Below, piece after piece: positions 1 to 64,000 of a stretch of DNA of 64,000 bases. Origin of the DNA: Botryllus schlosseri. Its lineage: Eukaryota. How positions within the stretch are numbered: position 1 is the stretch's first letter; the number at the start of each line of letters is the position of its first letter. Location of the stretch: contig CM119374.1 in NCBI GenBank assembly GCA_051294905.1, positions 8,432,001 through 8,496,000 of the forward strand. Direction: 5' to 3'. The translations under genes were made by a program, and so were the position numbers. The notes under the pieces are model-generated. The model ran no database searches and was not told the DNA's origin. It was given only the letters and a program-made list of their open reading frames with translations.

Positions 1-3000
1 GCTTCCACGACGAGGACCTTTTCTTTCGTCATCACCATCATTATTGCCACCTCTTGTCCCTAACAGAATACACAGATACTGTAATACATCACTAAATGAA
101 GCTTCGACGCAAATATTATAACCTGGGCCTCTTTTTGATGGCTTGTTATCATCTTCATCATCACCGCTCGTGCCGTTATGTTTCTTTCCCTTTCCAGGCA
201 TTCCTCCTTTGCTGCCTGGTCCTCTTCCGGGACGATCTATCAAAGGTGATCAACCAAATGTAAATATGTACATCTCATCGAAATGGAGAATTATTCTGGA
301 TATGGAATATGAGGTCATCGCAAAGTGAACAGAACTTAAATATTTCAACAAAAACATTTCAAGGTAGGCCTAAGAAGGTCTTAGATCAGTGGTTCCCAAC
401 CTGAGGTACGCGTACCACTGGTGGTACGCGAAGGTCTTCCAGGTGGTACGCGAGTAGATTCTGTCTTTTTCGACCGAAGGGAGTTATTAGTGCAGGTGGG
501 GTTTATTTTGAGTTATTTTGTAGCATCGCCTCCTCGTATTCAACGCAAGCTTCTCGCGTTATTCCTCAGCTGTTATTTTCCCTTACGTGGGAGTGCCAGC
601 GAGGATTTCCATCCCTGATGACCATCAAGTCGAAGAAACGAAACCGACTTGTTGCGCCCATGCATGACTTTCAATGCGCTGTGAACAAACGTATGCCACG
701 CATCGACCAGCTAGCGCAGGGGCGGCCAACCCGTGGCCCGCGAGAAGATTATGAGTGACCCGCGAGATAATTCTCGAAATTAGTTATAATATCAAATAAT
801 AAATTACTCATGTAATTTACTGTGAACTTCCAAGGCCAATCAAAAACTTGATAAGTCCGACCCCGAAATTTGGGATGTTGATGACTTATATACCAGTTCC
901 GACGCATTGGCGTAGCCAGGGGCCAGCAACATTTATAGTAGATCTTCCTATATGATCATAAAGTATTATAAAATATTTCGTGGTAGATTTATTTGACTTG
1001 ATATTATTCTTAGCACTTCGAGCGATTTATTGTCACTAAATTTGTTGATTTTTGTAGCCCTTCCTGAATATAAAAATGCTCCCAACTTACCTAATTGTCT
1101 ATATTGGCAATTATGAGAGAACGTGCCGTAAAACATCCGACTTCGTGTCTGCACGCGCAGAGATGAAGATAATCGGCGATGAAACTTTTGCACAAAATGA
1201 TAGACGCATGTTCACCGAAATCGTCGATATTAATAAGTCCGAATAATCCTGTGTTTGCCAAGTCAGCCCAGTGGTATACAAAAGTGACCCACAGTATATT
1301 CAAGTGACATTAGTATTGGCGTAACTTATTCACTAACTTTGAAAAGTTTTCGCGCTTCGCGCGGTTACTTCATGAGTGCACTATGCACAGTGACTTTTCA
1401 TGACATAAGTGTTATCGATTTTGAGGCGTAGTAATATAAGTCTTATTTTCATCATTACCTAATCCGGTTCGCTCTTATCGGGTGACTAAAAAAAGGTCAT
1501 CAACATTCAAGTGGCCCGGGCAAGGTTCGCAAATCTTATGTGGTCCTTTGGTCGAAAAGGTTGGCCGCCCCTTGGCTAGTGGAAAATAACCAAATGCAGC
1601 CCTTGCATTGAATAAATCGACTTTTGTTGTTTGTTGTTAATTCATTATGCTGTTATTCTTATGACTGGTGGCGAAAAAACAATTCCATGCATCCCATTAG
1701 CCCTGACTGATAATGCCTAGTTTAATAGAATTTGTTGTTACATCTTGCATAAGTCACTGCTTGTGACGTAATAAATGGTGGAAACATTTTTGACCGCCTT
1801 CGTCGCGCGTAACTTGTAGGTGGTACGCGAGCACTGCATAAAACCTCGAAATGGTACGTGGGTGGAAAAAGGTTGGGAACCACTGTCTTAGATGAATGAA
1901 TGAGTCATTACTCCTTACCGCCAGATCCTTTCATTGGTCGTTTGTCATCGTCGTCATCGGAGGTGCCAATCGATTTACCTCCCTTTCCTTCCATTCCACC
2001 TCCACCTCCACGTCCAGCGCCTAGAAGATATTAGATTATATATGTAAAGGTTACATGTACTTTAAGACCATTGATGCATTTAGTGGCGTTTGATACAACG
2101 AGTTTATCCAGTCTACTGCTAAACTATATCTGAATACACAGCCTTGATGGATACATGCAACGCTTCCTTTTTATATCATGATGATTTACATCCCCTAGTA
2201 TGTCAGTTTCTATCATCTCGTATTCGTATTTTTTATTTGTGATATATCTTGTGGTTCGTAAATTCCGTACGCTCATATAGCGCCTACTTCCTATGTGATT
2301 TGCTCAACAAACTCGAGATGATGAATGTTTCAACAAAGTAGCAACTTATTGATGCAAACTTTACCCGTTTCATTTAGTTCGTAGGATGACGTTTGTCAGT
2401 TATGAAGTTGCTCTAAATCAGTGGTTCCCAACCTGTGGTACGCGAAGGTCTTCCAGGTGGTACGCGAGTAGATTCTGTTTTTTTTCAACTGAAAGGAGTT
2501 ATTAGTTCAGGTGGGGTTGATTTTGAGTTGTTTTTTTTGTAGCATCACCTCCTCGTATTCAACGCTAGCTTCTGACGCTATTACCCAGCTGTTAATTTTC
2601 CCTTTTACGTGGGAGTGCGAGCAAGGATTTTCATCCCTGATGACTATCAAGTCGAAGACACGAAACCGACTTGTTGCGCCCATGCATGACTTTCGATGCG
2701 CTGTGAGCAAACGTATGCCACGTATCGAGCAGCTAGTGCAGGGGTGGCAAACCAGTGGCCCGCGAGATAATTCTCAAAATTAGTTCTAATATCAAATAAT
2801 AAATTACTCAGGTAATTTACTGTGAACTTCCAAGGCCAACCAAAAACTTGATTAAATTAATTCACTTAATTGACTATTTGAAGAGCTTCTTGGAGGTACA
2901 GAACTTCAATATACAAATAAATAGTATATTCATATGAATATACTATTTAGTTAATTGACTATATTGACAATTATGAGAGAACGTACCGTCCAACATCCGA

Positions 3001-6000
3001 CTTCGCGTATGCACCTGCAGAGATGACGATGAAGATGAAGATGATCGGCGATGAAAATTTGGCACAAAATGATAGACGCATGTTCACCGAAATCGTTGAT
3101 ATTAATATGTCCGAATATTCCTGTGCTTGCAAAGAGAGCCCACTGGTATACAGAGATGACCCGCAATATATGCAAGTGACATTAGTATTGGCCGAACTCA
3201 TTCACTAACTTAGAAAAATGTTCGCGCTTCTCGCGCTGACTTCATTAGTGCACTATGCCCACTGACTTTTTGTTACCGATTTTGATGCGTAGTAATATAA
3301 GTCTTGTTTTCATCATTACGTAATCCGGTCGATCCTATCGGGTGGCTAAAAAAGGTCATCAACATTCAAATGGCCCGCGCAATGGTTCGCAAATCTCATG
3401 TGGCATTAAATAAATTGACTTATGTTGTTTGTTGGTAATTCATTATGTTGTTTTTCTTGTGACTGGTGGCGAAAAAACAATTCCATGCATCCCATCAGCC
3501 CTGACTGATAATGCCTAGTTTAATAGAATTTGTTATTACACCTCGCATAGGTCAAATACGTGCTTGTGACGACATAAATGGTGGGAAAAATTTTGACTGA
3601 CTTCGGTGCGCGTAACTTGTATAGGTGGTACGCGAGCACTGCATAAAACCTCAAAATGGTACGTGGGTGGGAAAAGGTTGGGAACCACTGCTCTAAATAA
3701 TGTAGGGTTACCATCTTTTGATGGCTCAAATTCCGGCAACTCTGTAGCGCCTACTAGCGGGTTTCAAAATTAGGCATAAAATATTTTGTGTCTCTATAAC
3801 GTCACAATATCAAAGCTTTGCCTAACGACTGTATAGTTAAATAGTACAAGAGTGGAAAATAGGTTCGGAATTGGACCATCTGTATCGTAAACTCTGGTGA
3901 TTGCTGTACTGTATTCTAATTTCGTGTGCAACTCATTCCTGCTATAATGTTAGGTCATTTCATCTATGTCAGGAGCGGGCAACTTCGCCGGTCGGCGAGC
4001 CTGATATGGGAAAATGAAGTAGGCTACTTGGCGGGCCGGATTAAAGAATCGATACATTAATCGCGTATTTATCCATCTATGCAGGGAATAAATCGTATTT
4101 AATATAAACTTTAAGTTCAAATCATAGGAACCAAAAAAGTATTTAATTAAATTATTTACCTAATGTATTTGAATATAGCTGTTGAGGTCAATCATGCATC
4201 TGTGTTCGATCAAAGCTGTCAACAAGTGCTTCGAACTCTGGGTGCATATCGGATGTAGAAACCCTTAGTAAAGACTGTACGTGAACATTAGTTCTATTGG
4301 AACCCAGCCTTGTTTTTTAATGTTCATGGTTAAAATGTTTAATCTCAAATGTATATAGATGGCAGACCCGAACAAAACAAGTAGTGTCATGACCATCTTC
4401 CTCGGGCTGGCAAGCTGAGATTCATTCTGTGACGCATAAAATTTGTCACTACTTTCAGATTCGAAACTTTCTGCGGATCGCTCAAAATCCCCACGTGGGC
4501 CGGAATATACCCTTATTTTATAATTGAGATCACAATTAGTGTTATTTCAGTAAAGGATGGTTACTTTTATTTATTTTTGATCACGGTTGGTTCAAAATAA
4601 TATCGTTTACGTTGACTTACGAAAAAAATTTAGCCTTCAAAATTCCACCCATTTGGGCATATATTTGAATTTCCTCCCGGACGCAGTTTGAACAGTGAAA
4701 TCCCGGGAAATTCCGGACGTATATGCCAATCCTACCTAATCCAGTGGTTATTAACTAGGGGTATAGCGCCACCAGGAGGCGATTTGGATATTGAAGGGAG
4801 CGGAAACGCTCATGATGCGATATGGGGAGTGCTGGGTTCAGAAGGCGGTATGAGAGGGGGTGAAGAAAAATGACGTGGCAGTTGCAAAGTAATAGTAGAA
4901 AAAAATCTGTGAAATCTCGACACTTTTCGTTGCTCTGCGCGTGGATATATGCCGGCGATGTTTGCAGCGTGTTTTCATGGACGCGGTGGTTTAATATGAT
5001 TCCTGTACAATGAATTGCGCGTGCTTTCTTTTAGATTGCCAATTCCTCGGTAAAACACTCCCGTCACGCTAACTCGGGTTATTTTCAGAAAAATATTCCG
5101 AACTTGGTATTGCAACCAGGTGCCCACAGCGTGTCGAAATCGGGTACCACCTTTGGGAGTAAGATCCCTTTGTACGTTAAAGTTTCTCTGAAGCTTTTCC
5201 AATAAAGTGATTAAATAAATATACGTGTACCTAAGAGTTACAAAATGAAATCGGCAGATTATTTCTTCATCGCATCATAAAGGATGATATCCACAGTCTC
5301 AAATGAGCTTTGTTTGGAATTCATTCATGTTAAAGTTAATAATAAGGTGCAGTACTAAATTCAATGTGAACGAGCAAAAACCTCTACCACATTCTCACTT
5401 GATTTACTAGTCACACAAAGCAATAAAATAAAACGCAATAATATTAACCTCCCCATATTGCCAATCGCAGATGTGAATTCGTGATGTATATACATCGGGC
5501 TTGAACTAGATGGTATATGAGACCGTACCTGATGATTATTGTAACAGCCTTGATTCGATCCCGAATATAGCGCATACAATTATTATATCGTTAATTAGTT
5601 GAGTGGCGCCGCGCGCGATTCAAGCGCGAAATATTTCCAATAGTGAAGTCCCAACCCGAAAACACAAACAGGACTTCGATTTCTTACTCATTGTTTTTTT
5701 TTACTGCAGTCCTTATTAAAATATGGGGAGGAGCTAGGCAATTTTTGAAAAGGTATTGAGGAGAAAACGGTTAAGAACAATTCCTCTAATTTAACTCATC
5801 GTATGGGCGCAAGTGCAGGTGTAGTGGGAAAGGTATAAAAAAGAACAAATATTCGTTCATGAGGACCTCTTTTCTAAGAGGTAGATATTTAGAAGGATGA
5901 ATATACGCATGCACGGATGGATGAATGGTTACGTGACACCAGGTATGTGCTTATTGAACTGTTATATCATGCATGCAACTATTAATCGTTAGTTTGAACG

Positions 6001-9000
6001 AGTTTAACATGTCAGTGAATAATAGGTAAATCAAATAGTCGTAAAGACTTTGAAAATTAGGCCGTTACCTCTCATCCCGTTCTTGCTATCGTCATCCTCT
6101 TTGGTACCATTAGACTTCTTTCCTTTTCCACCCATTCGCCTTTTCATACATCCTAAAGTGAGGTCAGATCTATGGTGCAATACTCCTACTAGATCAGGGG
6201 TTCTCAAAGGGTGGGCCATGGCCCACTGGTGAGCCACAAGAGCATTTGAGGTGGGCCACAGAGCTATTTTGAAAATTTTAGAAATAATTTAAGTTTAGTA
6301 ATATTTGTTGTGTTAATCGCTAAAAAATATATTCGTATTAGTTGATTGATGAGACGTAGTGGTAGGCCTACGTATGGAGTCAGCATTTCAAGTCGAAAAT
6401 GGGAGGCAGAAACGGCGGCTTTTTCCACTGGCTATGGCTAACAGCAACTAAAATAATTTCGCGCATATAATACCTGGAAGGTAATGCTGAACGAACCAAA
6501 TGTTCCGGCAGGGTCATAATGTCGTATGCCGTTGAAAAGGGTGTGCAATAAAATCGGAATGAAGTGTAATTGATGTATAGATTTACTGTACTTCGGCAGG
6601 TCGTATTATTGTAAGTCAAAAATGGCCATAATTGCAAATTATTAGCAACTTCTGGTGTAGGTATACTGCACCACCACAACGAATAGTAATGGATTGTGGA
6701 TTCAGCGGAGCGCAATAATATTTAGAGTCTGCTTAAAATGTCATGCCTGGAAATCAATGTACATAATGTAAGAGTCACATGAGTTGATAGTATCACTTGA
6801 TTGAATATTCCGACAGCGCAACTTCAGTGGGTTCAGTACGTGACATTGTACGTATACATTGTATCACTCTTAGCGAAAAGAGTGGTTATACACACCCCAA
6901 AAGGTGGTACACGAAAACAGAACTTACGTAACCCTGCCGGTGTGTATGACCAGAATCCACCCCATTCCTTGCGGTGTATATCGGATATTTCACCCTAGCC
7001 ATTATAATTGATTGGGGCGTAATTTCAGTATATACACCCTACTTGAAATCCTGCATCTTCTTCCAAATTGCACGCTATTGCAAATAAACTTTCTTGATTG
7101 CATATATTCGATATCAATTGAACCATAATAACATAAAATGGAAACATATTTCGTGAAATAACATAAACAGAGATCCCAGCGACGGAGAAAAAAATTCACT
7201 GAAAATACTGCTCGAAGAACATTGCCCATGTAATATTGGGAAGTCGTCTCCTCCAGGTTTCCGCAAAACACTCTTGTACGGCGAAGGCTGAGTCACTATC
7301 TTCAGCAAGAACTTGTGGCATCATCCTGAAATCAAAATGCATATTCACAACCCAATTAACAGGCACATGCAAACATGCATAACTTAATGAAAGAGCACAA
7401 AAATAGAAGCCATTACAAAGTATAAATATTTTCAAAAAGTACTTACCAAAAAAATCAGATGTTACACTTGCTAAGGAATTGCAGCACAGACTGTGGTCCG
7501 ATAGGGTGAACTTACCGCTATAGGAAACATGTTCACACACGATCACTTTATGTGTGGCCAATTAGGCATCGACAAGATGGAAATTTATGGATAGTTTTCA
7601 TGAAAACCGCATGTAACAGGCAGACTTGGACAACTAGAAAACGTTCCCTTTTTCCAAATTGGATTGGAATTAAATTACAACTACAAGTTTTTTTTTCGAA
7701 TTAGAGTAGAATTAAAATTATAGCTACACAGTTGGAAATTAGATTAAAATTATAATTCTTGCTGACAGTTTTTTTCAAATTAGATTAGAATTAGAATTAC
7801 TGAAATCGCGAAAAGTTGAATCAAACTGCGTTATTATCAAATCATAGTTCATCTTATGAGCATGAGAATAGCAAATGTCTGTACACTGTACAGTATGGGT
7901 GTTCGAAAATGACTTTTTCTTTCAAATTCTACTGGCTACTTGATAAAATTGTTAGGTTACCTAATTCAAGCCTGCACACCAAATTTGGTTCGATTCCAAC
8001 CAGTAGCCGCATTGCTACAGGAGAAGAAAGTTGAAGATTCTTCCTATTAGTAGGGTCACATGGCATTAGTAATTTTATATTAGTCGCGAAGATTCATATA
8101 GCAATTTTCAAAGTAGAAACTTCCGAAAAACTGCTTACCATACTTGACTATTTTTCCGACATTCCGTATTCTACTTCCACTTGACGTAGTTTTGACTTGT
8201 ATTGGGAACTGTTGCATCTACTTGTAATCGAGTATAAATTGACGGCGGTATTTCTACATCGACTTGAGTAGCAACGCTAGTAACTTTGACCATCTCTGCT
8301 TTGGTTTACCTCATATATGCGACTACGAAAGTTGACATCAGGTGTCGTTAACAAAGTTGTAATACCTGCTGGCTTGATAACGAGTCTTTCAGTTTTCGCA
8401 GCATACTCCTAAACTCGGTTAGTTCCTGTGATATAATTTTGCTCTTGCAGCATGCAGTCTTTAAGCAGCATCCTAAAATATGAAGAAAATCAGAGAAAGA
8501 GATGCATGGACTTGATTTAAATTTGACTACTTGGTATAATCCAAAACACGAAACGTTTCCTAGTTGGGCAATATTGACTTTCAGAATGGATCCAAAGCGA
8601 CCGCAGATACAGGTCTGATTAGAAAACCTTGACTTGCCTTATACATGGAAATTAGCAAATTAGCTGGATGCTAATGATTACCTTGCAATATGTGCTGTTT
8701 GATAACGATCCATCATTGTTTCGCAGCATACGGTTTTACGGTTCAATGCGATGTCGACTTGGTTGAAATGCCCTGACATGATCTTGTATAGTGGCATCCT
8801 AAAATTGAAAAAAATAACCATGAGGTATAAACGTTTAGTTGACAATTTGGATTGGATTCTAAACTCCTAAAGGGATCGCCAGACAGGACGCCTATTGCCG
8901 AAAACCTAACCTATAGCCGAAGCGCATCGGTTTTCGGCTATCGACAGGCTTTCGGCTGGCTTTCGGCTTTCCGCTTCATTGGTGTGTATCGGACCGCGTT

Positions 9001-12000
9001 TTCGCGGGCCGAACAAAATATGGTTGCGATCAAAACATTGTTGACTGACTGGAAATGGACGCGGAAGGAGCATTGGAAATGGACGTGGAGTTGGAGGACG
9101 GTGACATTGAGTCGTTATTGGCAGCAAGAATATCAAAGGGATTCCAAGAGAAGTGGGATTTTCCAATGGGCCTTGGTGCCATTGATGGAAAACATATTAC
9201 CATTGAGGCCCCTGCCGAGTGCCAAGTCGGGATCAGAATTTTATAACTACAAGGGAAATTATAGTATTGTGCTTCTCACTGCATGTGACTCACAGCTTTG
9301 CTTCACTCTGGTAGACATAGGTGATTCGGGGAGACATAGTGATGGTGGGGTATTTTCGAATTCGACCTTCGGAAGTAAGTTCATGAATGGTCAACTAAAT
9401 GTGCCTGATGATGGCTGCCTACCTCAGTACCTGGGACAGATGTACGTGTTCCCTACGTCATAGTTGGAGATGCGGCATTTCCATTCCGCAGGAATCTGAT
9501 GAGACCCTATCCCGGCAAACAATTGCCATCGCACAAATCTATTTTCAATTACCGATTATCACGGGCACGGCGTGTCATTGAAAACGCATTTGGCGTGATG
9601 GCAGCGCGGTGGAGAGTGTTCCGGGGCACCATTACTGCCGAGCCCAAACTTGCCACTGACATTACGAAAGCTGCATGTTGTTTGCACAACTTCTTGCAGC
9701 TAAGATCCTCGTGCACACTCTCAAACCTTGGCATCGCACCAGCCACTTCCAGTGATTTTGGAGGCCCTACAACCACTTCTCAAACCGGGACCACGTCTCG
9801 AACTGGGAGACTGGGGTCCAATATGTACAGCAACGAAGCAAAGGAGGTGAGGGAGAAATTTACCAATTACTTTATGAGCAATATTGGCAGAGTTGCATGG
9901 CAAGAAGCAGTGGTAAATCGCGTGTGAGGCTGTGAGCTCATCGACTCTGGTGGACCACAAATCTGCTTTGGATATTCTGGGACCCCAAATCTGCTTTTGA
10001 ATATATTGCTAGACGAAATGACACTATCCGATGTACATTTGATTGTTAACCACTGTTCCAAAACATTAATATTCTTTCATTCACATTACTGGAACAGTTT
10101 TTATTAAAGAAAATATGAAAATTGCTTGTGTGAACATAGTGTTAAGCAGTGTATAACGAAGTATAGTATATCACAGATCAAGAACGAGTACTATAGGGGC
10201 AAGTTAATGCATTCATATTGAAACAGTTTTTACTGAAGAAGATATGGAAATTGCTTGTGCGAACATAGTTTGACATTAGGGTATAACGAAACACATACAA
10301 CTAAGTACAGAATATACAACTAAGTACAGAATATCACAGATCAAGAACGAGAACTAGGGGCAAGTTACCGCATAAGAAAGGTAGAACCACAGCGAAAGAC
10401 ATGAAAAATGTCAAAAGCAAAAAATGCAGTGAAGAGAATTTAGCATGTATCAACACAGAGGTAAACAACAATGTCAAAAACATACAGCCAGACTTGTGCA
10501 ATCTACCAATTTAGTTAATTGACGTGGTGACTAAGTTACGGATTTCGAAAACTGAGTAAGTCCTAGTTCTAATTGCAGATTTTGAAAATTGAATCGTTCT
10601 AGTTTCGTATTTTCAAAAGCGAGTAGTTATAGTTCTAGTTGCACATATCCAGTCGTCATACAACATACATCATTCTGCATCCTGTGCATCAATAACTTGT
10701 GTCTCGAGTGAAGACATCTGCTCACCCATGAATTGCATAATACAGCTCATTGTAGAAATAGCTTTGACTGGTGGCAATTTCTCCAGCATCTTTGCAACCA
10801 TGCTGCCAAAGTGGGCATATTCGTTTCTTGGACGGTTTGCAAGATGAGCAGTAAAGTCATTCATTGATTTAACGTTTTGGCTCATGAAGTCGGATATTGC
10901 GGCCTGCATATGGAAAATATAGGAATATCACCACTTTCAATAACTTTACTTGTACTATAAGCAGGGCTCTGGAGCCGGTGCCATGCATTTTTACCGGAGC
11001 TGGAGCCGGGGCTCTACATAAAATTCAGCCGGAGCTGGAGCTAGTTATTTGAGGGGTAGCTCCGGCTCCGACGTATTTCATAAGATGCTATTATGCAACA
11101 ACCATATCTACTGAGTTCACATAATTCAACAGCAGGCCTTCGCGAAATCAAGATTATTTTCATCTTTGTTGCTGCAACCAATGTTACTGACGGCTGACAG
11201 ACTCTAGATTACTATAGATAACTAACCTAATCTATATAGACCAGGGGTGGCCAGCCTTTTCGGCTAAAGGGCCACATGAAATTGACGAACGAGTGCGCTG
11301 CCAACTAGCCGCGCCAGGCGTGTAAAATTTTCAAAGTTAATATTATTAATACTTGGGTATATTGCGGGTCGACTGTATACCGCCCACTGGGCTCAGTTTG
11401 CAAGGACAGGTCTATTCGGCATCTGGACATCTCGATATCGAAGATTTCCGCTAATATACGACAATCATATTATTTTGTGCCTAATTTCATCGTCAACGAT
11501 CTTTCTGCGAGCGCAGACGCGAAAAGACTTTCTCTCATAATTGTGAATATATTTCGACTCAATCGGCTAAATCAGGCGTTTTGTCTATAAGCCTTCATCA
11601 CATACAACTCACCTGGAATTCTTGTTTATCAGCATATTTCTTCCTCTTTCTAGAGACAACTTCGGTATGTGAGCTTGTTGGCTGATCCGCATGATGTTAG
11701 GACTTACGGTTTATGCTTCAAATGATCAAGCAGAAAAGACATGGACTGATAATGAGTAAACTCCTTGATAGTGCTTGCGGCAGAGCCACTGCTTTTGGCT
11801 TTCTTCAACTCGCCAACATATTTGCTGAACCTGTCTCGGAGTTGTTTCCAACGTTTTTTGCAGTTTGTCGCTGTAAACAATGTGAAAATTAATAAAAAAC
11901 ATCAATCATTATACTGTGACATAATACATTTATTTACAACTCCCTACCGGACAATTTTTGGTCATGTCGGTGTGACGAAATTGGTCACCGTAAATACTAT

Positions 12001-14445
12001 TATTTCCAAAATAGCTGAAATGTCAATTCGACTGACCTCGGTTTCTCTGGTTGGAATTGAGTAAAATTTGGTGTGCAACGTACTTTTTTTAGGTAAACTC
12101 ACGATTTGACAACTAAGTCTCGAAATATGAATAAAAAAAGTTTGTTTTTTTGACACCCCTATTGCACATGCATAACAAGAGCAGTGTGTGTAGGTCGACA
12201 AATAGGACATTGCATAGACAATAGGATCAGTCTAGACTTCCCGGGGTGATACCACTGCATCCTCCGTTATGCATTGTTTACACAAATGGTAGGGGTGAGG
12301 ACTGAGGAGGCCAAGATGAGACGTGCAATTTTTTCACAGAACAATTTTCTGATGGACAGATTCCTTTAACTATGTTGTTCCCACAATGTCATTCTACAGT
12401 CCTACCATATTAACAAAGCAAACAGATTTGAGGTTGGGCAGAAAAATGACAAATACTATATTTTCATGGTATGTGTAAGTTGCGTGAATTCATGTTTGTA
12501 AGGGCATAACTGTCACAGTATTTCATATTATAAAACAACATTACTGGAGCTGGGGTGGAGTGCAATATTAGCGGTGCAGTCATGCACTTACCTCTAAAAA
12601 GTAAGACATTGGGACAAATTAGGGAAAATACTTGAGGAATTTTTATGTTCGACTGACATCTTTAAATTGAAAAGGTTTTGCAAACAATTAACTATCTCCT
12701 TACCAGTATTTTTATTTTTCCACAAACTCCAACAAAATGTCTCTAAACAGCAAAATGATTGTATCAGTAGGTTATTGGCAATTTGGCAATTAAAATGAAT
12801 TTACACAGTACGATATTTCATGCCCGGCGATTATTCTGATGATGTGAGTCATGAGGATTTAGTAGTTGGGGAGCAAAACTGCGTCGTGATTTCCCTAATT
12901 TAAAAAATTTGAAATTCGTTTATCAATCATTTAAAAAATTTATAGGTCTCGCGTCTCGCAGACCCCCTTAAATTGCTTCGCAGACCCCCGGTTGAGAACC
13001 ACTGGGGCTATACCATACCATACACTCATAACCATAAACTCGTCATGCTTACCTGTTGTATCGTATTTAGCGAGTTTTTCGCTGATCTTTATCCAAATAT
13101 TATCTTTTCGTATTTTATCCAAAAATTTCGTATGTGTAGAGTCATAGAGCACTGGGTAGTCCCGGACGCTCTCGATCAGATCCTCATTAAAATTCATATC
13201 AAATGCACAGCATATAAATAGGCCTGTCACTGCATACAAGAAAATATGAGAAAATATAAAAACAATAGGGCCCTTTCCATCACAAGAACTGAGCCCCAAC
13301 ATATTATATCTACCGATCTATCTATCTATCTATATCTATCTATCTATCTGTATATTTATCAATGATTCAATATACCAACATATCTGGTGCCATGATTACC
13401 GACCATCTCATATTGTTCTCAACAAGTACCGGTATACAGTGCGGTAAACAATATTGGCACTGTACTCCACTACAATTGAAGTAAATTAGTACTGTTATTT
13501 CAAACAACAACGCCACTGCCACAGCATCTCTTCTCCCTGCGATTCACAACACTCAACAAAACATCACCCAGCAAGCCAAATACGACTGAAGCACACGATG
13601 AACGACCAGCCGTCGGCGCCGATAGCCGATAAAGTTAAAAATATTTTAACTCGATTCGCGCCGGTAGGCTTTCGGCCAGGCTCGCGAAAAACGAGAGAAC
13701 GCTTCTTCGTACGCGACCTGTCTGTATCGCATAGGTTTTCGGCTATCGGCTAGGTTTCCGGCTATAGGCTAGGTTTTCGGCAATAGGCGTCCTGTCTGGC
13801 GATCCCTTAAGTCATCTGATATGTGCACTAGGGGTCTTCAAAAGGCTACTATTCCCCTCAATAGTGGAACTAAAATCCCAATCACACAGTGTATGCGAGA
13901 ATTCGATCATTGTGTTTCGCGAAGCAAATGGAGAAGCGGACGATCATAAAATACTCAGAAGTTTTAGCATATGATCTACCTGAGCCGTAATTGCCGCACC
14001 CTAACCCCCAATTGGGGAACTAGAAGGGGCCCAGAAAGATTAATTCGTTGGTCGTTTGTTAGAAGATATTCATTCAACTTCAAAATTTTCGTCGCGCCCG
14101 GCGCGACTTCATGCCACGATATGTTTGTTTTTTATTTCATCAGTAAATTAGGAAAAAATGGGAATATTTTAGAGAAATAGGCATATCGGCGCCGTCGATT
14201 ACCACGCATTGAACAGGAATATGACTTTAAGATTAGAGGTGGGCCACAGAACATTTTCAAACCGGAAAATGGGCCACGGCCAAGAAAGGGCTGAGAACCC
14301 GTGTACTAGATATAGCAGCAATAATAGCCTATATTAGTTCTTAATCATGCATTTCAAAATCCCAAGGAAAAACAAATAGGCTGCTCACCTTCTTCCATCA
14401 TCTTTTTACCGTCGCAAGATTTGGTGTCGTTTTTATATTCGTTAT
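1..14445 (-). CDS. Multi-exon Gly/Lys/Asp-rich low-complexity protein gene (runs off the left edge). Exons 14389-14445, 6069-6152, 1919-2020, 123-236 and <1-59
   Basis: The four complete exons have AG/GT boundaries and are symmetric phase 1-1 (57, 84, 102, 114 nt); the fifth has a phase-1 acceptor but its donor lies outside the window. All are open in one frame: DNEYKNDTKSCDGKKMMEE; GCMKRRMGGKGKKSNGTKEDDDSKNGMR; GAGRGGGGGMEGKGGKSIGTSDDDDDKRPMKGSG; DRPGRGPGSKGGMPGKGKKHNGTSGDDEDDNKPSKRGP; GTRGGNNDGDDERKGPRRGS. Joining them into one gene is inference. Confidence 0.62.
387..1885 (+). mobile_element. Non-autonomous hAT (Charlie/Buster-like) element with a nested hAT MITE at about 717-1573
   Basis: TIRs CAGTGGTTCCCAACC...GGTTGGGAACCACTG. 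Perfect 8-bp TSD TCTTAGAT (379-386, 1886-1893). Carries a hAT C-terminal dimerisation-region remnant; the same segment in the copy at 2419 reads TWECEQGFSSLMTIKSK. Confidence 0.88.
2419..3690 (+). mobile_element. Second copy of the same composite hAT element
   Basis: Same TIRs. Perfect 8-bp TSD CTCTAAAT (2411-2418, 3691-3698). ORF 2511-2783 contains LLIFPFTWECEQGFSSLMTIKSKTRNRL. Same nested insert at the same position. Confidence 0.88.
9055..9927 (+). pseudogene. Harbinger (HARBI1/DDE_Tnp_4-type) transposase, N-terminus missing, two frameshifts
   Basis: Motifs WDFPMGLGAIDGKHITI, FYNYKGNYSIVL, DIGDSGRHSDGGVF, VPYVIVGDAAFP and FNYRLSRARRVIENAFG are spread over different frames. Confidence 0.92.
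10670..13197 (-). pseudogene. Harbinger accessory MADF/Myb-like DNA-binding protein gene (spliced)
   Basis: Exon near 13070-13197 encodes MNFNEDLIESVRDYPVLYD...KDNIWIKISEKL. Exon near 11715-11872 encodes CKKRWKQLRDRF, a frameshift, then ELKKAKSSGSAA...FTHYQSMSFL. Terminal exon 10670-10909 encodes ...EYAHFGSMVAKMLEKLP. Confidence 0.8.
13312..13350. repeat. (TATC)n microsatellite
   Basis: A TATC/TCTA run is visible directly. Confidence 0.85.
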
Positions 14446-15930
14446 CTGTTGGAACAAACGGTGATTAAGCGAATATAATCTGAATATATATGACTATATC
14501 AATCATCTGACATATAGAGTAGGGTTGCCATACGTCCGCAATTTCCCGGACATGTCCGAAAAAACTTCGTCCGGGAGGAAATTGTAAGATATGCCCAAAT
14601 GTCCGGAATTTTGAAGGCTTGAAGTAGGCTTAAAATAATGTCGTAAATCAACATTAATGATATCTGCTTCAAGCAGATTTATGCTATTTGATTTTTTTTT
14701 TGGCATCAACATTAATGATATCTGCTTTAAGCAGATTTATGCTATTTGAATTTTTTATTCGCGCTGCGAGCGATTTAATACGACGTATATGGATATTAAT
14801 ATAGTGACCACGCACCGCCTTCACAAACAATGCAATGAAAAATAAATAAAAAATAACCATCATTTACTGAAATAAGTGTAATTGTACTCGCAATTATATG
14901 ATAACGATCTATTCATTCAGTTGGTTAAGGCCGTTTGGATGCTTTAGTTTAGTCAAAGACAGTTGTCCTAAACCTTGGGGTCATTTGCCTTTATTCTGGG
15001 GATAGAAAAGATGTTGGACGTAATCAGCTTCCAAAATAGGCCGTGAAAAAGTCCGGGCAAGGTGACTTTTTTATTAATCTACTAATTCTTTTTTGAGCCG
15101 GACCACGGAACATTTTCAAATTTGAAATGAGCTCGAGGCCATAAAAGGTTGGAAACCACCGGACGTGCAATCTACTGGTGTATTTTATAGTGATATATAG
15201 AAGAACCAATAATATTGACAGAATTCATTCACAAAGTTTAACAAGGAAATGCATATAATTAGCCCGCAAGAAGTTGCATCGATTACCCTATGGTGGGCCC
15301 AAGATTAGTGCTTTTTGGGCGAAAGGGGGCTGAAAAATGGTTGTTTCTGATCTTGTTACAATTCACAACCAGACAATCGCACCGACCTAACGATAAAGCA
15401 GGTTTGTCAAACACACAACCGGCGCACCGGATAAGGTCCACCAGACGATTTCATCCGGCCCGTGAAGAAATCTGTTGCTGACCCAAGAAATCACCAGAGC
15501 TCACATTAGAGATGGTCCAATTCAAAACCTATGTTCCACTGCACTCCTGTCTACAGTCGATAGGTGAAACTTTGCTAGTGTGACGTCATATTAACTGCCA
15601 ATGTGTTCACACCTCATTGTGAAATCCGCTAACAGGCGCTAGAGAGTGTCTGGAACAGGATCCACAAAAATATGGTGGCCGTAATATAGATGAAAATAAA
15701 ATATAGAAAGTGCTGATGACAAGTTGTCTGAGAGCGTTCTATATTATTGTTACTATAATTATCTGTTTCCGGTTATGGCTAATACTATGCACAGATTCGA
15801 CATTGACTCTGCGACACTGTGTCAGGAACAGTCACGGTAAATTCCATCACGGAAATGCTACTGTTGTCTCACCACTGTTTTTTTAAAACCTTTATCGTCA
15901 AGCATGGATTTGATTTTGCAAAGAAATTAC

Positions 15931-16422
15931 CCCATCCGTATTTTCTTGCCTGCTTCATCCTCATCATCAGTATTATTCTTTCCTCCATGCCTCACTCGTC
16001 TTCTATCGGAAACTCATTTCGCGAACTGGCGAGTGAGTGTTCGCATGCGGTTGAATCTCATGTGAGATCTTTGCAGTCGGCGCATGGACTCTAGAAATAC
16101 GTGAAAATATTAGCAATAACTCCAGACCATAATTTCTCTAACCTAGGGGGGAGGGGGGTTGAGAAAGCTACAACCCGAAGACGATACGGTACCCAATTTG
16201 TCGCTCGAACCGCTTGACATCCACCTTTCTGATACCTTATTCAGTTGCATACACATTTTATGGATAGATTTCAAATAATAAGCTTCAAACTAATAGCGTT
16301 TTGAACATAGAAGTTTAAGTGAATTGAGCCTGGCTTAGAAACAAGAATGATTGTAAGTTACTACAGCGTGACACTGAGCATTGCGAAGCAACACAACCAG
16401 TACTAATTGTCAACGAAATCAT
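15931..16422 (-). pseudogene. Possible damaged 5' exons of the Gly/Asp-rich gene: a signal-peptide-like exon and an Arg/Asp-rich exon
   Basis: 15931-16090 has AG/GT ends and reads SMRRLQRSHMRFNRMRTLTRQFAK*VSDRRRVRHGGKNNTDDEDEAGKKIRM, with one TGA and a phase-2 end. The ATG at 16422 has the same CGAATATGATT context as the genes at 24878 and 45031, but its hydrophobic stretch needs a frameshift. Confidence 0.3.
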
Positions 16423-16909
16423 ATTCGAATAATGCGTTCAATTTTGCACGGTGATATTCGACTGTACCTCACGTAACAATAACATTGATCGACATTTTTC
16501 AACTTTTTTTTCCTTTTTTTTCAACAAAAAATTGAGTTTACCTAATTTGACTATGCTGATTCCGAAATTGCAGTTAAAATTCACCCATCACGTCACACTT
16601 TTTTTGCAAAAAATGAATGAAAATTTTACTCTAAAACGGTTGTATTCAGCCCTATTTCAGGTCAAGATGTCCGTACGTGAAACGAACACAGCCGACAAGG
16701 CGCTTATTTTACTCGATTGAATTTGTTAGAATAAACTTTACGCTCTCAACCTATACCCTAGACCCCAAACGATCGTAATTATATTCATTTACTCAGTAAA
16801 ATTTTGTTTGAAACAAATTTATTTCTTATTCCTTACTGGTGTTTGGCATAAACTTTTTTCTTTTTTCTTTTCTTGCAGCCTCGTTATTCTCGCAGTCGCG
16901 TTTCAGGCA

Positions 16910-17832
16910 TCAACAATAGTCTGCCATCATCGTCACATCCAATCGCCCTTGATACCGGGTCTCCATAGTCTTGATGTCCTGATAAAAACGTTCACCATGC
17001 TCCTCACTCATGTCACCCAAGTTTTGAGGAAACTTTTCCAAATGTGCGTGTAGAAAATGGACTTTCAAACTCATCAGACATCCAAGTGCTTGATAAGAAA
17101 CCAACATGTTTGCCACAATATTTTACGGTAATCCGGATCTTTAGTATTTACCAGAAATTAAGATACAACTTCTGTGAAGGAGAGCCATGCTTTTCTTGTC
17201 ACATCCGTCATGGTAATAAGAAATTGAGGGTCTTTGGTGAGTGTTCTGATTTGAGGTCCAACAAATACAGCCTCTTTAACCTTCTCGGCACTCAAGTGAG
17301 GAAATTTTTCTCGAATGTATTCAAAGCATGCATCTTCTTTGTTGAGGGCTTTTACAAACTGTTTCATGAGACCCAGTTTTATATGCAATGGGGGAAGTAA
17401 AACATTAGATCTGTCGATGAGAGCAGGCTGTAAAACATTTTTATAATCGTGTCTAAGATATTCCCTCAACGGCCACTCACGTTTAATCCAATGATTTCTT
17501 CTGTCTCGGCTGTCCCATTCACACATAAAACAAGGGTACTTTGTAAATCCACATTGTTGACCCAGTAGCATATTTAGTACTTTGAAATCAACACAAACTT
17601 TTCATGTGCGAGTGCTATATTGCAACTTCGAAAGCAAATGTTTCATATTTTCGTAAGACTCCTTCATGCTAGTTGAATGAGCTACCGGGATAGAAGCAAA
17701 TTGATTTGTGTTGTGCAGCAAAACAGCTTTTAGGCTTGACTTTGATGCATCAATAAAGAGGGGCCATTCACTGGGAGTATACACTGTTCCCAATTTCTCT
17801 AGAAGACCTCGCATACCCACATAATAGACCAA
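16910..17832 (-). pseudogene. CMC-superfamily (Chapaev3-like) transposase relic
   Basis: Motifs LFIDASKSSLKAVLLH, GFTKYPCFMCEWDSR, LLPPLHIKLGLMKQFVKAL, LKVHFLHAHL, SEEHGERFYQDI and MMADYC across frameshifts. The C(2)C, LH and H(4)H pattern is typical of CMC transposases. A possible terminus CACGGTG lies near 16447. Confidence 0.7.
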
Positions 17833-19756
17833 AGAGTGCTCGGAGGCTAAGAAGCGTGTGTATTCACTCTCACGATTGTTATACCAAGCAAAAGTAGTAT
17901 CAGTGAGTCAGTATCGAGAAGCATGCGTGGCATTATTGAGAAACTATCCCGTTTTGAAAAGCAATAACAAAGAAAATTCCAGCTATGTAAGGGATTGAGA
18001 ACTTTTAAATTCCTGGGGTCCGCGAATCCGTATTGAAACCTCACCGCAGAATGAATTTCTCCTGTGATGTATATACCACTAGAGTTATCGGCACAACAAT
18101 AAGCATATAGAATGAGATTCAAACGAAAACCAATTGGCAAAGTATGACGTAACAATGCAATGATAAAAGGAAACTCTAGGCCAGTGGTTCTCAACTGGGG
18201 GTCCGCGAAGCATTTTCGGGGTTCGCGAGCCCTCTAAATTTGCAAGATGATTGGAAATAAATTTGTAACTTTTTTAAATAAGAGAAATCATGAAGCAGTT
18301 TCGCTTCAAACTGCTAATGCTTCAGTTAGCACATCAACGGAATGGCCGTATGAGATTAAATACCCTACTGTGTAGAACAGATGAGTCGAACTCAAATTAC
18401 GTCGCGGGTCGGATTCAAAAATTCCAAATGCTCGCGGGCCGCACGCTTTGCTTTTCACCTGCACACATTATTACCTAGCATATATTCATAATAGTATATT
18501 AGAATGACATCACAATTACAATTTCAATTACAACTGTATCACCGATCATAGGCGCTTTCTTCTATCAAGTAGCAACACCTTAATTCGCGACCAATGGAAT
18601 TGACGATGATGATTGGCTGGTTGAATACTCTTATGAACCAATGCTAAAACAGTGGCGGTAACGACGATACAAGTTCACTTATTTCCATGCTCAATTTGCT
18701 CAAGTTGCAATCTGGCGTTAGCCGTGTGTATGCGTTGTGAGGAATACAAGAAATTCAACTGTAAACGCGAACTTTTGAATTTGTTGTATTCTTACTAAAT
18801 CACGATTCCGGTTTCTCTAGATTCTGGGGACCTATTGAGTCAGAAATGACACAGCACCACGACCATGCACTGATATTTGAATAATATTTTCATGTAAATA
18901 ATATATTATCCATGTAAACTTCATATAGAGGTCCGGCATTGTCGTTTTTGCTGGCGTGAATAACTACTTTTTGGAACATTATTCCATGAAACTCAACTCA
19001 GTGGAAACTATCGAAGGTGTCTGTCTATATCAGGGGTGGGCAAACCGCGGCCTGCGGGCCATATGCGGCCCGCGAGAAGGTTTGGAGTAGCCCGCGAGCT
19101 AATTTCCCGTTCTATTATCGATATTCTGTTATGTTATAATTATCGAAATTGAATTGCTCATATTGTGAACTTGCAAAGCCAATCACAAATATAATTAGTA
19201 TGGCCGCGACACTTGGAATGTTGATGACTAAAATATCAGTTCCGACGCATTGGCAGATACAGGGTCCAGCAGTCACATTTTTAGTAAATTGTCGTACAAT
19301 ACAATAAACTATAAAAGTAGTAAAATTTTTCATCACGCATCGCGTGTTTAATTGTCACACGATTTCTTTCTCTATAGCCTACCGCCACCTGAAAATGAAA
19401 AAAACGCCTGATTCAGCCGATTGAGTCTAACTATATTAACAATTACGAGAAAAAGTATATTCGCGTTTGCGCTCGCAGAAAGATCGGCGACGATGAAATG
19501 TAGGCACGAAATGATTGTCGTATATTAGCGGAAATCTTCGATATCGATATGTCCTTCCTTGCAAACTGATCCCAGCGGGTGGTATACAGTCGACCCGCAA
19601 TATACCCAAGTAATAATAATATTAACTTCGAAAATTTTACGCGCCTTGCGCGGCTAGTGCGCAGCGCACTCGTTCGTCAATTTCACGTGGCCCTTTAGCC
19701 GAAAAATTTAGCCACCTCTGTTCTATATAAATTAGTAATTTACCCGTGGGTTAGTT

Positions 19757-22700
19757 ATCTATAGTAATCTAGAGTCTGTTAGCCGTCAGTAACATCGGAT
19801 GCAGCAACGAAGACATGGATGCCACCGAGTCGGCTTGTGACGACATAATGAATACTTGCCAATTGTCGATAACATCATAGTTGCACTAGAACGCATTTTA
19901 CTCCGTGCCATTGCTGTGTACAGCAATAAAATTCTGATGTGGCGTTTTAACACTGGCACTGTACTCGTTAACATTAAGCCATACAGCTCAATTCAATCTT
20001 TAAATGTGCGATTAATATTCAACTGTAACTGTAGTAAGAGCAATATCGGCGGATATAACCACGTGATCAATAAAAATTCGATTTGTACCAAATGGCCAAT
20101 GGTTTGACGTTCGATATTGGTGCACACGTTACAAGTCCATCCGGTGTCGATCAAGTATATCGGAATATAATATTTTCCCATTGAAACGAATCGAATAATC
20201 GAATTAAACACTGTGCCATGCATATTGCGCCATGCCCATAACGAATTAAACTATGCATTATGCACATTGCACATTTACAAGTTTACGAAACATATGATTA
20301 CAAATTGGTAATCGCGTATCAAATCAGTAATTTGTCTCCAACATAAAATACCAGGGGGTTTTGGGCTACTCTTCTGCCATCCCCTATTTACGCTCGAAAG
20401 TCCTTACTGGAGTGAATGACGATGATGCGCAGTAATGAATTCCAATTAGCATGCATAATCGCATACTCAATAACACTGTCCAATTTCATAGCCCGATTAA
20501 AGAACTATCACGAAAGAACGCGTATTTGCTCATCCGATTCATAGCAACGATGAGACGGAATTTTTCAGCTCGTGCTCGTCATATCGACATGTGAAACGAA
20601 ATCACGTTTTTATCCTCTCTCCCATTTCACGCAATACATAGTGATCATTATTTTCGAACCGTATACAATTGGCCAACAAGGTTGTGCTGATGATGAAATT
20701 GCGGGTATGCCGCAAACCCACAATATTCACAGGCATATTTTGCACACCGAGGTTCGGCACTAATGTATGAAAATTGAACATTGAACATACGAATGCTCTG
20801 CTGTTCAATCCCCAGGAACATGGTTAGTCGGAAAAGGTAGCACCAAAGAGGAAAGGATTCTTAATTTCGCGAAGGCCTGTTGTTGAATTAGGTGAACTCA
20901 GAAGATATGGTTGTTGCATATATAATAGCATCTTATGAAATACGTCGAAGCCGGAGCTACCCCTCAAATACCTGGCTCCAGCTCTGGTTCCGGCTTAATT
21001 TTATGTAGAGTTCCGGCATAGGCTGCAGCTCAGGTAAAAATGCACGGCTTCGGACCTCCTGCTCCGGGCTCCGGCTCAAAAGCCCTGCTTGTAACCTTCA
21101 TGGCTGCTGCGCATACTTCATTGTACTTATCCGTGTCAACAAGGCCCAAAAGTTTGCTGCAGCCCGGTGGGCTTTGCGTTGGAAGTAATTTTGTAGTGTT
21201 ACAATTTCAATCTCCAACAGTTCAGCATTCAGACATGAGAGATTTCATTATACCGGACAGCAGCAACGATTACAGAGAGTTAGAAACATGGTACTAAATT
21301 GCGTTGAGTGTAAGAAAAACGAGCTGTGTCAAAAGGTGCAACACGTAATCGCCATACAGTTGATGAAAATCTGCTTATTCTTCACGGCTATCTGCTATCA
21401 AATACTAATGTTGTTTTCTACTTTGGCATTGTCCTGGACGTCGAGTTACCATAACGGAACCCCTCGCCATGTCAAGAAGACCATGGAAGGAATTCCGTCA
21501 TGTAACCTGTACAGGCAGTGCGCCGTACCCTACGTCTTCGAAATCTAGTCATTCTATTTCATGTTGTTACATCACTAATTATAATTGAGGATATTTGATA
21601 TCATCATTTTATGTGTTTATATAAATGTAATGTCATTTGTAAGTTACATGTTAGTGCGATTCAAACACGAATAGCTAAGTCAATCATTCTATATGTTTGA
21701 AAGCTCACAGGTAATAATCTTATGAATATTAGTAAATGCTGCTATTCGATCTATTTTTTTATAACATGCTCGCGGGCTGTGGTCCTCGCGGGCTCTCTGG
21801 GACCCGCGGGCACCGCGTTGGTGGCCCCTACTTTATAGATGATGGAATGGTGGGTTGGCGTGTTGGTATGCCGACCATATTTGGAGAAGGATACGACAAT
21901 TTTCTTCATATTGGAGAGGTAATTTGTTCGTAGATAGATGATGTATAATGCACATTGCACACATCTCGGATTATAAGTTTGAAAATTTTGAGAAAGTGTC
22001 CACTTTTCGGATTCCTAAAATATGGTAATCAGCTTAATATAATGCATTGAATACCATATTTGTATGTTTTCAATGGATTTGCATTCTTCGATATTGCATA
22101 ACGCAGCGATGTATGATGCAGCTGAGACTGAAGGGGAAGGTTAGGGTGGAAAGTATTTCCACTATATGGGATAGAGAGGAAAGTATTTCCACCATATTAG
22201 AGATTTGATTTGCATTCGATCACATACGGGAGAAAACGTGAACCACTTCATATGGAGGAAATTTCCAACTTCTAGATTTACAGTGTGTTTAGACGAGACA
22301 ATACGATCCTAATGAGTACTGATTTTCCATTCCTCGAATCCCGCCTGCTCAGCTAAAATCTGCTAATGTGGACTCGGAAAACGTTGCGTATCGGTCCTCT
22401 ATTCCATCTAACAAATCAAGAGCTTCAAATTGAACAGGAACGTAGATGAAGGCTTTGATTGAAATTCTAAGATGCGTAAGCGAGCTTCGCAATAGTGCTT
22501 GCTCGTCCGTTGATCATGGAATGGTGAAAGATACAGCATTGTGCATTCCTTTACCGCCTTGTCCTGGGCGGCTTCGAGCTGCTGAAAAAAGAGTTTGTTT
22601 AATAACGTGCGACGCAAACATGCAGATAGAAAACATTGTATTTACCGGGACGACCCTCAAAGGAGCCAGGGCTTGGTCGATTCCGCATTCCTCTGCCTTG

Positions 22701-25700
22701 TCAAGGGCGACTTTGACCTCCTGTAAAAGGGAATTAAATTAATTAGTCACGACACAAATGCGCAAATTTATAAAAATGTCTTTACTGGGGCGAACCCCAA
22801 ATGAGCCAGGGCCTTGTCGATTCTGCATTCCTCTATCGCCTTGTCCTGGGTGACTTTGAGCTACTGGTAAAGTTATTTTAATTAATAACGGACGACACAA
22901 ATGTACAGATGAATAACACTGTACTTACCGGGACGTCTACCGAATAAGCCAGGTCCTTGTCGATTCTGCATTCCTCTGCCGCCTTGTCCTGGACCACTTT
23001 GACCTCCTGAAAAGTGGGTTTAGTTGATTGCGGATTATTACATATCATGATTCATTCGACCACACATATGCGCTATTGTAATGTAAACATCAGCAAGATC
23101 TGAAATTCACCTTGTCCACCATGCTGACGATTACCTTGTCCATAATTAGGGAATCGACGGAATGGACCTGGATCATCGTCGTCGTCGTTGTATCCACGAC
23201 CTGGTCCTGGCCGTCTCTGCGTCCCTGAAATGCAATTTAAAATATATTAGTCAGTCCGCTTTGTCTGGGTCTTCTAGAGCAGTGGTTCTCAACCGCCGGT
23301 CCGCGGACCCGTGCTTGTCTGCGACGTCTTTTCTGCCGGTCCGCCAGGTATATAAAAATTTACGCCAAATTTCAAGATGCAAGATGTAAAGCTTGGCAAA
23401 TGTCCTTTGATAAAATAAATGAAGCCTCAAATTTTAAAATGATTCACAACATAGTGTGGTAACATTAGGCCTGGAAACATGTTCGATTTGACTTGAAGTT
23501 CAAGCCGTCTCCGGTGATGACATGCGAGCAACACGTACGAGCTGACTAGCTGAACCACGCAGTTCGCACAATCATTCGTTTCGATTCATTCATTTTGTGG
23601 ATGATCAAGTGTCGCTGTGGACAGGTGTTTCCGTGCGTCGCATTGTATTCGTAGTACGTCTGGTTGCAGTGGATAATGAGCAAGATAGCATGACAAGGTG
23701 CTTGGTCTGACTCCGAAACGTCTCTTCATTCGATATTATCGAAGAGAGGAATATTATTCGATGGAACCAATCACGGTATTGAGGACGAGTTGTGTATTTG
23801 CTAATATTATAATTAGGCTGTTATGGGTCGAAGGAAGTCTTTAATTCGTTATAAGCTCCTAATGAATCAACTAATAAACAACAAATTACTCGGCCAAACG
23901 TGGGCACACCGCCTGGACTTTAGCCTTCAATGCAATAGGCTTATTACTTCTCCTCATTTTTTGTTCACAACATTAGACGGGTAGTAGTCCAGTTGGACGC
24001 AATGAAGCAATCAATTTTGCTGCAAAAGCACAGCTCATTGATTTACAAAACGCCTCGTTGTTAAAACGTAGTTTTCACAAAAAATGGATGTGTTACGGCG
24101 GTCTCCTATCGAATCCTCTACCATGGGCGAAAAAGCTACCCGAATTTAATTGCCATGTGCATCTCAATGACAGGATTTCTTTGTTTTGGCTAGAATTTAA
24201 AGCTGTGCACGATAGAGACTGTTTGAAATCGCGGACTAGATGCAGGTCTGTTGGTCATAAATGCAGCCTCGTTTTACTCGTTGTTCAGTCGTATATGCTC
24301 CCATAAATAAGCATATAGCAATCTCACCACTACGTATTTTTTTCAAAGAGAAATTCTTGTACAAGTGTGCCGCAAGTGTTTTCTAAATTTTCTGGTGTGC
24401 CAGTAGCCGAAAATGTTTTGGAACCAATGCTCTAGTATCATAATTGCAAGGAATCGACTGTATACTTCAAAGTTTGAGCTGATTTCAATTTTTGCAGGTC
24501 CGCCAGTGCGCCAAATATTTCTTGAAATTTTACCGGTCCGCGGGGTTAATAAGGTTGAGAACCACTGTTCCAGACAGCGAACCATCGACAATGAAGGTAT
24601 ATGGAGGATATATAAAGTTGTCAGTGTTATGTATTGCATATTTCTCTCACCGGTTCCACCTCTCCGATGCCCCATTCCGGAGTTTCGATAACCACCAGAT
24701 CGACCTGGGCCGCTCATTTTACCGTCACCTTTGCCATCTGGTTTCTGCGTGTTGCGTCCGTCAGACATAGCTGTAAACATAATGAGATATAAAGTAGTGT
24801 AACTTTGATTTGTAAAACGTGTGATAACTTACCGATCACAACCAATCCGCACAAAACAGCCAAACGGATGAGAATCATATTAGCTTGTGAAGGTTTGTTC
24901 CGCGTTGTAATCGTATTATTCGTCGTTGCTCCTTTCGTCCCGCAAGCAAAAAACGAATATGCTACATTCATGGACTGTTCGCATTTATATAGCTTTGGCA
25001 TGTATGAACACAACGTGAACCGGGTATAATTAGACTGAACTGAACATGACGATAAAGTGCTGCAAAAATGCTAAAAAATGAAAGGAATTGTATATCTGTA
25101 ACTTCAGTTGCCGATAGTATCGCAACTAGCCCATATTTAGAATCCGCCTGTAAGGACCTTTACTCACATAACCCGGGCAATAAGCTGTTGATTTGCGTTA
25201 GTATGAGGACTGATTGGTTTGCAAAAATAGTATCATTTTCCAAATTCATGCATTTTCCATGTTTTTATTGGGCGAGGCTACCTTTGGTTATCAGGAAAAG
25301 ATGAATGATTACTACCTCGACGTAGACACTAATAGAAGTTAAAGTATTTCATCTTGAACGTTACCGTTGTGGTAATGAAACAGCGGACCAAAACATCTAC
25401 TACTATTAGCCTGCTATTCAAAATTTGTCATGTATAACAATGAAAGACCCTTAAAATTTATCGTAATTCTCAACTATTATTGTTGTGCAATTGTACATAT
25501 TATCATGTTCAGTTTCTTTTTTTTGCGAAAAAGATAATGTAATATCGCAAGTAGCTATTTTTGTGATCAACTGTAGTTAATTTAAGGTTGCCATACGTCC
25601 GGAATTTTTCGGAGATGTCCGGGATTTCATTGTTCTAACTTGCGTCCGGGAGGAATTTCTATAATATGCCTGAAGTCCGGAATTTTGAAGGCTTGACGTA

Positions 25701-26068
25701 AGCTCATAATTTTTTTCATAAATCAACATATAAACATTATTTTTAGGAATATTTATGCTACATGATATTTTTCTTCGCGCTGCGCGCGATTTACCATCAC
25801 ATTAATTAATTTTAATATGGGGACTACCACCAGGATTACCATATTTGGGAATAGGGAAAGGAAGACACATTTTCAAAATTTGAATAAAAGGTCAACTTTT
25901 AACTAGCTCCCGAAATACCCGCCGGAGCGTCACTTCGGTGCTGATTTACGGCATCTCAGTGGAATTTTGGTCAAAATTTCTAAAAAAGACGACAAAATCT
26001 CAAAAAAGAAAGGACATTTAGGCGTCCTCGGAGGACATTTTCAAAAACCCGAAAAAAGGGACGTATGG
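19757..26068 (-). repeat. Left arm of a large inverted segmental duplication
   Basis: Colinear reverse-complement match to 43839-51458. Paired ORFs include 24343-24780(-) with 45129-45569(+), 24058-24306(+) with 45606-45854(-), and 19786-19974(-) with 51241-51429(+). Confidence 0.95.
22514..24878 (-). CDS. Secreted Gly/Gln/Arg/Pro-repeat protein, copy A (nonsense codon in exon 6). Exons 24833-24878, 24651-24770, 23111-23224, 22929-23006, 22786-22863, 22646-22720, 22514-22581
   Basis: Signal peptide MILIRLAVLCGLVVIA. All introns are GT-AG phase 1. Exon 6 reads GGT CAA AGT CGC CCT TGA, where copy B has GGA. Confidence 0.8.
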
Positions 26069-27372
26069 CAAGTAGGGATGATGTGAACGTGAGGTTCACG
26101 TTCGCGTTCTGTGTGTGAACCTCGGAAAATTTGAGGTTCGCGTTCACAACAGAACCTTGGTAGGTTCTGCACTGTGAACCTTTTTCATATATTGCAATTT
26201 TCACTTCATTATAACATCTTTGGTTCAAATTTATTGACTTTCAACTGCGGGCCACTTGCTATGCATGGAGCTGGCAGCATAAACATTCAACACTAAACGA
26301 GCATGCCCTTGACAATCTCAAAAAATATTGTTACAAAAGTTTGCTCGAAATATCCAGCTTTCCGTTTGTGCATATTTAGTGTCTCTGTGCTGTGAGCTTG
26401 ACCCGCAATCACATGACATCAAGAGTGAAATACACTGTATTTTGTCAGCGAATGATCCTAATTCAACCAATCAATGAGATTGATTTCGTCTTCTGATGTA
26501 AAAATCTAGCAGGCGTACGGGGTCAATCTTGACTAAATATGTATACTGTATCATAAAAACCAGATCCGTGCGACTGAGATGTTGGCTATACTGCTGTATA
26601 ACTTGTTAATGGGGTAATATCGGTAGCAAGTATAGAAACCCATTTTACACTCTGCTCAATATCCGTGTGGCAATACTCAGACGCCGAATATACATTGTCC
26701 GATCAGGTCGAAATTTATGGCAAAGCGACGCAAGATACCGATTTTATGGGATTATTATATCATTTGATTGCCTCAGTTGATACATTTGGCGACGTTTAAA
26801 ACGTCAATATGTATACTTAAGTACTGAGCTATTATGAGGCCCCGAGTCGTCGCTCTATGCAGTACCGGTACTTATGCATTGCTCTAAAGCTCGGTTTTTA
26901 ATTTGTTTTACCTGTAGAATAGATCTCGGTAATAAGAAAAGAAGTCCTGTAATATTGAGATGATTTATGTTGTCATGTTGTAGAATAAGGTGTGTCAATT
27001 ATAGTCAAATAGGTTAGATAAAGTCTATGAAATAAGTTATGCACCAGGCTTCTATAATTGCCGTTTTAGCGAGTGAAGCCATGTGATTTGACAGCGACAT
27101 TGTTATGGAGAGTATATTGTAGAGGCCTTTGCTCAGATAGGAAGTTTATTCACTCAGTCGTACTCAACAATCCAGCAGCGACGAGACCAAACACGAAAAA
27201 GACACACCAATAAAAACTTTTTTCCCCACCACCGCAAATGGTGGGTTTTGTTCTACATATATGTTCTGCATGTGTCGTAAGGTGACCGGAGTCGCGATTA
27301 CATTTATTTCTATATTAAAAAAAAAAAAAAAAAAAAAAATTTTGTGGTAAACTAACAATTATAACAATTTTG

Positions 27373-27394
27373 TGGAGTATTTGGTTGTATTAAG
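27373..27394 (+). other. Spliced-leader sequence at the 5' end of the Tx1 element
   Basis: TGGAGTATTTGGTTGTATTAAG followed by GT matches 22 of the 24 nt of the stolidobranch SL as I recall it. The motif recurs at 32899 and 32955. Confidence 0.7.
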
Positions 27395-28007
27395 GTTCGC
27401 GTAAGTATATAACGGCTATTTACAGGAGCAAGGAACGAACCGGAGCCGCTGTGGCGATAGTTTATACTTACCGTAAACGTTAGTTAATTTTGCAGTACCT
27501 AGGCTAGAATTTTCACTTAGGCTATTTTTCTCCTTCATATTTTCTCCTTTTCATCGACGGATTTCTACTTCTACTTCGGGTCTCCTTCAGACTCAAACCT
27601 CCTCCCTCCTTGGGCCTGACTCGTCTTCGTGAGTCAGGTCTAAAGGAGTCTGTTCCTACCTCCACTAGAGTTTGACTCGTCTTCGTGAGTCAACTCTAGT
27701 CGGAGTCTTTTCTCTTCAAGTCTTGACTCTCTCTCTCGAGTCAAGACTTGTCGAGTCTTTTCTTCTCTCTCGCGCCTCTCCCTTGGGCGACGAGAGACTG
27801 TCTAGCCTTAATTAACAACACGCTACGACACTGTCTAGACAGTGATCGTACGATCTTCCTGCTGTACTGAAACTGCAGTGTCGCCTTTAGCAAAGCGCGC
27901 AGAAAACGCCTCCAAAAACGCTCTATTAAGCGACAGTACAGCTTCGAATTAAAAAGAACGCAGTCTGTAGGCTAGCCCTCAAGCAACAGCAACTTGGCAA
28001 TACACAG

Positions 28008-29255
28008 ATGGCGTACGCAAGTGCACTACTAAACCAAAACAGAAACAGAATAACATATGGCTACAGGCCGCGATCCCTGGATATAGCTGCACCTCTAGGA
28101 AGCAATGCGGTAGACATCATTGACGCAATAACCAAACATCCACTCTTGAAAGAACGAAAGGATACAATAGAATCCATCTTCCAAATAGGAAGATCAACCT
28201 TCAACCTTACCTTCCATACAGAATCCCCTGTAGAAAGCCTGTTAGAAACCTTCCTTCAAGCTACCGAAGAAGGCATAGCAACAGCCACCGGCACATTGCA
28301 CCTTCATAAACCACAATTACCAGCGGTGCAAATCAACATAAGGGCTGTGCCGACAGAAGTAGACAACGAAGAAATAGAGCAAACAATCAACAGGCTTGGA
28401 TGCGGTACAATAAGAACAATCAAACACATCTACCACAGGGGAACCCAAATACACAATGGATACAGACAGGTAACCATCGATAGATACGTGCCTGGGAAAA
28501 TACCACCCTTCCTATATTTAGGCAGAGCGCCCTGCAAGATCTACCTACCTGCAGCCGAAGAGATAAACAGATGTTACAGATGTCTGAGAACAGGGTATAC
28601 CGCAGCAGACTGTCCAAATGAAACGGCCTGCCTACTCTGCAAAGAATACGGCCATAAAAGAGACCAATGTCCAAAAAACAGAAGTCCAGAGGATGAAATG
28701 CAGCTCTCCAACACAAACCCAGGGGAAGAACAAACACAGCCTGAAAATGAACAACAACAACAAACACAGAGCCAACCACCTATAGATAGCCAAAACATCA
28801 TTGAGAACTCTGAGGCCGAGAACTCTGCGGACGAAAAAGAAGATCTACAAGAAGAACCACATGACTTCTTTAACCTAGCAGACAAGACCCCGCCTACACC
28901 AGAAAACTCAGAACTAGATACAACAATAAGACCCGGAGAGGAAACAGAACTCAACAGCGAAAATGAACAAAATAACACAACAGATGAGGAACTGCAAATA
29001 ATAACAAGCGACGAAGAGAAACAACAAGACGCAGAAATAACCCTAACCCAAAAAAAGTCGAAAACAATAAAAAGCCGAACAGGCCAAACGGCAACCATAA
29101 CAAGGAATTGGGAAAGATGAAACTTCACCGCACAGGAATTCTTTAACGCACCCTCACCAAACAAAAGACAACAAAGCGACCGTAGCCCCACGACACAAAA
29201 CGAAAGCTCTGCAAGAAGGAAATTACTGAAAGCAGACATCGAACTGAAAAAGTAG
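28008..29255 (+). CDS. Tx1 ORF1p (RRM-like region, two zinc knuckles, acidic tail); premature TGA at 29118-29120
   Basis: CYRCLRTGYTAADC and CLLCKEYGHKRDQC knuckles. The frame stays open past the TGA to a TAG at 29253-29255, just before ORF2. Confidence 0.85.
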
Positions 29256-29280
29256 CCAGCCCCTGTCCTGTCTAATCCTA

Positions 29281-32200
29281 ATGGCGATGAATATCATATC
29301 CCTAAATGCCAATGGAATGGGAACACATTGGGTAAAAATGAAAAATTTACTCAGATGCGAAAAGAATTGGAATATTATTTGTATCCAAGAAACGCACAGA
29401 GCAGACACAGAGAAAATAGAAAAATGGGCACAACAGAATGACTTACTTTATTATCCAAATCACATTACTGTAGGACAAAATTGGACGGACATGGACGAAA
29501 ACAAAAAACACTACTACAGAGGCACTGGGATATTCGCCAGAAAGGACTTAAAAAATAAATACCACATAAAACACCAGATAGTAAGACAGGACAGGATACA
29601 GACACTACGACTAACCGATAAAGAAACAACCGACATCGCTACCCTATACAATGTGTATGGACCCAGCGATGTCGGAAAATACCAAACTGACTTCTACCGA
29701 GAATTAACATGTCATATAGAAAATAACACCCCTGAGAGCGCGATTATCTGTGGCGACTTTAATGTCGTCACAGATAAGAAAGACTCTAAGAACATCGACA
29801 ATTTCAAACTTACGCCTGCTGCTAAAATATGGAAGACCTTCATAGAAACGAATAAGATCAGAGACATATGGCGTTGGCGAAACCCAAATAAAAAACTATA
29901 TACAGTAATGAAAGCGCATCAATCCCGAAGAGTAGATAGAACCTACGCCTCGGAAAACCTACTCCCGCGGGTGAAAAGAAGCGAATACAAACTCAACAAC
30001 GTAGCTGACCATATATTCATGCAGAAAACACAGGTAGTCGAACCACTGAACATCGCATGGGGAAAACCACTATGGAAAAACGACATCAGACTCTACTCTG
30101 ACGAAACCTTGTACAAAAAAATAAAAATAACCCTTAAAAAATGCGCGAAGAAGAAACATAGCTTTGAAAACGTGTACCAATGGTGGGATTATTTAAAGAA
30201 AGAACTAACCAAACATAGAGGAAAGAAGAAAGATCAACATCCTCAGAGGAAATATAAACCGAATACAAAACAATGTAACTATGGCAGACGAAGCCATAAA
30301 ACAGATAAAGGAACTCAAAAAAGATCGAGAATGACAAACTCTGAGACATAGATGCACGCTTGACAAACTGAGACATAGATGCACGCTTTATAAAATGAGA
30401 GACATAGAGGAGAATGAAAAACCAACGAGATATTTCTTCACAAAAATAGCCCAGCGAAAGCAAAGCAAAATGATTGCAGCAGTTCTAAACCAACGGGGCA
30501 AAGAACTTACAACCAAAGAAGAAATCATCCAAGAGGTTTATGGATTCTACAACAATCTATGGGGGAAATCTCCCAGTGAGAATCCCCGCCTCCAAGAAGA
30601 ATATGCTGCAGAAATTGCGGACATAGAGGCAACCGAACAAGAACGAAAAGACCTCGAAACGCAAATAGACGAGACTGAGATCAAAACGATCCTAAATAAA
30701 ATGGAAAGCGGAAAGACCCCAGGGTCTGACGGGCTCTCCAAAGAATTTTACCAAACCTACTGGTCAATCCTCAAGAAAGACCTACTAGAGGTGATTAATA
30801 ACGCCTACTGCTTTGGAGGCTTGTGTCAAACATGGATGGAGGGCACAACTACCGTAATCTACAAAAAAGGAGAGCCAAAACTTTTAAAAAACTGGAGGCC
30901 AATAACCTTATTAAACACAGATTATAAAATACTAACCAGCATCTTGGCGGCAAGATTGAAACCCATACTCCCAAATTTTATTCTTGGAACACAAAAATGC
31001 GCTATTCGCGGACGACATATAACAGACATACTAAGAAATACTCAGGCAACATTTGAACACGCAACGGAAAGAAAACGAGAACTACTTATTGTAAACTTGG
31101 ACCAGGAAAAAGCTTTTGACACGATTAATCACAAATATCTCTACAGTATACTCGAAAACTACAGACTCCCCAAACCCTTCGTCCAACTGATAAAAAACAT
31201 ATACAACTCCGCAAAAAGCAGAATTCTAGTAAATGGCGCCCTAACAGATCCCATCAACATCAAAAGGGGGATAAGGCAGGGGTGTCCACTGAGCATGTGT
31301 TTATATGCCATCAGCTGTGACCCCCTGGCCAGAAAAATAACGAAAAACGAAAAAATAAGACCTTTCAAAATAGGCAGCGAAAGTATAAAAATACAACAGT
31401 ACGCCGATGATATCACGTGCTACCTTGGGAGAGAGGAGGACATCGATGCCGTATTCGAAGAATTCCAAAAATATGAACGGGCAACCGGGCAAAAATTAAA
31501 TCCAGAAAAAACAGAAATATTGCACATCAATTCGAGAACAGGAGCTAGAACAGGAAAATTCGAGAATCAAAAAAAAGAACGGATTAAAATATTGGGCCAA
31601 TACTTCGGAAAAAACCAATACAATGAAACCTGGACCGAAAACAGACTAAAAATACTACGAACCCTGATGGCCTACAGGCACAGAAAACTGACCTGGATGG
31701 GAAAAAAGGCCATCTTGAACTCCCTGGCAACAACAAAAATTCTGTACAATGCCCGAGTTATACCACCGAGTAAAGAAGATCAAAAAGAACTCGAAAAAAT
31801 ATATTTTAAATTCTTATGGCATCCCCATAAAATGGAGGCAATATCACGAAAAACGCTGATCGCCGAAAGAGAGAAAGGAGGACTCAGAATCCCAGATATA
31901 GAGTCACGCATAAGAGCAATAGAACTCGAAAAAATCGCAACGTTAAAAAATCTGGAAAAACCAACCGAAATATGGCATAAATATGCCATATATGAGGTCG
32001 GAACAAAAATAAAAGCTATACGGCCCAGTCTCTATAACAACAACGAGAGACACAAATATCCTACACCGAAAAGATGGACAGAAAGTATAGACTTGGCGAA
32101 AAAAATCGGATGGGAGGAAGAAGAGTGGAAAGAGAGTTCCCACAAAGAACTGTATAAAGAAATAAAAAATCTCAAAGAAAACGAGATAGAATTCCGAACA

Positions 32201-32740
32201 CAACACGGAAAGAAAATAAAAATGACAAAAATAACCAAAACCAAATGTTTTGGGAAAAACATGATAACTAATAGTGAAATGATCATAAACTATCGAGTAG
32301 CACATGACGGGTATATATTTGGACAGAAAAAAAGAATACGGAACTTAACAGAAGACAAAAATGGCAGGAAATTACTTCTGAACTGCAAATTTTGTAACTC
32401 GAGCAATGATTGCGCAAAACATATATTCACTGAATGCAAATACATCGCAAAATTGAAAAGGAAAATCCAAAAAACGCTAGGACTCGAACTAGACAACGAC
32501 TTAATAATGTACAATACCGGAAGAAAAAAAATCAACTGGATCATTGCATCGATCATGAAAAAGGCGATATTAAACCTGAAGATCGCTCTCGACATTGACA
32601 ATAAAAAAATAGAAAACGAAGGATTGGAGATGAAAATCCTACGAAAAATCAAAAAACGACTAGAAAGCCTAGATAACAACAAACAGGTGACCCAACTAGT
32701 CAAAAAAATAGAGAAAAGACTAGATAGAATAGGAAAATAA
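29281..32740 (+). pseudogene. Tx1 ORF2p (APE endonuclease, RT, C-terminal CCHC), frameshifted near 30240-30395
   Basis: IISLNANG, CIQETH, ICGDFN, RVDRTY, DH; KTPGSDGL, WRPITLLNTDYKIL, DQEKAFD, RQGCPLS, QYADD; CKFCNSSNDCAKHIFTEC. An approximately 27-bp tandem duplication lies at 30341-30395. Confidence 0.93.
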
Positions 32741-32898
32741 TAGCGAAGTGAAAAAAAAGGGCCAAAAAATGGGGGGAAAATGAAGATCAAAAACTCGGAA
32801 AAGACGTGCCACAGAAGAACCAACCTTCTCCTGTGAATGGAAATATCAGGAGGACACAAGACCCACACCCAATGTCAACATAGAGTATCTGAGTTGAG

Positions 32899-32923
32899 AT
32901 TGGAGTATTTGGTTGTAATGAGG
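32899..32923 (+). other. SL-like motif inside the Tx1 3' UTR
   Basis: ATTGGAGTATTTGGTTGTA (19 nt identical to the SL 5' part) followed by ATGAGG instead of TTAAGG. Confidence 0.7.
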
Positions 32924-32924
32924 C

Positions 32925-32955
32925 ACTACGCTTGATCTTAGCCATAAAGGCCGAG
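32925..32955 (-). ncRNA. U2: Antisense fragment of U2 snRNA (about nt 8-37)
   Basis: The reverse complement CTCGGCCTTTATGGCTAAGATCAAGCGTAGT differs from canonical U2 CTCGGCCTTTTGGCTAAGATCAAGTGTAGT by one insertion and one substitution. Confidence 0.88.
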
Positions 32956-33404
32956 GAGTATTTGGTTGTATTAAGGTAAGCATCGGCCTGGCTGATGCGG
33001 AACCCTTGTGGTACAACCGATACTTCCAATCACTTGTACACCTAGGAGAAGTATGGCCGTCAGGCCTTCATGCTCCGCACCGGGATCTGTGTCAGCTTGA
33101 CTGGCCAGTATCCCAGTCACAAGTATGGTGGCGGCGGGACAAGCCTCCGCAGACGCCCCCAGCCAAAGCCTGCTTGTGACAACTGTTTGCACCAACAAGT
33201 GACGAAACTTATTGGAGAAAAAAGCAAACAGGAAGCAACCTTTTGGGAGCTCTTGGGTCCTTTCGACCCAAGAGTGACCTATTAAGGCGCTTGTGGCAAT
33301 AGTCCGGTGGTGTAGTGCCACATGGGCTGCCGCAAGCGTAACGGGGTGGAGGTTTACTGCGGTTCCTCCAGGTTACCCCTAAAAAAAAAAAAAAAAAAAA
33401 AAAA
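32930..33404 (+). mobile_element. 475-bp non-autonomous poly(A) retroelement (SINE-like) with a U2-antisense/SL head
   Basis: Perfect 17-bp TSD TTGTAATGAGGCACTAC (32913-32929, 33405-33421). (A)24 tail. 3' hairpin GTAAC..TGGAGG/CCTCCA..GTTAC. SL GGAGTATTTGGTTGTATTAAG followed by GTAAG at 32955-32980. Confidence 0.88.
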
Positions 33405-33670
33405 TTGTAATGAGGCACTACTGCCCGAAAAGGCGGAAACACAAAAATAAATAAGAGAAAAATAAAGAAGAACCTGTCACACTTGCCTAAGCACTGTTCA
33501 AACCCCTCAGTTAGAAAGGAAAAGGAAAAAAAAATAAAAAATAAAAAAGAAGAACCTCAAAACCCCCAGACCGGAGCAGGCACCTATACCAGATGTAGAG
33601 AGGGCCTGCGATGGTCTGGGTATCCGGAGAGCCGCAAAAAAAAAAAAAAAAAAATATTTATTTCTAGATT

Positions 33671-33691
33671 GTACTCGCTTCGGCGGTACAC

Positions 33692-33727
<36 letters not shown>

Positions 33728-33734
33728 GGCCCCT
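33671..33734 (+). ncRNA. U6: U6 snRNA 5' portion (nt 1-64), interrupted
   Basis: GTACTCGCTTCGGCGGTACACATACTAAAATTGGAACGATACAGAGAAGATTAGCATGGCCCCT includes the ACAGAGA box and compensatory 5' stem changes. I found no U6 3' half in the window. Confidence 0.95.
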
Positions 33735-36095
33735 ACCTGCGGTTCTTCTCTGTTGGTGTCCCGAATTTTGCGTCACTGAGCTTGTTGCAACCATGGCAAC
33801 CTGAGCTTGCAACCATGGCAACCTGAGATTGCGACCATGAAACCTTTGCGTGCAACCATGGGCATCAAAACAATGAGATTGCCCTCCTGATCTGGTAAGA
33901 CGGAGTCTGGATGGCTTTCAAGTCACATAGATATTTCTGCTCACGTCGCTACACCACCTATCTGAACGGCGTACGTGATTTATGAGTACACAATACGCAC
34001 ATAGAAGCGGAAATAGCGTTGTCAATTTCTACCTACCTGCCCGGGCAATTATAAAATAGAACCACTTTGAGGTAGTTGGAAAACTCTGCTACTTGAAGTA
34101 GAAGGAATTACTTTATTACTGGTCACCTCTATTGAGAACAAGGCGAAGTCATGCTGCCGTGGGCCGGCGGGAGAGGGTGGATAAAAATACGAAAAAAATA
34201 CTCCTCTTTCTGTTCTGGATCACACAGTCGCTGCCTACTTCTTTCATTGCATTCTAGATCAACCATTTCTGGGATCACTCGCAATATGTCACTATATTGT
34301 CTTATACCAAAATACTCACATTATTCTACTTGCTGCAAAGGACATCTCCCTGCGAATCCACTGCAGAATTTGAAAGCAAAATTATCTTCAAGTTTTATCA
34401 GAACACCATGATGGTCACAACGAATTGTAGAAATCAGTATTGCAATTTACAGACATTACTACCAAAACAATCACAGGAACGAAACGGAACTGAAGGCAGA
34501 AGCTTTCACATTCACAGTCTTAATATCAAAGCATAAAATGGTGCATGATTCAAATGCTCAGAGCCAGAGGTCAATTATTGCAATAACTGCAACAGCGTAC
34601 TGCAGTGTAGAGGAACTAAAATAACAATAACAAAGTAAACATTTAAAAAACTAGAATGGACACACCAATCGGAGTCAATTATTGCAATATATGCGATAAC
34701 AAATGAAGCACTTTCAGGAAATTGAAACACAGGAAATTGAAACATGACTATAAGCTAGTCAACTTGGATGTTACAGTTGTAACGCAAGAGTGAAACATCA
34801 AATACAATACTAAAATATATCATATTGAAAGCACCAGGCACAGCAAATAGGTCCAGACATCTATCAGCACAGTATAAATGAAGAAATTGGCAGTACAGAA
34901 AAATCGTTACGAAGATGCAAAGTAAAATTCACAACATGATTAGCAGAAGCCCACAGTTGAAAATATTATTGTTATTGTAATAAAACATTGACTGCAAAGG
35001 AATCATGATGCATCAAGTAATAGAAAGCATTATTTTCGTGCCGCGCGTCTGCCATACCCTTTCTTTTTCAATTCATTCAGCCAAACATCATGACTGACAT
35101 TGGACGTTGCAGCACAAAACTGATTACCGTAAAATTGTTTATGGCTATCAGTATTCCTGGGACTGCCACATTTGCTGCATATAGGTGGTCCGGTTCTCGG
35201 CGCATATTTTTTACGAGAGCACATGCCAGCAGTTTCTTCGACAGAACGCCTCTTCCTGTAAGATAGCGTGCTGCGAGGAATCGATGAGGCTGGAGGCGCA
35301 GCAGCAGATCGTATCTTAGCAGTGCCAAAAGTATTGTCTGACATATTTGGTACAAACTTCTCGAGCTGGACTTTTGGAGTAGGTAGCGCTGCAGGTTTCC
35401 CTTGGCCCTGTGGTAAATCATCAGTAGCTGTTGCTGCATCATGAATGCGAATCCCCTGGCGCAGAACAGCTCTTTCCATTCGTGTCTCGTCATTTTTATA
35501 CCTAAAGAAGAATATTGAATCACAAAAAGGACTTATAATAAGTCTAATAATTATTCATACCAGTTCAGAATTGTCCTCTGATTAAGTTCCGGCAATTGTA
35601 TGCTTGTATTTGTCATAATAGTGCTATTGTTCAGTACACACTTCCGGATATTCTTGTATGCAGTTCCCACATGTGACCAACGGTCTTTACTACCTGGAAT
35701 CCATACGACAGTTAATGACGAATTGGATTGCGACTTCGGTAAGCACAGGATTTCATACTGAGAAATAGATCGCAAAGTTTTGATACGGTTTGCTCCACGT
35801 ATCTATTGCAGTCAGGTCGCTGGGCAGGTCCAGAGCTGCTACCGTAAAAGCACCTACAAAATAGAAATATAAAAATATTAGGATATATATGTATAACTTG
35901 AAGATTACAAAATAACTTACTTTTTTGTAGCTACTACACCCGGTGTTGCATCAGATTTTGAAGACTTGAATCTTCCACCTGGATTTTAGCCTTTCTGTAC
36001 ATAGGTGCAAATGTAGTAGGCTGTTGATCATAATGGTGAAGTCTGGACCACAACGTTAATATACGTTCGGCGTCTCCTTCACTCAATGAGCCATT
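33735..36095 (-). mobile_element. Dada-U6-like DNA transposon remnant (terminus plus transposase C-terminal exons)
   Basis: Starts at the U6 break. TCTTCTCTGT (33744-33753) is the inverted repeat of the U6 ACAGAGAAGA (33711-33720). Approximately 22-bp subterminal repeats follow. Minus-strand fragments ERILTLWSRLHHYDQQP, RCFYGSSSGPAQRPDCNRYVE, IQLPELNQRTILNWY and ICSKCGSPRNTDSHKQFYGNQFC resemble Dada/DUF6729-type proteins as I recall them. Confidence 0.7.
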
Positions 36096-36099
36096 ACAA

Positions 36100-37150
36100 T
36101 TGCGGAAAGTGATAAGAGAGTCAGCGAAATATGAATTGGGAAGTAAAATTCTCGACATAAACAAGAGGCTATACTCCAATTCCTTACCGCATAGACATAA
36201 ATGCACTGAAGAATGGAATAGCATATTAACAACAGTCCAATCAATGAATTGGACTGAAGAACAATGGATAGAAGCTACACACAAAAAGACCTATCAAGAA
36301 TTGAAAAAACAAAATGAATCTCCGACCACAATCCCTTTATAAAATGGACGAGCCGTTAATTGGAAAAAAGTACAAGAAAGTAACGGAAGTAGAAACGTGA
36401 TTAAGAACAAAGAAAGAGTGAACAACATTAGAATTGCAACGAGAGGGTACTTCTTTGGTGAAGACAAGAGGAGATTATGCCTACTCGACATAGGGATACA
36501 GAACAGAGTGAATATGAACTGTAAATTTTGTAATATCAGACAAGATAATATAAAGCACATAATTCTATCATGTCCGTTCACACAAAAAAATTTTCAAAAC
36601 TTTAGAAGACTCATTCAAACTCAAAATTTAACTTTAGATAACATCATGTATAATGAGGACCTAAAAGATAAAAATGATTGGACTATAATAAGCATTATAA
36701 AAATGGAACTAATTAAAACTAAATTAGGCCTTGATAAATGCAATCAATCCATATTGTCGAGTAAAACGACAGAAAAAATCCTCACACAGAAAATACTAAA
36801 AAGCTAATAAAAAGAATAAGAAAATTTGTGAATTCAAAAGAAGAGCAACTATTCAAAAACGAGTTGTGCTTCTTGCAAGAGGAGCGCATCTGAATTTTTT
36901 CAATAAGGAAAAAAGACAAGGTCTCATCAATATCGATGAAGCGAAGAAGGACTTGGGCGAATGACGACAAACGGAGACGAAAGGAGGACGAGAACGATGA
37001 ACAAACAAGAAAGAAGACAAGGACGACGAAAGAATGACGAACGACAGCGACGAATCGAAAGAACGGAACGGAGGAAGAAAGGCCACCCGAAGAGAAACGG
37101 AGAAACCTTTTGTGAATTGATTGTGAATTTGAATGTATGTTACAAATACA
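36100..37150 (+). mobile_element. 5'-truncated fragment of a second, diverged Tx1 family
   Basis: ORFs 36100-36342 and 36397-36807 are in the same frame with one TAA between them. They align by eye with the C-terminus of the ORF2 above (AKYELGSKI vs AIYEVGTKI; CKFCNIRQDNIKHIILSC vs CKFCNSSNDCAKHIFTEC). A purine-rich 3' UTR follows. The right boundary is approximate. Confidence 0.8.
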
Positions 37151-37934
37151 GAAATTTTCATGCAATGTCGCTCATTTTTGGATACAAGGAGTACAGATTT
37201 TTTCTTCTTCTACAATTTGATTCTCGCAATACATATTTTCTGTCAATTTCATGCATTTTATTTTGACTACATTTGGGTTCGCCGTGGCAGCCCGTAAAAA
37301 AAATTCAACAAAAATATGTGCATTTTCCATTATGTTGATATTTTGCCGAAATAAAATATTACAAACAAAAAAATTGTATCATAAAAACCAAATCCGTGCG
37401 ATTGGGGCGTTGGCTACTGCTGTATACCTTGTTAGTGGGGTAATATCTGTAGCAAGTATAGAAATCCGTTTCACACTGTGCTCAATATCAACGTAGCAAT
37501 ACTCAGACGTCGAATACATTGTCCGGTCTGGCCTAGACCGTTAAGACGCAAGCATATATTCCCTTGCAAGTACTTGTGGAAATTGTTGGCAAAGCGACGG
37601 ATGGGATTAATATATAATTTGATTGTCCCAAATATGTATTTCAGCATTGTGGCATTATGTGGCCCGAGTTGTCGCTAGGTATCGTGTAGTGTACATTAAT
37701 ATAGGCTATCATTTCACTGAGATGTAGGGTCGGAATTAGCAAAATGACGTAATGATGTTCACGTTCGCGTTCACTCGAACCTGAGCTTTTCAGAGGTTCA
37801 CACCATCCCTGCTTGATAATAAAGTATTCCAACGAGAAGCAATGGCACGAGGCAACATTTTTGATTCCGTTGACTGGTCCGGCCCGCGAGCGATTTCATG
37901 ACTTGGATCCAGCCCGCGATGCAATTGGAGATTG

Positions 37935-38394
37935 GCACCCCTGAACTAGGCATTATAAGCCAGGGTTGATGGGATGCATGGAATTGTCTTTCCACCACCA
38001 GTCACAAGAAGAACAACATAATGAAATAACAACACAGACCAAAAGTCAAAATATTTAATGCGATATGGCTGCATTTGTTTATTTACCACTAGCTGGTCGA
38101 TGCGTGGCATACGTTTGCTCACAGCGCATCGAAAGTCATGTATAGCGCAACAAGTCTTTTTCGTTTCTTCGACTTGATAGTCATCAGGGATGAAAATCCT
38201 TGCTCGCATTCCCACGTATAATGGAAAATTAGCAGCTAGGAATAGCGTGAGACGATGTCTTCAAATAACTCAAAATCAACCCCACCTGAACTAATAACTC
38301 CCTTCGGTCGAAAAAAACAGAATCTACTCGCGTACCACCTGGAAGACCTTCGCGTACCACTAGTGGTACGCGTACCACAGGTTGGGAACCACTG
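37935..38394 (-). mobile_element. Third copy of the CAGTGGTTCCC hAT element, without the nested insert
   Basis: Reverse-complement match to 387-716 and 1574 onward. TIR GGTTGGGAACCACTG at 38380-38394. The empty site reads CCAGCTAGTGGTAAAT. Confidence 0.8.
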
Positions 38395-39282
38395 GCGTAA
38401 AAGGCTGCGTAAAAAAACGAAAGAGAAGAGGCTCCTCACGCGACGAGCAAACGAGAGAACAGCAGAGAAAGGAAAGAAACTAAAGAAATACTTTATGCGC
38501 CCTGTACACGCGTACGATTTACGCAAATGTGCATTACGATTAACGCATTACACTTAATCCTACCCGAATGGTAACAGTGTTTACGTTGACCAGGAAAGGA
38601 AATGAAGTTGTATATTTTTGTTATTGCGGCATATACATCGGCTCATGATATACACACACGACCTGTGCATACTGGATATGCATACCGTGAGTGCAGGATG
38701 TGCATATGTGGCTGGACAAGACCTCGACAGACCACGTCATACCTCATCTGATGTTTGACCTTATATTAACCTTAGTTTGTGTATGTTCATCATTCATGGA
38801 TGAATCTTTCAACTACATTGGGATCTGCTATATAAACTGACTTTTCATTTACTGTAAAAATTATTCTGACGGTAAACTCACCCGAAACTCAACAGATAGG
38901 GTACCGGCATGTTGCTATCGATATAGTACCTCGCAGTGTGCTATATATAGTATTCTATAAATACGAACTGCGTAGTATTTGTCCACGCTATTTCACCTCC
39001 ATTCACAATTGTAATCGCTTGTCCTGCATATTTTCGGAGCGTCGCTCCCATCGCCGGTGTTGCCACTAAAAAAGCCGAAAATACATTTTATTTGATGTTT
39101 TGGCTTGGTACCAGTCTGTAAATAACTTCTGAGTACGCATCTTACCGGTTGTTGTTTGATATATTCGCCTATATTTGAAGAAATAATACTTGGATTCACC
39201 ATGTCCTAGGAAAGAACGTGCAGCCATTACGCAATTGATTCTATTGGGAAGTTTGTGGTAATATTCTGCCAATAATTAAATA

Positions 39283-42200
39283 AGAATTAATTAATAATTA
39301 ATTAATTACTTCAACTTAACCTAACTTCTGAACTGACGCATCACTGCTGTTAATGCCTGCGAAACGATCTGGATATATCGCACCTGGACGTACCCGCCGT
39401 GGGACCAAGCGGATGACCCCAGAGGACTCGTCAACTCCGACCACACAGGAACACCAAAGAGAAGATATTTCTCAACATGGCGCCTGTGCAACACCGAACT
39501 GTGGCTCACAAAACAGCTCTGCTGCAAAAGAGAAAAAGAAGAGACACAGATGGAGTAAAGAAGAGTATAAAGAAATAATGAGATGTTACTTCTTAGCCAA
39601 ATTTGAAAACTCGGCAGGAGTAACCGAAGGAACTTTTCAAAAATGGAAAGAGAGAACGAACAACTCTCCAACCATGACTGCCAATACCCTGGCAACAATG
39701 AGACGTTGTGTAATAAAAAATAAAAAATTATCTGAACAAGAACTCGCAGAAATCGAGGGAGAAATGTGTAACAAAAACATAGAAAACTCTGAGGCAATGG
39801 AACTGCAATTCGGCCAAGATGACCTGAACCCACAACAATCACTTGATGACCCGAACATCGCAGAAGTAGAATTACAAAATACCACCGGGCACCCGAATGA
39901 ATCAACAACACCTAACGATGGCGACATAGACACGGAATTAGAATTGGAGATCAAAAATCAAATCATCGACCGCATGAAATCCACATTGAATGTAAATGAC
40001 AGAGTGCAGTTACCTGACTTACAAATTACAAAGAAACTGAAAACTGATATTGCAGTAGCGAACAAAATTTTGACAGAAACCATACTACCTGCAACTCTAA
40101 ATGACAAACAAGGAGAAAGACCACAATGTCCCTTGACAACAATCAACAACCTCATTTACAGCACTGCGGCAGTTATCTCAGAAAGGCACTGCAAAATACC
40201 AAGAACTGTCAACAAAAAAAGGGGAAGGCATACGCCAGCTTGGCAACGCAGAATTGAAAACAAAATCGCAAAACTAAGGTGTGACGTTGCGATACTCTCA
40301 GAACTAAAAAAAGGAAATGTTTCCCGCAAAGTAAAAAATAAAGTAAAAAGAATAGAACTGGAGCACCAAACCAAACTGCAGTCAACAGAAAAAGTGACAA
40401 TGTTGCAAGAAGAATTAAAAATGAAAATATGCACCAAAGCACAACGATTGAAACGATATAAAAAACGAGAAACACAATATCGCCAAAATTTGTTATTTGC
40501 TCGCAAACCTGGACAATTTTTTCGAATGATGAAACAAAAGTCAAATCAAAAAATTACCAGCAGCAAAATACCAGCCACTGCAGATGTGGAATCATTTTGG
40601 AAGAAATTATGGGAAACCAAAAAATTGCACAACTCAAATGCAAATTGGATACAAGACCTCCACACTGACCATCTACAAACACCAGAACAACAATGGTCAG
40701 AAATCACAAAACAAGAAATCAAGGAGGCCCTAAAGAGTTCACTGAACTGGAAAGCAGCTGGTCCTGACCAGATCAAAAACTTTTGGCTAAAAAAACTAAC
40801 TGCAACACATAATTACCTAGCGGTGACCTACAATGAGCTTTTATCCTCAACCAGCTCGCACGAGATCCCAGCCTGGTTCACACAAGGGATCACCTATCTT
40901 ATTCCAAAAAATGAAAACACCAGGGACCCCAAGAACTACAGGCCAATATAACATGCCTGACAACCATGTACAAAACACTGACCAAAATCCTGGCAAAACG
41001 AAGCTACAAACACCTAGAAAATCTTCTACCGCCTGAGCAGAAAGGATGCAAGGAAGGCGCCCTTGGCTTTAAGGACCACCTGCTCCTTGACAAAACCATT
41101 CTTGAAAACTGCAAGAGGAGACACACTAACCTCAGCATGGCATGGATAGATTACAAAAAAGCTTTCGATTCAGTCCCTCACACGTGGATACTGAAAACAA
41201 TGCGTATGTACAAAATGAATCCGATCATCATCAGATTTATTGAAAATTCAATGAAAAATTGGCATACCAAACTGTTGATCAAACATGACCAAGGCGAAAC
41301 AGAAACCTGTACAATTCAGATATGCAATGGTATCTTCCAAGGCGACTCATTCTCACCACTTCTATTCTGCCTCAGCTTAGCTCCACTCAGTGAGTTGCTG
41401 AGAAAAAATGAAACAGGATACGTGATGAAAAAAGCAGCAAACTCTGAAGGTCAAAAGATTCATCACCTTTTGTTCATGGATGATCTGAAACTGTATGCGA
41501 AATCCGACACGGACCTGAATAACCAAATGAAAATTGTTCATGAGTTTTCGGAAGATATAAAAATGAAATTTGGCTTGGATAAATGCTCAAAACTTACCAT
41601 ACGACGCGGAAGAGCCACCAGCACTCGCGACATGAACTTCAAAATGGACGAAACCATAACAGAATTGAATGCCGAAGATCACTATAAATATCTAGGGATC
41701 TGTGAAAGCGACAACATTAAACATGCTGCAATGAAATCAAGTCTAAAAAAAGAATACATTAGCAGGCTCAAGTCAATTCTCAAAACTGAACTCAATTCCA
41801 AAAACAAAATCAATGCCATAAACAGTCTTGCAGTGCCTGTCTTGAGATATAGCTTTGGTGTGGTGAACTGGCGTAAAGATGAAATTAAAAAATTGGACAC
41901 AAAGACGAGAAAACTGATGACAATGCACCACATGCATCACCCAAAATCTGATACACAAAGACTGTACATCCCCAGAAAAAAATGTGGTCGAGGACTACAA
42001 GAAATTGAACAAACCTTCAAAACAGAAATCATCGGCTTGTCACAGTACATCAACAACAGCGATAACATTTACTGCAAACTCATTGCACAGGAAGACAAAC
42101 AGCGCAAAACAAAATCTCTGAGCTATCGTCACGACAAGTACGCCAGAGAAGTCAACTTGGAAACAGCTAACCTGTACACTGCAGAAAACACTGTTGCTAA

Positions 42201-43426
42201 ACCCACAACAATAGCAAAAGCAGCACGAGTCCGATACAAAAATGCAACGCTGAAAATGAGAGAAACGATATGGGAGTCGATGCCTCTTCATGGACAGCAC
42301 AAGAAGTTAACTTCACAGCCCCATGTAGACGAGCTTTCATGGACCTGGCTATCCAGCTCTGGCCTGAAACCGGCAAGCGAAGGATTCATTTTCGCAGCAC
42401 AAGACCAATCGCTTCCTACAAAATACTATCGCAAAAGAATTCTGAAGCAAAACACGGACGGCAAATGCAGAATGTGCCACAACCAAAATGAAACTGTAGC
42501 ACATCTCATGTCCGGCTGTGGTGCACTTGCAGCTACCGAATACACATGGAGACACAATAGGATTGGTCACTACATTCATCTTGAATTATGCAAACATTTC
42601 AACATCACCACTTCGACAAAAAATTGGTACGATTACAGCCCAGCACCAGTGACAGAAAACGAACAAGTAAAAATTCTGTGGGATGTACCAGTTATAACTG
42701 ACCGCGAAATCAGGAGCAACCGCCCGGATATAATCGTCAAACTAAAAAAGAAAAGAGAATGCTTATTCATTGAACTGGCTGTCCCAGCTGATCACAACCT
42801 ACTGCAAAAAGAATCAGAAAAATACTCCAAATACGCAGACCTCAAAATGGAATGTGAGAAAATGTGGCGATGCAAAATAAACATTGTACCGATAGTCATT
42901 GGTGCTACAGGGGTCGTGAGCAAAAAACTCATGAGACATATCCAACAAATTCCGGGTAACGTTCGATTCGACATGATCCAAAAGATCACATTATTGGGCA
43001 CTGTGCACATTCTTCGGAAGGCCTTGAATGCACCACTGGACTAAAATTACGCTGGTGAATCACAGCATAATTTCTGTAATTTCGATTCTTCATCTTCAAT
43101 CATCTCTACCTCTGCTCTGTAACCCTTGCCAATTCTTCATCTGCTGCAATTCTGTAATCTGACTTCTCCGTGTATTGCATAGGAATAACAATTTGAATGT
43201 ATTACTGAAATTTTAAAAATTTACTCCAATCTCGCCATTTTCCTTTGGGGGCAGGTTGCTCCCCGGATTATGTGTGTATCTACCAGTTTTACTGTGAATA
43301 TAGAATATAATAATAATAATAATAATAATTTTAAAAATTTACTCCAATCTCGCCATTTTCCTTTGGGGGCAGGTTGCTCCCCGGATTATGTGTGTATCTA
43401 CCAGTTTTACTGTGAATAAAGAGAAT
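39283..43426 (+). mobile_element. Full-length R4/Dong-clade non-LTR retrotransposon (restriction-like endonuclease)
   Basis: 12-bp TSD AATAATTAAATA (39271-39282, 43427-43438). (TAA)n tail. One long ORF. Confidence 0.88.
39353..43044 (+). pseudogene. R4/Dong polyprotein (Myb-like N-terminus, RT, CCHC, REL), one 2-bp frameshift near 40950
   Basis: RHRWSKEEYKEIMRCY, WKAAGPD, YRPI/TCLTTMYK, WIDYKKAFDSVPH, GIFQGDSFSP, LFMDDLKL, CRMCHNQNETVAHLMSGC, RHN, NRPDII, IELAVP, KYSKY. Confidence 0.92.
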
Positions 43427-45030
43427 AATAATTAAATACGCGATTACTTTAATTTATTTGCAACTTAAAACGCTACCGGAGTTTTCTCTGTTGGCTCCTG
43501 TTATTGTGACATCGACAAATAATTTAGAAGTAAGCAGTTACAATTAACTTAGGGTTACCATATTTCAGTGACCCAAATCCCGGACACTCTTTAGCGCCCA
43601 CTAGTGGATTTCAAAAAGAGTTATGGACATTTCGTCTGCCAATATGACGTCACACTAGCAAAGCTTTGCTTATAGACCTGTGGTGACCAGGATCCGGCTC
43701 AAGAGTTGTATGTATCTGTGTGTTGTGTCACCGTGACCGAAACCGCATTTTTCAGTCCCGTCCCGCCCAAATAAACAATGATGTTGGGCCGACCATAGGG
43801 TAATCGATTAAACTTCTGGGAGGTGGGGTTTGCTATATGCCATAGGTCCCTTTTTTGGGGGGTTTTGAAAATATTCTCCGAGGACGCCTAAATGTCCTTT
43901 TTTTGAGATTTTGTCGTCTTTTTTAGGAATTTTGACCGAAATTCCACTGAGATGCCGTAAATCAGCACCGAAGTGACGCTCCGGCGGGTATTTCGGGAGC
44001 TAGTTAAAAGTTGACCTTTTTTTAACTTTGAAAATGTGTCTTCATTTCCCGATTCCCAAATATGGTAATCCTGGTGGTAGTTCCCATATTAAAATCAATT
44101 AATGTGATAGTAAATCGCGCGCAGCGCGAAGAAAAATATCATGTAGCATAAATATTCCTAAAAATAATGTTTATATGTTGATTTACGAAAAAATTATGAG
44201 CTTACGTCAAGCCTTCAAAATTCCGGACATTTATGCATATTGTAGAAATTCCTCCCGGACGCAAGTTAGAACAGTGAAATCCCGGACATCTCCGAAAAAT
44301 TCCGGACGTACGGCAACCCTAAATTAACTACAGTTGATCACAAAAATAGCTACTTGCTATATTACATCATCTTTTTCGAAAAAAAAGAAGAAACTGAACA
44401 TGATAATATGTACAATTGCACAACAATAATAGTTGAGAATTACGATAAATTTTGAGGCACTTTCATTACTATACATGACAAATTTTGAATAGCAGGCTAA
44501 TAGTAGTAGATGTTTTGGTCCGCTGTTTCATCACCACAACGGTAACGTTCAAGATGAAATACTTTACCTTCTATTAGTGTCTACGTCGAGGTAGTAATTA
44601 TTCATCTTTTCCTGATAACCAAAGGTAGCCTCGCCTAATAAAAACATGGAAAATGCATGAATTTGGAAAATGATACTATTTTTGCAAACCAACCAGTCCT
44701 CTTACTAACGCAAATCAACAGCTTATTGCCCCGGGTTATGCGAGTAAAGGTCCTTACAGGCGGATTCTAAATATGGGCTAGTTGCGATACTATCGGCAAC
44801 TGAAGTTACAGATATGCAATTCCTTTCATTTTTTAGCATTTTTGGTGCACTTTATCGTCATGTTCAGTTCAGTCTAATTATACCCGGTTCACGTTGTGTT
44901 CATACATGCCAAAGCTATATAAATGCGAACAGTCCATGAATGTAGCATATTCGTTTTTTGCTTGCGTGACGAAAGGAGCAACGACGAATAAAATACGATT
45001 ACAACGCGGCACAAACCTTCACAAGCGAAT

Positions 45031-47416
45031 ATGATTCTCATCCGTCTGGCTGTTTTGTGCGGATTGGTTGTGATCGGTAAGTTATCACACGTTTTACAAA
45101 TCAGAGTTACACTACTTTATATCTCATTATGTTTACAGCTATGTCTGACGGACGCAAAATGCAGAAACCTGATGGCAAAGGTGACGGTAAAATGAGCGGC
45201 CCAGGTCGATCTGGTGGTTATCGAAACTCCGGAATGGGGCATCGGAGAGGAGGTGGAACCGGTGAGAGAAATATGCAATACATAACACTGACAACTTTAT
45301 ATATCCTCCATATACCTTCATTGTCGATGGTTCGCTGTCTGGAACAGTGGTTCTCAACCTTATTAACATCGCGGTCCGGTAAAATTTCAAGAAATATTTG
45401 GCGCACTGGTGGACCTGCAAAAATTGATATCAGCCCAAAATTTGAAGTATACAGTCGTTTCCTTGCAATTATGATACTAGAGCATTGGTTCCAAAACTTT
45501 TTCGGTTACTGGCACACCAGAAAATTTAGAAAACACTTGCGGCACACTTGTACAAAAATTTCTCTTTGAAAAAAATACGTAAGGGTGAGATTGCTATATG
45601 CTTATTTATGGGAGCATATACGACTGAACAACGAGTAAAACGAGGCTGTATTTTTGACAAACAGACCTGCATCTAGTCCACGATTTCGAACAGTCTCTAT
45701 CGTGCACAGCTTCTAATTCTAGCCAAAACAAAGAAATCCTGTCATTGAGATGCACATGGCAATTAAATTCGGGTAGCTTTTTCGCCCATGGTAGAGGATT
45801 CGATAGGAGACCGCCGTAACGCATCCATTTTTTGTGAAAACTACGTTTTAACAACGAGGCGTTTTGTAAATCAATGAGCTGTGCTTTTGCAGCAAGATTG
45901 ATTGCTCCATTGCGTCCAACTGGACTACTACCCGTCTAATGTTGTGCACAAAAAATCCGGAGAAGTAATAAGCCTATTGCATTGAAAGTTGAAGTCCGGG
46001 CGGTGTGCGAACGTTTTGCCGAGTAATTTGTTGTTTATTAGTTGATTAATTAGGAGCTTATAACGAATTAAAGACTTCCTTCGACCCTTGACAGCCTAAT
46101 TACAATATTAGCAAATACACAACTCGTCCTCAATACCTGATTGGTTCCATCGAATAATATTCCTCTTTTCGATAATATCGAATGAAGAGACGTTTCGGAG
46201 TCAGACCAAGCACCTTGTCATGCTACCATGCTCATTATCCACTGCCACCAGACGTACTACGAATACAATGCGACGCACGAAAACACCTGTCAACAGCAAC
46301 ACTTGATCATCCACAAAATGAATGAATCGAAACGAATGATTGTGCGAACTGCATGGTTCAGCTAGTCAGCTCGTACGTGTCGCTCGCATATCATCACCGG
46401 AGACGGCTTGAACTTCAAGTCAAATCGAACATGTTTCCAGGCCTAATGTTATCACACTATGTTGTGAATCATTTTAAAATTTGAGGCTTCATTTATTTTA
46501 TCAAAGGAAATTAGCCAAGCTTTACATCTTGCATCTTGAAATTTGGCGTAAATTTTTTATATACCTGGCGGACCGGCAGAAAAGACGTCGCAGACCAGCA
46601 CGGGTCCGCGGACCGGCGGTTGAGAACCACTGCTCTAGAAGACCCAAACAAAGCGGACTGACTAATATATTTGAAATTGAATTTCAGGGACGCAGAGACG
46701 GCCAGGACCAGGTCGTGGATACAACGACGACGACGATGATGACAATGATAGTCGACGCCCAGGTCCATTCCGTCGATTCCCTAATTACGGACAAGGTAAT
46801 CGCCAGCAAGGTGGACAAGGTGAATTTAAGATCTTGCTGATGTTTACATTACAATAGCGCACATGTGTGGTCGAAAGAATCATGATATGTAATAATCCGC
46901 AATCAACTAAACCCATTTTTCAGGAGGTCAAAGTGGTCCAGGACAAGGCGGCAGAGGAATGCAGAATCAACAAGGACCTGGCTCATTCGGTAGCCGTCCC
47001 GGTAAATACAGTGTTATTCATCTGTACATTTGTGTCGTCCGTTATTAATTAAACTAACTTTACCAGGAGCTCAAAGTTACCCAGGACAAGGCGATAGAGG
47101 AATGCAGAATCCACAAGGCCCTGGCTCATTTGGGGTTCGCCCCGATAAAGACATATTTATAAATTTGCGCATTTGTGTCGTGGCTAATTAATTTAATTCC
47201 CTTTTACAGGAGGTCAAAGTCGTCCTGGACAAGGTGGAGGAATGCGGAATCGACCAAGCCCTGGCTCCTTTGAGGGTCGTCCCGGTAAATACAATGTTTT
47301 CTATCTGCGTGTTTGCGGTATACGTTATTAGGCAAACCCTTTTTTCAGCAGCTCGAAGCCGCCCAGGACAAGGCGGTAAAGGAATGCACAATGCTGTATC
47401 TTTCACCATTCCATGA
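45031..47416 (+). CDS. Secreted Gly/Gln/Arg/Pro-repeat protein, copy B (199 aa if all exons are used; exon-5 donor mutated). Exons 45031-45076, 45139-45261, 46688-46819, 46924-47001, 47067-47144, 47210-47284, 47349-47416
   Basis: Exon lengths 46+123+132+78+78+75+68 = 600 nt, open to TGA. Signal peptide MILIRLAVLCGLVVIA. Repeats of the form GGQSGPGQGGRGMQNQQGPGSFGSRP. Exon 5 is followed by ATAAAG rather than GTAAAG. Confidence 0.82.
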
Positions 47417-48670
47417 TCAACGGACGAGCAAGCACTATTGCGAAGCTCGCTTACGCATCTTCGAATTTCAATCAAAGCCTTCATCTACGTTCCTGCTCAA
47501 TTTGAAGTTCTTGATTTGTTAGATTGAATAGAAGACCGATACGCAACGTTTTCCGAGTCCACATTAGCAGATTTTAGCTGAGCAGGCGGGATTCGAGGAA
47601 TGGAAAATCAGCACTCATTAGGATCGTATTGTCTCGTCTGAACACACTGTAAATCTAAAAGTTTGAAATTTCTTCCATATGAAGTGGTTCACGTTTTCTC
47701 CCGTATGTGATGGAATGCAAATCAACCCTCTAATAAGGTGGAAATACTTTCCTCTCCATCCCATATAGTGGAAATACTTTCCACCCTAACCTTGCCCTTC
47801 AGTCTCAGCTGCATCATACATCGCTGCGTTATGCAATACCGAAGTATGCAAATCCAATTGAAAACGTACAAATATGGTATCCCATGCATTTTATTAAGCT
47901 GATTCGAACAGCCCTAACTGTAGGGTTACCGTATTTTAGGAATCCGAAAAGTGGACACATATTCATACTTATAATCCGAGAAGTGTGCAATGTGCATTAT
48001 ACATCATCATCTATCTCCAATATGAAGAAAATTGTCGTATCCTTCTCCAAATATGGTCGGTATACCAACACGCCAATCCACCATTTCATCATCTAAAGTA
48101 GGGGTCACCAACGCGGTGCCCGCGAGGACCACATGAACAGCCCGCGAGCATGTTATAAAAAAATAGATGGAATAGCAGCATTTTCCAATATTCATCAGAT
48201 TATTACCTGTGAGCTTTTAAACATATAAATTGATTGACTTAGCTATTCGTGTTTGAATCGCACTAACATGTAACTTACAAATGACATTACATATATATAA
48301 ACACATAAAATGATGATATCAAATATCCTCAATTATAATTAGTGATGTAAGAACATGAAATAGAATGACTAGATTTCGAAGACGTAGGGTACGGCGCACT
48401 GCCTGTACAGGTTACATGACGGAATTCCTTCCATGGTCTTCTTGACATGGCGAGGGGTTCCGTTATGGTAACTCGACGTCCAGGACAATACCAAAGTAGA
48501 AAACAACATTAGTATTTGATAGCAGATAGCCGTGAAGAATAAGCAGATTTTCATTAACTGTATGGCCATTACGTGTTGCATCTTTTGACACAGCTCGTTT
48601 TTCTTACACTCAACGCAGTTTAGTACCATGTTTCTAACTCTCTGTAATCGTTGGTGCTGTCCGGTATAAT

Positions 48671-49999
48671 CAGGCCGTGTTATTTTTGGCATATGTCAAA
48701 ACTACCAAAAATAGCTTATTTTTGGCATTTTTCAATTTTTATTTTTGGCAGTTTTGGCATCGACCTCTAAATAGATATTTTCAGACTCGAATTAGTCATA
48801 AAAACGCTTTATTTGGGTCAGTTTATCAATAGAGACCAAAAAATGTGCAGCATCCACTTATAATCAGTACCAACAAACAATAATAAGAGAAAACCTAGCG
48901 ATTACATAGGTTAATAATTTCAAACGAAACCACAAAATGTGCAGTATATATCTATTCGGAATCGGTGCCAATAAGCAAAAAGAATGAGAGCCCTAACAAA
49001 CACGCTCAACACCTGATTGTTACAGCTTTTGAATAGACTCATATTGTTTGCACTGTAACAGCGCTTCCAAACTCAGGTCAGCTAAGTTTCTCCTGAATTA
49101 ATTTTTCGCCCAACGAATCTGGGAAATATCGGCTTCAACAGTAGCCGTTGAGGGAAAGAATGTTGCCAGTCCTCCACAAAAGGTTTTCAGACCTTCAAAA
49201 TTTCGGAAGGCAGAACCGCCTTCCAAGCATCATGAAAATAGATCACTGCGCTAGTGCCATCGATCTCATCGCGGAAATAATTTCCTTCCCGATACTTTTC
49301 CAGGAGTTCCCTGTGTTGTCTCTCAACACAGCATTCTATTTTGTAGCGCGACCATCCCATCTCCAGCAGTCTACCGATATATTTTAGGAGGACTTTTGTC
49401 ACGTCAGATGGCTTTAATATTACCAACTCACATGGAAGAGTCCTGGGAAGGATGGCTTGTTCAAGAATATTAACGCAACAACTGTCTGGCAAAACGAGAC
49501 TGTAGCTCAGAAATAGCCGGACTGTTTGTTGTGTCACAATGTTCAACTCGATCACAATGCAAAAATCGTGCTTGAATTTGGGGGTTCCAGATCCATGAGC
49601 AGAATACAATTTATGTTTTAGTAATCAGTACAGCGGCAGCTTTCCATTGATAACCGTTTTATCAAATTTAGCGCTCGGCAAGCCGGTCAAAAATGGCCGT
49701 AAAATTGCCTTTGGACTAATGGAAAGTATGACGTAAACCAAATGCAGTCAGCCGTTCAATCTCGCTGTGCCCACGCCATTTAGGACACCATGCTTTCTCC
49801 CCTAATGGGTGGGCCGGACCCATAGAGTAAGAAACCTGCCCTTAACACACGCTCTTCTCGCTTGTAATGCGTTCCTGTTAACACAACAACATGAAAGAAA
49901 TACACTATTGGCAGGCCGTGTTATTTTTGGCATTTTCAAATTTTTATTTTTGGCAGTTTTGGCATCTGGCTCCTGAAATGCCAATAATAACACGGCCTG
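48671..49999. mobile_element. Non-autonomous DNA transposon with 8-bp TSD (hAT/P-like), present only in the right arm
   Basis: TIR CAGGCCGTGTTATT(T/A)TTGGC. Perfect TSD GGTATAAT (48663-48670, 50000-50007). The empty site is present in the left arm near 21250. A degenerate coding fragment lies at 49187-49609(-). Confidence 0.9.
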
Positions 50000-52495
50000 G
50001 GTATAATGAAATCTCTCATGTCTGAATGCTGAACTGTTGGAGATTGAAATTGTAACACTGCAAAATTACCTCCAACGCAAAGCCCACCGGGCTGCAGCAA
50101 ACTTTTAGGGCCTTATTGACACGGATAAGTACAATGAAGTATGCGCAGCAGCCCCGAAGCCGTGCATTTTTACTGGAGCTGCAGCCTAAGCCGGAGCTCC
50201 ACATGAAATTAAGCCGGAGCCAGAGCCGGAGCTGGAGCCAGGTATTTGAGGGGTAGCTCCGGCTTCGACGTATTTCATAATATGCTATTATATATGCAAC
50301 AACCATATCTGCTGAGTTCACCTAATTCAACAACAGGCCTTCGCGAAATTAAGAATCTTTTCCTCTTTGGCGCTACCTTTTCCAACTAACCATGTTCCTG
50401 GGGATTGACCATCAGCAGAGCATTCGTATGTTCAATGTTCAATTTTCATACATTAGTGCCGAATCTCGGTGAGCAAAATATGCCTGTGAATATTGTGGGT
50501 TTTCGGCATACCCTAAATTTCATCATCAGTACAACCTTGTTGGCCAATTGTATACGGCTCGAAAATAATGATCACTATGTATTGCGCGAAATGGGAGAGC
50601 GGATAAAAACGTGATTTCGTTTCACATGTCGATATGACGAGCACGAGCCGAAAAATTCCATCTCATCGTTGCTATGAATCGGATGAGCAAATACGCGTTC
50701 TTTCGTGATAGTTCTTTAATCGGGCTATGGAATTGGACAGTGTTATTGAGTATGCAATTATGCATGCTAATTGGAATTCATTACTGCGTATCATCGTCAT
50801 TCACTCCAGTAAGGATTTTCGAGCGTAAATAGGGGATGGCAGAAGAGTAGCCCAAAACCCCCTGGTATTTTATGTTGGAGACAAATTACTGATTTGATAC
50901 GCGATTACCAATTTGTAATCATATGTTTCGTAAACTTGTAAATTTGCAATGTGCATACTGTATAGTTTAATTCGTTATGGGCATGGCGCAATGTGCAGGG
51001 CACAGTGTTTAATTCGATTATTCGATTCGTTTCAACGGGAAAATATTATATTCCGATAAACTTGATCGACACCGGATGGATTGGTAACGAGTGCACCAAT
51101 ATCGAACGTCAAATCATTGGCCATTTGGTACAAATCGAATTTTTATTGATCACGTGGTTATATCCGCCCATATTGCTCTTACTACAGTTACAGTTGAATA
51201 ATAATCGCCATTTAAAGATTGGATTGAGCTGTATGGCTTAATGCTAACGAGTAAAGTGCCAGTGTTAAAACGCCACATCAGAATTTTAATGCTGTACACA
51301 GCAATGGCACGGAGTAAAATGGGTTCTAGTGCAACTATGATGTTATCGACAATTGACAAGTATTCATTATGTCGTCACAAGCCGACTCGGCGGCACCCAT
51401 GTCTTCGTTGCTGCATCCGATGTTACTGACGGCTAACAGACTCTAGATTACTATAGATCAGTGCTCTTCAACCTTTTTCGACGTGGTACACCCTTTTAAC
51501 GTTTGCTTAAAACTCGTACACCCCTGTTCATTAGGGGTCTTCAAAAATGACTTTTTCTCAAATCGTACTGGCTACTTGATAAAATTGTTAGGTTACCTAA
51601 CTTAAGCCTACAAACCAGATTTGTTTCAATTCCAACCAGTAGCCGCATTCCTACGGGAGAAGAAAGTTTCTATTTATTATATAAAAATTACGAAAAATTT
51701 CAAATTTTTCTGTTCACCCCATGAGAGTACTACGTTGTCTATGAAAACGATATTCTTCAAATTTGGTTCAATTCCAACCAGTAGAAGCGGAGTTATTGCC
51801 GTCAAAAAATTTGGATTTGAATAAAATAGTATTTGGTCACAGAGTCTATATATTCGCAGCCAGTTAGGCCGCCCGCCACGCAAATTCGAATTTATTACGT
51901 GTCAGCCCAAAAACAGCATGACATTACGAACGATAATCAACCTGAATGTAACAGTATTGGGGAGAGAGTAGGTAAAGCTACTGCTGCAGAAGCGGTAATT
52001 CAGATCAGCGATGATAGCAGGCGCACCAGCCTACTGCGTATCAGGCCTGCCCCACACCACACACAGTCGATAGTGGCACATGGGCTGCAAGAGATGTCAG
52101 TAACCTCAGATCGTATGCCGCTATACACAGTCTATTGTCGCTAATTTGCATCACTAATAACAAAATACTAAATTGCAAATGTATGGCGAAATAATGGAGA
52201 TAAAATCGGCATTTTAAAACAAAAGGGTTTCGATTTCAACATGGAAGCTGTTTCGACCCGGGCTGGCTACGTCACTTCATTTATATGCATTGCGGTATTT
52301 ATTAACGTTGGGTAGGAAGTACCGATTCAAGAAGTCTGAGCTATCGCGGCGGTTCCCCCAAAAATCACTAAAAGACAAATGACTAGCTCAGTGGTTCCCA
52401 ACCTTTTTCATCTCGTGCCTCCCTTGGCCGAAATTTGAGCCAAAATTCCTCCCTTAGGAGAAATCCGCCCGATGATTAAAAGAGGTAACTTTTAA

Positions 52496-54286
52496 CCACG
52501 CAATCACCGGTTGACCGAAGAATAACAATTGTACCCACGTACATTTTCCATTGAAATTTCCAAGTTAGTTATATTTTTTTGTACGGTATGCCGTATTTAT
52601 TGGTCAGAGCGTTTAAATACTGTGCTTTAGGGAAGTATAGCACATGTTGCTGCACCAGTTCTCTCTCCATTCGTCTTTTATTTTTATCATCCTTTCTGCC
52701 CCTTCGATCAGCTATCGTCATGCCAGTCGTCCCACTTCGTTTCCTCTACCTTCGTCTCTTGCCTTAGCTGCTCAAATCCATCATGAGTCCAGAGATGTGT
52801 GACATCATACTAAGAGAAACAAATCGAAGGCTAGAAGAGTTTATGAAGCTTTCAACAACAATCTCGCAGAAAGATTTCGTAATGCTTCTGAACAGCCACC
52901 ACTAAGAACATTCGAGCCCTTTACTGAAGTTGAGCTCAGTGCATTTATTGGCATCCGTATTGCTGCTGGTGTACACAGGAATAACAAAGAGAATCTGGAC
53001 AATATGTGGAAAGTAGGTGCTTTGCTTCTTATACGTGCAGCTATGTCTCGTGACCGCTTCAAGTTGATGCTCAGATTTATCAGATTTGACAACGATAATA
53101 CACGTGCAGAGCGTGTGCGAACAGATAAAGCTGCACCAATACGAGATCTGTGGCTAATGCTGAATAAAAATTTGGAGAGAGCCTACAAGCCACATGAATG
53201 TATCACGATAGATGAACAATTGTTTCCAGTTCGAGGACATACCAAATTCACACAGTATATACCATCTAAACCAGCTAAATATGCCATCAAGGTGTTCTGG
53301 GCTTGTGATGCATCAAACGCCTACCCGCTGCATGGTCAGCTTTATACTGGAAAACCAATAGATGGTCGCCGACAAACAAATGTTGGTGAGCGAATAGTTT
53401 TGGACCTGGTCTGTTTGTATAAAGCCTCTGGAAGAAATGTCACCACCGATAATTTCTTCACTGGTATGCAGCTAGCTAAAGTATTGAACACCTGGGACAT
53501 GACTTTAGTTGGAACAGTCAGAAAAAACAAAGAGGTTTTTGCCGAGCAACATGCAGCCTGGCAAGGAAAGAGCACTTCACTCGACCAATTTCGCCTACCA
53601 TCGAGATGCAACAGTCTGTTCATATGTGCCAAAGAAAAACAGAGCAGTTGTGCTTTTATTATCCATGTACAATTGCACATGACCGGGGAAGTCGAAGCAA
53701 CACAATCAAGCAAACCAGAGATAATCAGGTACTATAATAAAACCAAAGAGGGGTGGACACAATGGACAAAATGGAAAATCGAGGAGCTACACCGATTGTT
53801 GGCAGTTGCTATGTCTGCAGAGATCAGAAACGAAAACAACGTAAAACCAGGAAAGGGTGCGTGGCTTGCGTTCAGCCTGTGTGCGACGAACACTCCATAA
53901 CAAAAACAAAGTGTATTACTTGTGACACTTACTAAACCCATCTCGACTAAGTTTTCTTTCATATTTCTGTGTCAAATAAATCATTTCTGTACTATGTTTC
54001 ATGCAACATTCCAAAAATTGTATTTGTGTTATGTATACTGGCATTATTTAGATACACAATGTGCAAGGGTACAATTGTACCCATACCGCCTGTTAAGGGT
54101 GTAAAAACAACTCGACCCTAAATCTCGGTAACGTGTAAAGATTTTTTGCCGACATTTAGTCTGCATAATCTAACACAGAAATGTAGAGATGTCAGGAAGT
54201 TTCAGGTCTCTCGGGTTTCTAGAAAAAAGACTGTCGTATTTTAAAATTGGAATGGGTACAATTGTACCCATGCAGTCGGACAAAGG
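52496..54286 (+). mobile_element. piggyBac transposon relic with frameshifted transposase (about 52780-53935)
   Basis: MSRDRFKLMLRFIRFDN, ITIDEQLFPVRG, YIPSKPAKYAIK, VTTDNFFT, LVGTVRKNK. Cys-rich C-terminus CYVCRDQKRKQRKTRKGCVACVQPVCDEH. Right end ...AAAGG then TTAA (54287-54290). The left boundary is less certain. Confidence 0.9.
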
Positions 54287-54353
54287 TTAAAACCACTGAG
54301 CTATAAAATTATATAAAACTAGTCCGCGGCCAGGGCGGGCTCTTAAGGGGTTC

Positions 54354-56300
54354 TCAGGTCCCACTTTGAGAACCACAACGAAAAGTAAATGAGCCATTCA
54401 TTTCCAATTTGTTTTCAATCACATAAGCATCACCCCCATCGGTAGCCACGACTCCGATCTTGAGAGCTGCTACATCGTCGGCTTCCTCGACATTGGCGAT
54501 GCATCGGTAGATTCCAGAGTCGTCCAGAGATAAGTTCCGAATATTCAGTTTTCCTGATTTCATCATAGAGTGCCGGCCGCTCTCTTCGCCGGCTCCGAGT
54601 TTTTCTCCGGAAGGAAGAACCTGAATCAGATCAAACCTCTTGATACAACATACAACTGATGATTCTTGTTGTCTAATTAGAATAATTACTGTAAAATGTC
54701 GGTAATTAATCCTAATCTGACTACTGAAATGTTCCTATATGCTCTAATTTTAAATATAATATAATTTGTGGTTTTCATGAAATTGCAACAGAGAATTGTG
54801 TAGTGCGAATCGGGCGAAGCTTTGTGGACAGACATTCGAAATTTTTTTGCTTGGGAGAATGAACTTGATGTCGAAGTTTTTGCGAACTCGATAATAATTA
54901 TAGTCCAAGTTGAAAACAAATGTGTAACTATATTGTGGCAACCCGGGGTTTCCAGAATGTTCTGTATTGGCCTTTTGGAAATTATGTTGCGCGTGGTATG
55001 GCTGGAGACCGCGCGTGGAGTTGGCTGATTAGGGACTCGGCTGAGAGCGTGGCTGAGAGCGTGGCTGAAAATGGATGTGGGTGAGTATGTCTCTGTGTTT
55101 GGTACCGTGAAGTATGAGTAGTCAGGAGCAGCAGCGTGAAGTTGTTGTAGTATTAGGCAATTTGGATGTCAAGTAGCAGGAAGTTGTCATGGTATGGACT
55201 TGAGGTGGATGAATCCTGTCGGAATCCATGAACCGATAGATGGACTGAGGCATGGAAAGATCACGGATGATGCTGTGCTAGCGTCTGGGGAGTGATATTG
55301 TCCCGCAGTTAGTCGCTCGCCTGTGGATGGCAAGACTACTGCTGGCGTAGGTTTTGGCTTAGCTGTGTGAAGTTCGGTTGCTGTGTGTAGGCCTGTGTCT
55401 AGTATCGGTAGGTCGTATGTTTCCGTTATCAGTTTGCATGTATCGCTCTGTATCGTGAGAATATTAGTTTAGTATGAAACGCCGTTTTGAGTATTGTGTC
55501 GTGGAAAACAATCTTATTATAACCGTATGGACCTGTGTACTGTGTTGAGCGTTCCGTCACACGAGCGCAGAGCAGGCGGCGATCCCAGAGAGACGAGGTA
55601 CCGAGCCCAGGAACACACCCGCTTCCCTGTTATGTTAGGTACACAGCGCGCCGTATCAGGGACGCTACACTATAATTATAATTCCAATCTAATTTGGAAA
55701 AGTTGATAATTTTGAAGTTGACAAGCTCTGCACACATACACAGTACACACATCACGTCCACGTACCCACGTCACGGAAGGTTTAGGCTGACCGACGGCTT
55801 TGCATTTCGTCGAAAACTTCTTTCCACCTTCCAAGAGTTTCACGTCAATAAATGCCGGATCCGGGTAGCGGATATGAACCCAAGCCAGTTTAGAAAACTT
55901 TTCCGAAACTAGATGAGGCTCTTGGCTGAAGGATGAGTTCAACTCAAGACGATAGAAGTTTGACATCTGAGCAGAGAACGGTTCCATAGTTGAGTCGACT
56001 CGACATGGATATCGAATATCGAACCTTCCAGAATCGAATCGTAACCTCGTTGCTGTTAACAAGAAATTCGGAATCTGTTCCAATGGTAGCTCAAGTGAAC
56101 AGCGCATCCTCTTGATCGATCCCTGGCACCTGGACCAAGAGACTTGACTCAAAGACAGGTGACCCAAACCCAGGTTGATCAAAGTAGTCGATGCCACCCA
56201 GTGTAAGAGTAATACCGAAAATTGATACCCTAAACAAGTAAAACCAGCTATTCCCAGGACGTGTTAAAACTGCTTCCAGTGGAAGTAGAAATGACATGTC
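54354..56300 (-). CDS. Immunoglobulin-superfamily protein exons (I-set-like domain split by intron 54621-55765)
   Basis: Splicing joins KCKAVGQPKPSVTW to VLPSGEKLG...KLNIRNLSLDDSGIYRCIANV, giving the canonical C...W...DxGxYxC Ig pattern. GT/AG phase-0 junction. Outer boundaries are uncertain. Confidence 0.78.
54934..55669. mobile_element. Probable solo LTR in the Ig-gene intron
   Basis: TG...CA ends with an imperfect terminal inverted repeat (TGTGGCAACCC / GGGACGCTACA). Flanks CTATAT and CTATAA resemble a TSD. GC-richer than the surrounding intron. Confidence 0.6.
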
Positions 56301-57519
56301 TGAAAAATACACAACTAAAGGTTTCAAAAAGTACAGGTTTTAGTCAAAACTCCTTTCGCCATTTGGACTTTGAAAAGTTTAAAGTAGCTTTAAGAAAAGT
56401 GCCATGTTGAAAATATATTCAATTGCCCCGATTCAGTGATGCAAATTTATCTCCAAACGACTTTCTTTGGTAAAAAGTACACACAGGGTTAATGATTGAC
56501 GATAGCGAAGAAGTAATAGCATTTTGGTAATCAGCCCTCCAAAATTAGTCAAAAACGATGAAAATATGGTGTCAAAAAGAAATTCGTTAGAATTTGTTAC
56601 GCCGTGTTATTTCACGAGGTTTTCGTGATAATTTCACTCGTAAAAATGACACTAAGTAATCTCAAAACTACATTCCACTTTCTAAATAGGAAAAGTAAGT
56701 ATATTTGTGTGAAATCACTTCGTATGTCTTGGGAAAATGCAAGTAGCCTACTCCGCTATAGAGCACCTCTGTTCAAACCTCGATTGTGAATCCGCTTCTG
56801 CCGTTCCGTGGGATGAGTCTGGTCGAGCGTCTCTCGTACATCCTCACGACCTCCTCTGATAATCCCAAGGACAAAAACATGGCGGAACACCGGAACTGAG
56901 ATTCGAACGAAGCTCGCAATCGTTGGTCGGCCATCTGTCGGTATTGGGATGAAGTCGAATTGGGATTTTTGCTTACCCAAAACATTTTATATGTTATCTC
57001 TAGTTCAATACAAGAATTCGAAATGGTACCACTAAGACAGTAGGGTTACCATATTTTCAGATTCGTAAAAGAGTACCCTTTTTCAAGTTTTAATAACATA
57101 CATAAAAACGGGAATTTATACTGCTAATCGTGATTCCACAGGTGAGTTGACCGGTATGTCATTTGCGCGAGATACCGAGAAGAGAAATACCTGACGGACT
57201 GACTTGATTGGTTCGTTTGCCAACTCGCAACGCAACGTCATAAGAGATCGATGAATGCTGCGCAAGACGATTCCAAGAGTCATCGTAACGTTGCTGTTTT
57301 CAAACAAGATAAGATCTGAAAATCAATCAACGGTGAGACATGTGTTGACAATTTGTGGCCAGCTATACAGATGATCAGAGGTTGGTAAACAAGAAAAAAA
57401 CTTTTTCCAAATTAAATCAGAAATAGAATGACCGAATTCGAAAAAAACTGGATATCGAACTAAATTGGTAAAAATAAAATCAAGTTCTGTTCATATCAAA
57501 TCACAGTTCATTCTTATAA

Positions 57520-60500
57520 GCATGGGAACGGCAAATGCCTTTACACGGAGCCTGGCTCGTTTCGTACGATACAGATCTCATACAGCATTTACAGGAAGAC
57601 CAGAATTCGATTATATTGAAAGTGAGAGCATATATGCGAAATCTCTGTGGAGGCATTTTGCAAATTAGGTTAGAACTAGAATTATCTAGGTGTCCAATCT
57701 CTTACGAAGATGCGAACCATTCTCTGTTTCGATTGAACGAATTTCCTTCGTAGGAGAGCGCGAGCATTCCACTGACGAATTCAATGGAAGGCCTCTGGCT
57801 CGCTCGGGAGAATGGCACAGCGGACAGCCGATGTCACATCTGCAATGTAAAAAAAAAAACTTTTAATCTCTCACAGATCGGAATTATAGATTCGCGGGCA
57901 AAATCAAATCTAATTCTATTCAGTATCAGCGATATCTAACGTAATTGTTCCTGGCAGAGCACTGATCATTTTAAATCAACCGAGAGAAACTGCTTCGAGA
58001 ACGACGAAATATGGGTCGGTTTGCGGCAACCACTGCTGTAAAGTAATATTAGGAATGTTGTCAGGCTGCCTTATCTGAAAATAACGCATTTCCACATATT
58101 CTGTCATGGCAACATGAAGGTATAGTACCAACAGTCAATGGCTCCTGGTGGTCAATACGAAGTACCTTTACTTTTTAAGATTACTGAAGGATATTTTGCC
58201 TATCTGCACTACTTAATCAAGTGATTCATGTTTGTATACTACTTTCTTTTCTGTCAAACAGTTTTTTAGGCAAGACAAGCCTACATACTCTTTGCGAAAT
58301 CCGCAACTAGAGCTATAACTAGAACTACTCACTTTGCAGAACTGGCAACTAGAACTATAACCAACGACCTTTATAAGTGACGAGATAGCGTAGAAACATA
58401 ATCCACAGCTGCATCACCAATGGGGTTGCGGGTTCGAGTCCGACCAAGGTCGACTCCAGCATTCCTACCTAAGTGTTGGAGGTTTATCTAGGCTCCTCCT
58501 CGCCATCTCATCCGTGTAAGCGGCGTAGTAGTAGTTGTGGAAGTGGTGACTGACAATGGCTGACCAACATCGTTCAACAGAACACCGGTATCTTGAATCA
58601 CGCAAAATGACAAAACGTGTTTTCTTGTTGTTTGGCGACTCATCTTTTTTCAAATATGCAACTAGAACTAAAACTAGAAGTACTGAATTTTCAAAATCTA
58701 CAACTAGAGCTAGAGCTAGAACTACTCACTTTTCAATATCCTCTACTAGAACTGGAACTAGAACTACTCAATTTTCAAAATCCGTAACTAGAACTAGACC
58801 TACTCAAAAAACCTTATTTACTTGACCGTCAACTGACTAAAAAGGTTGTTTGTAGAAGTCTTGTTATAGTATGACTGTAGCGATTTATGGGTGAAATTGT
58901 TATAGCGACTGGACATTATATCCCACGTATTTCGTCGACTTAATTTAATTTTAAAAATGCCACTTACATGTTTCGTCTTTTATCATTTTTCGTTACTCAA
59001 GAAGACTAACCTTGCAATTTTGAAAGTAGGTGAAACAGCTACCTCCGACCGACTGCTAAAAGTATGCGTTTTCAAACTCAGTTACTCGAGTACTTTTGAG
59101 AGCTTCATTTTCTTATTACAATTGAATAAATTTTGATATGTCTTGGACAGTGCTACTTCTACTTGTAACTGTGTAGAAATTTGTGTCGTTGGTTCTATTT
59201 CTAGATGGGTATTAACGATGAGTACGGTTATATGACATTCCAAAATAGAAAAACAACATAATTTTTCAAATATATAACTGTCCTTATAGAAAGGCAATCC
59301 ACTCTCCACGTTACCAAGATCCCCCGACTTCAACCCGAAGAAAAATACCGGATGCAGTCAGCCGAAAAGCCTGACAATGTACGAGAGTTCAATCAAGCAA
59401 GACGGAGAGATAAACAACACGAATTGCGCGCCAACGAAACCCGAAGCAAACCAATTAGCGAAGGTCAATATCGTTCACATCGCGACCGGTACATTCGACG
59501 TAAAGTGCAACGCAATTCCGATAAGAAGTGTGGGATCTCTTCGAAAATGAAGGCGCCAAGATTACGAAATGACGGAACGGGATTCTCTAAAACACTCCAA
59601 CAAACTGCTCTGTGGGAGATCAGACACAAGTAAGCTTGGATTAGGTCTACATCGGTGTACGTGCTCTGTACAGTAGTGTTTCTTTAAGTTTTTAGACCGC
59701 GACCTAAATCCGGGTTTTGGTGGCAACTCGCGACCCAAACCTCACACATCAAAAGAATGTGTTTTTGATATTAGTTATATGCTACGTTTTTACGGGCATA
59801 TCGGACGACAATTGTACGCAACGCAGCTGTATGAAACATGTCTGACGCACGCGATTTCCAATGGGGTTGCATTATTTCTTTTAAGGGTCGTATCTGTATT
59901 GCATTTGTACTGCTGTCTACACCAGTGGTTCTTAACCTTTATGTCTTCGCGGACCCCTTTATCTCGATTACCGCGCAACCGTCATCTGCCTTGTGCAAAT
60001 ATGAACGGTAGGCCTATGCTAGTGATAAACAGCAACAAAATGACCTTTCTTGAAATTCACATCATACTATTCATGTAGAAATTGGAAAGACGTTCATTAT
60101 TTAAAAATAAATTCTGTGGCTGCATTATTTGAAATACATTGTCGTGTCTCGAAAATCTGCGCAGTCGATTTGGCATGAACGATTGCGGAAAATCCATTAA
60201 TTCTCACATGAACAGGTGGAGTGCGGTGGTGGTGAATGTATTAATAACGCGTAACGCTTCCGACGACACGTTTGTGTCTGATAGTGCGGATCATGGACCG
60301 GAACCGGATTGGATATCCGGCCGGATTTTTACAATTTCGACCGGACCGGATCGGAGCCGGATCAGTACTTTTTCTGTTACGGCCGGATCGGAGCCGGATC
60401 ACTACTTTTTTGATCCGGCAAGAATCTTTATGGATAAGCATAACTTTTATAACTATATAACTACCAACCAACCACACGTAAATAACCACCAAGCCAGTGT

Positions 60501-63500
60501 GAACATAAACGAGGCATATTTATCAATTCACGGAACCTTCGTACCGAGTATGGCCGGATTTCTGGCCGGGCTTTTTCATTTTTGGCCGGAACCGGATTGG
60601 AGCCGGATCAGTACTTTTCCTCATGCGGCCGGATCGGAGCCGGACCAGAGAATTGCACAACCGGATCGGAGCCGGACCAGAGAATTTGTCGATCCGCTCC
60701 GCACTACTGTCTGATCACAACATGCATGGCACCAATAAAACGTCCACCCTGTAGTCATTATGTACACATTGATATGTATACAATACATGTTTGTTTTAAA
60801 TTGATTTTTGTTTTAAACACAACCCTAGTTTAGAGCAACCAGCTACGATCAACTTTGTCCAAGCCATTTTCCAAGACCCAGATAACTGAATTTTGGTCGT
60901 TTCTATATCCTATCTTACGAATTGCAAGCGTTACCATCGTCTGATTACTGGAATCATCAACGGAACGAAAAATACCTGACGGAGAAGTGCTATCCGAAAA
61001 GGGCCTTCACGACACCCAGCAAAACCAGACAAGTTCCACCCGACAATCATTCCCCGCCGATCTACTCCAAATCAAAGACGCCATCCGTAATTCCAATCAA
61101 AGAAACGAAAAAGTCAAAAAGGCACTCGTCAACCAATTTGGAGAAGGCGAAGAAAACCGACGGACCTTCTCTAGTCGAAATTAAAAATGTTCCGCCGCCC
61201 ACAATACGCCGAAAGTCGCGAGACATAATGCGAGAAAAAAGCGAAGCCCCCGAAGATCCAATCAAACCGAAATCCATCGTACAATCGTGCACTCAGTCGC
61301 CGAATATCATACCGAGACCTAGCAGGTCTTCCGAAAATCCCGCTGAGGTCTGGGCATTGCGGCCTAGAACTCACGAAGGACGAGAGAAGAATATGGAGGT
61401 GAAGCAGCTTTTGAAGTACCAGGTCCGCCACGAGAGGCCTGTCAGCACGTTTATATCGAGCGGTAGAAATTCGCACCAGTCGATGCGATGCGGGTATTGG
61501 GTTAATGCCGAAGATCCGCGACATCAGGTATGTAGATCGTATCCAGAACTAAAGCTCCATACTTCGGCATTTCATAAGTATGCGACGCAAGTCACTTCGA
61601 TCCCGAGTGCAATAAGTGACCAGGTTTTATAGATGTCTGCGTGTACGCTTGTAATTTTTGAACTCAAAATCTCCGATATCCAACGACAACGTCATCATGT
61701 ATTGAGCTTGATTTAAAACATTCGCAGGGTGGCTAGGTCGATCGTGATTTACCGGTAGATAGCGTAGCCATTCCAGGTAGGTCGTGCAGCAATACAGTTT
61801 GAAATGGGTGAAACGGGTGATGTCTACACCAAATTAATTATAGTTAGGTACCAATGCCGGGGTCAAATTACATCCCAAACCAACAAAAATGTCTAGAAAT
61901 GGGTACAAGCTACTAGTTTCCACGTTTTAGTCAGCAGTAAGGACTTGGTATTGTAGAGTACGATTGGATTTTTGCGAAAAGTATTGTAAGATGAGTACGG
62001 GGCGGCACGAAACTATGATATTTTGATCGAACCGTATTCCATGTACTTTTTTCGTATTTCATGGTGGGTAATATGAAAATCCCGATTAATATTATGATTC
62101 AGTTGTGGGACGCTTGTCCTAGCAATGTCCTCTCGCACTGCGATGCGAATTGCTTTGCTACTTGAATCCTAGACAAGTCGCACCCGACCAATAAGGCGAT
62201 AGGCACCTCCTGCGTAATTTTCAATAATGTTTATAATTATAGTGATGCCGTGTAACTCTGTTATCATCAAATATTACACCACGTAGTTATAGTTAATTTG
62301 GCAGCATCAATCGTGATTGATCGATGGAATGCATGGGGACGAAGTAGGCAATTTGTGCGACACTGGATTTTCTATATCGGCAATGCTGAAACCTACTTCG
62401 AATTATCACGTACTCAACCGATCGGCCATGGCGGGGCTGACCGTGGTCTGCAGATATCTTTGGAAAAATTGAAGTTCATGAGTCACGGTATATGACGTGG
62501 TGAGAGGAGGGGCAAACGGTGCACCTGATGTCTTCCTCAAAAATTAATTTGGCAGGTCACGGTATATTTGAAACCCTATTTAATCATTGAAAATGTATTC
62601 TTCCTTCAAATCTTTATACCGGTCACGCAAATATAGTCAGGGTATGCTTGCGCAAATGCATTCCTCATATCGAGCCGATTTCGAAACATCAGATGTAACA
62701 TTCAGTAATTTAAGCAGAGGTGGTCGAAGTAGTCACTTCTCTACTCAAGTAGAAGTAGCAGTAACGCCGAAATTTCTACTCAAGTAGAAGTAGGAGTGAG
62801 GGTTTACAAGTAAGTAAGTCGGTATTCTACGCCTATCTTTGCGTAAAATACTGAAAACTGTCAAGTAGAAGTGGAAGTAGTCTAAAAACACAACTACTTG
62901 ATAAGTTATGTGAGCAGACAAAATCTACTTGAAGTACTTCAAAACGTAGAAGTACTTCGTTACTGACCACCTCTGAATTTAGGTGACCGAAAATTTGTCC
63001 AAAACTATATAAGACGACATCGCCATTCATATAATACATGCAAGGATACTGTCATTTACATTTCGTGATTCCGAATCAAGAATTGTTGCAATTTCGGGAT
63101 AGGCGGGATGCTGTATACACGTGAAAATATCTAGGTAACTTATATTCCATATGAATCAGATGATATCATCTATTGATATCAGCGAGTTACACGGGACACA
63201 GCATGAAGGCAATTAGAGCAGGGCATGGATAATCCATGGACTGGATATCCACCGGAATTTTGTTTATTTCTGACTGGATCCAGATCGGAGCCGGATTCGT
63301 ACTATTTCTGATACGGCCGGAGTCGGATTCCATTTTGAAGAAACAGGATCGGTGTCAGTCTAGAGATTCGGCGATCTGACGTGCACTAAAGGCTATACGC
63401 AGCACTTATGCAATGTTTACATTTTCAGATGCATCATATAGGTTCGCGAGGCCGACAAAGCGCGGAAGGGGAAAGGTACACCAAAGATATGAACAGCGAA

Positions 63501-63755
63501 TTCACGGTATTCTCTCCTTCGGGAAACAAAATTTTATATCGGCGGGCACATCAGCCGAGGCAGACTATGCAAACTATACAGCAATTGAAGAAACAAGCAC
63601 GTTATGCAGCGAGAAGTAAAAAGCACTTTCTCCCGCTGCCGTCGTGCGGCATGCCGGACCGAAATTCACCAAGTCGAATGAACGATGCTCTTGCGATTCC
63701 AGCCGAAAGATTGTATAATTCCAAAACTGTCGTATTAAAAATGAATAAAGGCTAA
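57520..63755 (+). CDS. Candidate exons of an unidentified host gene (about 57521-57620, 57690-57846, 59290-59630, 60929-61526, 63430 onward)
   Basis: GC-richer open frames bounded by AG/GT: WERQMPLHGAWLVSYDTDLIQHLQEDQNSIILK joined to VSNLLRRCEPFSV; ORF 59352-59633 ending at GTAAGC; the 236-codon Lys/Pro/Ser-rich ORF 60922-61632. I recognised no family and did not verify exon connectivity. Confidence 0.4.
58405..58570 (+). mobile_element. 5'-truncated tRNA-derived SINE-like remnant
   Basis: B-box GGTTCGAGTCC followed by GGTCGACTCCAGC..., which resembles conserved SINE central domains. No cloverleaf. Confidence 0.45.
60280..60710. repeat. MITE-like element rich in CCGGATCGGAGCCGGA subrepeats; a related piece lies at about 63225-63350
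   Basis: Several CCGGATCGGAGCCGGA copies. Ends AGTGCGGATC and GATCCGCTCCGCACTACTG. Confidence 0.6.
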
Positions 63756-64000
63756 ATTGTGTTCAATACAGGACTGCCATACTGTCTTGATTTCTCAGAT
63801 TTGTGGTTATGTTGAAAGGTATGTTGAAGTTTGATGAAACTACCGTGTCCTTTTTGTTATAAAGTTTTCTTGATTTTGATATGTCCTTTTTTGTCCTTAG
63901 AGAGGCCGTGATTATTATTGCTTTTGCGCCGATATTATACGACATCATAACGGAATGGTACTCTCCTGTCGTTCACGTCACAAGTATACTGTCGATTTAC

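What the first reader, a model, noticed from the sequence alone, without database searches (positions are those of the whole stretch)
27317..27460. Tx1 LINE whose 5' end begins with the spliced leader
Seen: inside the TSD the element starts (A)23, a 33-nt linker with ATTTTGTGG twice, then TGGAGTATTTGGTTGTATTAAG followed by GT. Established: SL-gene-targeting retroelements exist (NeSL in nematodes, CRE/SLACS in trypanosomes), but they use restriction-like endonucleases; Tx1 elements use APE and target other small-RNA genes. Inference: this Tx1 RNA was either trans-spliced or transcribed from an SL-gene promoter it normally sits in. The leading poly(A) suggests a tandem-array source. I know of no SL-linked Tx1 in chordates.
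Basis: partly seen in the sequence, partly recalled or inferred. Interest (0 to 1): 0.8.

Follow-up and report, generated by a model that had tools for sequence, protein, structure and literature searches.

The report
Jumping gene headed by spliced leader
A 6.3-kb LINE retrotransposon in this sea-squirt genome carries, inside its own insertion scar, a copy of the short leader that the animal normally splices onto its mRNAs, and its whole family does the same, which ties a chordate jumping gene to the host's trans-splicing system.

Summary
Window 27317-33654 is one retrotransposition event, flanked by a 15-nt target-site duplication matching at 14 of 15 positions. Inside it lie A23, a 33-nt unique linker, nt 5-25 of the 25-nt tunicate spliced leader (SL), GT, and then an L1/Tx1-group APE+RT LINE.

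The motif is this species' SL. It equals the published chordate SL, and thousands of 5'-complete RNA reads show it directly after the template-switch oligo.

The SL head is family-wide. The LINE's conserved 5' splice module gives 51 genomic hits. Twenty-one have the SL 5-13 nt upstream. Twelve have another element's poly(A) abutting the same boundary, forming head-to-tail arrays. Four have the SL spliced exactly onto the module's acceptor.

So the SL travelled in the LINE RNA. The window copy is an off-target insertion beside a U6 start.

I read the family as homing to the SL 3' boundary and being co-transcribed with a DNA-encoded SL. The A23 plus linker would be template-jump additions. A trans-splicing origin is not excluded.

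Tx1 membership is plausible but unproven: ORF2 fits Tx1 and L1 about equally, while ORF1 is RRM+CCHC like Tx1.

The sampled RNA shows this copy silent.

The scan has noted SL-headed elements elsewhere in this genome before.

The parts
27302..27316 (+). 5' copy of the target-site duplication (ATTTATTTCTATATT)
   Evidence: 14/15 match to 33656-33670, at the insertion borders
27317..27339 (+). A23 at the 5' end of the insertion, inside the TSD. Read as the poly(A) tail of a second template copied after a template jump.
   Evidence: Parallel case in L035: U6(9-96)+A18+U1(1-27) upstream of the SL inside a 14-nt TSD.
27340..27372 (+). 33-nt linker of unknown source
   Evidence: Unique in the 495-Mb genome at up to 3 mismatches. 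No source found in any fetched locus.
27374..27394 (+). Spliced leader, nt 5-25 of the 25-nt SL (the first four nt, GATT, are missing)
   Evidence: Identical to the published chordate SL. RNA reads show template-switch oligo + GATT + this sequence. 331 exact genomic copies.
27395..27400 (+). Leader GTTCGC between the SL and the splice module. It is a short variant of the family's 5-13-nt leader.
   Evidence: Junction table of 21 copies
27401..27425 (+). Splice module: 5' splice site GTAAGTAT, branch-like ATAAC, and acceptor TTTACAG
   Evidence: Conserved in all subfamilies read. Four other copies have the SL joined exactly after this acceptor.
27426..28007 (+). Rest of the 5'UTR, with short hairpin repeats
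   Evidence: 77% identity to the L035 5'UTR
28008..29120 (+). ORF1 (370 aa), open
   Evidence: Aligns with the L035 ORF1 family, whose model is two RRMs + CCHC.
29281..30351 (+). ORF2 part 1: APE endonuclease
   Evidence: Pfam Exo_endo_phos, E 1e-11. 59% identity to the L035 ORF2.
30395..32740 (+). ORF2 part 2: reverse transcriptase and C-terminal part, in a different frame from part 1. ORF2 is broken around 30330-30395.
   Evidence: Pfam RVT_1, E 1e-36. 56% identity to the L035 ORF2. Frame reading.
32900..32922 (+). SL-like motif in the LINE 3'UTR (2 mismatches in the 19-nt core). It is conserved at the same place in two other copies.
   Evidence: L035 7626-7650 and 1519-1541.
32930..33405 (+). 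Nested later insertion, not part of the LINE. It consists of an antisense U2(7-38) piece, SL nt 5-25, an SL-RNA-like SINE body and A25. It is flanked by a 17-nt TSD (32913-32929 / 33406-33422) that lies in the 3'UTR SL-like motif.
   Evidence: 80-88% identity to L015, L019 and L027. U2 hit on the minus strand.
33423..33635 (+). LINE 3' tail, ending ..CCGGAGAGCCGC
   Evidence: Same tail in L035 and in the Logan contig L066
33636..33654 (+). LINE poly(A), 19 nt
33656..33670 (+). 3' copy of the TSD
33671..33734 (+). Flank: U6 snRNA positions 1-62. The TSD ends at U6 position -1.
   Evidence: Rfam U6, 63 bits, E 1.5e-14

Best explanation
The segment 27317-33654 is one target-primed retrotransposition of an L1/Tx1-group LINE (APE endonuclease + RT). 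Its RNA template began with the host spliced leader.

The head is a heritable, DNA-encoded feature of the whole LINE family. It consists of the SL, a 5-13-nt leader that usually starts GT, and a 5' splice site / branch / acceptor module.

The family's preferred landing site is the 3' boundary of an SL sequence. A new copy lands between an SL and whatever follows it, usually the leader of an older copy. This builds head-to-tail arrays whose first member is preceded by the SL. Transcripts of such copies include the SL.

When such an RNA integrates elsewhere, as here next to a U6 start, the SL is carried along inside the new TSD.

After reaching the RNA's 5' end (SL nt 5), the reverse transcriptase jumped to other templates. 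That added the 33-nt linker and 23 A's before integration was completed.

The host splicing machinery still acts on the head: in some copies the SL is joined exactly to the module's acceptor.

Shown here: the SL's identity; the SL inside the TSD; the family-wide junction; the arrays; the spliced copies; template jumps in a sister copy.

Inferred: homing as the cause of the arrays; co-transcription as the source of the SL; template jumping as the source of A23 and the linker.
For: SL identity:
- The motif equals the published chordate SL.
- SMART-type RNA reads show template-switch oligo + GATT + GGAGTATTTGG. The loose-end rows show about 340-3800 such reads each in X5 and X9, 238 in X7 and 4-9 in X8.

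SL was in the RNA:
- It lies inside a 14/15 TSD here.
- In L035 it lies inside a 14-nt TSD together with U6, A18 and a U1 piece.
- In the five copies I could read, the SL starts at nt 1, 2, 2, 5 and 5, and the upstream flanks are unrelated.
- Only 2 of 21 copies have the complete 25-mer.

Family-wide head:
- 21 of 51 hits to the splice-module motif have the SL 5-13 nt upstream. About 11 of the 51 are expected by chance (reversed-pattern control: 4 + 7 hits). Seventeen of the 21 leaders start GT.

Homing:
- At 12 distinct loci, a run of at least 8 A's abuts the leader within 2 nt of the SL boundary. All 12 lie in clusters on C3, C7 and C14.
- One run on C14 reads SL|leader at 22212003, then poly(A)|leader at 22218795, 22224509 and 22232425. 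Spacing is 5.7-7.9 kb and the leaders differ, so these are independent insertions at one boundary.
- On C14, SL|leader at 22184668 is followed 15.8 kb downstream by (A)nG|GTAAGCATCG, the start of the SL-RNA-like intron.

Splicing of the head:
- Four copies from three subfamilies have the SL joined exactly after the module's CAG (compared).

Element type:
- APE + RT.
- Best solved relative is human L1 ORF2p, E 8e-61.
- Best Swiss-Prot fold hit is Tx1 ORF2.
Against: - The window copy and L035-1 are not at SL sites, so homing is at best a preference.
- Only 1 of about 73 SL|GTAAGCATCG junctions is occupied, against 12 of 33 LINE leaders. The target is therefore not simply 'any SL donor'.
- The position of the poly(A)|leader junctions varies by up to 3 nt. 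RT jumps from leader-ended RNAs onto poly(A) tails could also produce them.
- No SL gene promoter was seen upstream of any copy.
- SL heads also occur on an unrelated LINE clade and on gag/RT-RNase H elements. A general RNA-level mechanism such as trans-splicing explains that more simply.
- The RNA runs give essentially no depth over this LINE's ORFs, and no read joins the SL to its leader. An SL-headed LINE RNA has therefore not been observed.
- The linker has no identifiable template.
Confidence: 0.5

Rival explanations
1. Trans-splicing origin and renewal. LINE pre-mRNAs, transcribed from any upstream start, are SL trans-spliced like ordinary ascidian mRNAs. Full-length reverse transcription then writes the SL into each new copy. 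Under this reading the SL is not a target remnant and the family does not home to SL DNA.
For: - SL heads with unrelated flanks occur on several unrelated retroelement families. These include a LINE with a different endonuclease N-terminus (..IGISETKL..) and a (TAA)n-associated LINE.
- 200 of 331 exact SL copies are followed by something other than GT.
- Four family copies have the SL joined exactly at the module's acceptor.
- The SL start is ragged at nt 1-5, as expected for copied RNA ends.
Against: - At the common junction the SL is followed by GT in 17 of 21 copies. The following leader loosely resembles the start of the SL-RNA-like intron (10/13 with one gap). A spliced product should not contain intron bases.
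- No source copy with an outron and AG acceptor at that position was seen.
- The 12 poly(A)|leader junctions and the multi-member arrays are not predicted.
- No SL-LINE RNA was seen in the reads.
Confidence: 0.3
2. Template-switch chimera. An ancestral LINE cDNA jumped from the LINE RNA's 5' end onto SL RNA, as in U6/L1 chimeras, and copied its first ~35 nt. The chimeric head was then inherited. The arrays arise from further end-to-end jumps onto poly(A) tails.
For: - Template jumps are frequent in this family: U6+A18+U1 in L035, U1(1-47)+SL in L055/L056, and an antisense U2 piece in the nested insertion.
- GT plus intron-like bases follow the SL.
Against: - Jumps normally restart at the 3' end of the new template, so the whole SL RNA would be expected, not just its first ~35 nt.
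- Arrays of four full-length, differently-led members spaced about 6 kb apart are too long for one cDNA.
Confidence: 0.1
3. The SL here is resident target DNA: this copy sits in an SL gene. Alternatively, the motif is a chance match or an assembly artefact.
Against: - The TSD encloses the SL, and the flanks are a unique sequence and a U6 start.
- The SL lacks its first four bases.
- Chance expectation is 0.03 for 3 hits, and the reversed-pattern controls gave 0 hits genome-wide.
Confidence: 0.03

Closest known systems
NeSL-1 (nematodes) and SLACS/CZAR/CRE (trypanosomatids): SL-exon-specific non-LTR retrotransposons
   Same: A LINE physically and recurrently joined to the host spliced-leader sequence. 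Multicopy SL DNA is used as a safe landing site (PMC4640811).
   Different: - Those elements carry a restriction-like endonuclease after the RT and insert inside the SL exon of SL RNA genes.
- This element has an N-terminal APE endonuclease, and SLACS is only a weak, RT-only fold hit (rank 15).
- Its junction is at the last base of the SL, mostly next to its own older copies.
- It also carries the SL to non-SL sites inside its TSD.
Tx1L, Keno and other Tx1-clade LINEs (APE-type, target-specific for transposons, U2, 5S, microsatellites)
   Same: - APE+RT ORF2. The top Swiss-Prot fold hit is Tx1 ORF2.
- ORF1 is RRM+CCHC and matches the Tx1 82-kDa ORF1.
- Insertion at one sequence boundary, tandem arrays, and association with small-RNA genes.
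   Different: - No SL-linked Tx1 is reported in the papers searched.
- Clade membership is not shown by a tree.
- The target sequence is carried along in the RNA and reappears at off-target sites.
SL relics in retroposed genes of dinoflagellates ('mRNA recycling'; from my own knowledge, Slamovits and Keeling 2008, not read here)
   Same: A DNA-encoded SL at the 5' end of a sequence that has passed through an RNA copy.
   Different: Those are cellular genes with decayed, stacked SL relics. Here an autonomous LINE family keeps an exact SL, a GT donor and a splice module as a fixed 5' head.
U6/L1 and other snRNA/L1 chimeric retrocopies of mammals (from my own knowledge)
   Same: Extra RNA-derived pieces upstream of the LINE inside a single TSD: U6, U1 and poly(A) in L035, and A23 plus linker here.
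   Different: Here the added pieces sit upstream of a complete, SL-headed 5' end. The window's linker has no identifiable RNA source.

Membership tests
Tx1 clade of the L1 group (non-LTR retrotransposons) | ORF2 with an N-terminal APE-type endonuclease followed by RT | tested here: met
   - Pfam Exo_endo_phos + RVT_1 in the window and in L035.
- Human L1 ORF2p E 8e-61 over EN+RT, against R2 at 1e-24.
Tx1 clade of the L1 group (non-LTR retrotransposons) | RT/ORF2 groups with Tx1L rather than with L1 proper | tested here: inconclusive
   Fold search of the L035 ORF2 model (pLDDT 87) gave Tx1 ORF2 P14381 at E 8e-60 and TM 0.74. L1 ORF2 proteins scored 2.5e-57 to 1e-54, and all hits have 19-20% identity. 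No reference sequences were available for a tree.
Tx1 clade of the L1 group (non-LTR retrotransposons) | ORF1 of the RRM + CCHC zinc-knuckle type, not the coiled-coil/RRM/CTD type of mammalian L1 (criterion taken from my own knowledge) | tested here: met
   - zf-CCHC in the L035 ORF1.
- The model core is two RRM-like domains with pLDDT about 90.
- It matches RBM4/lark and the Tx1 82-kDa ORF1 P14380 (rank 9). No L1 ORF1p appears in the top 30.
- This architecture is not exclusive to Tx1.
Tx1 clade of the L1 group (non-LTR retrotransposons) | Sequence-specific insertion into a repeated target | tested here: inconclusive
   - The window copy and L035-1 lie at unrelated sites.
- At family level there are 12 poly(A)|leader junctions and one split SL unit at the SL 3' boundary.
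SL-exon-targeting LINEs (NeSL, SLACS/CZAR/CRE) | Restriction-like endonuclease C-terminal to the RT | tested here: not met
   The endonuclease is an N-terminal APE.
SL-exon-targeting LINEs (NeSL, SLACS/CZAR/CRE) | Copies sit at a fixed position of SL RNA genes | tested here: not met
   For this copy, the TSD encloses the SL and the flanks are a unique sequence and a U6 start. At family level the question is inconclusive.
Retrocopies of SL-bearing RNA (SL relics) | SL at the 5' end and poly(A) at the 3' end, both inside one TSD | tested here: met
   Window TSD and L035 TSD.
Retrocopies of SL-bearing RNA (SL relics) | SL joined where the source has an AG acceptor (that is, added by trans-splicing) | tested here: inconclusive
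   Met for four spliced-type copies. For the common SL|leader junction, including the window's, no acceptor-bearing source was seen, and GT follows the SL.
Template-switch chimeric retrocopies (U6/L1 type) | Pieces of other cellular RNAs upstream of the LINE within the same TSD | tested here: inconclusive
   Met in L035 with U6, A18 and U1. In the window only A23 and a linker without a known source are present.

The most novel reading that the evidence does not exclude
This LINE family has made the host spliced leader part of its own life cycle. It keeps a cis-encoded SL with a live GT donor and a branch/acceptor module as its 5' head.

It also keeps an SL-like motif in its 3'UTR. That motif may guide the RNP by base-pairing to SL DNA, so the element homes to the SL 3' boundary and is transcribed, or re-spliced, with an authentic SL cap structure.

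If so, it would be the first APE-type, SL-homing, SL-capped LINE in a chordate. It would have evolved independently of the RLE-type NeSL/SLACS elements.
Probability: 0.3. Interest if true: 0.85.

Novelty: new variant of a known kind. Interest (0 to 1): 0.7.

Why it matters
SL-linked retrotransposons were known only from nematodes and trypanosomatids, and only with restriction-like endonucleases. Here an L1/Tx1-type element of a chordate is tied to the SL in two ways: it lands at the SL boundary, and it carries the SL in its RNA.

This bears on three questions:
- How LINEs that lose upstream promoters on each jump obtain a defined, translatable 5' end.
- Whether the SL (its cap, and a possible promoter or translation role) can be exploited by parasites.
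- How target specificity evolves in APE-type elements.

The TSD-bounded copies in this window and in L035 are clean natural experiments. They show full-length reverse transcription of an SL-headed RNA followed by template jumping.

In practice, hundreds of DNA-encoded SL copies will confound SL-based gene annotation and operon calling in this genome.

Tried and rejected
- **Source of the 33-nt linker.** It is unique in the genome at up to 3 mismatches. Only chance 11-13-mers turn up in the fetched loci. No explanation.
- **SL RNA in Rfam.** Only U6 reached the gathering threshold. At the E-value threshold a weak antisense U2 appeared as well.
- **Expression of this LINE.** Four RNA runs gave depth near 0 over 28050-32850, and no read joined the SL to the leader. 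The depth at 27374-27405 comes from unrelated SL-mRNAs that differ from 27395 onward. No conclusion on an SL-LINE RNA is possible.
- **Naming the clade from database names.** The 89 ORF2 relatives and 7 ORF1 relatives carry no informative names, and the Atlas clusters are unnamed.
- **Independent 5' ends from Logan contigs of relatives.** One contig (L066) starts without an SL. The others could not be fetched. Unitig assembly probably breaks at the shared SL, so this says nothing either way.
- **Reading more copies.** The own-genome searches are now also exhausted.
- **Families A and B as 'SL genes occupied by LINEs'.** Rejected. Downstream they encode gag and RT-RNase H, and their conserved upstream motif also precedes another ORF that has no SL.
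- **U6's missing 3' part.** Not found in the window. No inverted repeats were found in 33600-37400.

Full report
**1. The observation**

Reading 27000-28200 confirms the layout. A23 lies at 27317-27339, and a 33-nt linker at 27340-27372 holds ATTTTGTGG twice. TGGAGTATTTGGTTGTATTAAG follows at 27373-27394, then GT.

Downstream lie ORF1 (28008-29120), an APE endonuclease ORF (29281-30351) and an RT ORF (30395-32740). The last two are in different frames, and stops and a small duplication lie between them. ORF2 is therefore broken.

The element ends in a 19-nt poly(A) at 33636-33654. A 15-nt duplication matching at 14 of 15 positions sits at 27302-27316 and 33656-33670, exactly at the two borders. 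Poly(A), linker and SL are therefore part of the inserted DNA.

The 3' flank starts at position 1 of a U6 snRNA sequence (33671-33734; Rfam 63 bits).

**2. Is the motif the spliced leader?**

The 25-mer GATT + the window's 21-mer is the 'Chordata 1' SL consensus of a published compilation (PMC3795323, Table 1).

I laid four RNA-seq runs of the same species on 27250-33249. Their libraries carry a template-switch oligo, so they mark true 5' ends. The loose-end rows show about 340-3800 reads each in X5 and X9, 238 in X7 and 4-9 in X8, all reading oligo..ACATGGG + GATT and running into the 21-mer at both window copies of the motif. The reads then diverge into many different mRNAs.

Genome-wide the exact 21-mer occurs 331 times: 131 followed by GT, 32 by G then a non-T base, and 168 by a non-G base. 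The reversed-pattern controls gave 0 hits.

**3. What kind of element?**

An intact relative (L035; ORF1 440 aa, ORF2 1153 aa; 56-59% protein identity to the window's ORF2 pieces) served as proxy.

- Its ORF2 matches human L1 ORF2p over endonuclease and RT (E 8e-61), far better than R2 (1e-24).
- An AlphaFold model (pLDDT 87) finds Tx1 ORF2 first (E 8e-60). Mouse, loris and human L1 ORF2 follow closely, at 2.5e-57 to 1e-54.
- ORF1 has a CCHC knuckle. Its model core is two RRM-like domains. It matches RBM4/lark and the Tx1 82-kDa ORF1, and no L1 ORF1p appears in the top 30.

Conclusion: an L1-group APE LINE, Tx1-like by ORF1. Clade membership is not proven.

**4. Do other copies carry the SL?**

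I read five family copies:
- the window;
- L022/L034;
- L030/L035-1;
- L035-2, at 7931;
- L065.

All five have the SL at the 5' end. In four of them it is followed by a short leader and then a conserved module: GTRAGTA.., a CTAAC-like branch, and a TTTNCAG acceptor. In L035-1 the leader and module have been spliced out (see section 6).

As a less biased sample I searched the genome for the module alone. This gave 51 hits, against 11 for the reversed pattern. Twenty-one of them have the exact SL 3' end 5-13 nt upstream. Their leaders are homologous but differ by small indels, and 17 of 21 start GT.

**5. Was the SL in the RNA or in the target?**

Here the SL lies inside the TSD. In L035 a 14-nt TSD (1853-1866 and 7882-7895) encloses U6(9-96), A18, U1(1-27), the SL and the LINE.

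The upstream flanks of the five copies are unrelated, and the SL begins at nt 1, 2, 2, 5 and 5. Only 2 of the 21 copies have the complete 25-mer. These are the marks of a reverse-transcribed RNA end.

The L035 head also shows that this reverse transcriptase goes on to other templates after reaching the 5' end, including an oligoadenylated U6. That is my reading of the window's A23 and linker. The linker's template is unknown: it is unique in the genome.

**6. How did the RNA get the SL?**

Three sets of facts bear on this.

(a) *Splicing.* In four copies from three subfamilies the SL is joined exactly after the module's CAG. The host machinery therefore uses this acceptor, either in trans or in cis from the encoded SL donor.

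(b) *Arrays.* At 12 distinct loci a run of eight or more A's abuts the leader within 2 nt of the place where other copies have the SL. All 12 lie in clusters on C3, C7 and C14.
- On C14, an SL|leader junction at 22212003 is followed by poly(A)|leader junctions at 22218795, 22224509 and 22232425. The spacing is 5.7-7.9 kb and the leaders differ. These are independent full-length insertions at one boundary.
- An SL|leader junction at 22184668 is followed 15.8 kb downstream by (A)nG|GTAAGCATCG. That sequence is the start of the SL-RNA-like intron found in 72 places after the SL. In RNA it occurs as an unspliced transcript starting with GATT-SL. In its retroposed copies the SL pairs with a downstream anti-SL stretch, as in SL RNAs.

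(c) *Generality.* SL heads with unrelated flanks also occur on a LINE with a different endonuclease type, on a (TAA)n-associated LINE, and on gag/RT-RNase H elements.

I weigh (b), together with the GT and the loosely intron-like leader after the SL, as favouring a family that lands at the SL 3' boundary and is transcribed together with a DNA-encoded SL. Fact (c) keeps a trans-splicing origin alive.

Against simple 'SL donor targeting', only 1 of about 73 SL|GTAAGCATCG junctions is occupied, compared with 12 of 33 LINE leaders.

**7. Surroundings**

The LINE's 3'UTR holds an SL-like motif followed by G (32900-32922). The same motif sits at the same place in two other copies.

In the window that motif was later hit by a nested insertion (32930-33405), flanked by a 17-nt TSD. 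The insertion consists of an antisense U2(7-38) piece, SL nt 5-25, an SL-RNA-like SINE body and A25.

**8. Expression**

Depth over the ORFs is essentially zero, and no read joins the SL to this leader. This copy and its close kin are silent in the sampled reads (6-13% of each run). An SL-headed LINE RNA remains unobserved.

**9. Prior work in this scan**

SL-headed or SL-adjacent elements were noted before on other pieces of this genome, with both the homing and the 'copied capped RNA' readings. My counts support parts of each.

**10. Verdict**

This is a new variant of known kinds: SL-linked LINEs and SL relics.

Noticed in passing
window 32930-33405 (TSD 32913-32929 / 33406-33422): A nested retrocopy sits inside the LINE's 3'UTR. 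It consists of an antisense U2 snRNA piece (nt 7-38), SL nt 5-25, GT, a ~400-nt body and A25.

Its head folds like an SL RNA, with the SL paired to a downstream anti-SL stretch. There are 72 genomic copies of the SL|GTAAGCATCG junction. Unspliced RNA with this head is present in run X7.
   Followed up: partly
window 32900-32922; L035:7626-7650; L035:1519-1541: A conserved SL-like motif followed by G(T) lies about 250 nt (L035) to 750 nt (window, which includes the nested insertion) upstream of the poly(A), in the 3'UTR of three diverged copies of the LINE. Its function is unknown. In the window it was the target of the nested insertion.
   Followed up: partly
window 33671-33734: U6 snRNA positions 1-62 only. 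The LINE's TSD ends exactly at U6 position -1. The U6 3' part is not in the window.
   Followed up: partly
L031:1900-8915 (also L003, L006-L008, L010, L012-L014, L024, L028; related L002, L005, L009, L011, L029): Large families of gag + RT-RNase H elements. Their pol also matches the Tpt1/KptA RNA 2'-phosphotransferase domain.

The SL sits in their DNA directly after a conserved 73-nt promoter-like motif. That motif also precedes another ORF of the element, where no SL is present. A conserved CTGGACC..GGTC hairpin lies about 45 nt after the SL.
   Followed up: partly
L039, L046, L053, L054, L021; L040, L057, L058: Other LINE families begin with the SL next to unrelated flanks. In one, ORF2 starts ..IGISETKLKE, a different endonuclease type from the window's LINE. 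Another is found next to (TAA)n repeats in all three copies read.
   Followed up: partly
L055 and L056 (motif at 1500); L034:1775-1945: U1 snRNA recurs next to the SL. U1(1-47) is fused to SL nt 5-25 in two copies 105 kb apart. U1(1-27) is fused to the SL in L035. A full-length U1 lies 55 nt upstream of the SL-LINE head in L034.
   Followed up: no
L043/L044, L051/L052, L063: Tandem units of about 1.7-1.9 kb with a conserved upstream region. In them the SL is followed by TGGCTTGGC, with no GT donor. Their nature is unknown.
   Followed up: no
window 33091-33202: This core of the nested SINE-like body has a depth of about 320 per strand orientation in run X9. About 650-760 reads continue into different sequence on each side, so an abundant related RNA exists in that sample.
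   Followed up: no
window 39353-43044: A second LINE on the + strand, with RVT_1 and zf-RVT domains and no SL motif within 3 mismatches.
   Followed up: no
G000 C14:22.16-22.29 Mb and 24.02-24.27 Mb; C7:27.50-27.55 and 28.95-29.13 Mb; C13:23.79-23.83 Mb; C3:5.085-5.100 Mb: Copies of the LINE family are strongly clustered. All 12 poly(A)|leader junctions lie in the C3, C7 and C14 clusters, whereas SL|leader copies are spread over many chromosomes.
   Followed up: partly

Follow-up and report, generated by a model that had tools for sequence, protein, structure and literature searches.

Nested Mobile Elements Bring Spliced-Leader, U2 and U6 Sequences Together in a 10-kb Block of the Botryllus schlosseri Genome

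Introduction

Why should spliced-leader (SL), U2 and U6 sequences lie together within 10 kb of a chordate genome? The question is raised by a window of 64,000 nucleotides from Botryllus schlosseri (GCA_051294905.1, CM119374.1:8432001-8496000; positions are counted from its first letter, and features are on the + strand unless stated). A first-pass annotation had listed here three SL copies, an antisense U2, a broken U6, two Tx1 families, an SL-headed SINE and a Dada-like element, and all of these are present, with the qualifications given below. The 10-kb stretch consists of mobile elements nested in one another; it does not represent the decayed remains of a cluster of small-RNA genes. The SL, U2 and U6 pieces are cargo of the elements, each family being specialised on one small nuclear RNA gene. 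We put at about three in four the probability that the nest as a whole, layers 0 to 3, was built up through one retrotransposition after another where no snRNA gene had ever been.

The Host Element

By sequence alignment, the block (27317-37313) lies entirely within the last ~170 nt of the 3′UTR of a retrotransposon, LINE-H. At four loci on C14, LINE-H 3′ ends directly adjoin U2 nt 39, and the left half of this segment (27209-27316) aligns to them at 79-85%. The right half (37304-37374) runs to the A-rich terminus and directly continues the left half; its nt 37314-37374 align to positions 127-187 in the C14 copies' 3′ ends, of which the two halves are exactly complementary portions. Three insertions fill the block: a chimeric retrocopy, an SL-headed LINE and an SL-RNA-headed SINE. 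LINE-H had been missed in the first-pass annotation.

At the four loci, the 3′ junction of LINE-H falls between ACAAACAAAAAA and ATCTGTTC, and a promoter-bearing U2 gene is split after nt 38 (U2 nt 38/39). In one of the C14 copies, the 283 C-terminal aa match the C-terminal, restriction-like endonuclease (RLE) part of the R2 protein (E 6e-16). By its sequence, LINE-H is a U2-gene-specific RLE retrotransposon of the Utopia/YURE-like kind. Two U2-targeting retrotransposon lineages have been described, Utopia/YURE of the NeSL clade and Keno (PMC4640811). LINE-H abuts the same U2 position as Utopia and shares its C-terminal zinc finger and RLE; unlike Utopia/YURE, the window copy consists of the last ~170 nt only and lies outside any U2 gene (PMC4640811). 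No U2 sequence follows its A-rich terminus at 37374. An off-target, 5′-truncated LINE-H copy forms layer 0, the base of the nest.

The U6-Dada-LINE#2 Chimera

The chimera begins with nt 1-62 of U6 snRNA (33671-33734; Rfam 58.9 bits, model positions 1-62). LINE-H 3′UTR sequence extends to within 0-6 nt of its +1, and neither a TATA box at -30 nor an upstream motif, both present at real U6 genes, is found upstream. There follow 2.39 kb from the left side of a Dada-U6 DNA transposon (33735-36127, delimited by comparison with sister copies) and LINE#2 (36128-37303), a 5′-truncated L1/Tx1-like element comprising an ORF2 C-terminus with one stop, a 3′UTR and an A8 tail. LINE#2 is collinear with residues 533-749 of the LINE#1 ORF2 at 37-39% identity and has one other copy in the genome (84% identity), with homology stopping in the A-run. 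The junction between Dada and LINE#2 occurs only once in the genome.

Dada-U6 is known to insert between nt 70 and 65 of U6, duplicating GCGCAA (PMC3706591; PMC8869645). The element is thus flanked by U6 nt 1-70 and 65-104, with a 6-bp GCGCAA/GCGAAA duplication; Dada-U6 has no terminal inverted repeats, and its DDE transposase bears a CCCC finger at the N-terminus and a CCHC finger at the C-terminus. In three sister copies, the junction lies between CCCCTGCGCAA and AGGATACC, the canonical U6 site; U6 nt 1-70 ends in GCGCAA and is followed by AGGATACCTGCGGT and the subterminal TCTTCTCTG, with the transposase on the opposite strand. The window copy carries TCTTCTCTG at 33744-33752, at the same fixed distance (14 nt inside the element end in the sister copies). 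Its right end is absent, and its junction with U6 has lost 11 bp, namely GCGCAA plus 5 nt from the Dada end. Transposase C-terminal exons with a CCHC finger lie on the minus strand (e.g. 35030-35479); the 149-aa ORF, which has no match in Pfam or the protein atlas, shows a CxxC-x8-H-x8-C finger, and the DDE part falls outside the fragment, where only the C-terminal exons are present. The U6 site, GCGCAA duplication, subterminal TCTTCTCTG and transposase orientation opposite to U6 are all as in published Dada-U6 (PMC3706591; PMC8869645), as is the C-terminal CCHC finger, whose spacing is nearly identical to the CxxC-x9-H-x8-C of Dada-U6_DR (PMC3706591). Dada-U6 has been reported from fish, water flea, oyster and polychaete, with only the untargeted Dada-1 in Ciona (PMC3706591; PMC8869645); by contrast, the host here is a tunicate, and what the window contains is a fragment of 2.39 kb lodged within a retrocopy, its junction shortened by an 11-bp deletion.

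Because the flanking duplication of the chimera is just 3-5 bp and ambiguous, we infer, rather than observe, its origin in a single event. Layer 1 would be a retrocopy inserted into the LINE-H 3′UTR, running from U6 +1 through nt 1-70, Dada and LINE#2 with its A-tail. Most likely, RNA transcribed from a U6 gene interrupted by Dada became the new template when the reverse transcriptase of LINE#2 switched strands. One difficulty is that a 2.4-kb read-through from the U6 (Pol III) promoter would have to cross several T-runs. Of the features of an snRNA-LINE chimeric retrocopy, the snRNA start at +1 and the fusion to a 5′-truncated LINE with an A-tail are seen here, whereas the flanking duplication measures only 3-5 bp. 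The same fusion characterises the mammalian U6-L1 chimeric retropseudogenes (Buzdin 2002; Garcia-Perez 2007, both cited in PMC4494074); in contrast to these, the template switched to here would be a 2.4-kb transcript from U6 +1 into Dada and not mature U6, and the flanking duplication is very short.

It is also conceivable, if unlikely, that U6 and Dada came as DNA through one-ended or aberrant Dada transposition with a U6 flank, and that LINE#2 arrived later and deleted the rest of Dada. Dada-U6 copies with non-U6 flank on one side are known, and one-ended transposition has been proposed for them (PMC3706591). The left boundary in the window, however, lies within 0-6 nt of U6 +1, which fits a transcript start and not DNA breakage; on the right, an A-tail stands directly against host sequence, and no Dada remainder was found beyond LINE#2.

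The Spliced-Leader-Headed LINE

Three + strand matches to the SL core AGTATTTGGTTGTA lie in the window (27376, 32904 and 32957; 0.07 expected by chance). The three annotated SL copies do exist, yet they are three different things: the head of LINE#1, a motif in the LINE#1 3′UTR and the head of a SINE. In its full length, GATTGGAGTATTTGGTTGTATTAAG, the leader is identical to the 'Chordata 1' SL consensus (PMC3795323). In RNA reads of Botryllus schlosseri it directly follows the cDNA template-switch oligo and therefore stands at mRNA 5′ ends.

LINE#1 is a 6.3-kb L1/Tx1-like LINE flanked by a 15-bp target-site duplication read directly from the sequence, with ATTTATTTCTATATT on the left (27302-27316) and ATTTATTTCTAGATT on the right (33656-33670). 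The two copies are identical at 14/15 bases, both are LINE-H 3′UTR sequence, and the right one ends at U6 +1. Inside the duplication, A23 (27317-27339) and a 33-nt stretch (27340-27372) precede the leader; a 31-nt pattern taken from the latter matches nowhere else in the genome. This extra sequence (27317-27372) is unexplained and may be a transduced flank of a lost master copy. SL nt 4-25 follow (27373-27394), then G, T and the LINE 5′UTR, and the same SL-headed start is seen in at least 12 diverged copies of the family. The body (27395-32929) comprises the 5′UTR, with look-alikes of a splice donor (27401-27408) and of a branch/acceptor (27410-27425), ORF1 (28008-29120), ORF2 and the first part of the 3′UTR. 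ORF2 has an N-terminal APE endonuclease part (29281-30351; Pfam Exo_endo_phos 9.7e-12) and an RT part (30395-32740; Pfam RVT_1 1.3e-36), as in the L1 group, split by a 29+27-nt tandem duplication (30333-30388). The closest solved structure is human L1 ORF2p (1e-49), and the automatic name 'Transposon TX1' falls on just one homologue. LINE#1 thus appears, by its domains and homology, to be L1/Tx1-like; of the two Tx1 families annotated at first, what holds is that there are two L1/Tx1-like LINEs, recognised by APE/RT domains and the collinear ORF2 alignment.

The 3′UTR carries an SL-like motif (32898-32929; AATGAGGCACTAC after divergence), the first 20 nt of which correspond to SL nt 1-20. The motif is unbroken in the sister copies on C12 and C13, where it is continuous with the rest of the 3′UTR, found in the window at 33422-33654 and including the A19 tail (33636-33654). 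Comparable SL-like motifs occur in other LINE families with the same tail but different 3′UTRs. The 15-bp duplication documents layer 2 as a full-length LINE#1 insertion, whose RNA already bore the leader at its 5′ end.

How did the leader come to head this RNA? Genome-wide, the 3′ junctions of the LINE#1 family abut T[A/G]AGCATCG, the SL donor or a look-alike, in 18/28 distinct loci. The C12 copy (92-95% identical) sits exactly between AAGG and TAAGCATCG inside an SL-headed SINE that has its own 14-bp duplication, with both halves of the split SINE head visible. Where the SL/LINE junction is regenerated, family copies are stacked head to tail: SL-headed copies recreate the target site and are then hit again. 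It thus appears that the usual home of the family is in sequences derived from SL RNA, where it sits at the exon/donor junction (AAGG/TAAGCATCG) and would be co-transcribed with the upstream leader. Alternatively, the leader that heads LINE#1 and related elements could result from trans-splicing of LINE RNA, new copies being retrocopies of an SL-trans-spliced mRNA. A branch point and CAG/G acceptor look-alike are indeed kept in diverged 5′UTRs, the leader of the copy at locus L106 is joined precisely at that acceptor, and the window leader lies within the duplication of its copy. Most copies, however, keep 1-5 nt of SL intron after the leader, upstream of the acceptor (G, GT, GTA or GTAAG, varying by copy), their 3′ junctions adjoin the remainder of the intron, TAAGCATCG, and the C12 copy has the two halves of a SINE head on either side, so that we consider trans-splicing quite improbable. 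No joint of SL to the acceptor was found in the RNA reads, whose depth is too low to weigh against trans-splicing; the LINE#1 ORFs have essentially no read depth, and the transcript start is thus outside the reach of the reads.

Insertion at the SL donor with co-transcription recalls other parasites of spliced-leader sequences. CRE/SLACS/CZAR of trypanosomatids and NeSL-1 of nematodes are RLE elements that insert within the SL exon, and SLACS-type transcripts can begin with the leader because the element lies downstream of the SL promoter. LINE#1 likewise exploits SL sequences, but it lacks the combination of an RLE and insertion within the SL exon by which SL-gene-specific LINEs, a class named in PMC4640811, are recognised: it has an APE endonuclease, and its junction follows AAGG, at the exon/intron boundary. 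As an APE+RT LINE with sequence-specific insertion, it resembles the Tx1-clade LINEs, among which target-specific LINEs and SINEs are known (Tx1L in Tx1D, Keno in U2, and Tx1-Mar with SINEU in Mariner-N4; PMC4494074). A DNA-transposon-like repeat as favourite secondary target, SINEs that have small-nuclear-RNA-derived heads and use the target site of the LINE, and snRNA pieces gained at 5′ ends are also shared with those systems. The SL exon/donor junction is absent from the targets given there (U2, U5, 5S, satellites, microsatellites and transposons), and the SINE head here is SL RNA, not U1 or U2.

The SL-RNA-Headed SINE and the U2 Filler

The SINE (32956-33404) consists of SL nt 6-25, a GTAAGC donor, a stem-loop, an anti-SL segment (33013-33031), a body and poly(A) (33381-33404). 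Its 17-bp target-site duplication, TTGTAATGAGGCACTAC, is read directly from the sequence at 32913-32929 and 33405-33421, and the insertion site is unbroken in the 92-95% identical C12 copy. The SL+GTAAGC pattern has 91 dispersed copies in the genome; 15/30 loci have a flanking duplication of 9-18 bp, and most span ~445-455 nt with A-tails. Dispersal, fixed length, A-tail and target-site duplications are those of a SINE. The head folds at -31.4 kcal/mol (z -4.0), subfamilies share the architecture while differing in stem sequence, and RNA reads starting at SL nt 1 run unspliced into the stem of subfamily A. From its exon, donor, stem-loop and anti-SL pairing, the head is probably derived from SL RNA. 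Layer 3 is a SINE insertion into the SL-like 3′UTR motif of LINE#1, as its 17-bp duplication documents. The earlier idea that each insertion offers a new target is borne out in this SINE, which hit the SL-like motif of LINE#1 itself, and in the head-to-tail stacks elsewhere.

At the 5′ junction of the SINE lies antisense U2 snRNA, nt ~8-33, as filler (32930-32955, minus strand). The antisense U2 reported at first is real, but only 26 nt are truly U2, together with 5 nt of microhomology where the GTAGT end overlaps the target-site duplication. The 26 nt differ by one mismatch from a U2 gene variant at C14:22196453 and are otherwise unique in the genome. The nicked top strand (..CACTAC) seems to have primed on the GUAGU branch-point-binding region of U2 before second-strand synthesis got to the SINE cDNA, and 26 nt of U2 would then have been copied in antisense.

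Evidence against a Gene Cluster at This Site

A decayed snRNA/SL gene cluster, with resident SL, U2 and U6 genes that drew their specialist elements in place, is a very improbable reading of the locus: fragments of three small nuclear RNAs do lie inside 10 kb and every element family specialises on such genes, but the block is bracketed by two halves of a single retrotransposon 3′UTR, the U6 piece has no promoter, the U2 is a 26-nt antisense filler within a target-site duplication, and the SL copies belong to a LINE and a SINE, lying within the duplications of those elements. No promoter-bearing SL, U2 or U6 gene is present within the block, and an Rfam search found no further snRNA in the 64-kb window. 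Genome-wide mapping likewise speaks against a gene cluster here: the genuine arrays sit on other chromosomes (U1 on C6 and C2, U5 on C10, U2 on C1 and C14). This part of the first-pass annotation is therefore abandoned, whereas its view of elements exploiting small nuclear RNA genes is upheld by LINE#1 at the SL donor, Dada at U6 and LINE-H in U2.

What brings the SL, U2 and U6 sequences together is that RNA carried each of them here and that the SL-type elements supply new copies of their own target. Pickup of snRNA at 5′ junctions recurs elsewhere: L106 has, in order, a U6 retrocopy, a U1 5′ end, SL and the LINE, and L030 has a snap-back U6 3′ half.

Discussion

A pile-up of snRNA fragments need not mean a dead gene cluster, every fragment here being traceable to element-borne RNA. 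Among off-target copies, the one in the window is one of the clearest in showing that the spliced leader is part of LINE#1 RNA. The window also places four small-RNA-gene specialists side by side in a chordate (SL-donor LINEs, SL-headed SINEs, Dada-U6 and the Utopia-like U2 element), and offers concrete junctions at which to study how an L1/Tx1-like reverse transcriptase switches template and primes the second strand.

We tentatively propose, at slightly less than even odds, a guild of retroelements around the spliced leader. APE-type LINEs inserted at the SL donor would have their RNA led by the host leader without trans-splicing and would carry a second SL-RNA mimic in the 3′UTR, a new class of SINE derived from SL RNA would share their target, and every copy would reseed the site. 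To this would be added a Dada-disrupted U6 gene whose transcripts still start at +1 and run into the transposon, and U2 snRNA serving as second-strand template through its branch-point-binding sequence. If true, the APE-type SL-donor lineage would represent an independent origin of SL-gene parasitism, the trypanosomatid and nematode cases using a restriction-like endonuclease.

An insertion complex inside a U2-targeting element

The 10-kb cluster is an insertion complex within the tail of a short, off-target fragment of LINE-H, the U2-targeting host element, since the 3′ end of LINE-H is split into parts on both sides of the block. By alignment to the 3′ ends on contig C14, positions 24-133 of this end lie at 27209-27316 and positions 127-187 at 37314-37374, with no U2 after the latter. 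The spliced leader (SL), U2 and U6 pieces and the mobile elements listed in the first-pass annotation were confirmed by Rfam, by a 14-mer count and by the ORFs with APE and RT domains. Its proposal of a decayed snRNA/SL gene cluster was not borne out: the U6 has no promoter, the U2 is filler and the block lies inside LINE-H. In the genome, U6 loci are dispersed, U1 arrays are found on C6 and C2, U5 arrays on C10, good U2 genes on C1 and U2 genes split by LINE-H on C14; none of these mapped loci is near C4:8.46 Mb, where the window lies. Twenty LINE-bearing loci gave zero snRNA matches at the Rfam gathering threshold.

On C14, U2 matches begin at nt 39, and one shared ~190-nt retroelement 3′ end directly precedes all of them; at C14:22196490 a U2 gene with its promoter is interrupted after nt 38 by a LINE-H 5′ end. 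The C-terminal 283 residues of a LINE-H copy resemble the zinc-finger/restriction-like-endonuclease (RLE) end of R2 proteins (E 6e-16). The U2 junctions and this C-terminus argue that LINE-H is a Utopia/YURE-like U2 specialist. Keno, an APE-type element, uses the same U2 site (PMC4640811); identity of LINE-H with Keno (APE, Tx1) was ruled out by the RLE-type C-terminus.

Over the whole 64-kb window, the single above-threshold snRNA in Rfam is a U6 (model positions 1-62, 33671-33734, 58.9 bits), and the minus-strand U2 match is weak and genuine over the first ~31 nt only. The 14-mer AGTATTTGGTTGTA occurs three times in the window versus 0.07 expected by chance, and with its flanks makes up the 25-nt leader GATTGGAGTATTTGGTTGTATTAAG, which is the chordate SL consensus (PMC3795323). 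In SMART-type RNA-seq runs labelled as this species, reads numbering in the hundreds to thousands pass from the template-switch oligo through GAT into TGGAGTATTT... Because the oligo stands directly before the leader, GATTGGAGTATTTGGTTGTATTAAG is the organism's own spliced leader, located at mRNA 5′ ends. Runs X5, X7 and X9 were compared with window positions 27200-33190. Tandem SL-SL reads, in which the end of one leader is joined to the start of another, numbered 11 in X5 and 3 in X9.

LINE#1 and the origin of its leader

LINE#1, an SL-headed L1/Tx1-like LINE, was mapped to 27373-33654, with the target-site duplication ATTTATTTCTA[T/G]ATT at 27302-27316 and 33656-33670. Inside the duplication follow, in order, A23, a 33-nt stretch, the leader from nt 4 and the LINE; a search for the source of the 33-nt filler found no second copy in the genome. 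ORFs with APE and RT domains extend across 29281-32740, and ORF2 is interrupted by a 29+27-nt tandem duplication (30333-30388).

The leader is found at the start of at least 12 genomic LINE#1 5′ ends (72-95% identical) with unrelated upstream DNA, and others directly adjoin a preceding LINE or SINE at its A-tail. The window copy is off target, yet its duplication encloses the leader, and this shows that the leader travels with the LINE#1 RNA. This RNA would be transcribed together with the upstream part of the target and for that reason start with the leader. Between the leader and the LINE's own 5′ end lie G, GT, GTA or GTAAG, varying by copy, a pattern that a junction within the first SL-intron bases would fit better than exact trans-splicing. 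Some contribution from splicing is conceivable, as the leader at one locus, L106, is joined exactly at the conserved CAG|G acceptor look-alike of the LINE 5′UTR. The LINE#1 ORFs have almost no RNA-read depth, too low to judge transcript start or acceptor use, and a Logan contig from a homologue with 57% identity begins inside the 5′UTR, lacks the leader and is uninformative on the SL head.

snRNA pieces also occur at 5′ junctions in other loci. L106 (G000:C3:5093560-5093840) consists of a U6 retrocopy (92.6 bits) with A18, a U1-like 5′ end of ~27 nt (ATACTTACCTG..), the leader and the LINE 5′UTR, and looks like a copy of spliced RNA to which a U1 piece was added by template switching. In L030 (G000:C2:22998731-23001757), a snap-back (inverted-repeat) U6 3′ half lies at ~1545-1625, just where an SL-headed SINE begins; it has an A-tail and its own duplication, and sits inside the palindromic target repeat described below.

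Target site of the LINE#1 family

The sequence T[A/G]AGCATCG adjoins the LINE#1-type 3′ tail at 18 of 28 distinct loci. At four of the 18, the adjoining sequence is the start of the SL-RNA intron, TAAGCATCG, and at the others it is a look-alike, ..AAATTTGG|TGAGCATCGTTT, within a palindromic repeat. SL-headed SINEs insert into this repeat too and have an identical 12-bp duplication there. The copy that comes closest to the window LINE#1, on C12 (92-95% identical), lies within an SL-headed SINE having its own 14-bp duplication, and is bordered by leader + AAGG on the left and, after the A-tail, by TAAGCATCG.. on the right. We conclude, from sequence comparison, that the SL exon/donor junction is the specific target of the LINE#1 family. 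The earlier suggestion that each insertion offers a new target holds for SL-type elements, given this LINE at the SL donor of a SINE.

About 10 of the ~40 LINE#1-type 5′ ends lie within 125 kb at C14 22.16-22.29 Mb, as do three U2 fragments. In this dense region (L036-L038, L041-L043, L047, L048, L053, L059, L096, L099, L100), of which small pieces only were read, LINE#1-type copies are stacked behind LINE/SINE A-tails, beside U2 genes split by a Utopia-like element.

Two paralogous units of >2 kb may represent another SL-like gene type serving as target: in L025 another intron start (GTACGCATCTCGCTGGAGATG..) comes after the leader, and in L020 a SINE body plus a LINE tail fill this site. Different LINE families (L062, L063, L067, L068, L073) have the final ~85 nt of their tail in common. 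In the 3′UTRs of several of them, 200-330 nt ahead of the A-tail, an SL-like motif is retained, with GGTAC/GGCAC and then a small stem behind it; the motif looks like a conserved SL-RNA mimic.

SL-headed SINE and antisense U2 filler

The LINE#1 3′UTR motif, the first 20 nt of which are the leader, is uninterrupted in the C12 and C13 copies. In the window it is broken up by 26 nt of antisense U2 and a 449-bp SINE, an insertion flanked by the duplication TTGTAATGAGGCACTAC (32913-32929 and 33405-33421). The pattern leader+GTAAGC gave 91 matches for this SINE family, with copies of ~445-455 nt, A-tails and duplications of 9-18 bp. In the head, leader and donor are followed by a subfamily-variable stem-loop and a leader-complementary segment; the head folds at -31.4 kcal/mol (z -4.0). 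RNA reads running from leader nt 1 unspliced into the subfamily-A stem exist. The SINE core (~33091-33185) reaches ~300-fold coverage in X9 through reads with differing flanks, so this conserved core is widely transcribed. A very short retrocopy, which may derive from a short SL RNA form, was found at ~1497-1560 of L003 (G000:C2:12216898-12219924); it reads leader, GTAAGCATCGGCCGAGTACGCTCG, T9 + A6, and is flanked by a 17-bp duplication.

Apart from one mismatch, the U2 filler equals a variant U2 in the C14 cluster, and it has no other genomic match. On the 5′ side of the SINE, the order is duplication, antisense U2, sense SINE, and the filler's terminal GTAGT shares bases with the CACTAC that closes the duplication. 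This arrangement would arise if the nicked top strand had served as a primer on the branch-point-binding GUAGU of U2 snRNA, been extended in the direction of the U2 5′ terminus and continued from there on SINE cDNA. The filler (32930-32955) ends at U2 nt 38, the position at which LINE-H splits U2 genes (L100) and also the end of the branch-point-binding GUAGUA; the coincidence may reflect no more than shared accessibility of this segment.

U6, Dada and LINE#2

The Dada-U6 DNA transposon fragment at 33735-36127 has sister copies on C13 (89% identical, extending farther), C12, C3 and C17. Three of them have U6 nt 1-70, ending ..GCGCAA, followed by AGGATACCTGCGGT TCTTCTCTG; at the window U6/Dada junction, 11 bp are missing. 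Site, duplication and subterminal repeat match Dada-U6 (PMC3706591), with the transposase on the strand opposite U6. The minus-strand ORF has a CCHC finger of near-published spacing at its end, and Pfam and protein atlas searches with the C-terminal ORF gave nothing usable.

In real U6 genes and the Dada-bearing U6 copies on C12 and C13, a TATA box lies near -30, and an upstream motif is common to several of them. At the window U6, the LINE-H 3′UTR reaches to 0-6 nt before +1. A promoter common with the C12 locus was ruled out, the common upstream sequence being LINE-H 3′UTR. Several real U6 genes (L102-L105, L093-L094) are preceded, at a distance of ~50-60 nt, by a motif like CACCGTAAATA(n)TATT. 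Close variants occur in the palindromic repeat that is the favourite secondary target, ~85 nt upstream of the insertion site (L012, L022 upstream), in the LINE-H 3′UTR (27226-27245) and in the LINE#1 5′UTR (27470-27480); the motif may be an snRNA-type proximal promoter element that these repeats carry.

Dada ends at 36127, beyond which the C13 copy continues. LINE#2, a 5′-truncated L1/Tx1-like LINE, occupies 36128-37303, collinear with LINE#1 ORF2 residues 533-749 (37-39% identity), and its A8 tail adjoins the resumed LINE-H sequence. A genome-wide search for a source locus of the Dada/LINE#2 junction found none, the junction being unique, and the piece taken at the junction of a C11 copy of LINE#2 gave no alignment. 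Bounded by the U6 transcription start at one end and by an A-tail at the other, U6-Dada-LINE#2 would best be explained as an RNA-mediated chimera. Our confidence is moderate, because the 3-5-bp duplication is short and the presumed U6-promoter transcript long.

Comparison with known elements

Further mobile-element ORFs are found in the window at 39353-43044, 53004-53900 and 8852-9463. A further LINE (RVT_1 + zf-RVT) has no DNA similarity to the nest, and other ORF fragments are a piggyBac-like transposase (DDE_Tnp_1_7) and a Harbinger-like DDE_Tnp_4.

In the compared literature on these element families, no LINE of the APE type is listed as targeting the SL donor, no SINE as carrying an SL-RNA head, and no tunicate as a host of Dada-U6. 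Every component of the nest has a named relative: for LINE#1 and the SINE, target-specific L1/Tx1-type LINEs with snRNA-headed SINEs (SINEU with Tx1-Mar; PMC4494074); for the Dada fragment, Dada-U6; for LINE-H, Utopia/YURE; and for U6-Dada-LINE#2, the U6-L1 chimeras.

Follow-up and report, generated by a model that had tools for sequence, protein, structure and literature searches.

A transcribed SINE family with a spliced-leader RNA-type head in Botryllus schlosseri and its probable LINE partners

The SINE copy analysed here belongs, with a probability that we put at about three in four, to a small, transcribed, non-autonomous family with a poly(A) tail and a head of the spliced leader (SL) RNA type, mobilised by LINEs which combine an APE endonuclease with a reverse transcriptase (RT), appear Tx1-like and target the splice donor. 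The copy lies in a window (the whole stretch of DNA that was analysed) of 64,000 nt of B. schlosseri contig CM119374.1 (assembly GCA_051294905.1, positions 8,432,001 to 8,496,000, forward strand). The coordinates of its features are presented in Table 1. All positions refer to the window, and a caret marks a junction or a nick.

Table 1. Features of the SINE copy in the window and of the LINE that carries it.
Feature	Position	Strand	Remark
SL-headed SINE copy	32930-33404	+	475 bp
Left TSD, 17 bp, ttgtaatgaggcactac	32913-32929	+	Identical to the right TSD; single in the empty site L072
Right TSD, 17 bp, ttgtaatgaggcactac	33405-33421	+	Perfect match to the left TSD
A24 tail	33381-33404	+	24 A counted
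5' extension, antisense to U2 snRNA nt ~8-32	32930-32954	+	25 nt, private to the window copy
SL nt 5-25, GGAGTATTTGGTTGTATTAAG, of the 25-nt SL GATTGGAGTATTTGGTTGTATTAAG	32955-32975	+	Equals the published stolidobranch SL
Unspliced 5' splice site GTAAG	32976-32980	+	Directly after the SL; RNA reads cross it unspliced
G^T of the donor	32976^32977	+	In other copies, insertions of the family favour this point
Hairpin GCATCGGC-CTG-GCTGATGC	32980-32998	+	Predicted fold; loop differs among subfamilies
Anti-SL stretch pairing with the SL exon (stem I)	33010-33031	+	Predicted fold
Conserved core	33103-33182	+	97-99% column identity, 42 units
U-run CCUUUUGGG, then hairpin	33237-33274	+	Hairpin kept by compensatory changes
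Structured 3' domain, terminating GGTGGAGG...CCTCCAGGTTACCCCT	33290-33380	+	Compensatory pairs; 47-mer tail found 63 times
SL-like motif GATTGGAGTATTTGGTTGTAATGAG in the 3'UTR of the host LINE	32898-32922	+	SINE sits inside the motif
Host LINE, likely partner type	27317-33654	+	ORF1, APE endonuclease, RT
A19 tail of the host LINE	33636-33654	+	3' end of the composite

The initial annotation had described an insertion of 475 bp with a perfect 17-bp target site duplication (TSD) and an A24 tail, and these were confirmed at exact coordinates. In L072, a paralogous copy of the host LINE, the target is uninterrupted (...ggagtatttggttgtaatgaggcactactgcccg...), and because this paralogue shows the empty site, the insertion and the TSD of the window copy are real. 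The annotated lack of a tRNA, 5S or 7SL head and of an RT was corroborated as well: ARAGORN detected no tRNA in the window copy, Rfam gave no match above the threshold in it (tRNA, 7SL and 5S included), and no ORF of at least 80 aa was found on the plus strand inside 32930-33404. Only one Rfam match deserves mention, a weak one (E 0.037) to U2 in antisense, on the minus strand at 32900-32962. The SL, GTAAG and hairpin of the head are present as had been described, but the first 25 nt of the copy are antisense to U2 and its SL lacks the first four bases, GATT. The reverse complement of 32930-32954 reads CTCGGCCTTTATGGCTAAGATCAAG, and the genome's own U2 reads CTCGGCCCTATGGCTAAGATCAAG. The U2-antisense piece is absent from the other SINE copies, and it joins the SL via a GAG microhomology. 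The arrangement suggests that the upstream DNA end was primed on U2 snRNA during the 5' completion of the window copy; a short antisense copy of U2 snRNA would then have completed its 5' end.

Approximately 210 candidate matches to the family were detected in the genome, and the 50 that were scored were 81-92% identical. With up to 3 mismatches allowed, the genome contains 81 occurrences of the core 38-mer, of which 53 are identical; the tail 47-mer was counted 63 times. Full-length copies start with (GATT)GGAG... and end in an A-run. Own TSDs and A-tails, with the SL inside the TSDs, were determined for L003, L006, L014, L016, L020, L025 and L027; since the SL is enclosed by independent TSDs, the RNA that was retrotransposed included it. 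The family is SINE-like, with elements of about 430 nt plus poly(A). As in classical SINEs, the copies are short, noncoding, multi-copy and provided with a TSD and an A-tail, whereas the head is of the SL type and not of the classical pol III type (tRNA, 7SL or 5S). The copy number is low for a SINE, which speaks against the assignment.

Two 5' classes of SINE units were distinguished, one with the SL and the other starting exactly at the T of GT, and the SL-less units directly follow the poly(A) of another unit. SL-GTAAGCATCG without the SINE core was found at about 17-18 sites of the genome. Two origins that the initial annotation had named as possible refutations were rejected. A single-copy processed pseudogene of a trans-spliced mRNA is ruled out by the multi-copy family with its independent TSDs and by the retained unspliced donor, and a deleted LINE is ruled out as the SL is the only sequence common to the SINE and the LINE.

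Different parts of the element are conserved to different degrees: identity across copies reaches 97-99% in the core and in the last 40 nt, and the intervening regions are subfamily-specific. In an alignment of 21 copies, 12 pairs along the consensus fold were changed on both sides. One stem pair of the head hairpin is exchanged between CG and GC (columns 36/52), compensatory pairs were observed at 415/436, 416/435 and 419/432 in the hairpin at 33250-33274 and at 474/488 and 518/535 in the 3' domain, and in the terminal hairpin GGTGGAGG/CCTCCAGG alternates with GGTGGTGG/CCACCAGG. The 3' end is thus structured, as had been annotated. The copies group in subfamilies, so the compensatory changes represent few independent events; distributed over several helices of the aligned copies, they point to selection on the RNA structure in the source genes.

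The complete SL, GATTGGAGTATTTGGTTGTATTAAG, is the "Chordata 1" leader (PMC3795323), and the supplement of PMC3795323 assigns it to Botryllus schlosseri, Halocynthia roretzi, Boltenia villosa, Herdmania curvata, Polyandrocarpa misakiensis and Styela plicata. Because it is identical to the published leader of these six species, the head carries the real SL of the stolidobranch ascidians. In the 495-Mb assembly, the 25-mer occurred 282 times at up to 1 mismatch and its reversed control 0 times, and the SL exon is identical at all loci. A canonical donor stands directly after the SL in all SINE subfamilies. The anti-SL, GGTACAACCGATACTTCCAATC, follows about 35 nt after the donor, is nearly the reverse complement of the SL and is conserved in all subfamilies. 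The first 100 nt were predicted to fold into an SL:anti-SL stem enclosing the donor and the hairpin (-41.8 kcal/mol, z -5.6), and none of the 200 shuffles folded as well. The same SL/anti-SL layout was found in subfamily c (L039) and in family A (L033). In the predicted fold, this layout is the stem I of an SL RNA.

As in an SL RNA gene, an exact leader exon is followed by GU and is paired downstream in the predicted stem I. No convincing Sm site was found in the head after stem I; the only U-run, 33241-33244, varies among subfamilies. With about 430 nt and an A-tail the element also falls outside the size of SL RNA genes, which are about 46-150 nt and not polyadenylated. Beyond the exon, the likeness of the head to the abundant SL-containing RNAs consists of 12 shared nt and the architecture. 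The comparison of the sequences makes it likely that the head was derived from an SL RNA gene rather than that the SL was added by trans-splicing. The annotated SL-RNA-derived non-autonomous retroelement is supported by the SL, the canonical donor, the anti-SL stem and the RNAs that start with the SL.

Four public RNA-seq runs with the same species label were compared with window positions 32700-33700. In three of the four runs, GATT and then, at 32955, GGAG came after the template-switch oligo (...ACATGGG) in hundreds to thousands of reads; the oligo abuts GATT, therefore the 5' ends of the RNAs are SL nucleotide 1. The SL-start reads cross the unspliced donor up to 32985-32988 as SL^GTAAGCATCGG. 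Among them, 85 reads of X18 and 365 reads of X20 go on into a SINE subfamily, as CCTTACTGGACGCTGGGCGGTGCGAAAC and AGAGAGGCGCTGATCGATGCG..., respectively, and the SINE body is covered by reads in both runs. The strongly expressed X20 variant is an exact match to the L063 copy. The SINE family is currently transcribed. Sequences other than the SINE subfamilies dominate past the donor. The L063 copy is located at the end of contig C14, about 750 bp from a U2 sequence which is on the opposite strand and stops partway.

The dominant read continuations, SL-GTAAGCATCGGC+TGAGTTTTTACATATCGAG... in X20 and +ATTTTCTCGGGC... in X16, were not found in the assembly when up to 3 mismatches were allowed, and the gapped pattern TTAAGGTAAGCATCG N8-36 CCAATCA was not found either; the read consensuses searched had an agreement of only about 0.85, and their absence from the assembly is weak evidence. 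Only the related head of L074 matched the continuation of the dominant SL-containing RNA of X16, over 20 nt. The dominant SL-containing RNAs may be true SL RNAs or polymorphic elements. L074 and the first unit of L022 represent a longer SL-headed non-autonomous family of about 800 nt, which has a short block in common with the SINE and a LINE-like tail ...gggctaaccgaggttaccg-An.

Other kinds of SL-bearing loci were observed in the genome. In family A (L033, L035, L036, L044, L047-L053, L055, L057, L059), the exact SL forms part of a larger repeat which is dispersed and conserved upstream of the SL. Downstream, a AGCTTTGG motif resembling that of Ciona is accompanied by a hairpin, an anti-SL and an apparent coding region, and the nucleotides following the SL vary (GT, GGT, AGT, CT, AT, GC). 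Family A loci may include real SL RNA genes. In family B (L037, L038, L042, L043, L054), which is organised in tandem units of about 1.8-1.9 kb, TGGCTTGGC... comes after the SL and a donor is absent. Partial leader repeats stand beside the SL in L034 (SL+GTTGTATTAAG) and in L029 (GGAGTATTTGGAGTATT+SL); these repeats recall relic leaders, or slippage at the 5' end of an RNA.

The insertion sites of the family were determined from the junctions. The pattern AWWAARRTAAGCATCG resulted in 82 genome matches compared with 6 for the control. ATTAAGG^TAAG junctions accounted for 48 of the 82 matches and AAAAAAA^TAAG junctions for 28, and none was of the An^GTAAG type (AAAAAAG-TAAG). The tails of the SINE and of APE/RT LINEs adjoin G^T(A/G)AGCATCG, i.e. 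the +1/+2 position of the donor. In L071, SL-TAAGCATCGC is followed by 14 nt of SINE tail, A8 and TAAGCATCGC... again; in L065, SL-G-TAAGCATCGGC is followed by 105 nt of LINE tail, A9 and TAAGCATCGGC-SINE; and in L077, a truncated SINE is nested between two TAAGCATCGG repeats. According to these duplications, the inserts entered at G^T and produced TSDs of 10-11 bp; at donor sites overall, the TSDs measure 10-12 bp. In an unrelated MITE-like repeat, the site CCAAATTTGG^TGAGCATCGTTT has been struck at the same point at least 6 times, by the SINE, by a LINE tail and by another SL-headed family; the TSDs there measure 7, 11, 12 and 12 bp.

The tails of at least 5 LINE types adjoin ^TAAGCATCG, those of the window LINE type in L067 and L072. 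SINE tails also adjoin LINE heads just after SL-G (^TAACACGCG, ^TATCACGCG, ^TTGCAACC). Among the 33 non-redundant SINE 3' junctions sampled, 18 were located at TAAGCATCG, at TGAGCATCG or in a LINE head after SL-G. About half of the sampled copies are at other sites, and the targeting is a preference and not strict. The LINE-An-SINE-An-LINE arrays on contig C14 result from repeated insertion into the preceding head. Half of the An^TAAGCATCG junctions (14 of 28) are in two regions of C14, at 22.16-22.30 Mb and 24.05-24.66 Mb (G000), where long LINE-SINE arrays and genes or pseudogenes of U2 are located as well.

The ORF2 of the host LINE contains the APE (PF03372) and RT (PF00078) domains and is split near 30350-30395. 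The 5' end of this LINE consists of A23, 34 nt, SL(5-25), G and TTCGCG... (TTCGCGTAAGTATATAACGGCTATTTACAG...). A full SL was found at the 5' ends of other copies of the LINE, L046 and L058, and the LINE 5' ends read SL+G+T.... Homologues of the LINE protein add a zf-RVT domain, and one 33%-identical homologue is named 'Transposon TX1' by its source; the partner LINE appears to be Tx1-like. The A23 and the 34 unrelated nt which precede the SL of the LINE (27317-27373) look like a short 5' template switch onto another poly(A) RNA. The LINE composite is flanked by an imperfect duplication of about 16 bp, a(c/t)atttatttcta(t/g)att, at 27300-27316 and 33654-33670. It stops 16 bp upstream of a U6 sequence (33671-33734), which matches only positions 1-62 of the model and then breaks off. 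A related LINE contig from another species, L083, stops before the LINE 5' end.

The initial annotation had suggested searching for an autonomous LINE with the same 3' end. None was found: neither the window LINE nor the LINE tails in 80 loci resemble the SINE 3' tail. With 63 occurrences the tail is nearly as frequent as the core with 81, which means that it is not common to any further abundant family. The partnership of the SINE and the LINEs is one that we infer from the head and the targets shared by their sequences, and the SINE tail is presumably recognised via its poly(A). A different arrangement was observed in L040, L045, L056 and L060, which are LINE-like. In these four, a 5'UTR and ATG come immediately after the SL, a donor is lacking, and the upstream flanks differ from locus to locus. 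They look like retrocopies of trans-spliced element mRNAs, and their SL without a donor means that transposable element transcripts can acquire the SL by trans-splicing here.

The annotated targeting of the SL is real at G^T(A/G)AGCATCG, but it does not concern the SL in general, and the window copy itself is off-register. Its position is in the SL-like motif GATTGGAGTATTTGG^TTGTAATGAG, with the nick after TTTGG and not at a donor. No recurrent insertion at TTTGG^TTGTA inside SLs was found; the window copy is the only one in this register, which is unused elsewhere. Because a chance landing in an SL-like motif is unlikely, the window copy is best read as an event of relaxed specificity, which would be an off-register insertion into the SL-like motif of a LINE 3'UTR. 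The motif, ATTGGAGTATTTGGTTGTAnTnAG, is conserved in the 3'UTRs of several LINE families (L065, L069, L072, L073), roughly 250-450 nt upstream of the LINE poly(A), and is followed by GTA in L069 and L073. Target pairing and protein binding are possibilities for its role.

The proposed explanation is as follows. The head would be a module made of the 25-nt SL, the donor GTAAG, the hairpin and the anti-SL which closes stem I, and the structured body and the tail would both be evolving under RNA-structure constraint. The RNA starts from SL nucleotide 1 and is copied whole, with the SL included, into TSD-flanked sites. The target choice is seen at the junctions, and the enzyme would be provided by the APE+RT LINEs with SL+G 5' ends. 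The preferential nick would be made between G and T of GG^T(A/G)AGCATCG, the donor of the SL-type head, and the LINE endonuclease would cut the bottom strand opposite G^T of GGTAAGCATCG. The target sequence of the donor type would be GGTAAGCATCGG, with the look-alike TGAGCATCG in the MITE-like repeat also used. Each SL-headed copy would become a new landing pad, and SL-less head-to-tail arrays would accumulate behind a single SL. The SL+G may provide a 5' arm of homology and might also be a promoter element; with another SL head as the target, a seamless 5' junction would result.

The same head could in principle have been obtained by adding the SL afresh, by trans-splicing, to a noncoding RNA precursor which started by chance with GTAAG, so that the family would consist of the retrocopies of this product. 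A copy-encoded SL could also function as acceptor (...UAUUAAG^G), a new SL taking its place. Non-GT sequence follows the SL in L040, L045, L056 and L060, trans-splicing has been suggested as the cause of partial leaders at flatworm LTR and LINE loci (PMC12582326), and the RNA 5' ends at SL nucleotide 1 fit both models. However, the canonical donor is right after the SL in all subfamilies, the anti-SL makes a stem I like that of an SL RNA, the 12 nt after the SL are identical in the abundant SL-containing RNAs, and the SL-less units come from insertions at G^T with TSDs and not from unspliced precursors. An origin by trans-splicing is considered unlikely on these grounds. The SL-less units have a further conceivable source, an RNA cleaved at the 5' splice site and reverse-transcribed with template switching onto poly(A) RNAs, which agrees with units that begin exactly at donor +2 and always after poly(A). 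This is hardly credible, as the G is never retained (An^GTAAG in 0 of 82), truncated inserts are flanked by TAAGCATCGG(C) duplications, the same 3' junction occurs at the unrelated TGAGCATCG site with differing TSD lengths, and LINE-SINE-LINE arrays of more than 13 kb are implausible as single events.

The exact SL, the donor and the stem I of the head would equally be expected of working SL RNA genes which form a retro-dispersed, poly(A)-tailed family, with the LINEs as its parasites. The strong conservation of the core, the compensatory changes in the helices and the abundance of SL-GTAAGCATCGG RNAs are in accordance with working genes, and no short canonical SL RNA gene with the same intron start was found in the assembly. 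In contrast, about 430 nt plus poly(A) is far beyond the known SL RNAs, that of Ciona being 46 nt (PMC7986045), no conserved Sm site is present, and the Ciona-like AGCUUUGG motif is found at other SL-bearing loci, those of family A; the exon, being identical everywhere, hides the use of the donor. Taken together, working SL RNA genes are quite improbable as the explanation of the family. It is a tentative thought, with rather low odds, that both the SL-headed SINEs and the LINE heads of SL+G are live transcription units of the SL RNA type, some of which donate their leader to mRNAs. The leader would then be an internal promoter element and the site of the trimethylguanosine cap. If true, the stolidobranch SL RNA gene family would be propagated and renewed by retrotransposition, and the donor-nicking LINEs would be co-transcribed from, and co-evolving with, the trans-splicing apparatus.

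With the preferred reading, that of an SL-headed SINE family mobilised by donor-targeting LINEs, SL RNA would join the short list of small RNAs that founded SINE heads, and the LINE partners would carry the same head and aim at its splice donor. The family would offer a system to study how a head of the pol II small-RNA type keeps a retroposon transcribed, how an APE-type LINE gains a target previously known only for LINEs with a restriction-like endonuclease, and how mobile elements and trans-splicing influence one another among the closest relatives of chordates. Pipelines which search for "SL + GU" would collect these SINEs and arrays as SL RNA genes or pseudogenes in ascidian genomes.

The relic SLs of dinoflagellates are retrocopies carrying trans-spliced leaders. 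The present family resembles them and the flatworm loci (PMC12582326) in having a genomic SL at the 5' ends of retrocopies. In the dinoflagellate and flatworm retrocopies the SL is joined to a mature exon, whereas here the donor and the stem of the SL RNA type are kept. CRE/SLACS/CZAR and NeSL elements insert inside the SL exon, and SLACS transcripts start at +1 of the interrupted SL gene. CRE/SLACS/CZAR of trypanosomatids and NeSL-1 of nematodes are LINEs using SL genes as a safe multicopy target, and CRE/SLACS/CZAR and NeSL encode a restriction-like endonuclease (PMC4640811). In contrast, the endonuclease here is of the APE type, the site is the exon/intron boundary at +1^+2, the targeting is preferential, and a non-autonomous SL-headed partner is present. 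In Ciona, the SL RNA is 46 nt long with the Sm motif AGCUUUGG, and pseudogenes are 'rife' (PMC7986045, citing Yeats et al. 2010). The SL exon followed by GU and the dispersed copies are common to the Ciona genes and pseudogenes and to the present family, which differs in its length of about 430 nt, structured body, A-tail, TSDs, subfamilies and LINE-type insertion preference, and which is a propagating family and not a set of scattered dead copies.

The closest precedent is that of crocodilian SINEU and Tx1-Mar (Kojima 2015), in which snRNA-derived heads are common to the SINE and the Tx1 LINE, the specific targets are common too, and the transcription of SINEU is unexplained (PMC4494074). The initial annotation had considered the element a candidate for a new, apparently undescribed SINE class. 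No description of an SL-RNA-headed SINE was found in the literature searched, but "class" is too strong a term in view of SINEU/Tx1-Mar (PMC4494074). The common head and the common insertion sites of LINE and SINE, which characterise the SINEU type, were found here as well. In both systems, the head comes, in the present family probably, from a small RNA of the Sm class and pol II type, some LINE partners, which belong to the Tx1 clade in SINEU and appear Tx1-like here, share it, and pieces of small RNAs have repeatedly been added at 5' ends. The systems differ in that the head here is an SL RNA module with exon, donor and anti-SL and not U1 or U2, in that the head's own splice donor is the preferred target, which results in self-targeting and arrays, in that RNAs from head nucleotide 1 were detected, none having been found for SINEU, and in that the host is a tunicate. 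Relative to SINEU, the type of the head, the self-targeting of the splice donor and the RNAs starting at head nucleotide 1 set the present family apart.

What the first reader, a model, noticed from the sequence alone, without database searches (positions are those of the whole stretch)
32955..33030. Built-in anti-SL sequence 36 nt downstream of the SL head
Seen: TACAACCGATACTTCCAAT (33012-33030) is nearly the reverse complement of ATTGGAGTATTTGGTTGTA. It includes the AAT that would pair with the first three SL bases, which this copy lacks. So the complete RNA probably began with the full SL and folds back on it. Inference: this is the native SL RNA fold, a way to mask the donor from trans-splicing, or (speculatively) an RNA segment that can pair with the SL DNA target.
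Basis: partly seen in the sequence, partly recalled or inferred. Interest (0 to 1): 0.7.

Follow-up and report, generated by a model that had tools for sequence, protein, structure and literature searches.

The report
Spliced-leader RNA hairpin inside a retrocopy
The "anti-leader" segment is real: it is the returning strand of one long hairpin that folds a sea-squirt spliced-leader exon and its splice donor back on themselves, the fold usual for spliced-leader RNAs, preserved here in a dead poly(A)-tailed retrocopy nested in a LINE.

Summary
33012-33030, and really 33011-33031, pairs with the spliced leader (SL) copy at 32955-32975. It also pairs with the three or four leader bases that this copy lacks. 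The hairpin 32955-33035 has 29 pairs. It folds at -34.1 kcal/mol (z -4.75, 0 of 200 shuffles) and is 10 kcal/mol better on the + strand than on the - strand.

The leader is the published stolidobranch ascidian SL. The stretch is not an SL gene. It heads a 475-base retrocopy (32930-33404) with a 24-A tail and 17-bp target duplications. An antisense U2 piece precedes the head. The retrocopy sits in an SL-like site of a Tx1-type LINE's 3' UTR.

Contigs from three organisms carry the same head. Neither arm shows a listed variant. In two organisms the apical helix is rebuilt with pair-preserving changes.

Best reading (0.55): the head copies an unspliced SL RNA, and the anti-SL is its stem-loop I.

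Not settled:
- No genuine SL gene of this species could be fetched.
- No Sm motif follows the hairpin.
- A genuine SL gene of another tunicate has no such complement.

An element-specific hairpin therefore stays open (0.25). A role in pairing with target DNA is unsupported.

The scan had already noted SL-headed retroelements elsewhere in this genome.

The parts
32898..32922 (+). Leader-like copy (GATTGGAGTATTTGGTTGTAATGAG) in the 3' UTR of the host Tx1-type LINE. It is the target into which the retrocopy inserted.
   Evidence: The left target duplication starts inside it.
32913..32929 (+). Left target-site duplication, TTGTAATGAGGCACTAC.
   Evidence: Identical 17-mer at 33405-33421.
32930..32954 (-). 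Antisense piece of U2 snRNA (about nt 8-33) at the 5' junction of the retrocopy.
   Evidence: Rfam U2 match on the minus strand, 23.5 bits, E 0.012, below the gathering score. Reverse complement read.
32955..32975 (+). Spliced-leader exon, bases 4-24 of the 24-nt leader (ATT missing). It forms the 5' arm of the hairpin.
   Evidence: Identical to the published stolidobranch leader. cDNA 5' ends carry it directly after the template-switch oligo.
32976..32980 (+). Splice-donor consensus GTAAG directly after the leader.
   Evidence: The same SL+GTAAG occurs in genuine SL genes L002 and L004.
32980..32998 (+). Apical helix of the hairpin (GCATCGGC / GCTGATGC, 3-nt loop).
   Evidence: In organisms B and C it is replaced by a longer-looped helix with pair-preserving changes.
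33004..33008 (+). Segment that pairs with the donor region (AAG|G), flanked by internal loops.
   Evidence: The T33007C variant is common and shortens this helix.
33011..33031 (+). Anti-leader, the 3' arm of the hairpin. It ends opposite leader base 1, and opposite the 5' G.
   Evidence: No listed variant in three organisms.
33045..33076 (+). Predicted second hairpin (GGAG..GGCC-GTCA-GGCC..CTCC).
   Evidence: 136-nt fold, z -2.5. A loop variant is seen in contigs.
33032..33380 (+). Rest of the retrocopy: body and tail. The module 33101-33185 is far more abundant in contigs than its neighbours.
   Evidence: depth table. No Rfam or tRNA match. No other copy in the window.
33381..33404 (+). Poly(A) tail, 24 A.
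33405..33421 (+). Right target-site duplication.

Best explanation
32955-33031 is the 5' head of a retroposed RNA. It consists of the host's spliced-leader exon (first 3 bases lost at the 5' junction), its GTAAG donor and about 55 nt of intron-like sequence.

In the RNA these form one long imperfect hairpin. The whole leader pairs with 33011-33031, the donor pairs weakly with 33004-33008 between internal loops, and a GC helix caps the stem.

This is the stem-loop I type of fold that SL RNAs have, with leader and donor inside the first hairpin. Most likely the head is a sense copy of an unspliced SL RNA. It would have been joined to a retroposon body by the LINE reverse transcriptase, as in snRNA-headed SINEs and chimeric retrocopies. 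The anti-leader was carried along passively.

At this locus it does nothing. The copy has no promoter of its own, carries a poly(A) tail and target duplications, and lies in a LINE 3' UTR.

Shown: the pairing, its significance, the strand bias, the retrocopy anatomy and the conservation in other copies.
Inferred: that genuine SL genes of this species carry the same intron.
For: - The leader is identical to the published stolidobranch SL. It is the 5' end of capped cDNAs in this organism.
- GTAAG follows directly, as in the genuine SL genes L002 and L004. Those two sit in a tandem unit with U2 snRNA.
- The hairpin energy is -34.1 kcal/mol, z -4.75. The minus strand gives only -24.0, so the G.U pairs fit a + strand RNA.
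- The donor lies in the first hairpin next to internal loops, as PMC12582326 describes for SL RNAs.
- In contigs of three organisms no variant is listed in either arm, while flanking positions vary (33000, 33007, 33036, 33037, 33043, 33048, 33049).
- Organisms B and C keep leader, helix and anti-leader with a rebuilt apical helix. One pair changes G-C to C-G and two pairs change on one side.
- The head is 2-5 times more abundant than the segment after about 33066 in all three organisms. This is the opposite of the 5'-truncation gradient expected of a retroposon, so head-only copies exist.
- snRNA heads added to Tx1-mobilised retroposons are documented (SINEU, PMC4494074).
- The host LINE's own leader head has no fold-back (z -0.5), so the segment belongs to the SL-RNA-like head and not to leader-headed elements in general.
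Against: - No genuine SL gene of this species was obtained, so the intron was never compared with the real one.
- No canonical or relaxed Sm motif occurs in 32976-33200.
- The genuine SL gene of another tunicate with the same leader (L002) has an unrelated intron. Its leader-to-intron duplex (-9.0 kcal/mol) is weaker than the shuffle mean of -12.3.
- Few RNA reads continue from the leader into this intron, about 2-7 per bin. By contrast, 408 capped reads share only the first 12 intron bases and then differ. Those may be an ordinary trans-spliced mRNA that resembles the 12 bases by chance.
- The two arms are co-extensive, and the apex is palindromic in one contig variant. A reverse-transcription artefact would also give that.
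- Because both arms are invariant, there is no covariation in the leader stem itself.
- The variant table was cut (23 rows not shown).
Confidence: 0.55

Rival explanations
1. The hairpin is specific to the retroposon family. The genuine SL gene supplies only leader + GTAAGCATCGGC(C), either through co-transcription from an SL gene into which the element inserted or as the upstream target.

The returning arm began as an antisense reverse-transcript of SL RNA bases 1-36. It was made at a 5' junction when the cut target strand primed on SL RNA, as the antisense U2 piece at 32930-32954 of this same copy seems to have arisen.

The arm was then kept because it sequesters the leader and donor. That would stop the spliceosome from consuming the element RNA as a leader donor.
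For: - The right arm covers exactly leader base 1 (plus C opposite the 5' G) to intron base 12, no more and no less.
- An organism A contig variant reads GCATCGGCCGAT, which would make the apex a perfect palindrome if GC follows (table 5c).
- An antisense snRNA piece sits at this copy's own 5' junction.
- No Sm motif lies in the head.
- A genuine SL gene elsewhere lacks an anti-leader.
- Other sequences share leader + 9-13 intron bases and then diverge: 408 and 12 RNA reads, and an organism B contig with a GC hairpin plus a T9 run. One of them has an Sm-like AUUUUCUCGG.
Against: - The donor-complement section is far from a reverse complement (13 nt against 9, mostly different), whereas the leader part is nearly perfect. 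Simple decay of a perfect inverted copy does not predict that pattern.
- The diverging RNA classes may be chance look-alikes. Roughly 0.5-1.6 such mRNAs are expected among about 15,000 trans-spliced genes (my estimate).
- The forms in organism A and organism B differ from each other, so at most one can be the genuine gene.
- Sense addition of snRNA heads is the documented route.
Confidence: 0.25
2. The anti-leader is a guide that pairs with the top strand of SL-gene DNA and helps the element find or join its target.
For: - The retrocopy did land in a leader-like site, with the first nick inside the leader copy at 32912|32913.
- A contig shows a tail-poly(A) joined directly to TAAGCATCGG, that is, an insertion at an SL donor (table 5c).
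- Earlier notes of this scan report donor-site targeting.
Against: - The segment lies at the RNA 5' end, far from where target-primed reverse transcription starts.
- It is already held in a cis duplex of -22 kcal/mol.
- The host LINE, which also carries a leader head, has no such segment.
- Homology for 5' joining is supplied by the leader itself, not by its complement.
- Nothing tested here speaks for it.
Confidence: 0.05
3. The complementarity is chance, or a recent DNA-level inverted duplication with no life as RNA.
For: One other window tile reaches the same duplex energy by chance.
Against: - Position-specific probability is about 0.002, and the hairpin z-score is -4.75.
- The + strand folds 10 kcal/mol better than the - strand.
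- The same imperfect arms occur in three organisms, with a restructured but still paired apex.
Confidence: 0.03

Closest known systems
Stem-loop I of spliced-leader RNAs (nematode SL1, trypanosomatid and flatworm SL RNAs; features summarised in PMC12582326 and PMC7986045)
   Same: Leader exon, GT donor directly after it, donor inside the first hairpin beside an internal loop, and leader paired with downstream intron.
   Different: - The stem here is unusually long. It covers the whole leader from base 1, about 29-33 pairs.
- No Sm-like motif follows.
- The locus is a retrocopy, not a gene.
- The stolidobranch SL RNA gene is not described in any paper I could search.
SINEU: retroposons with U1/U2 snRNA-derived heads, mobilised by Tx1 LINEs (Kojima 2015, PMC4494074)
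   Same: - Short poly(A) retroposon with a 5' head taken from a Pol II small nuclear RNA.
- Tx1-type LINEs in the neighbourhood.
- Extra snRNA pieces added at 5' ends.
- No internal promoter, so transcription from flanking or target promoters is the likely route.
   Different: - The head is an SL RNA (leader + donor + intron), not U1 or U2.
- The host is a tunicate.
- The extra U2 piece here is antisense.
- No partner LINE with the same tail was found in this window.
snRNA/LINE chimeric retrocopies made by template switching (U6/L1 type; cited in PMC4494074)
   Same: Small nuclear RNA sequence fused 5' to another retrotranscribed RNA, with poly(A) and target duplications.
   Different: The same composite structure recurs, in overlapping contigs, in three organisms. 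It is therefore a propagating family rather than a one-off chimera.
Genuine tunicate SL RNA gene in an SL-U2 tandem unit (metagenome contigs L002 and L004)
   Same: Identical 24-nt leader and GTAAG donor, with a GC hairpin a few bases after the donor.
   Different: The intron is otherwise unrelated, and its pairing with the leader is no better than for shuffled sequence.

Membership tests
Spliced-leader RNA (functional gene) | Exon identical to the leader found on the species' mRNAs | tested here: met
   32955-32975 equals bases 4-24 of the published stolidobranch leader. It also equals the 5' ends of cDNAs of this organism.
Spliced-leader RNA (functional gene) | Canonical GT donor immediately after the leader | tested here: met
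   GTAAG at 32976-32980.
Spliced-leader RNA (functional gene) | Predicted first hairpin that contains the donor, beside an internal loop or mismatch | tested here: met
   Folds (z -4.75). The criterion is taken from PMC12582326.
Spliced-leader RNA (functional gene) | Sm or Sm-like site 20-60 nt after the donor, flanked by hairpins | tested here: not met
   No RAU(3-6)GR and no relaxed AU(3+)N(0-4)GG in 32976-33200; only AGCTTGA at 33094. The leader itself holds AUUUGG, so an exonic site cannot be excluded.
Spliced-leader RNA (functional gene) | Own upstream promoter, and a locus not embedded in mobile elements | tested here: not met
   The copy lacks leader bases 1-3 and is preceded by an antisense U2 piece. 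It ends in A24, has 17-bp target duplications and lies in a LINE 3' UTR.
Spliced-leader RNA (functional gene) | Abundant small capped RNA with this intron | tested here: inconclusive
   Only about 2-7 reads per bin over 32999-33066 in one cDNA library that is not made for small RNAs.
snRNA-headed retroposon (SINEU-like) | 5' head derived from a small nuclear RNA, with poly(A) tail and target duplications | tested here: met
snRNA-headed retroposon (SINEU-like) | Many copies that share the same composite structure | tested here: met
   859 contigs of organism A were laid, spread from 99% to under 90% identity. Overlapping contigs cover 32988-33193 and 33242-33370 in organism B and all of 32988-33370 in organism C. 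The linker 33203-33236 is rare, so full-structure copies are few.
snRNA-headed retroposon (SINEU-like) | 3' tail shared with a partner LINE | tested here: not met
   No similarity of 33250-33380 to any LINE in the window. The rest of the genome could not be searched.

The most novel reading that the evidence does not exclude
The hairpin is not part of the working SL RNA. It is a device of a retroposon family that lives in SL genes. It would have been made by antisense copying of SL RNA at an insertion junction. A looser version is that it tethers the RNA to SL DNA.
Probability: 0.2. Interest if true: 0.65.

Novelty: new member of a known kind. Interest (0 to 1): 0.3.

Why it matters
If the head is a faithful copy, it gives a first view of the stolidobranch SL RNA beyond its leader. 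That view is a very long stem-loop I that buries the whole leader and the donor, with an apical helix that varies by pair-preserving changes. Probing and Sm pull-downs could test this.

It also shows that unspliced SL RNA enters the LINE retrotransposition pathway in a chordate. This adds SL RNA to the short list of Pol II small RNAs that head retroposons.

On its own, the pairing is what a specialist would expect of an SL RNA, so the surprise is modest. The interest would rise only if the hairpin proved to be an invention of the element.

Tried and rejected
- Rfam, gathering and E<=10: no SL RNA family matches. The only hits are U6 at 33671-33734 and a weak antisense U2.
- Other copies in the window: none beyond the three leader hits.
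- Literature search for the leader, the intron and stolidobranch SL RNA genes: only the leader itself is published in the searchable library. The Ciona paper PMC312621 is not held.
- Collection scans:
  - The metagenome scan gave a genuine SL-U2 unit of another tunicate and two irrelevant hits.
  - The viral scans found nothing.
  - The first bacterial-genome scan found nothing. The second gave only a chance Flavobacterium match.
- Reaching SL genes through LINE flanks:
  - The ORF1 exact look-up found nothing.
  - The closest ORF2 relatives (57-58% identity) sit on 5.5-kb contigs that end at the poly(A) and carry no leader or flank.
- A spurious 116-aa ORF across the head, used as bait for other copies: no hits.
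- The sequences that follow leader + 9-12 intron bases in the two RNA read classes: absent from the window.
- The shared 8-mer AATCACTT between this head and L002: rejected as chance (BLAST E 2.6).
- Alternative pairing of the anti-leader with 33029-33046: the common T33037C variant weakens it, so I did not pursue it.

Full report
**What is there**

The window comes from a stolidobranch ascidian. The 24/25-nt sequence (G)ATTGGAGTATTTGGTTGTATTAAG is the leader published for Botryllus, Halocynthia, Styela and other stolidobranchs (PMC3795323, Table 1 and supplement). In an RNA run of this organism it follows the template-switch oligo directly at cDNA 5' ends.

The leader core occurs three times in the window:
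- at 27374, heading a Tx1-type LINE;
- at 32902, a leader-like copy in that LINE's 3' UTR;
- at 32955, the copy in this finding.

**Anatomy around the finding**

The LINE runs from 27374 to a poly(A) at 33636-33654. Its target duplications, ATTTATTTCTA(T/G)ATT, lie at 27302-27316 and 33656-33670, directly in front of a U6 gene.

A 475-base retrocopy (32930-33404) is nested in the LINE's 3' UTR. It ends in 24 A. It is flanked by a perfect 17-bp duplication, TTGTAATGAGGCACTAC, at 32913-32929 and 33405-33421. That duplication starts inside the leader-like copy 32898-32922.

From the 5' end the retrocopy holds:
- an antisense U2 snRNA piece at 32930-32954 (Rfam U2, minus strand, E 0.012, below the gathering score);
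- leader bases 4-24 (32955-32975);
- GTAAG and intron-like sequence;
- a body with no Rfam or tRNA match.

The stretch is therefore a retrotranscribed RNA, not an SL gene.

**The observation**

The minimum-energy fold of 32955-33035 is a single long hairpin of 29 pairs, 24 Watson-Crick and 5 G.U:
- leader 32955-32971 with 33011-33026;
- the donor region 32972-32976 with 33004-33008, between internal loops;
- an apical helix, 32980-32987 with 32991-32998, with a 3-nt loop.

Adding the missing ATT extends the stem to 33030. C33031 lies opposite the extra 5' G of the published leader.

The statistics rule out chance:
- The hairpin energy is -34.1 kcal/mol against -19.0 +/- 3.2 for shuffles (z -4.75, 0 of 200).
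- The leader-to-downstream duplex of -22.3 kcal/mol is reached by 3 of 2000 shuffles.
- Apart from the reverse complements of the leader copies, only this tile and one other of 882 window tiles reach that energy.
- The reverse-complement strand folds 10 kcal/mol worse (-24.0). That is what G.U pairs selected in a + strand RNA would give.
- The LINE's own leader head (27374-27480) shows no fold-back (z -0.5).

**Other copies**

No second copy exists in the window. I therefore laid contigs of three organisms and raw RNA reads on 32880-33370.

- In organism A, 859 contigs match, spread from over 99% to under 90% identity. Overlapping contigs also cover 32988-33193 and 33242-33370 in organism B and all of 32988-33370 in organism C. 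The composite is a family, not a one-off.
- Among the listed variants none falls in 32955-32988 apart from a 1-base insertion after 32972. None falls in 33008-33035. The flanks do vary: 33000, 33007, 33036, 33037, 33043, 33048 and 33049. The table was cut, with 23 rows not shown.
- In organisms B and C the contigs read leader + GTAAGCATCG + CCTTACTGGACGCTGGGCGGTGCGAAACCC and then rejoin the anti-leader.
  - Folded, this gives a 9-bp apical helix with a longer loop.
  - Against the window's helix, one pair is G-C to C-G and two pairs change on one side.
  - That is modest but real evidence for selection on the structure.
- The leader stem itself cannot show covariation, because both arms are frozen.
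- The head is 2-5 times more abundant than 33067-33100 in all three organisms. This is the opposite of a 5'-truncation gradient, so head-only copies must exist.

**Comparison with a genuine SL gene**

A metagenome scan for leader+GT returned two contigs, L002 and L004. Each carries the full leader, GTAAG and, on the same strand, a complete U2 snRNA gene of 164.9 bits. The two contigs are 98% identical over the 412 bases compared. The gene spacings on them add up to a tandem unit of about 1.33 kb. This is a genuine SL gene of another tunicate.

Its intron is unrelated to the window's beyond GTAAG. Its best leader-to-intron duplex (-9.0 kcal/mol) is weaker than the shuffle mean of -12.3. A strong anti-leader is therefore not a general requirement of tunicate SL RNAs with this leader.

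**What remains open**

I could not obtain a genuine SL gene of this species. Three things speak against equating the head with the working SL RNA:
- No Sm-like motif occurs in 32976-33200, although the leader itself holds AUUUGG.
- The two arms are exactly co-extensive, from leader base 1 to intron base 12. One contig variant reads GCATCGGCCGAT, which would make the apex a perfect palindrome if GC follows.
- 408 capped RNA reads share leader + GTAAGCATCGGC and then continue ATTTTCTCGGGC.... Twelve other reads diverge after GTAAGCATC. An organism B contig diverges after GTAAGCATCGGCC into a GC hairpin and a T9 run.

These divergent forms could be any of three things:
- the true SL RNA;
- elements inserted 9-13 bases into the intron and co-transcribed from the SL promoter;
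- for the RNA reads, ordinary trans-spliced mRNAs that resemble the short intron stretch by chance. I estimate 0.5-1.6 such cases among about 15,000 genes.

A contig that joins element tail + A7 directly to TAAGCATCGG shows that insertions do occur at SL donors whose intron is of the window type (table 5c). That target could be a gene or another copy's head.

**Explanations**

- Best (0.55): the head is a sense copy of unspliced SL RNA, and the anti-leader is its stem-loop I. PMC12582326 describes this fold for SL RNAs. The head would have been joined to a retroposon body in the way Tx1-mobilised SINEU elements acquired U1 and U2 heads (PMC4494074).
- Rival (0.25): the returning arm began as an antisense reverse-transcript of SL RNA at an insertion junction. 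It would parallel the antisense U2 piece on this very copy, and it was kept by the family, perhaps to shield the donor.
- Target-DNA guide (0.05): no support.
- Chance (0.03): excluded in practice.

**Verdict**

The kind of structure is known, and this is a new lineage and a new carrier for it. The scan had already recorded leader-headed LINEs, LTR elements and a small partner element on other DNA of this genome. This report adds the hairpin's statistics, its strand bias, its conservation, and a negative comparison with a genuine tunicate SL gene.

Noticed in passing
window 32898-32929 and 33405-33421: The retrocopy inserted into the leader-like copy of the LINE 3' UTR. The poly(A) abuts TTGTAATG, so the first nick fell between leader-like bases GG and TT (32912|32913). 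The second nick fell 17 bp downstream. Leader-like sequence inside a LINE thus acts as a target for a leader-headed element.
   Followed up: partly
window 32925-32962 (minus strand): An antisense U2 snRNA piece (about nt 8-33) sits at the 5' junction. GTAGT of U2 overlaps the end of the target duplication, and GAG overlaps the leader start. This fits priming of the cut target strand on U2 RNA, followed by a jump to the cDNA.
   Followed up: partly
L002:129-815 and L004:1-1250 (minus strands): Estuarine metagenome contigs hold a tunicate tandem unit of about 1.33 kb. It carries a spliced-leader RNA gene and a complete U2 snRNA gene on the same strand. This SL-U2 linkage is not described in the papers I could search.
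   Followed up: partly
window 33101-33185: This module of the retrocopy body is 4-9 times more abundant in organism A contigs than the segments on either side. It is also enriched in organism C. It is probably a core shared with other repeat families.
   Followed up: no
window 32955-32987 (RNA run X24): 408 capped cDNA reads read leader + GTAAGCATCGGC and then ATTTTCTCGGGCTCTTTTACAG..., which holds an Sm-like AUUUUCUCGG. They could be the true SL RNA, an element co-transcribed from an SL gene, or a look-alike mRNA.
   Followed up: partly
window 33656-33734: The host LINE's right target duplication ends at the first base of a U6 gene. The U6 match stops at model position 62 of 105 (33734), where unrelated sequence begins.
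   Followed up: no
window 33004-33046: The anti-leader can alternatively pair with 29-46 nt further on (arms 33004-33021 and 33029-33046, 72% complementary). This hints at an open/closed switch. The common T33037C variant weakens the pairing.
   Followed up: no

What the first reader, a model, noticed from the sequence alone, without database searches (positions are those of the whole stretch)
32925..32955. Antisense U2 piece at the 5' junction: target DNA apparently primed on U2 snRNA
Seen: the last 5 nt of the left TSD (ACTAC) are complementary to the U2 branch-recognition GUAGU (nt 33-37). The sequence continues as antisense U2 back to about nt 8, then joins the SL head through one shared G. 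Established: twin priming creates inverted 5' segments in L1 insertions. Inference: the second-strand 3' end primed reverse transcription on a different RNA (U2), which may have been near the SL RNA in a trans-spliceosome.
Basis: partly seen in the sequence, partly recalled or inferred. Interest (0 to 1): 0.72.

Follow-up and report, generated by a model that had tools for sequence, protein, structure and literature searches.

The report
Backwards U2 snippet at retroposon junction
A short jumping element in this sea-squirt genome carries a 25-letter backwards copy of the animal's own U2 splicing RNA at its front junction. It was most likely made when the cut chromosome end primed copying on U2 RNA, a rare by-product already described for human L1 insertions.

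Summary
One 17-bp target-site duplication (32913-32929 = 33405-33421) encloses an antisense U2 piece, a ~425-nt SINE headed by the spliced leader (SL), and 24 A's.

- **U2 match:** 32931-32955 matches a native U2 variant at 25 of 25 positions (nt 8-31).
- **One mismatch:** 32930 is G where U2 predicts A. This form occurs nowhere else in the genome.
- **Microhomology:** the last five bases of the left duplication, ACTAC, complement GUAGU of U2. Uninterrupted sister copies of the host LINE show that ACTAC was target DNA.
- **A second event:** on contig C14 the same architecture occurs without any SINE. It has CTA microhomology, antisense U2 down to nt 8, and a 9-bp duplication.

The best explanation is that the top-strand 3' end primed reverse transcription on a U2 RNA at its branch-point-recognition sequence. 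Doucet et al. 2015 published this model for inverted U5, U1, U2 and U6 pieces joined to L1 or SVA in humans. This is therefore a new member of a known kind.

The trans-spliceosome idea has no support. One point stays open: the matching U2 variant has no intact gene in the assembly. It occurs only in genes disrupted by a Utopia-like LINE, in LINE heads, and in the three isolated pieces (this one, C14, C9).

The parts
27374..33655 (+). Host element: an APE-type (Tx1/L1-like) LINE with an SL head at 27374. It has frameshifted ORF pieces, and its 3'UTR contains an SL-like motif. The tail is poly(A) at about 33636-33655. The composite insertion sits in its 3'UTR.
   Evidence: ORFs 28008-32740 carry Exo_endo_phos and RVT_1 domains. 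SL words are found at 27374, 32902 and 32955. Sister copies are 593/622 identical across the left flank. The 5' limit was not re-measured here.
32913..32929 (+). Left target-site duplication, TTGTAATGAGGCACTAC.
   Evidence: An exact 17-bp repeat of 33405-33421 that does not extend on either side. The empty site is seen in paralogues.
32925..32929 (-). ACTAC: target bases complementary to the U2 branch-point-recognition bases GUAGU (nt 33-37). This is the inferred priming microhomology.
   Evidence: Ungapped alignment to antisense U2. ACTAC is also present in uninterrupted paralogues.
32930..32930 (-). The single mismatch: G where antisense U2 has A (U32). It is either a misincorporation at the first added base or a later A>G change.
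   Evidence: The C32 form of the U2 5' word occurs nowhere else in the genome.
32931..32955 (-). Antisense copy of U2 snRNA nt 8-31, covering all of stem-loop I plus the linker. It is variant A, which has one extra loop base.
   Evidence: 25/25 identical to the C14 U2 5' parts and LINE heads. Rfam U2 aligns here on the minus strand.
32955..33380 (+). SL-headed SINE copy: SL exon from (G)GAGTATTTGG..., then the splice donor AAG|GTAAGC, then the body. It lacks the first 4-5 nt of the SL. The G at 32955 may be shared with the U2 piece.
   Evidence: More than 50 family copies at 84-92% identity, none extending upstream of the head. The SL equals the published tunicate consensus. cDNA reads put the SMART oligo plus GATT directly before 32955.
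33381..33404 (+). Poly(A) tail, 24 A's.
33405..33421 (+). Right target-site duplication.

Best explanation
This is one retrotransposition event that produced a composite insertion. A LINE endonuclease nicked the bottom strand of the SL-like motif in the host LINE's 3'UTR. The SL-headed SINE RNA was then reverse-transcribed from its poly(A) tail.

After the top strand was cut 17 bp downstream, its free 3' end (...CACTAC-3') paired with the exposed branch-point-recognition bases GUAGU of an RNA carrying the variant-A U2 5' region. The reverse transcriptase copied that RNA back through stem-loop I to nt 8. The nascent strand then joined the first cDNA near the SL head, with at most 1 nt of overlap.

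The sequence shows directly the anatomy, the native origin of the piece, the empty site, and the absence of the piece from the family. The priming step, the RNA nature of the template and the order of events are inferred.
For: - **Single event:** one 17-bp target-site duplication encloses piece, SINE and A24. Uninterrupted paralogues prove the pre-insertion sequence and show that ACTAC is target DNA.
- **Native U2:** the piece matches native U2 variant A at 25 of 25 positions, and the match continues through ACTAC with one mismatch.
- **Orientation:** the antisense piece lies on the strand carrying the left duplication. That is what extension of the top-strand 3'-OH on a sense RNA gives.
- **Accessible priming site:** GUAGU lies in the unpaired stretch after stem I in the Rfam consensus.
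- **Not the element head:** 0 of 18 full-length copies inspected carry the piece, and none of more than 50 BLAST-matched copies extends into it.
- **Family habit:** other family copies attach their 5' ends through 2-4 nt microhomologies.
- **Independent second event:** on C14 (L048) the target 3' end CTA is followed by antisense U2 down to nt 8, a shared G and a 9-bp duplication, with empty paralogues and no SINE.
- **Single priming region:** no U2 retro-fragment in the genome extends past nt 37.
- **Published model:** the same mechanism, with the same features, is described for human snRNA/L1 chimeras (PMC4476161).
Against: - The first base after the primer is wrong (G instead of A).
- Variant A has no intact gene in this assembly. 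It is found only in four C14 U2 genes split by a Utopia/YURE-like LINE, in LINE heads that stop at nt 31, and in the three orphans. The two intact U2 genes are variant B. The template may therefore not have been mature U2 snRNA.
- The piece ends 1 nt from the Utopia cleavage site (nt 38|39), which could hint at a link with that element.
- The sequence alone cannot distinguish an RNA template from a DNA template.
- The short k-mer contigs laid on the region did not give a listed record bridging the junction.
Confidence: 0.66

Rival explanations
1. First-strand template jump. After reaching the SINE RNA 5' end, the reverse transcriptase jumped onto the 3' end of a free antisense U2 nucleic acid. 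That could be a U2 cDNA ending near nt 8, like the one that made the C14 orphan, or an antisense transcript. It copied this to nt 37, and the new GTAGT end annealed to the ACTAC overhang of the top strand.
For: It gives the same final sequence. U2 cDNAs spanning nt ~8-37 evidently form in this genome (L048, L047). LINE reverse transcriptases jump between templates, which is the basis of U6/L1 chimeras.
Against: It needs an extra, rare intermediate: a free U2 cDNA present at the right moment. It does not explain the mismatch any better. The published inverted chimeras are explained without it.
Confidence: 0.12
2. DNA-templated filler. During 5'-end repair, the ACTAC 3' end annealed to GTAGT in U2 gene DNA or in a LINE-disrupted U2 copy. 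A repair polymerase extended it for about 26 nt (templated insertion or microhomology-mediated end joining), or a U2 DNA fragment was captured.
For: Variant A exists in the assembly only as DNA of disrupted genes and LINE heads. The piece ends next to the site where the Utopia-like endonuclease cuts U2 genes.
Against: Templated fillers copied in trans from another chromosome are rare compared with the abundance of U2 RNA. LINE heads stop at nt 31 and lack GUAGU, and no LINE sequence accompanies the piece. The C14 orphan has a 9-bp target-site duplication typical of endonuclease-plus-RT insertion.
Confidence: 0.1
3. The template was not U2 snRNA itself but a chimeric transcript started at a variant-A U2 promoter and running into the inserted Utopia-like LINE. 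One such copy exists, with U2 nt 1-37 intact (C14:22196427-22196490). The priming mechanism is otherwise the same as in the best explanation.
For: All three orphan pieces are variant A, while the only intact genes are variant B. Dispersed LINE copies carry U2 heads, so U2-promoter-driven LINE RNAs exist (earlier notes s1-278691 and s1-300885).
Against: Most LINE heads end at nt 31 and so lack the priming site. Intact variant-A genes may have existed at the time, or may be missing from the assembly. Run X1 has an unexplained high depth over the piece.
Confidence: 0.1
4. The U2 piece is part of the element (a subfamily head), was fused before this insertion, or is a chance match.
For: None found.
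Against: No other copy has it. The 25-mer census finds no second antisense-U2/SL junction. The reversed control gives 0 hits. The match extends into the target-site duplication.
Confidence: 0.02

Closest known systems
Inverted snRNA/retrotransposon chimeras made by twin priming on an snRNA (Doucet et al. 2015, Mol Biol Evol 32:1815, PMC4476161)
   Same: - A 3'-truncated snRNA 5' piece lies in the opposite orientation to the retroposon, and both sit inside one target-site duplication.
- There is microhomology between the target and the snRNA at the truncation point.
- The truncation lies in a single-stranded, functionally exposed segment.
- A U2/L1 case is listed there.
   Different: - The host is a tunicate, not a mammal.
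- The partner is a nearly full-length SL-headed SINE rather than a 5'-truncated L1 or SVA.
- The enzyme is not L1 ORF2p, and the target is not TTTT/A-like.
- The priming site is the U2 branch-point-recognition sequence itself.
- The piece lacks nt 1-7.
Classical twin priming of L1 (Ostertag and Kazazian 2001)
   Same: The top-strand 3'-OH is used as a second primer through short complementarity, producing an inverted segment next to the left target-site duplication.
   Different: There the second primer anneals to the same L1 RNA and inverts its own 5' part. Here it anneals to a different RNA.
3'-truncated snRNA pseudogenes, also called tailless retropseudogenes (Denison and Weiner 1982; Schmitz 2004; Group II of Doucet 2015)
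   Same: Internal initiation on an snRNA at a single-stranded stretch, with microhomology and a target-site duplication. The orphan U2 pieces on C14 (L048) and probably C9 (L047) are of this kind and use the same U2 site.
   Different: Those are solitary insertions primed from the first nick. The window piece is attached to another retroposon.
U6/L1 template-switch chimeras (Buzdin 2002; Garcia-Perez 2007, as reviewed in PMC4476161)
   Same: An snRNA sequence lies at the 5' junction of a retroposed copy, within one target-site duplication.
   Different: There the snRNA is in sense orientation, is usually full-length U6, and is added to the first-strand cDNA.
U2-gene-targeting LINEs Utopia/YURE (RLE type) and Keno (APE type) (Kojima and Jurka 2015, PMC4640811)
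   Same: They are the source of most U2 5' sequences in this genome. They are inserted at U2 nt 38|39, next to the end of the window piece, and carry the same variant A.
   Different: There the U2 head is in sense orientation, covers nt 1-31 and is followed by LINE sequence. The window piece is antisense, extends to nt 37 and has no LINE sequence.

Membership tests
Twin-priming snRNA/retroposon chimera (Doucet 2015, Group IV inverted type) | One target-site duplication encloses both the snRNA piece and the retroposon, with a demonstrable empty site. | tested here: met
   17/17 duplication. Uninterrupted paralogues at C12:24439163 and C13:23819169.
Twin-priming snRNA/retroposon chimera (Doucet 2015, Group IV inverted type) | The snRNA piece lies in the opposite transcriptional orientation, at the 5' side of the retroposon. 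| tested here: met
   U2 is on the minus strand and the SINE with its poly(A) is on the plus strand.
Twin-priming snRNA/retroposon chimera (Doucet 2015, Group IV inverted type) | The snRNA is 3'-truncated within a single-stranded segment. | tested here: met
   It ends at nt 37 in the GUAGUA stretch, which is unpaired in the Rfam U2 consensus structure. A thermodynamic fold of the whole U2 did not reproduce the canonical structure and was not used.
Twin-priming snRNA/retroposon chimera (Doucet 2015, Group IV inverted type) | Complementarity between the target 3' end and the snRNA at the junction. | tested here: met
   ACTAC/GUAGU, 5 nt, followed by one mismatch.
Twin-priming snRNA/retroposon chimera (Doucet 2015, Group IV inverted type) | The piece derives from the host's own snRNA and is not part of the retroposon family consensus. 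| tested here: met
   25/25 match to native variant A. Absent from all other copies.
Twin-priming snRNA/retroposon chimera (Doucet 2015, Group IV inverted type) | The template was RNA and the primer was the top-strand 3'-OH. | not testable with these tools
   This needs de novo insertion assays. The sequence is equally compatible with a cDNA or DNA template.
Element head (the piece belongs to the SINE or LINE) | Present in other copies whatever the target. | tested here: not met
   0 of 18 inspected heads carry it, and none of more than 50 matches extends upstream of the SL. There is only one antisense-U2/SL junction in the genome.
Utopia/YURE U2 head | Sense U2 nt 1-31 followed by the LINE 5'UTR. 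The LINE is RLE-type with zinc fingers, RT and CCHC + PD..D, and its 3' junction is at U2 nt 38/39. | tested here: not met
   The C14 LINE itself meets these features (site as in PMC4640811). The window piece is antisense, has no LINE sequence and reaches nt 37.
   No C/D boxes surround 32925-32955 (reading). No Rfam snoRNA hit covers the piece.

The most novel reading that the evidence does not exclude
In this tunicate the U2 branch-point-recognition sequence would be the single recurrent entry point for stray reverse transcription. All three U2 retro-fragments in the genome end at nt 36-37. All three are the variant that survives only in Utopia-disrupted U2 genes. That would mean LINE integration intermediates sample a particular pool of U2-headed RNAs: either spliceosome-engaged U2, or U2-promoter-driven LINE transcripts. 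The events would then be a molecular record of cross-talk between two retroelement families, or between retrotransposition and (trans-)splicing.
Probability: 0.15. Interest if true: 0.55.

Novelty: new member of a known kind. Interest (0 to 1): 0.33.

Why it matters
This is a clean example of second-strand priming on a heterologous snRNA outside mammals. It has a verified empty site, a native-template match and an independent sister event.

It shows that the side reaction described for human L1 also occurs with a different LINE/SINE system in a chordate that trans-splices. It also shows that the exposed GUAGU of U2 can act as a primer-binding site.

The finding does not open a new question. 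It gives a small natural data set (three events) on where nicked DNA ends find RNA partners. It also flags a puzzle: the U2 variant that was used has no intact gene in the assembly.

Tried and rejected
- **Part of the SINE head:** rejected, because the family alignment and 5' flanks of 18 full-length copies lack the piece.
- **Chance match, or match only to human U2:** rejected against native genes. The loop "insertion" is native.
- **A U2 variant with C at nt 32:** none exists in the genome.
- **Intact variant-A U2 genes:** none in the assembly. Only two intact genes exist, both variant B.
- **Two-step origin (orphan first, then SINE, or the reverse):** rejected, because there is one target-site duplication and no second duplication around the piece.
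- **Derivation from Utopia LINE heads:** the heads stop at nt 31 and continue into the LINE 5'UTR, which is absent here.
- **Box C/D guide antisense to U2:** no boxes are present.
- **Thermodynamic fold of native U2:** it did not reproduce the canonical structure, so the Rfam consensus was used instead.
- **Read support:** contigs and reads of four runs were laid on 32700-33600. The contigs are short k-mer pieces in repeats, and none of the listed records bridges the junction, so there is neither independent read confirmation nor evidence of polymorphism. The RNA reads did confirm that the SL begins GATT+GGAG.
- **3' tail shared with the host LINE:** a local BLAST of the SINE against the window found none, so the mobilising LINE stays unidentified.

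Full report
**1. What is there**

Window 32913-32929 and 33405-33421 are an exact 17-bp direct repeat, TTGTAATGAGGCACTAC. It does not extend on either side. Between the two copies lie, in order:
- a single G (32930);
- 25 nt that are the reverse complement of the U2 snRNA 5' region (32931-32955);
- a ~425-nt element that begins with the spliced leader (SL), followed by the donor AAG|GTAAGC (32955/6-33380);
- 24 A's (33381-33404).

The whole unit sits in the 3'UTR of an APE-type LINE. That LINE has ORF pieces with Exo_endo_phos and RVT_1 domains and its own poly(A) at about 33636-33655. Two sister copies of this 3'UTR elsewhere in the genome read straight through the site as ...GGTTGTAATGAGGCACTAC|TGCCCGAAAAGG... 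(C12:24439163 exact, C13:23819169 with 3 differences). The duplicated 17-mer is therefore target DNA, and everything between the repeats arrived together.

**2. Is the U2 match real?**

Yes, and it improves against the native gene.
- Rfam U2 finds two intact genes on C1 (159.7 bits each) and several split genes on C14.
- The intact genes read GGCCCTATGGC in loop I (variant B). The C14 5' parts read GGCCTTTATGGC (variant A).
- The window piece is 25/25 identical to variant A. The "extra" base relative to human U2 is therefore native.
- With up to 2 mismatches the 25-mer occurs 16 times in 495 Mb, and the reversed control occurs 0 times. A looser pattern adds only the two variant-B genes.
- In Rfam (human) numbering the piece covers C8 to G31, that is all of stem-loop I plus the linker. 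Position 32 is mismatched: the window has G where A is expected. The next five bases, ACTAC, complement G33-U37 and belong to the target-site duplication.
- The C32 form of the U2 5' word exists nowhere else in the genome.
- A five-base match in that register has a chance of about 1/1000 (my arithmetic).

**3. Is it part of the element?**

No.
- The element is a family of more than 50 copies at 84-92% identity.
- In 18 full-length copies I read the 5' flanks. They start at (ATT)GGAGTATTTGG directly after their own target-site duplications, often through 2-4 nt of microhomology. None has a U2 piece.
- No BLAST match extends upstream of the head, apart from this locus matching itself.
- The head equals the published tunicate leader GATTGGAGTATTTGGTTGTATTAAG (Bitar et al. 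2013, PMC3795323).
- In a SMART cDNA library, 407 reads place the template-switch oligo plus GATT immediately before 32955 (table 7). The leader is therefore used in vivo, and this copy lacks its first 4-5 nt.
- The U2/SL joint shares at most one G.

**4. Where else is U2 variant A?**

The 16 sites fall into three groups.

(a) Four C14 U2 genes with the U2 promoter. All four are interrupted. In the two full-length cases the interrupting element is about 6.1 kb and encodes one 1500-aa ORF. That ORF has N-terminal zinc fingers, a central RVT_1 domain, and a C-terminal CCHC followed by RPD..D. This is an RLE-type LINE. Its 3' end abuts U2 at nt 38/39, the site described for Utopia, with YURE as the ascidian relative (Kojima and Jurka 2015, PMC4640811). 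Its 5' junctions are at nt 31, and in one case at nt 37.

(b) About eight dispersed copies of that LINE carry sense U2 nt 1 (or 4-8) to 31 as a head. This agrees with earlier notes s1-278691 and s1-300885.

(c) Three orphans: the window piece, L048 (C14:21526188) and L047 (C9:14519083).

No intact variant-A gene exists in the assembly.

**5. A second, independent event**

L048 lies in a repeat whose ten other sampled copies are uninterrupted at that point. Read in the antisense sense, it has:
- a target ending ...GGCTGTCTA;
- antisense U2 from nt 33 down to nt 9/8;
- a shared G;
- a second copy of the 9-bp target, that is a duplication of TAGACAGCC with one later change.

The terminal CTA complements UAG of GUAGU. 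This is the same architecture as the window junction, but with no SINE.

L047 covers nt ~6-36, and I could not define its target-site duplication.

No U2-derived fragment in the genome runs past nt 37. All three fragments therefore end in the branch-point-recognition stretch.

**6. Mechanism**

An antisense piece attached to the left duplication is what results if the top-strand 3'-OH (...CACTAC) is extended on a sense U2 template and then continues on the first-strand cDNA of the SINE. GUAGU lies in the unpaired region after stem I in the Rfam consensus.

This is exactly the model of Doucet et al. 2015 (PMC4476161). In the human genome, seven snRNA copies (U5, U1, U2, U6) are 3'-truncated and inverted relative to an L1 or SVA. 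They lie inside one target-site duplication, show target/snRNA complementarity at the junction, and are truncated in single-stranded functional loops. The authors explain them by twin priming on the snRNA. The solitary L048-type fragments correspond to their 3'-truncated pseudogenes, which arise by internal initiation.

I put 0.66 on this reading. The anatomy is shown. The priming step, the RNA template and the order of steps are inferred.

**7. Rivals**

- **Jump onto antisense U2 (0.12).** A first-strand jump onto a free antisense U2 cDNA, with ACTAC used for joining, gives the same sequence but needs an extra intermediate.
- **DNA-templated filler (0.10).** This is suggested by two facts: variant A is present only as disrupted DNA, and the piece ends 1 nt from the Utopia cut site. 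Against it, LINE heads lack GUAGU, no LINE sequence is attached, and the sister event has an endonuclease-type target-site duplication.
- **Different template (0.10).** The template may have been a U2-promoter-driven U2(1-37)-LINE transcript, such as from C14:22196427-22196490, rather than mature U2.
- **Element head or chance (0.02).**

**8. The trans-spliceosome idea**

Nothing supports it. The C14 event used the same U2 site with no SL element, and the human chimeras involve no SL. It is not excluded, but it is unnecessary.

**9. Loose ends**

- The G at 32930 is unexplained. It could be a misincorporation opposite U32 or a later A>G change.
- Run X1 shows word depth 6654 in the bin 32917-32947, against 52 in run X5. 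This could mean many unassembled U2-like copies or RNA in that run. I could not follow it up because the reads call is capped.
- None of the listed laid records bridges the junction. Support for the junction is therefore the assembly plus its internal logic: the target-site duplication and the empty sites.

**10. Verdict**

The core interpretation is the best available but is already known from mammals. It is a new member of a known kind, of modest interest.

Noticed in passing
L070 (G000:C14:25690900-25697600), L071 (C14:22190800-22196700), L072 (C14:22180200-22182400): All four variant-A U2 genes on C14 are split by an RLE-type LINE with a 1500-aa ORF (zinc fingers, RT, CCHC + RPD..D). Its 3' junction is at U2 nt 38/39, as described for Utopia/YURE. 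Insert sizes are about 6.1 kb (two copies), 5.25 kb and 1.65 kb. Only two intact U2 genes, both variant B on C1, remain in the assembly.
   Followed up: partly
L038, L039, L045, L046, L049, L050, L053 (dispersed loci): Copies of that LINE outside U2 genes still carry sense U2 nt 1 (or 4-8) to 31 as their 5' head. The family therefore seems to be copied from RNAs started at U2 promoters.
   Followed up: partly
L048 (G000:C14:21526188-21526212) and L047 (G000:C9:14519083-14519107): These are orphan U2 5' fragments (nt ~8-33/37 and ~6-36). L048 has a 9-bp target-site duplication, with microhomology at both ends and empty paralogues. Its architecture is the same as the window junction but without a SINE. 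No duplication could be defined for L047.
   Followed up: partly
L020, L025, L027, L030, L033 and tandem arrays in L011, L019, L021, L036, L037: The SL-headed SINE lands repeatedly at GG|T(G/A)AGCATCG. This occurs in an unrelated inverted-repeat element and at the matching site of its own SL-intron start, which produces head-to-tail arrays. The window target, TATTTGG|TTGTAATG in an SL-like motif, shares the GG|T cut. The pattern suggests a sequence-specific endonuclease aimed at SL-like DNA.
   Followed up: no
window 33671-33734: U6 snRNA nt 1-62 (58.9 bits) lies directly after the host LINE's poly(A) and a 15-nt spacer, then breaks off into unrelated sequence. Earlier notes call the downstream part a Dada-U6-like transposon.
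   Followed up: no
L033 (G000:C6:6621320-6621776), 5' flank: One SINE copy is preceded by two extra partial SL heads in tandem (GGAGTATTTG, GAGTATTG, then GAGTACTTGG). This may be slippage or repeated re-priming at the 5' end.
   Followed up: no
window 32917-32947, run X1 against run X5: Summed contig depth over the U2 piece is about 6650 in X1 but about 52 in X5, while the flanking LINE bins are similar in both runs. The cause is unexplained. It could be unassembled U2-like copies or RNA in X1.
   Followed up: no
window 32917/32975, RNA run X23: 19 cDNA reads join the SL-like motif and the SL exon end on opposite strands. These are probably SL-to-SL inverted library artefacts rather than a feature of this locus.
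   Followed up: no
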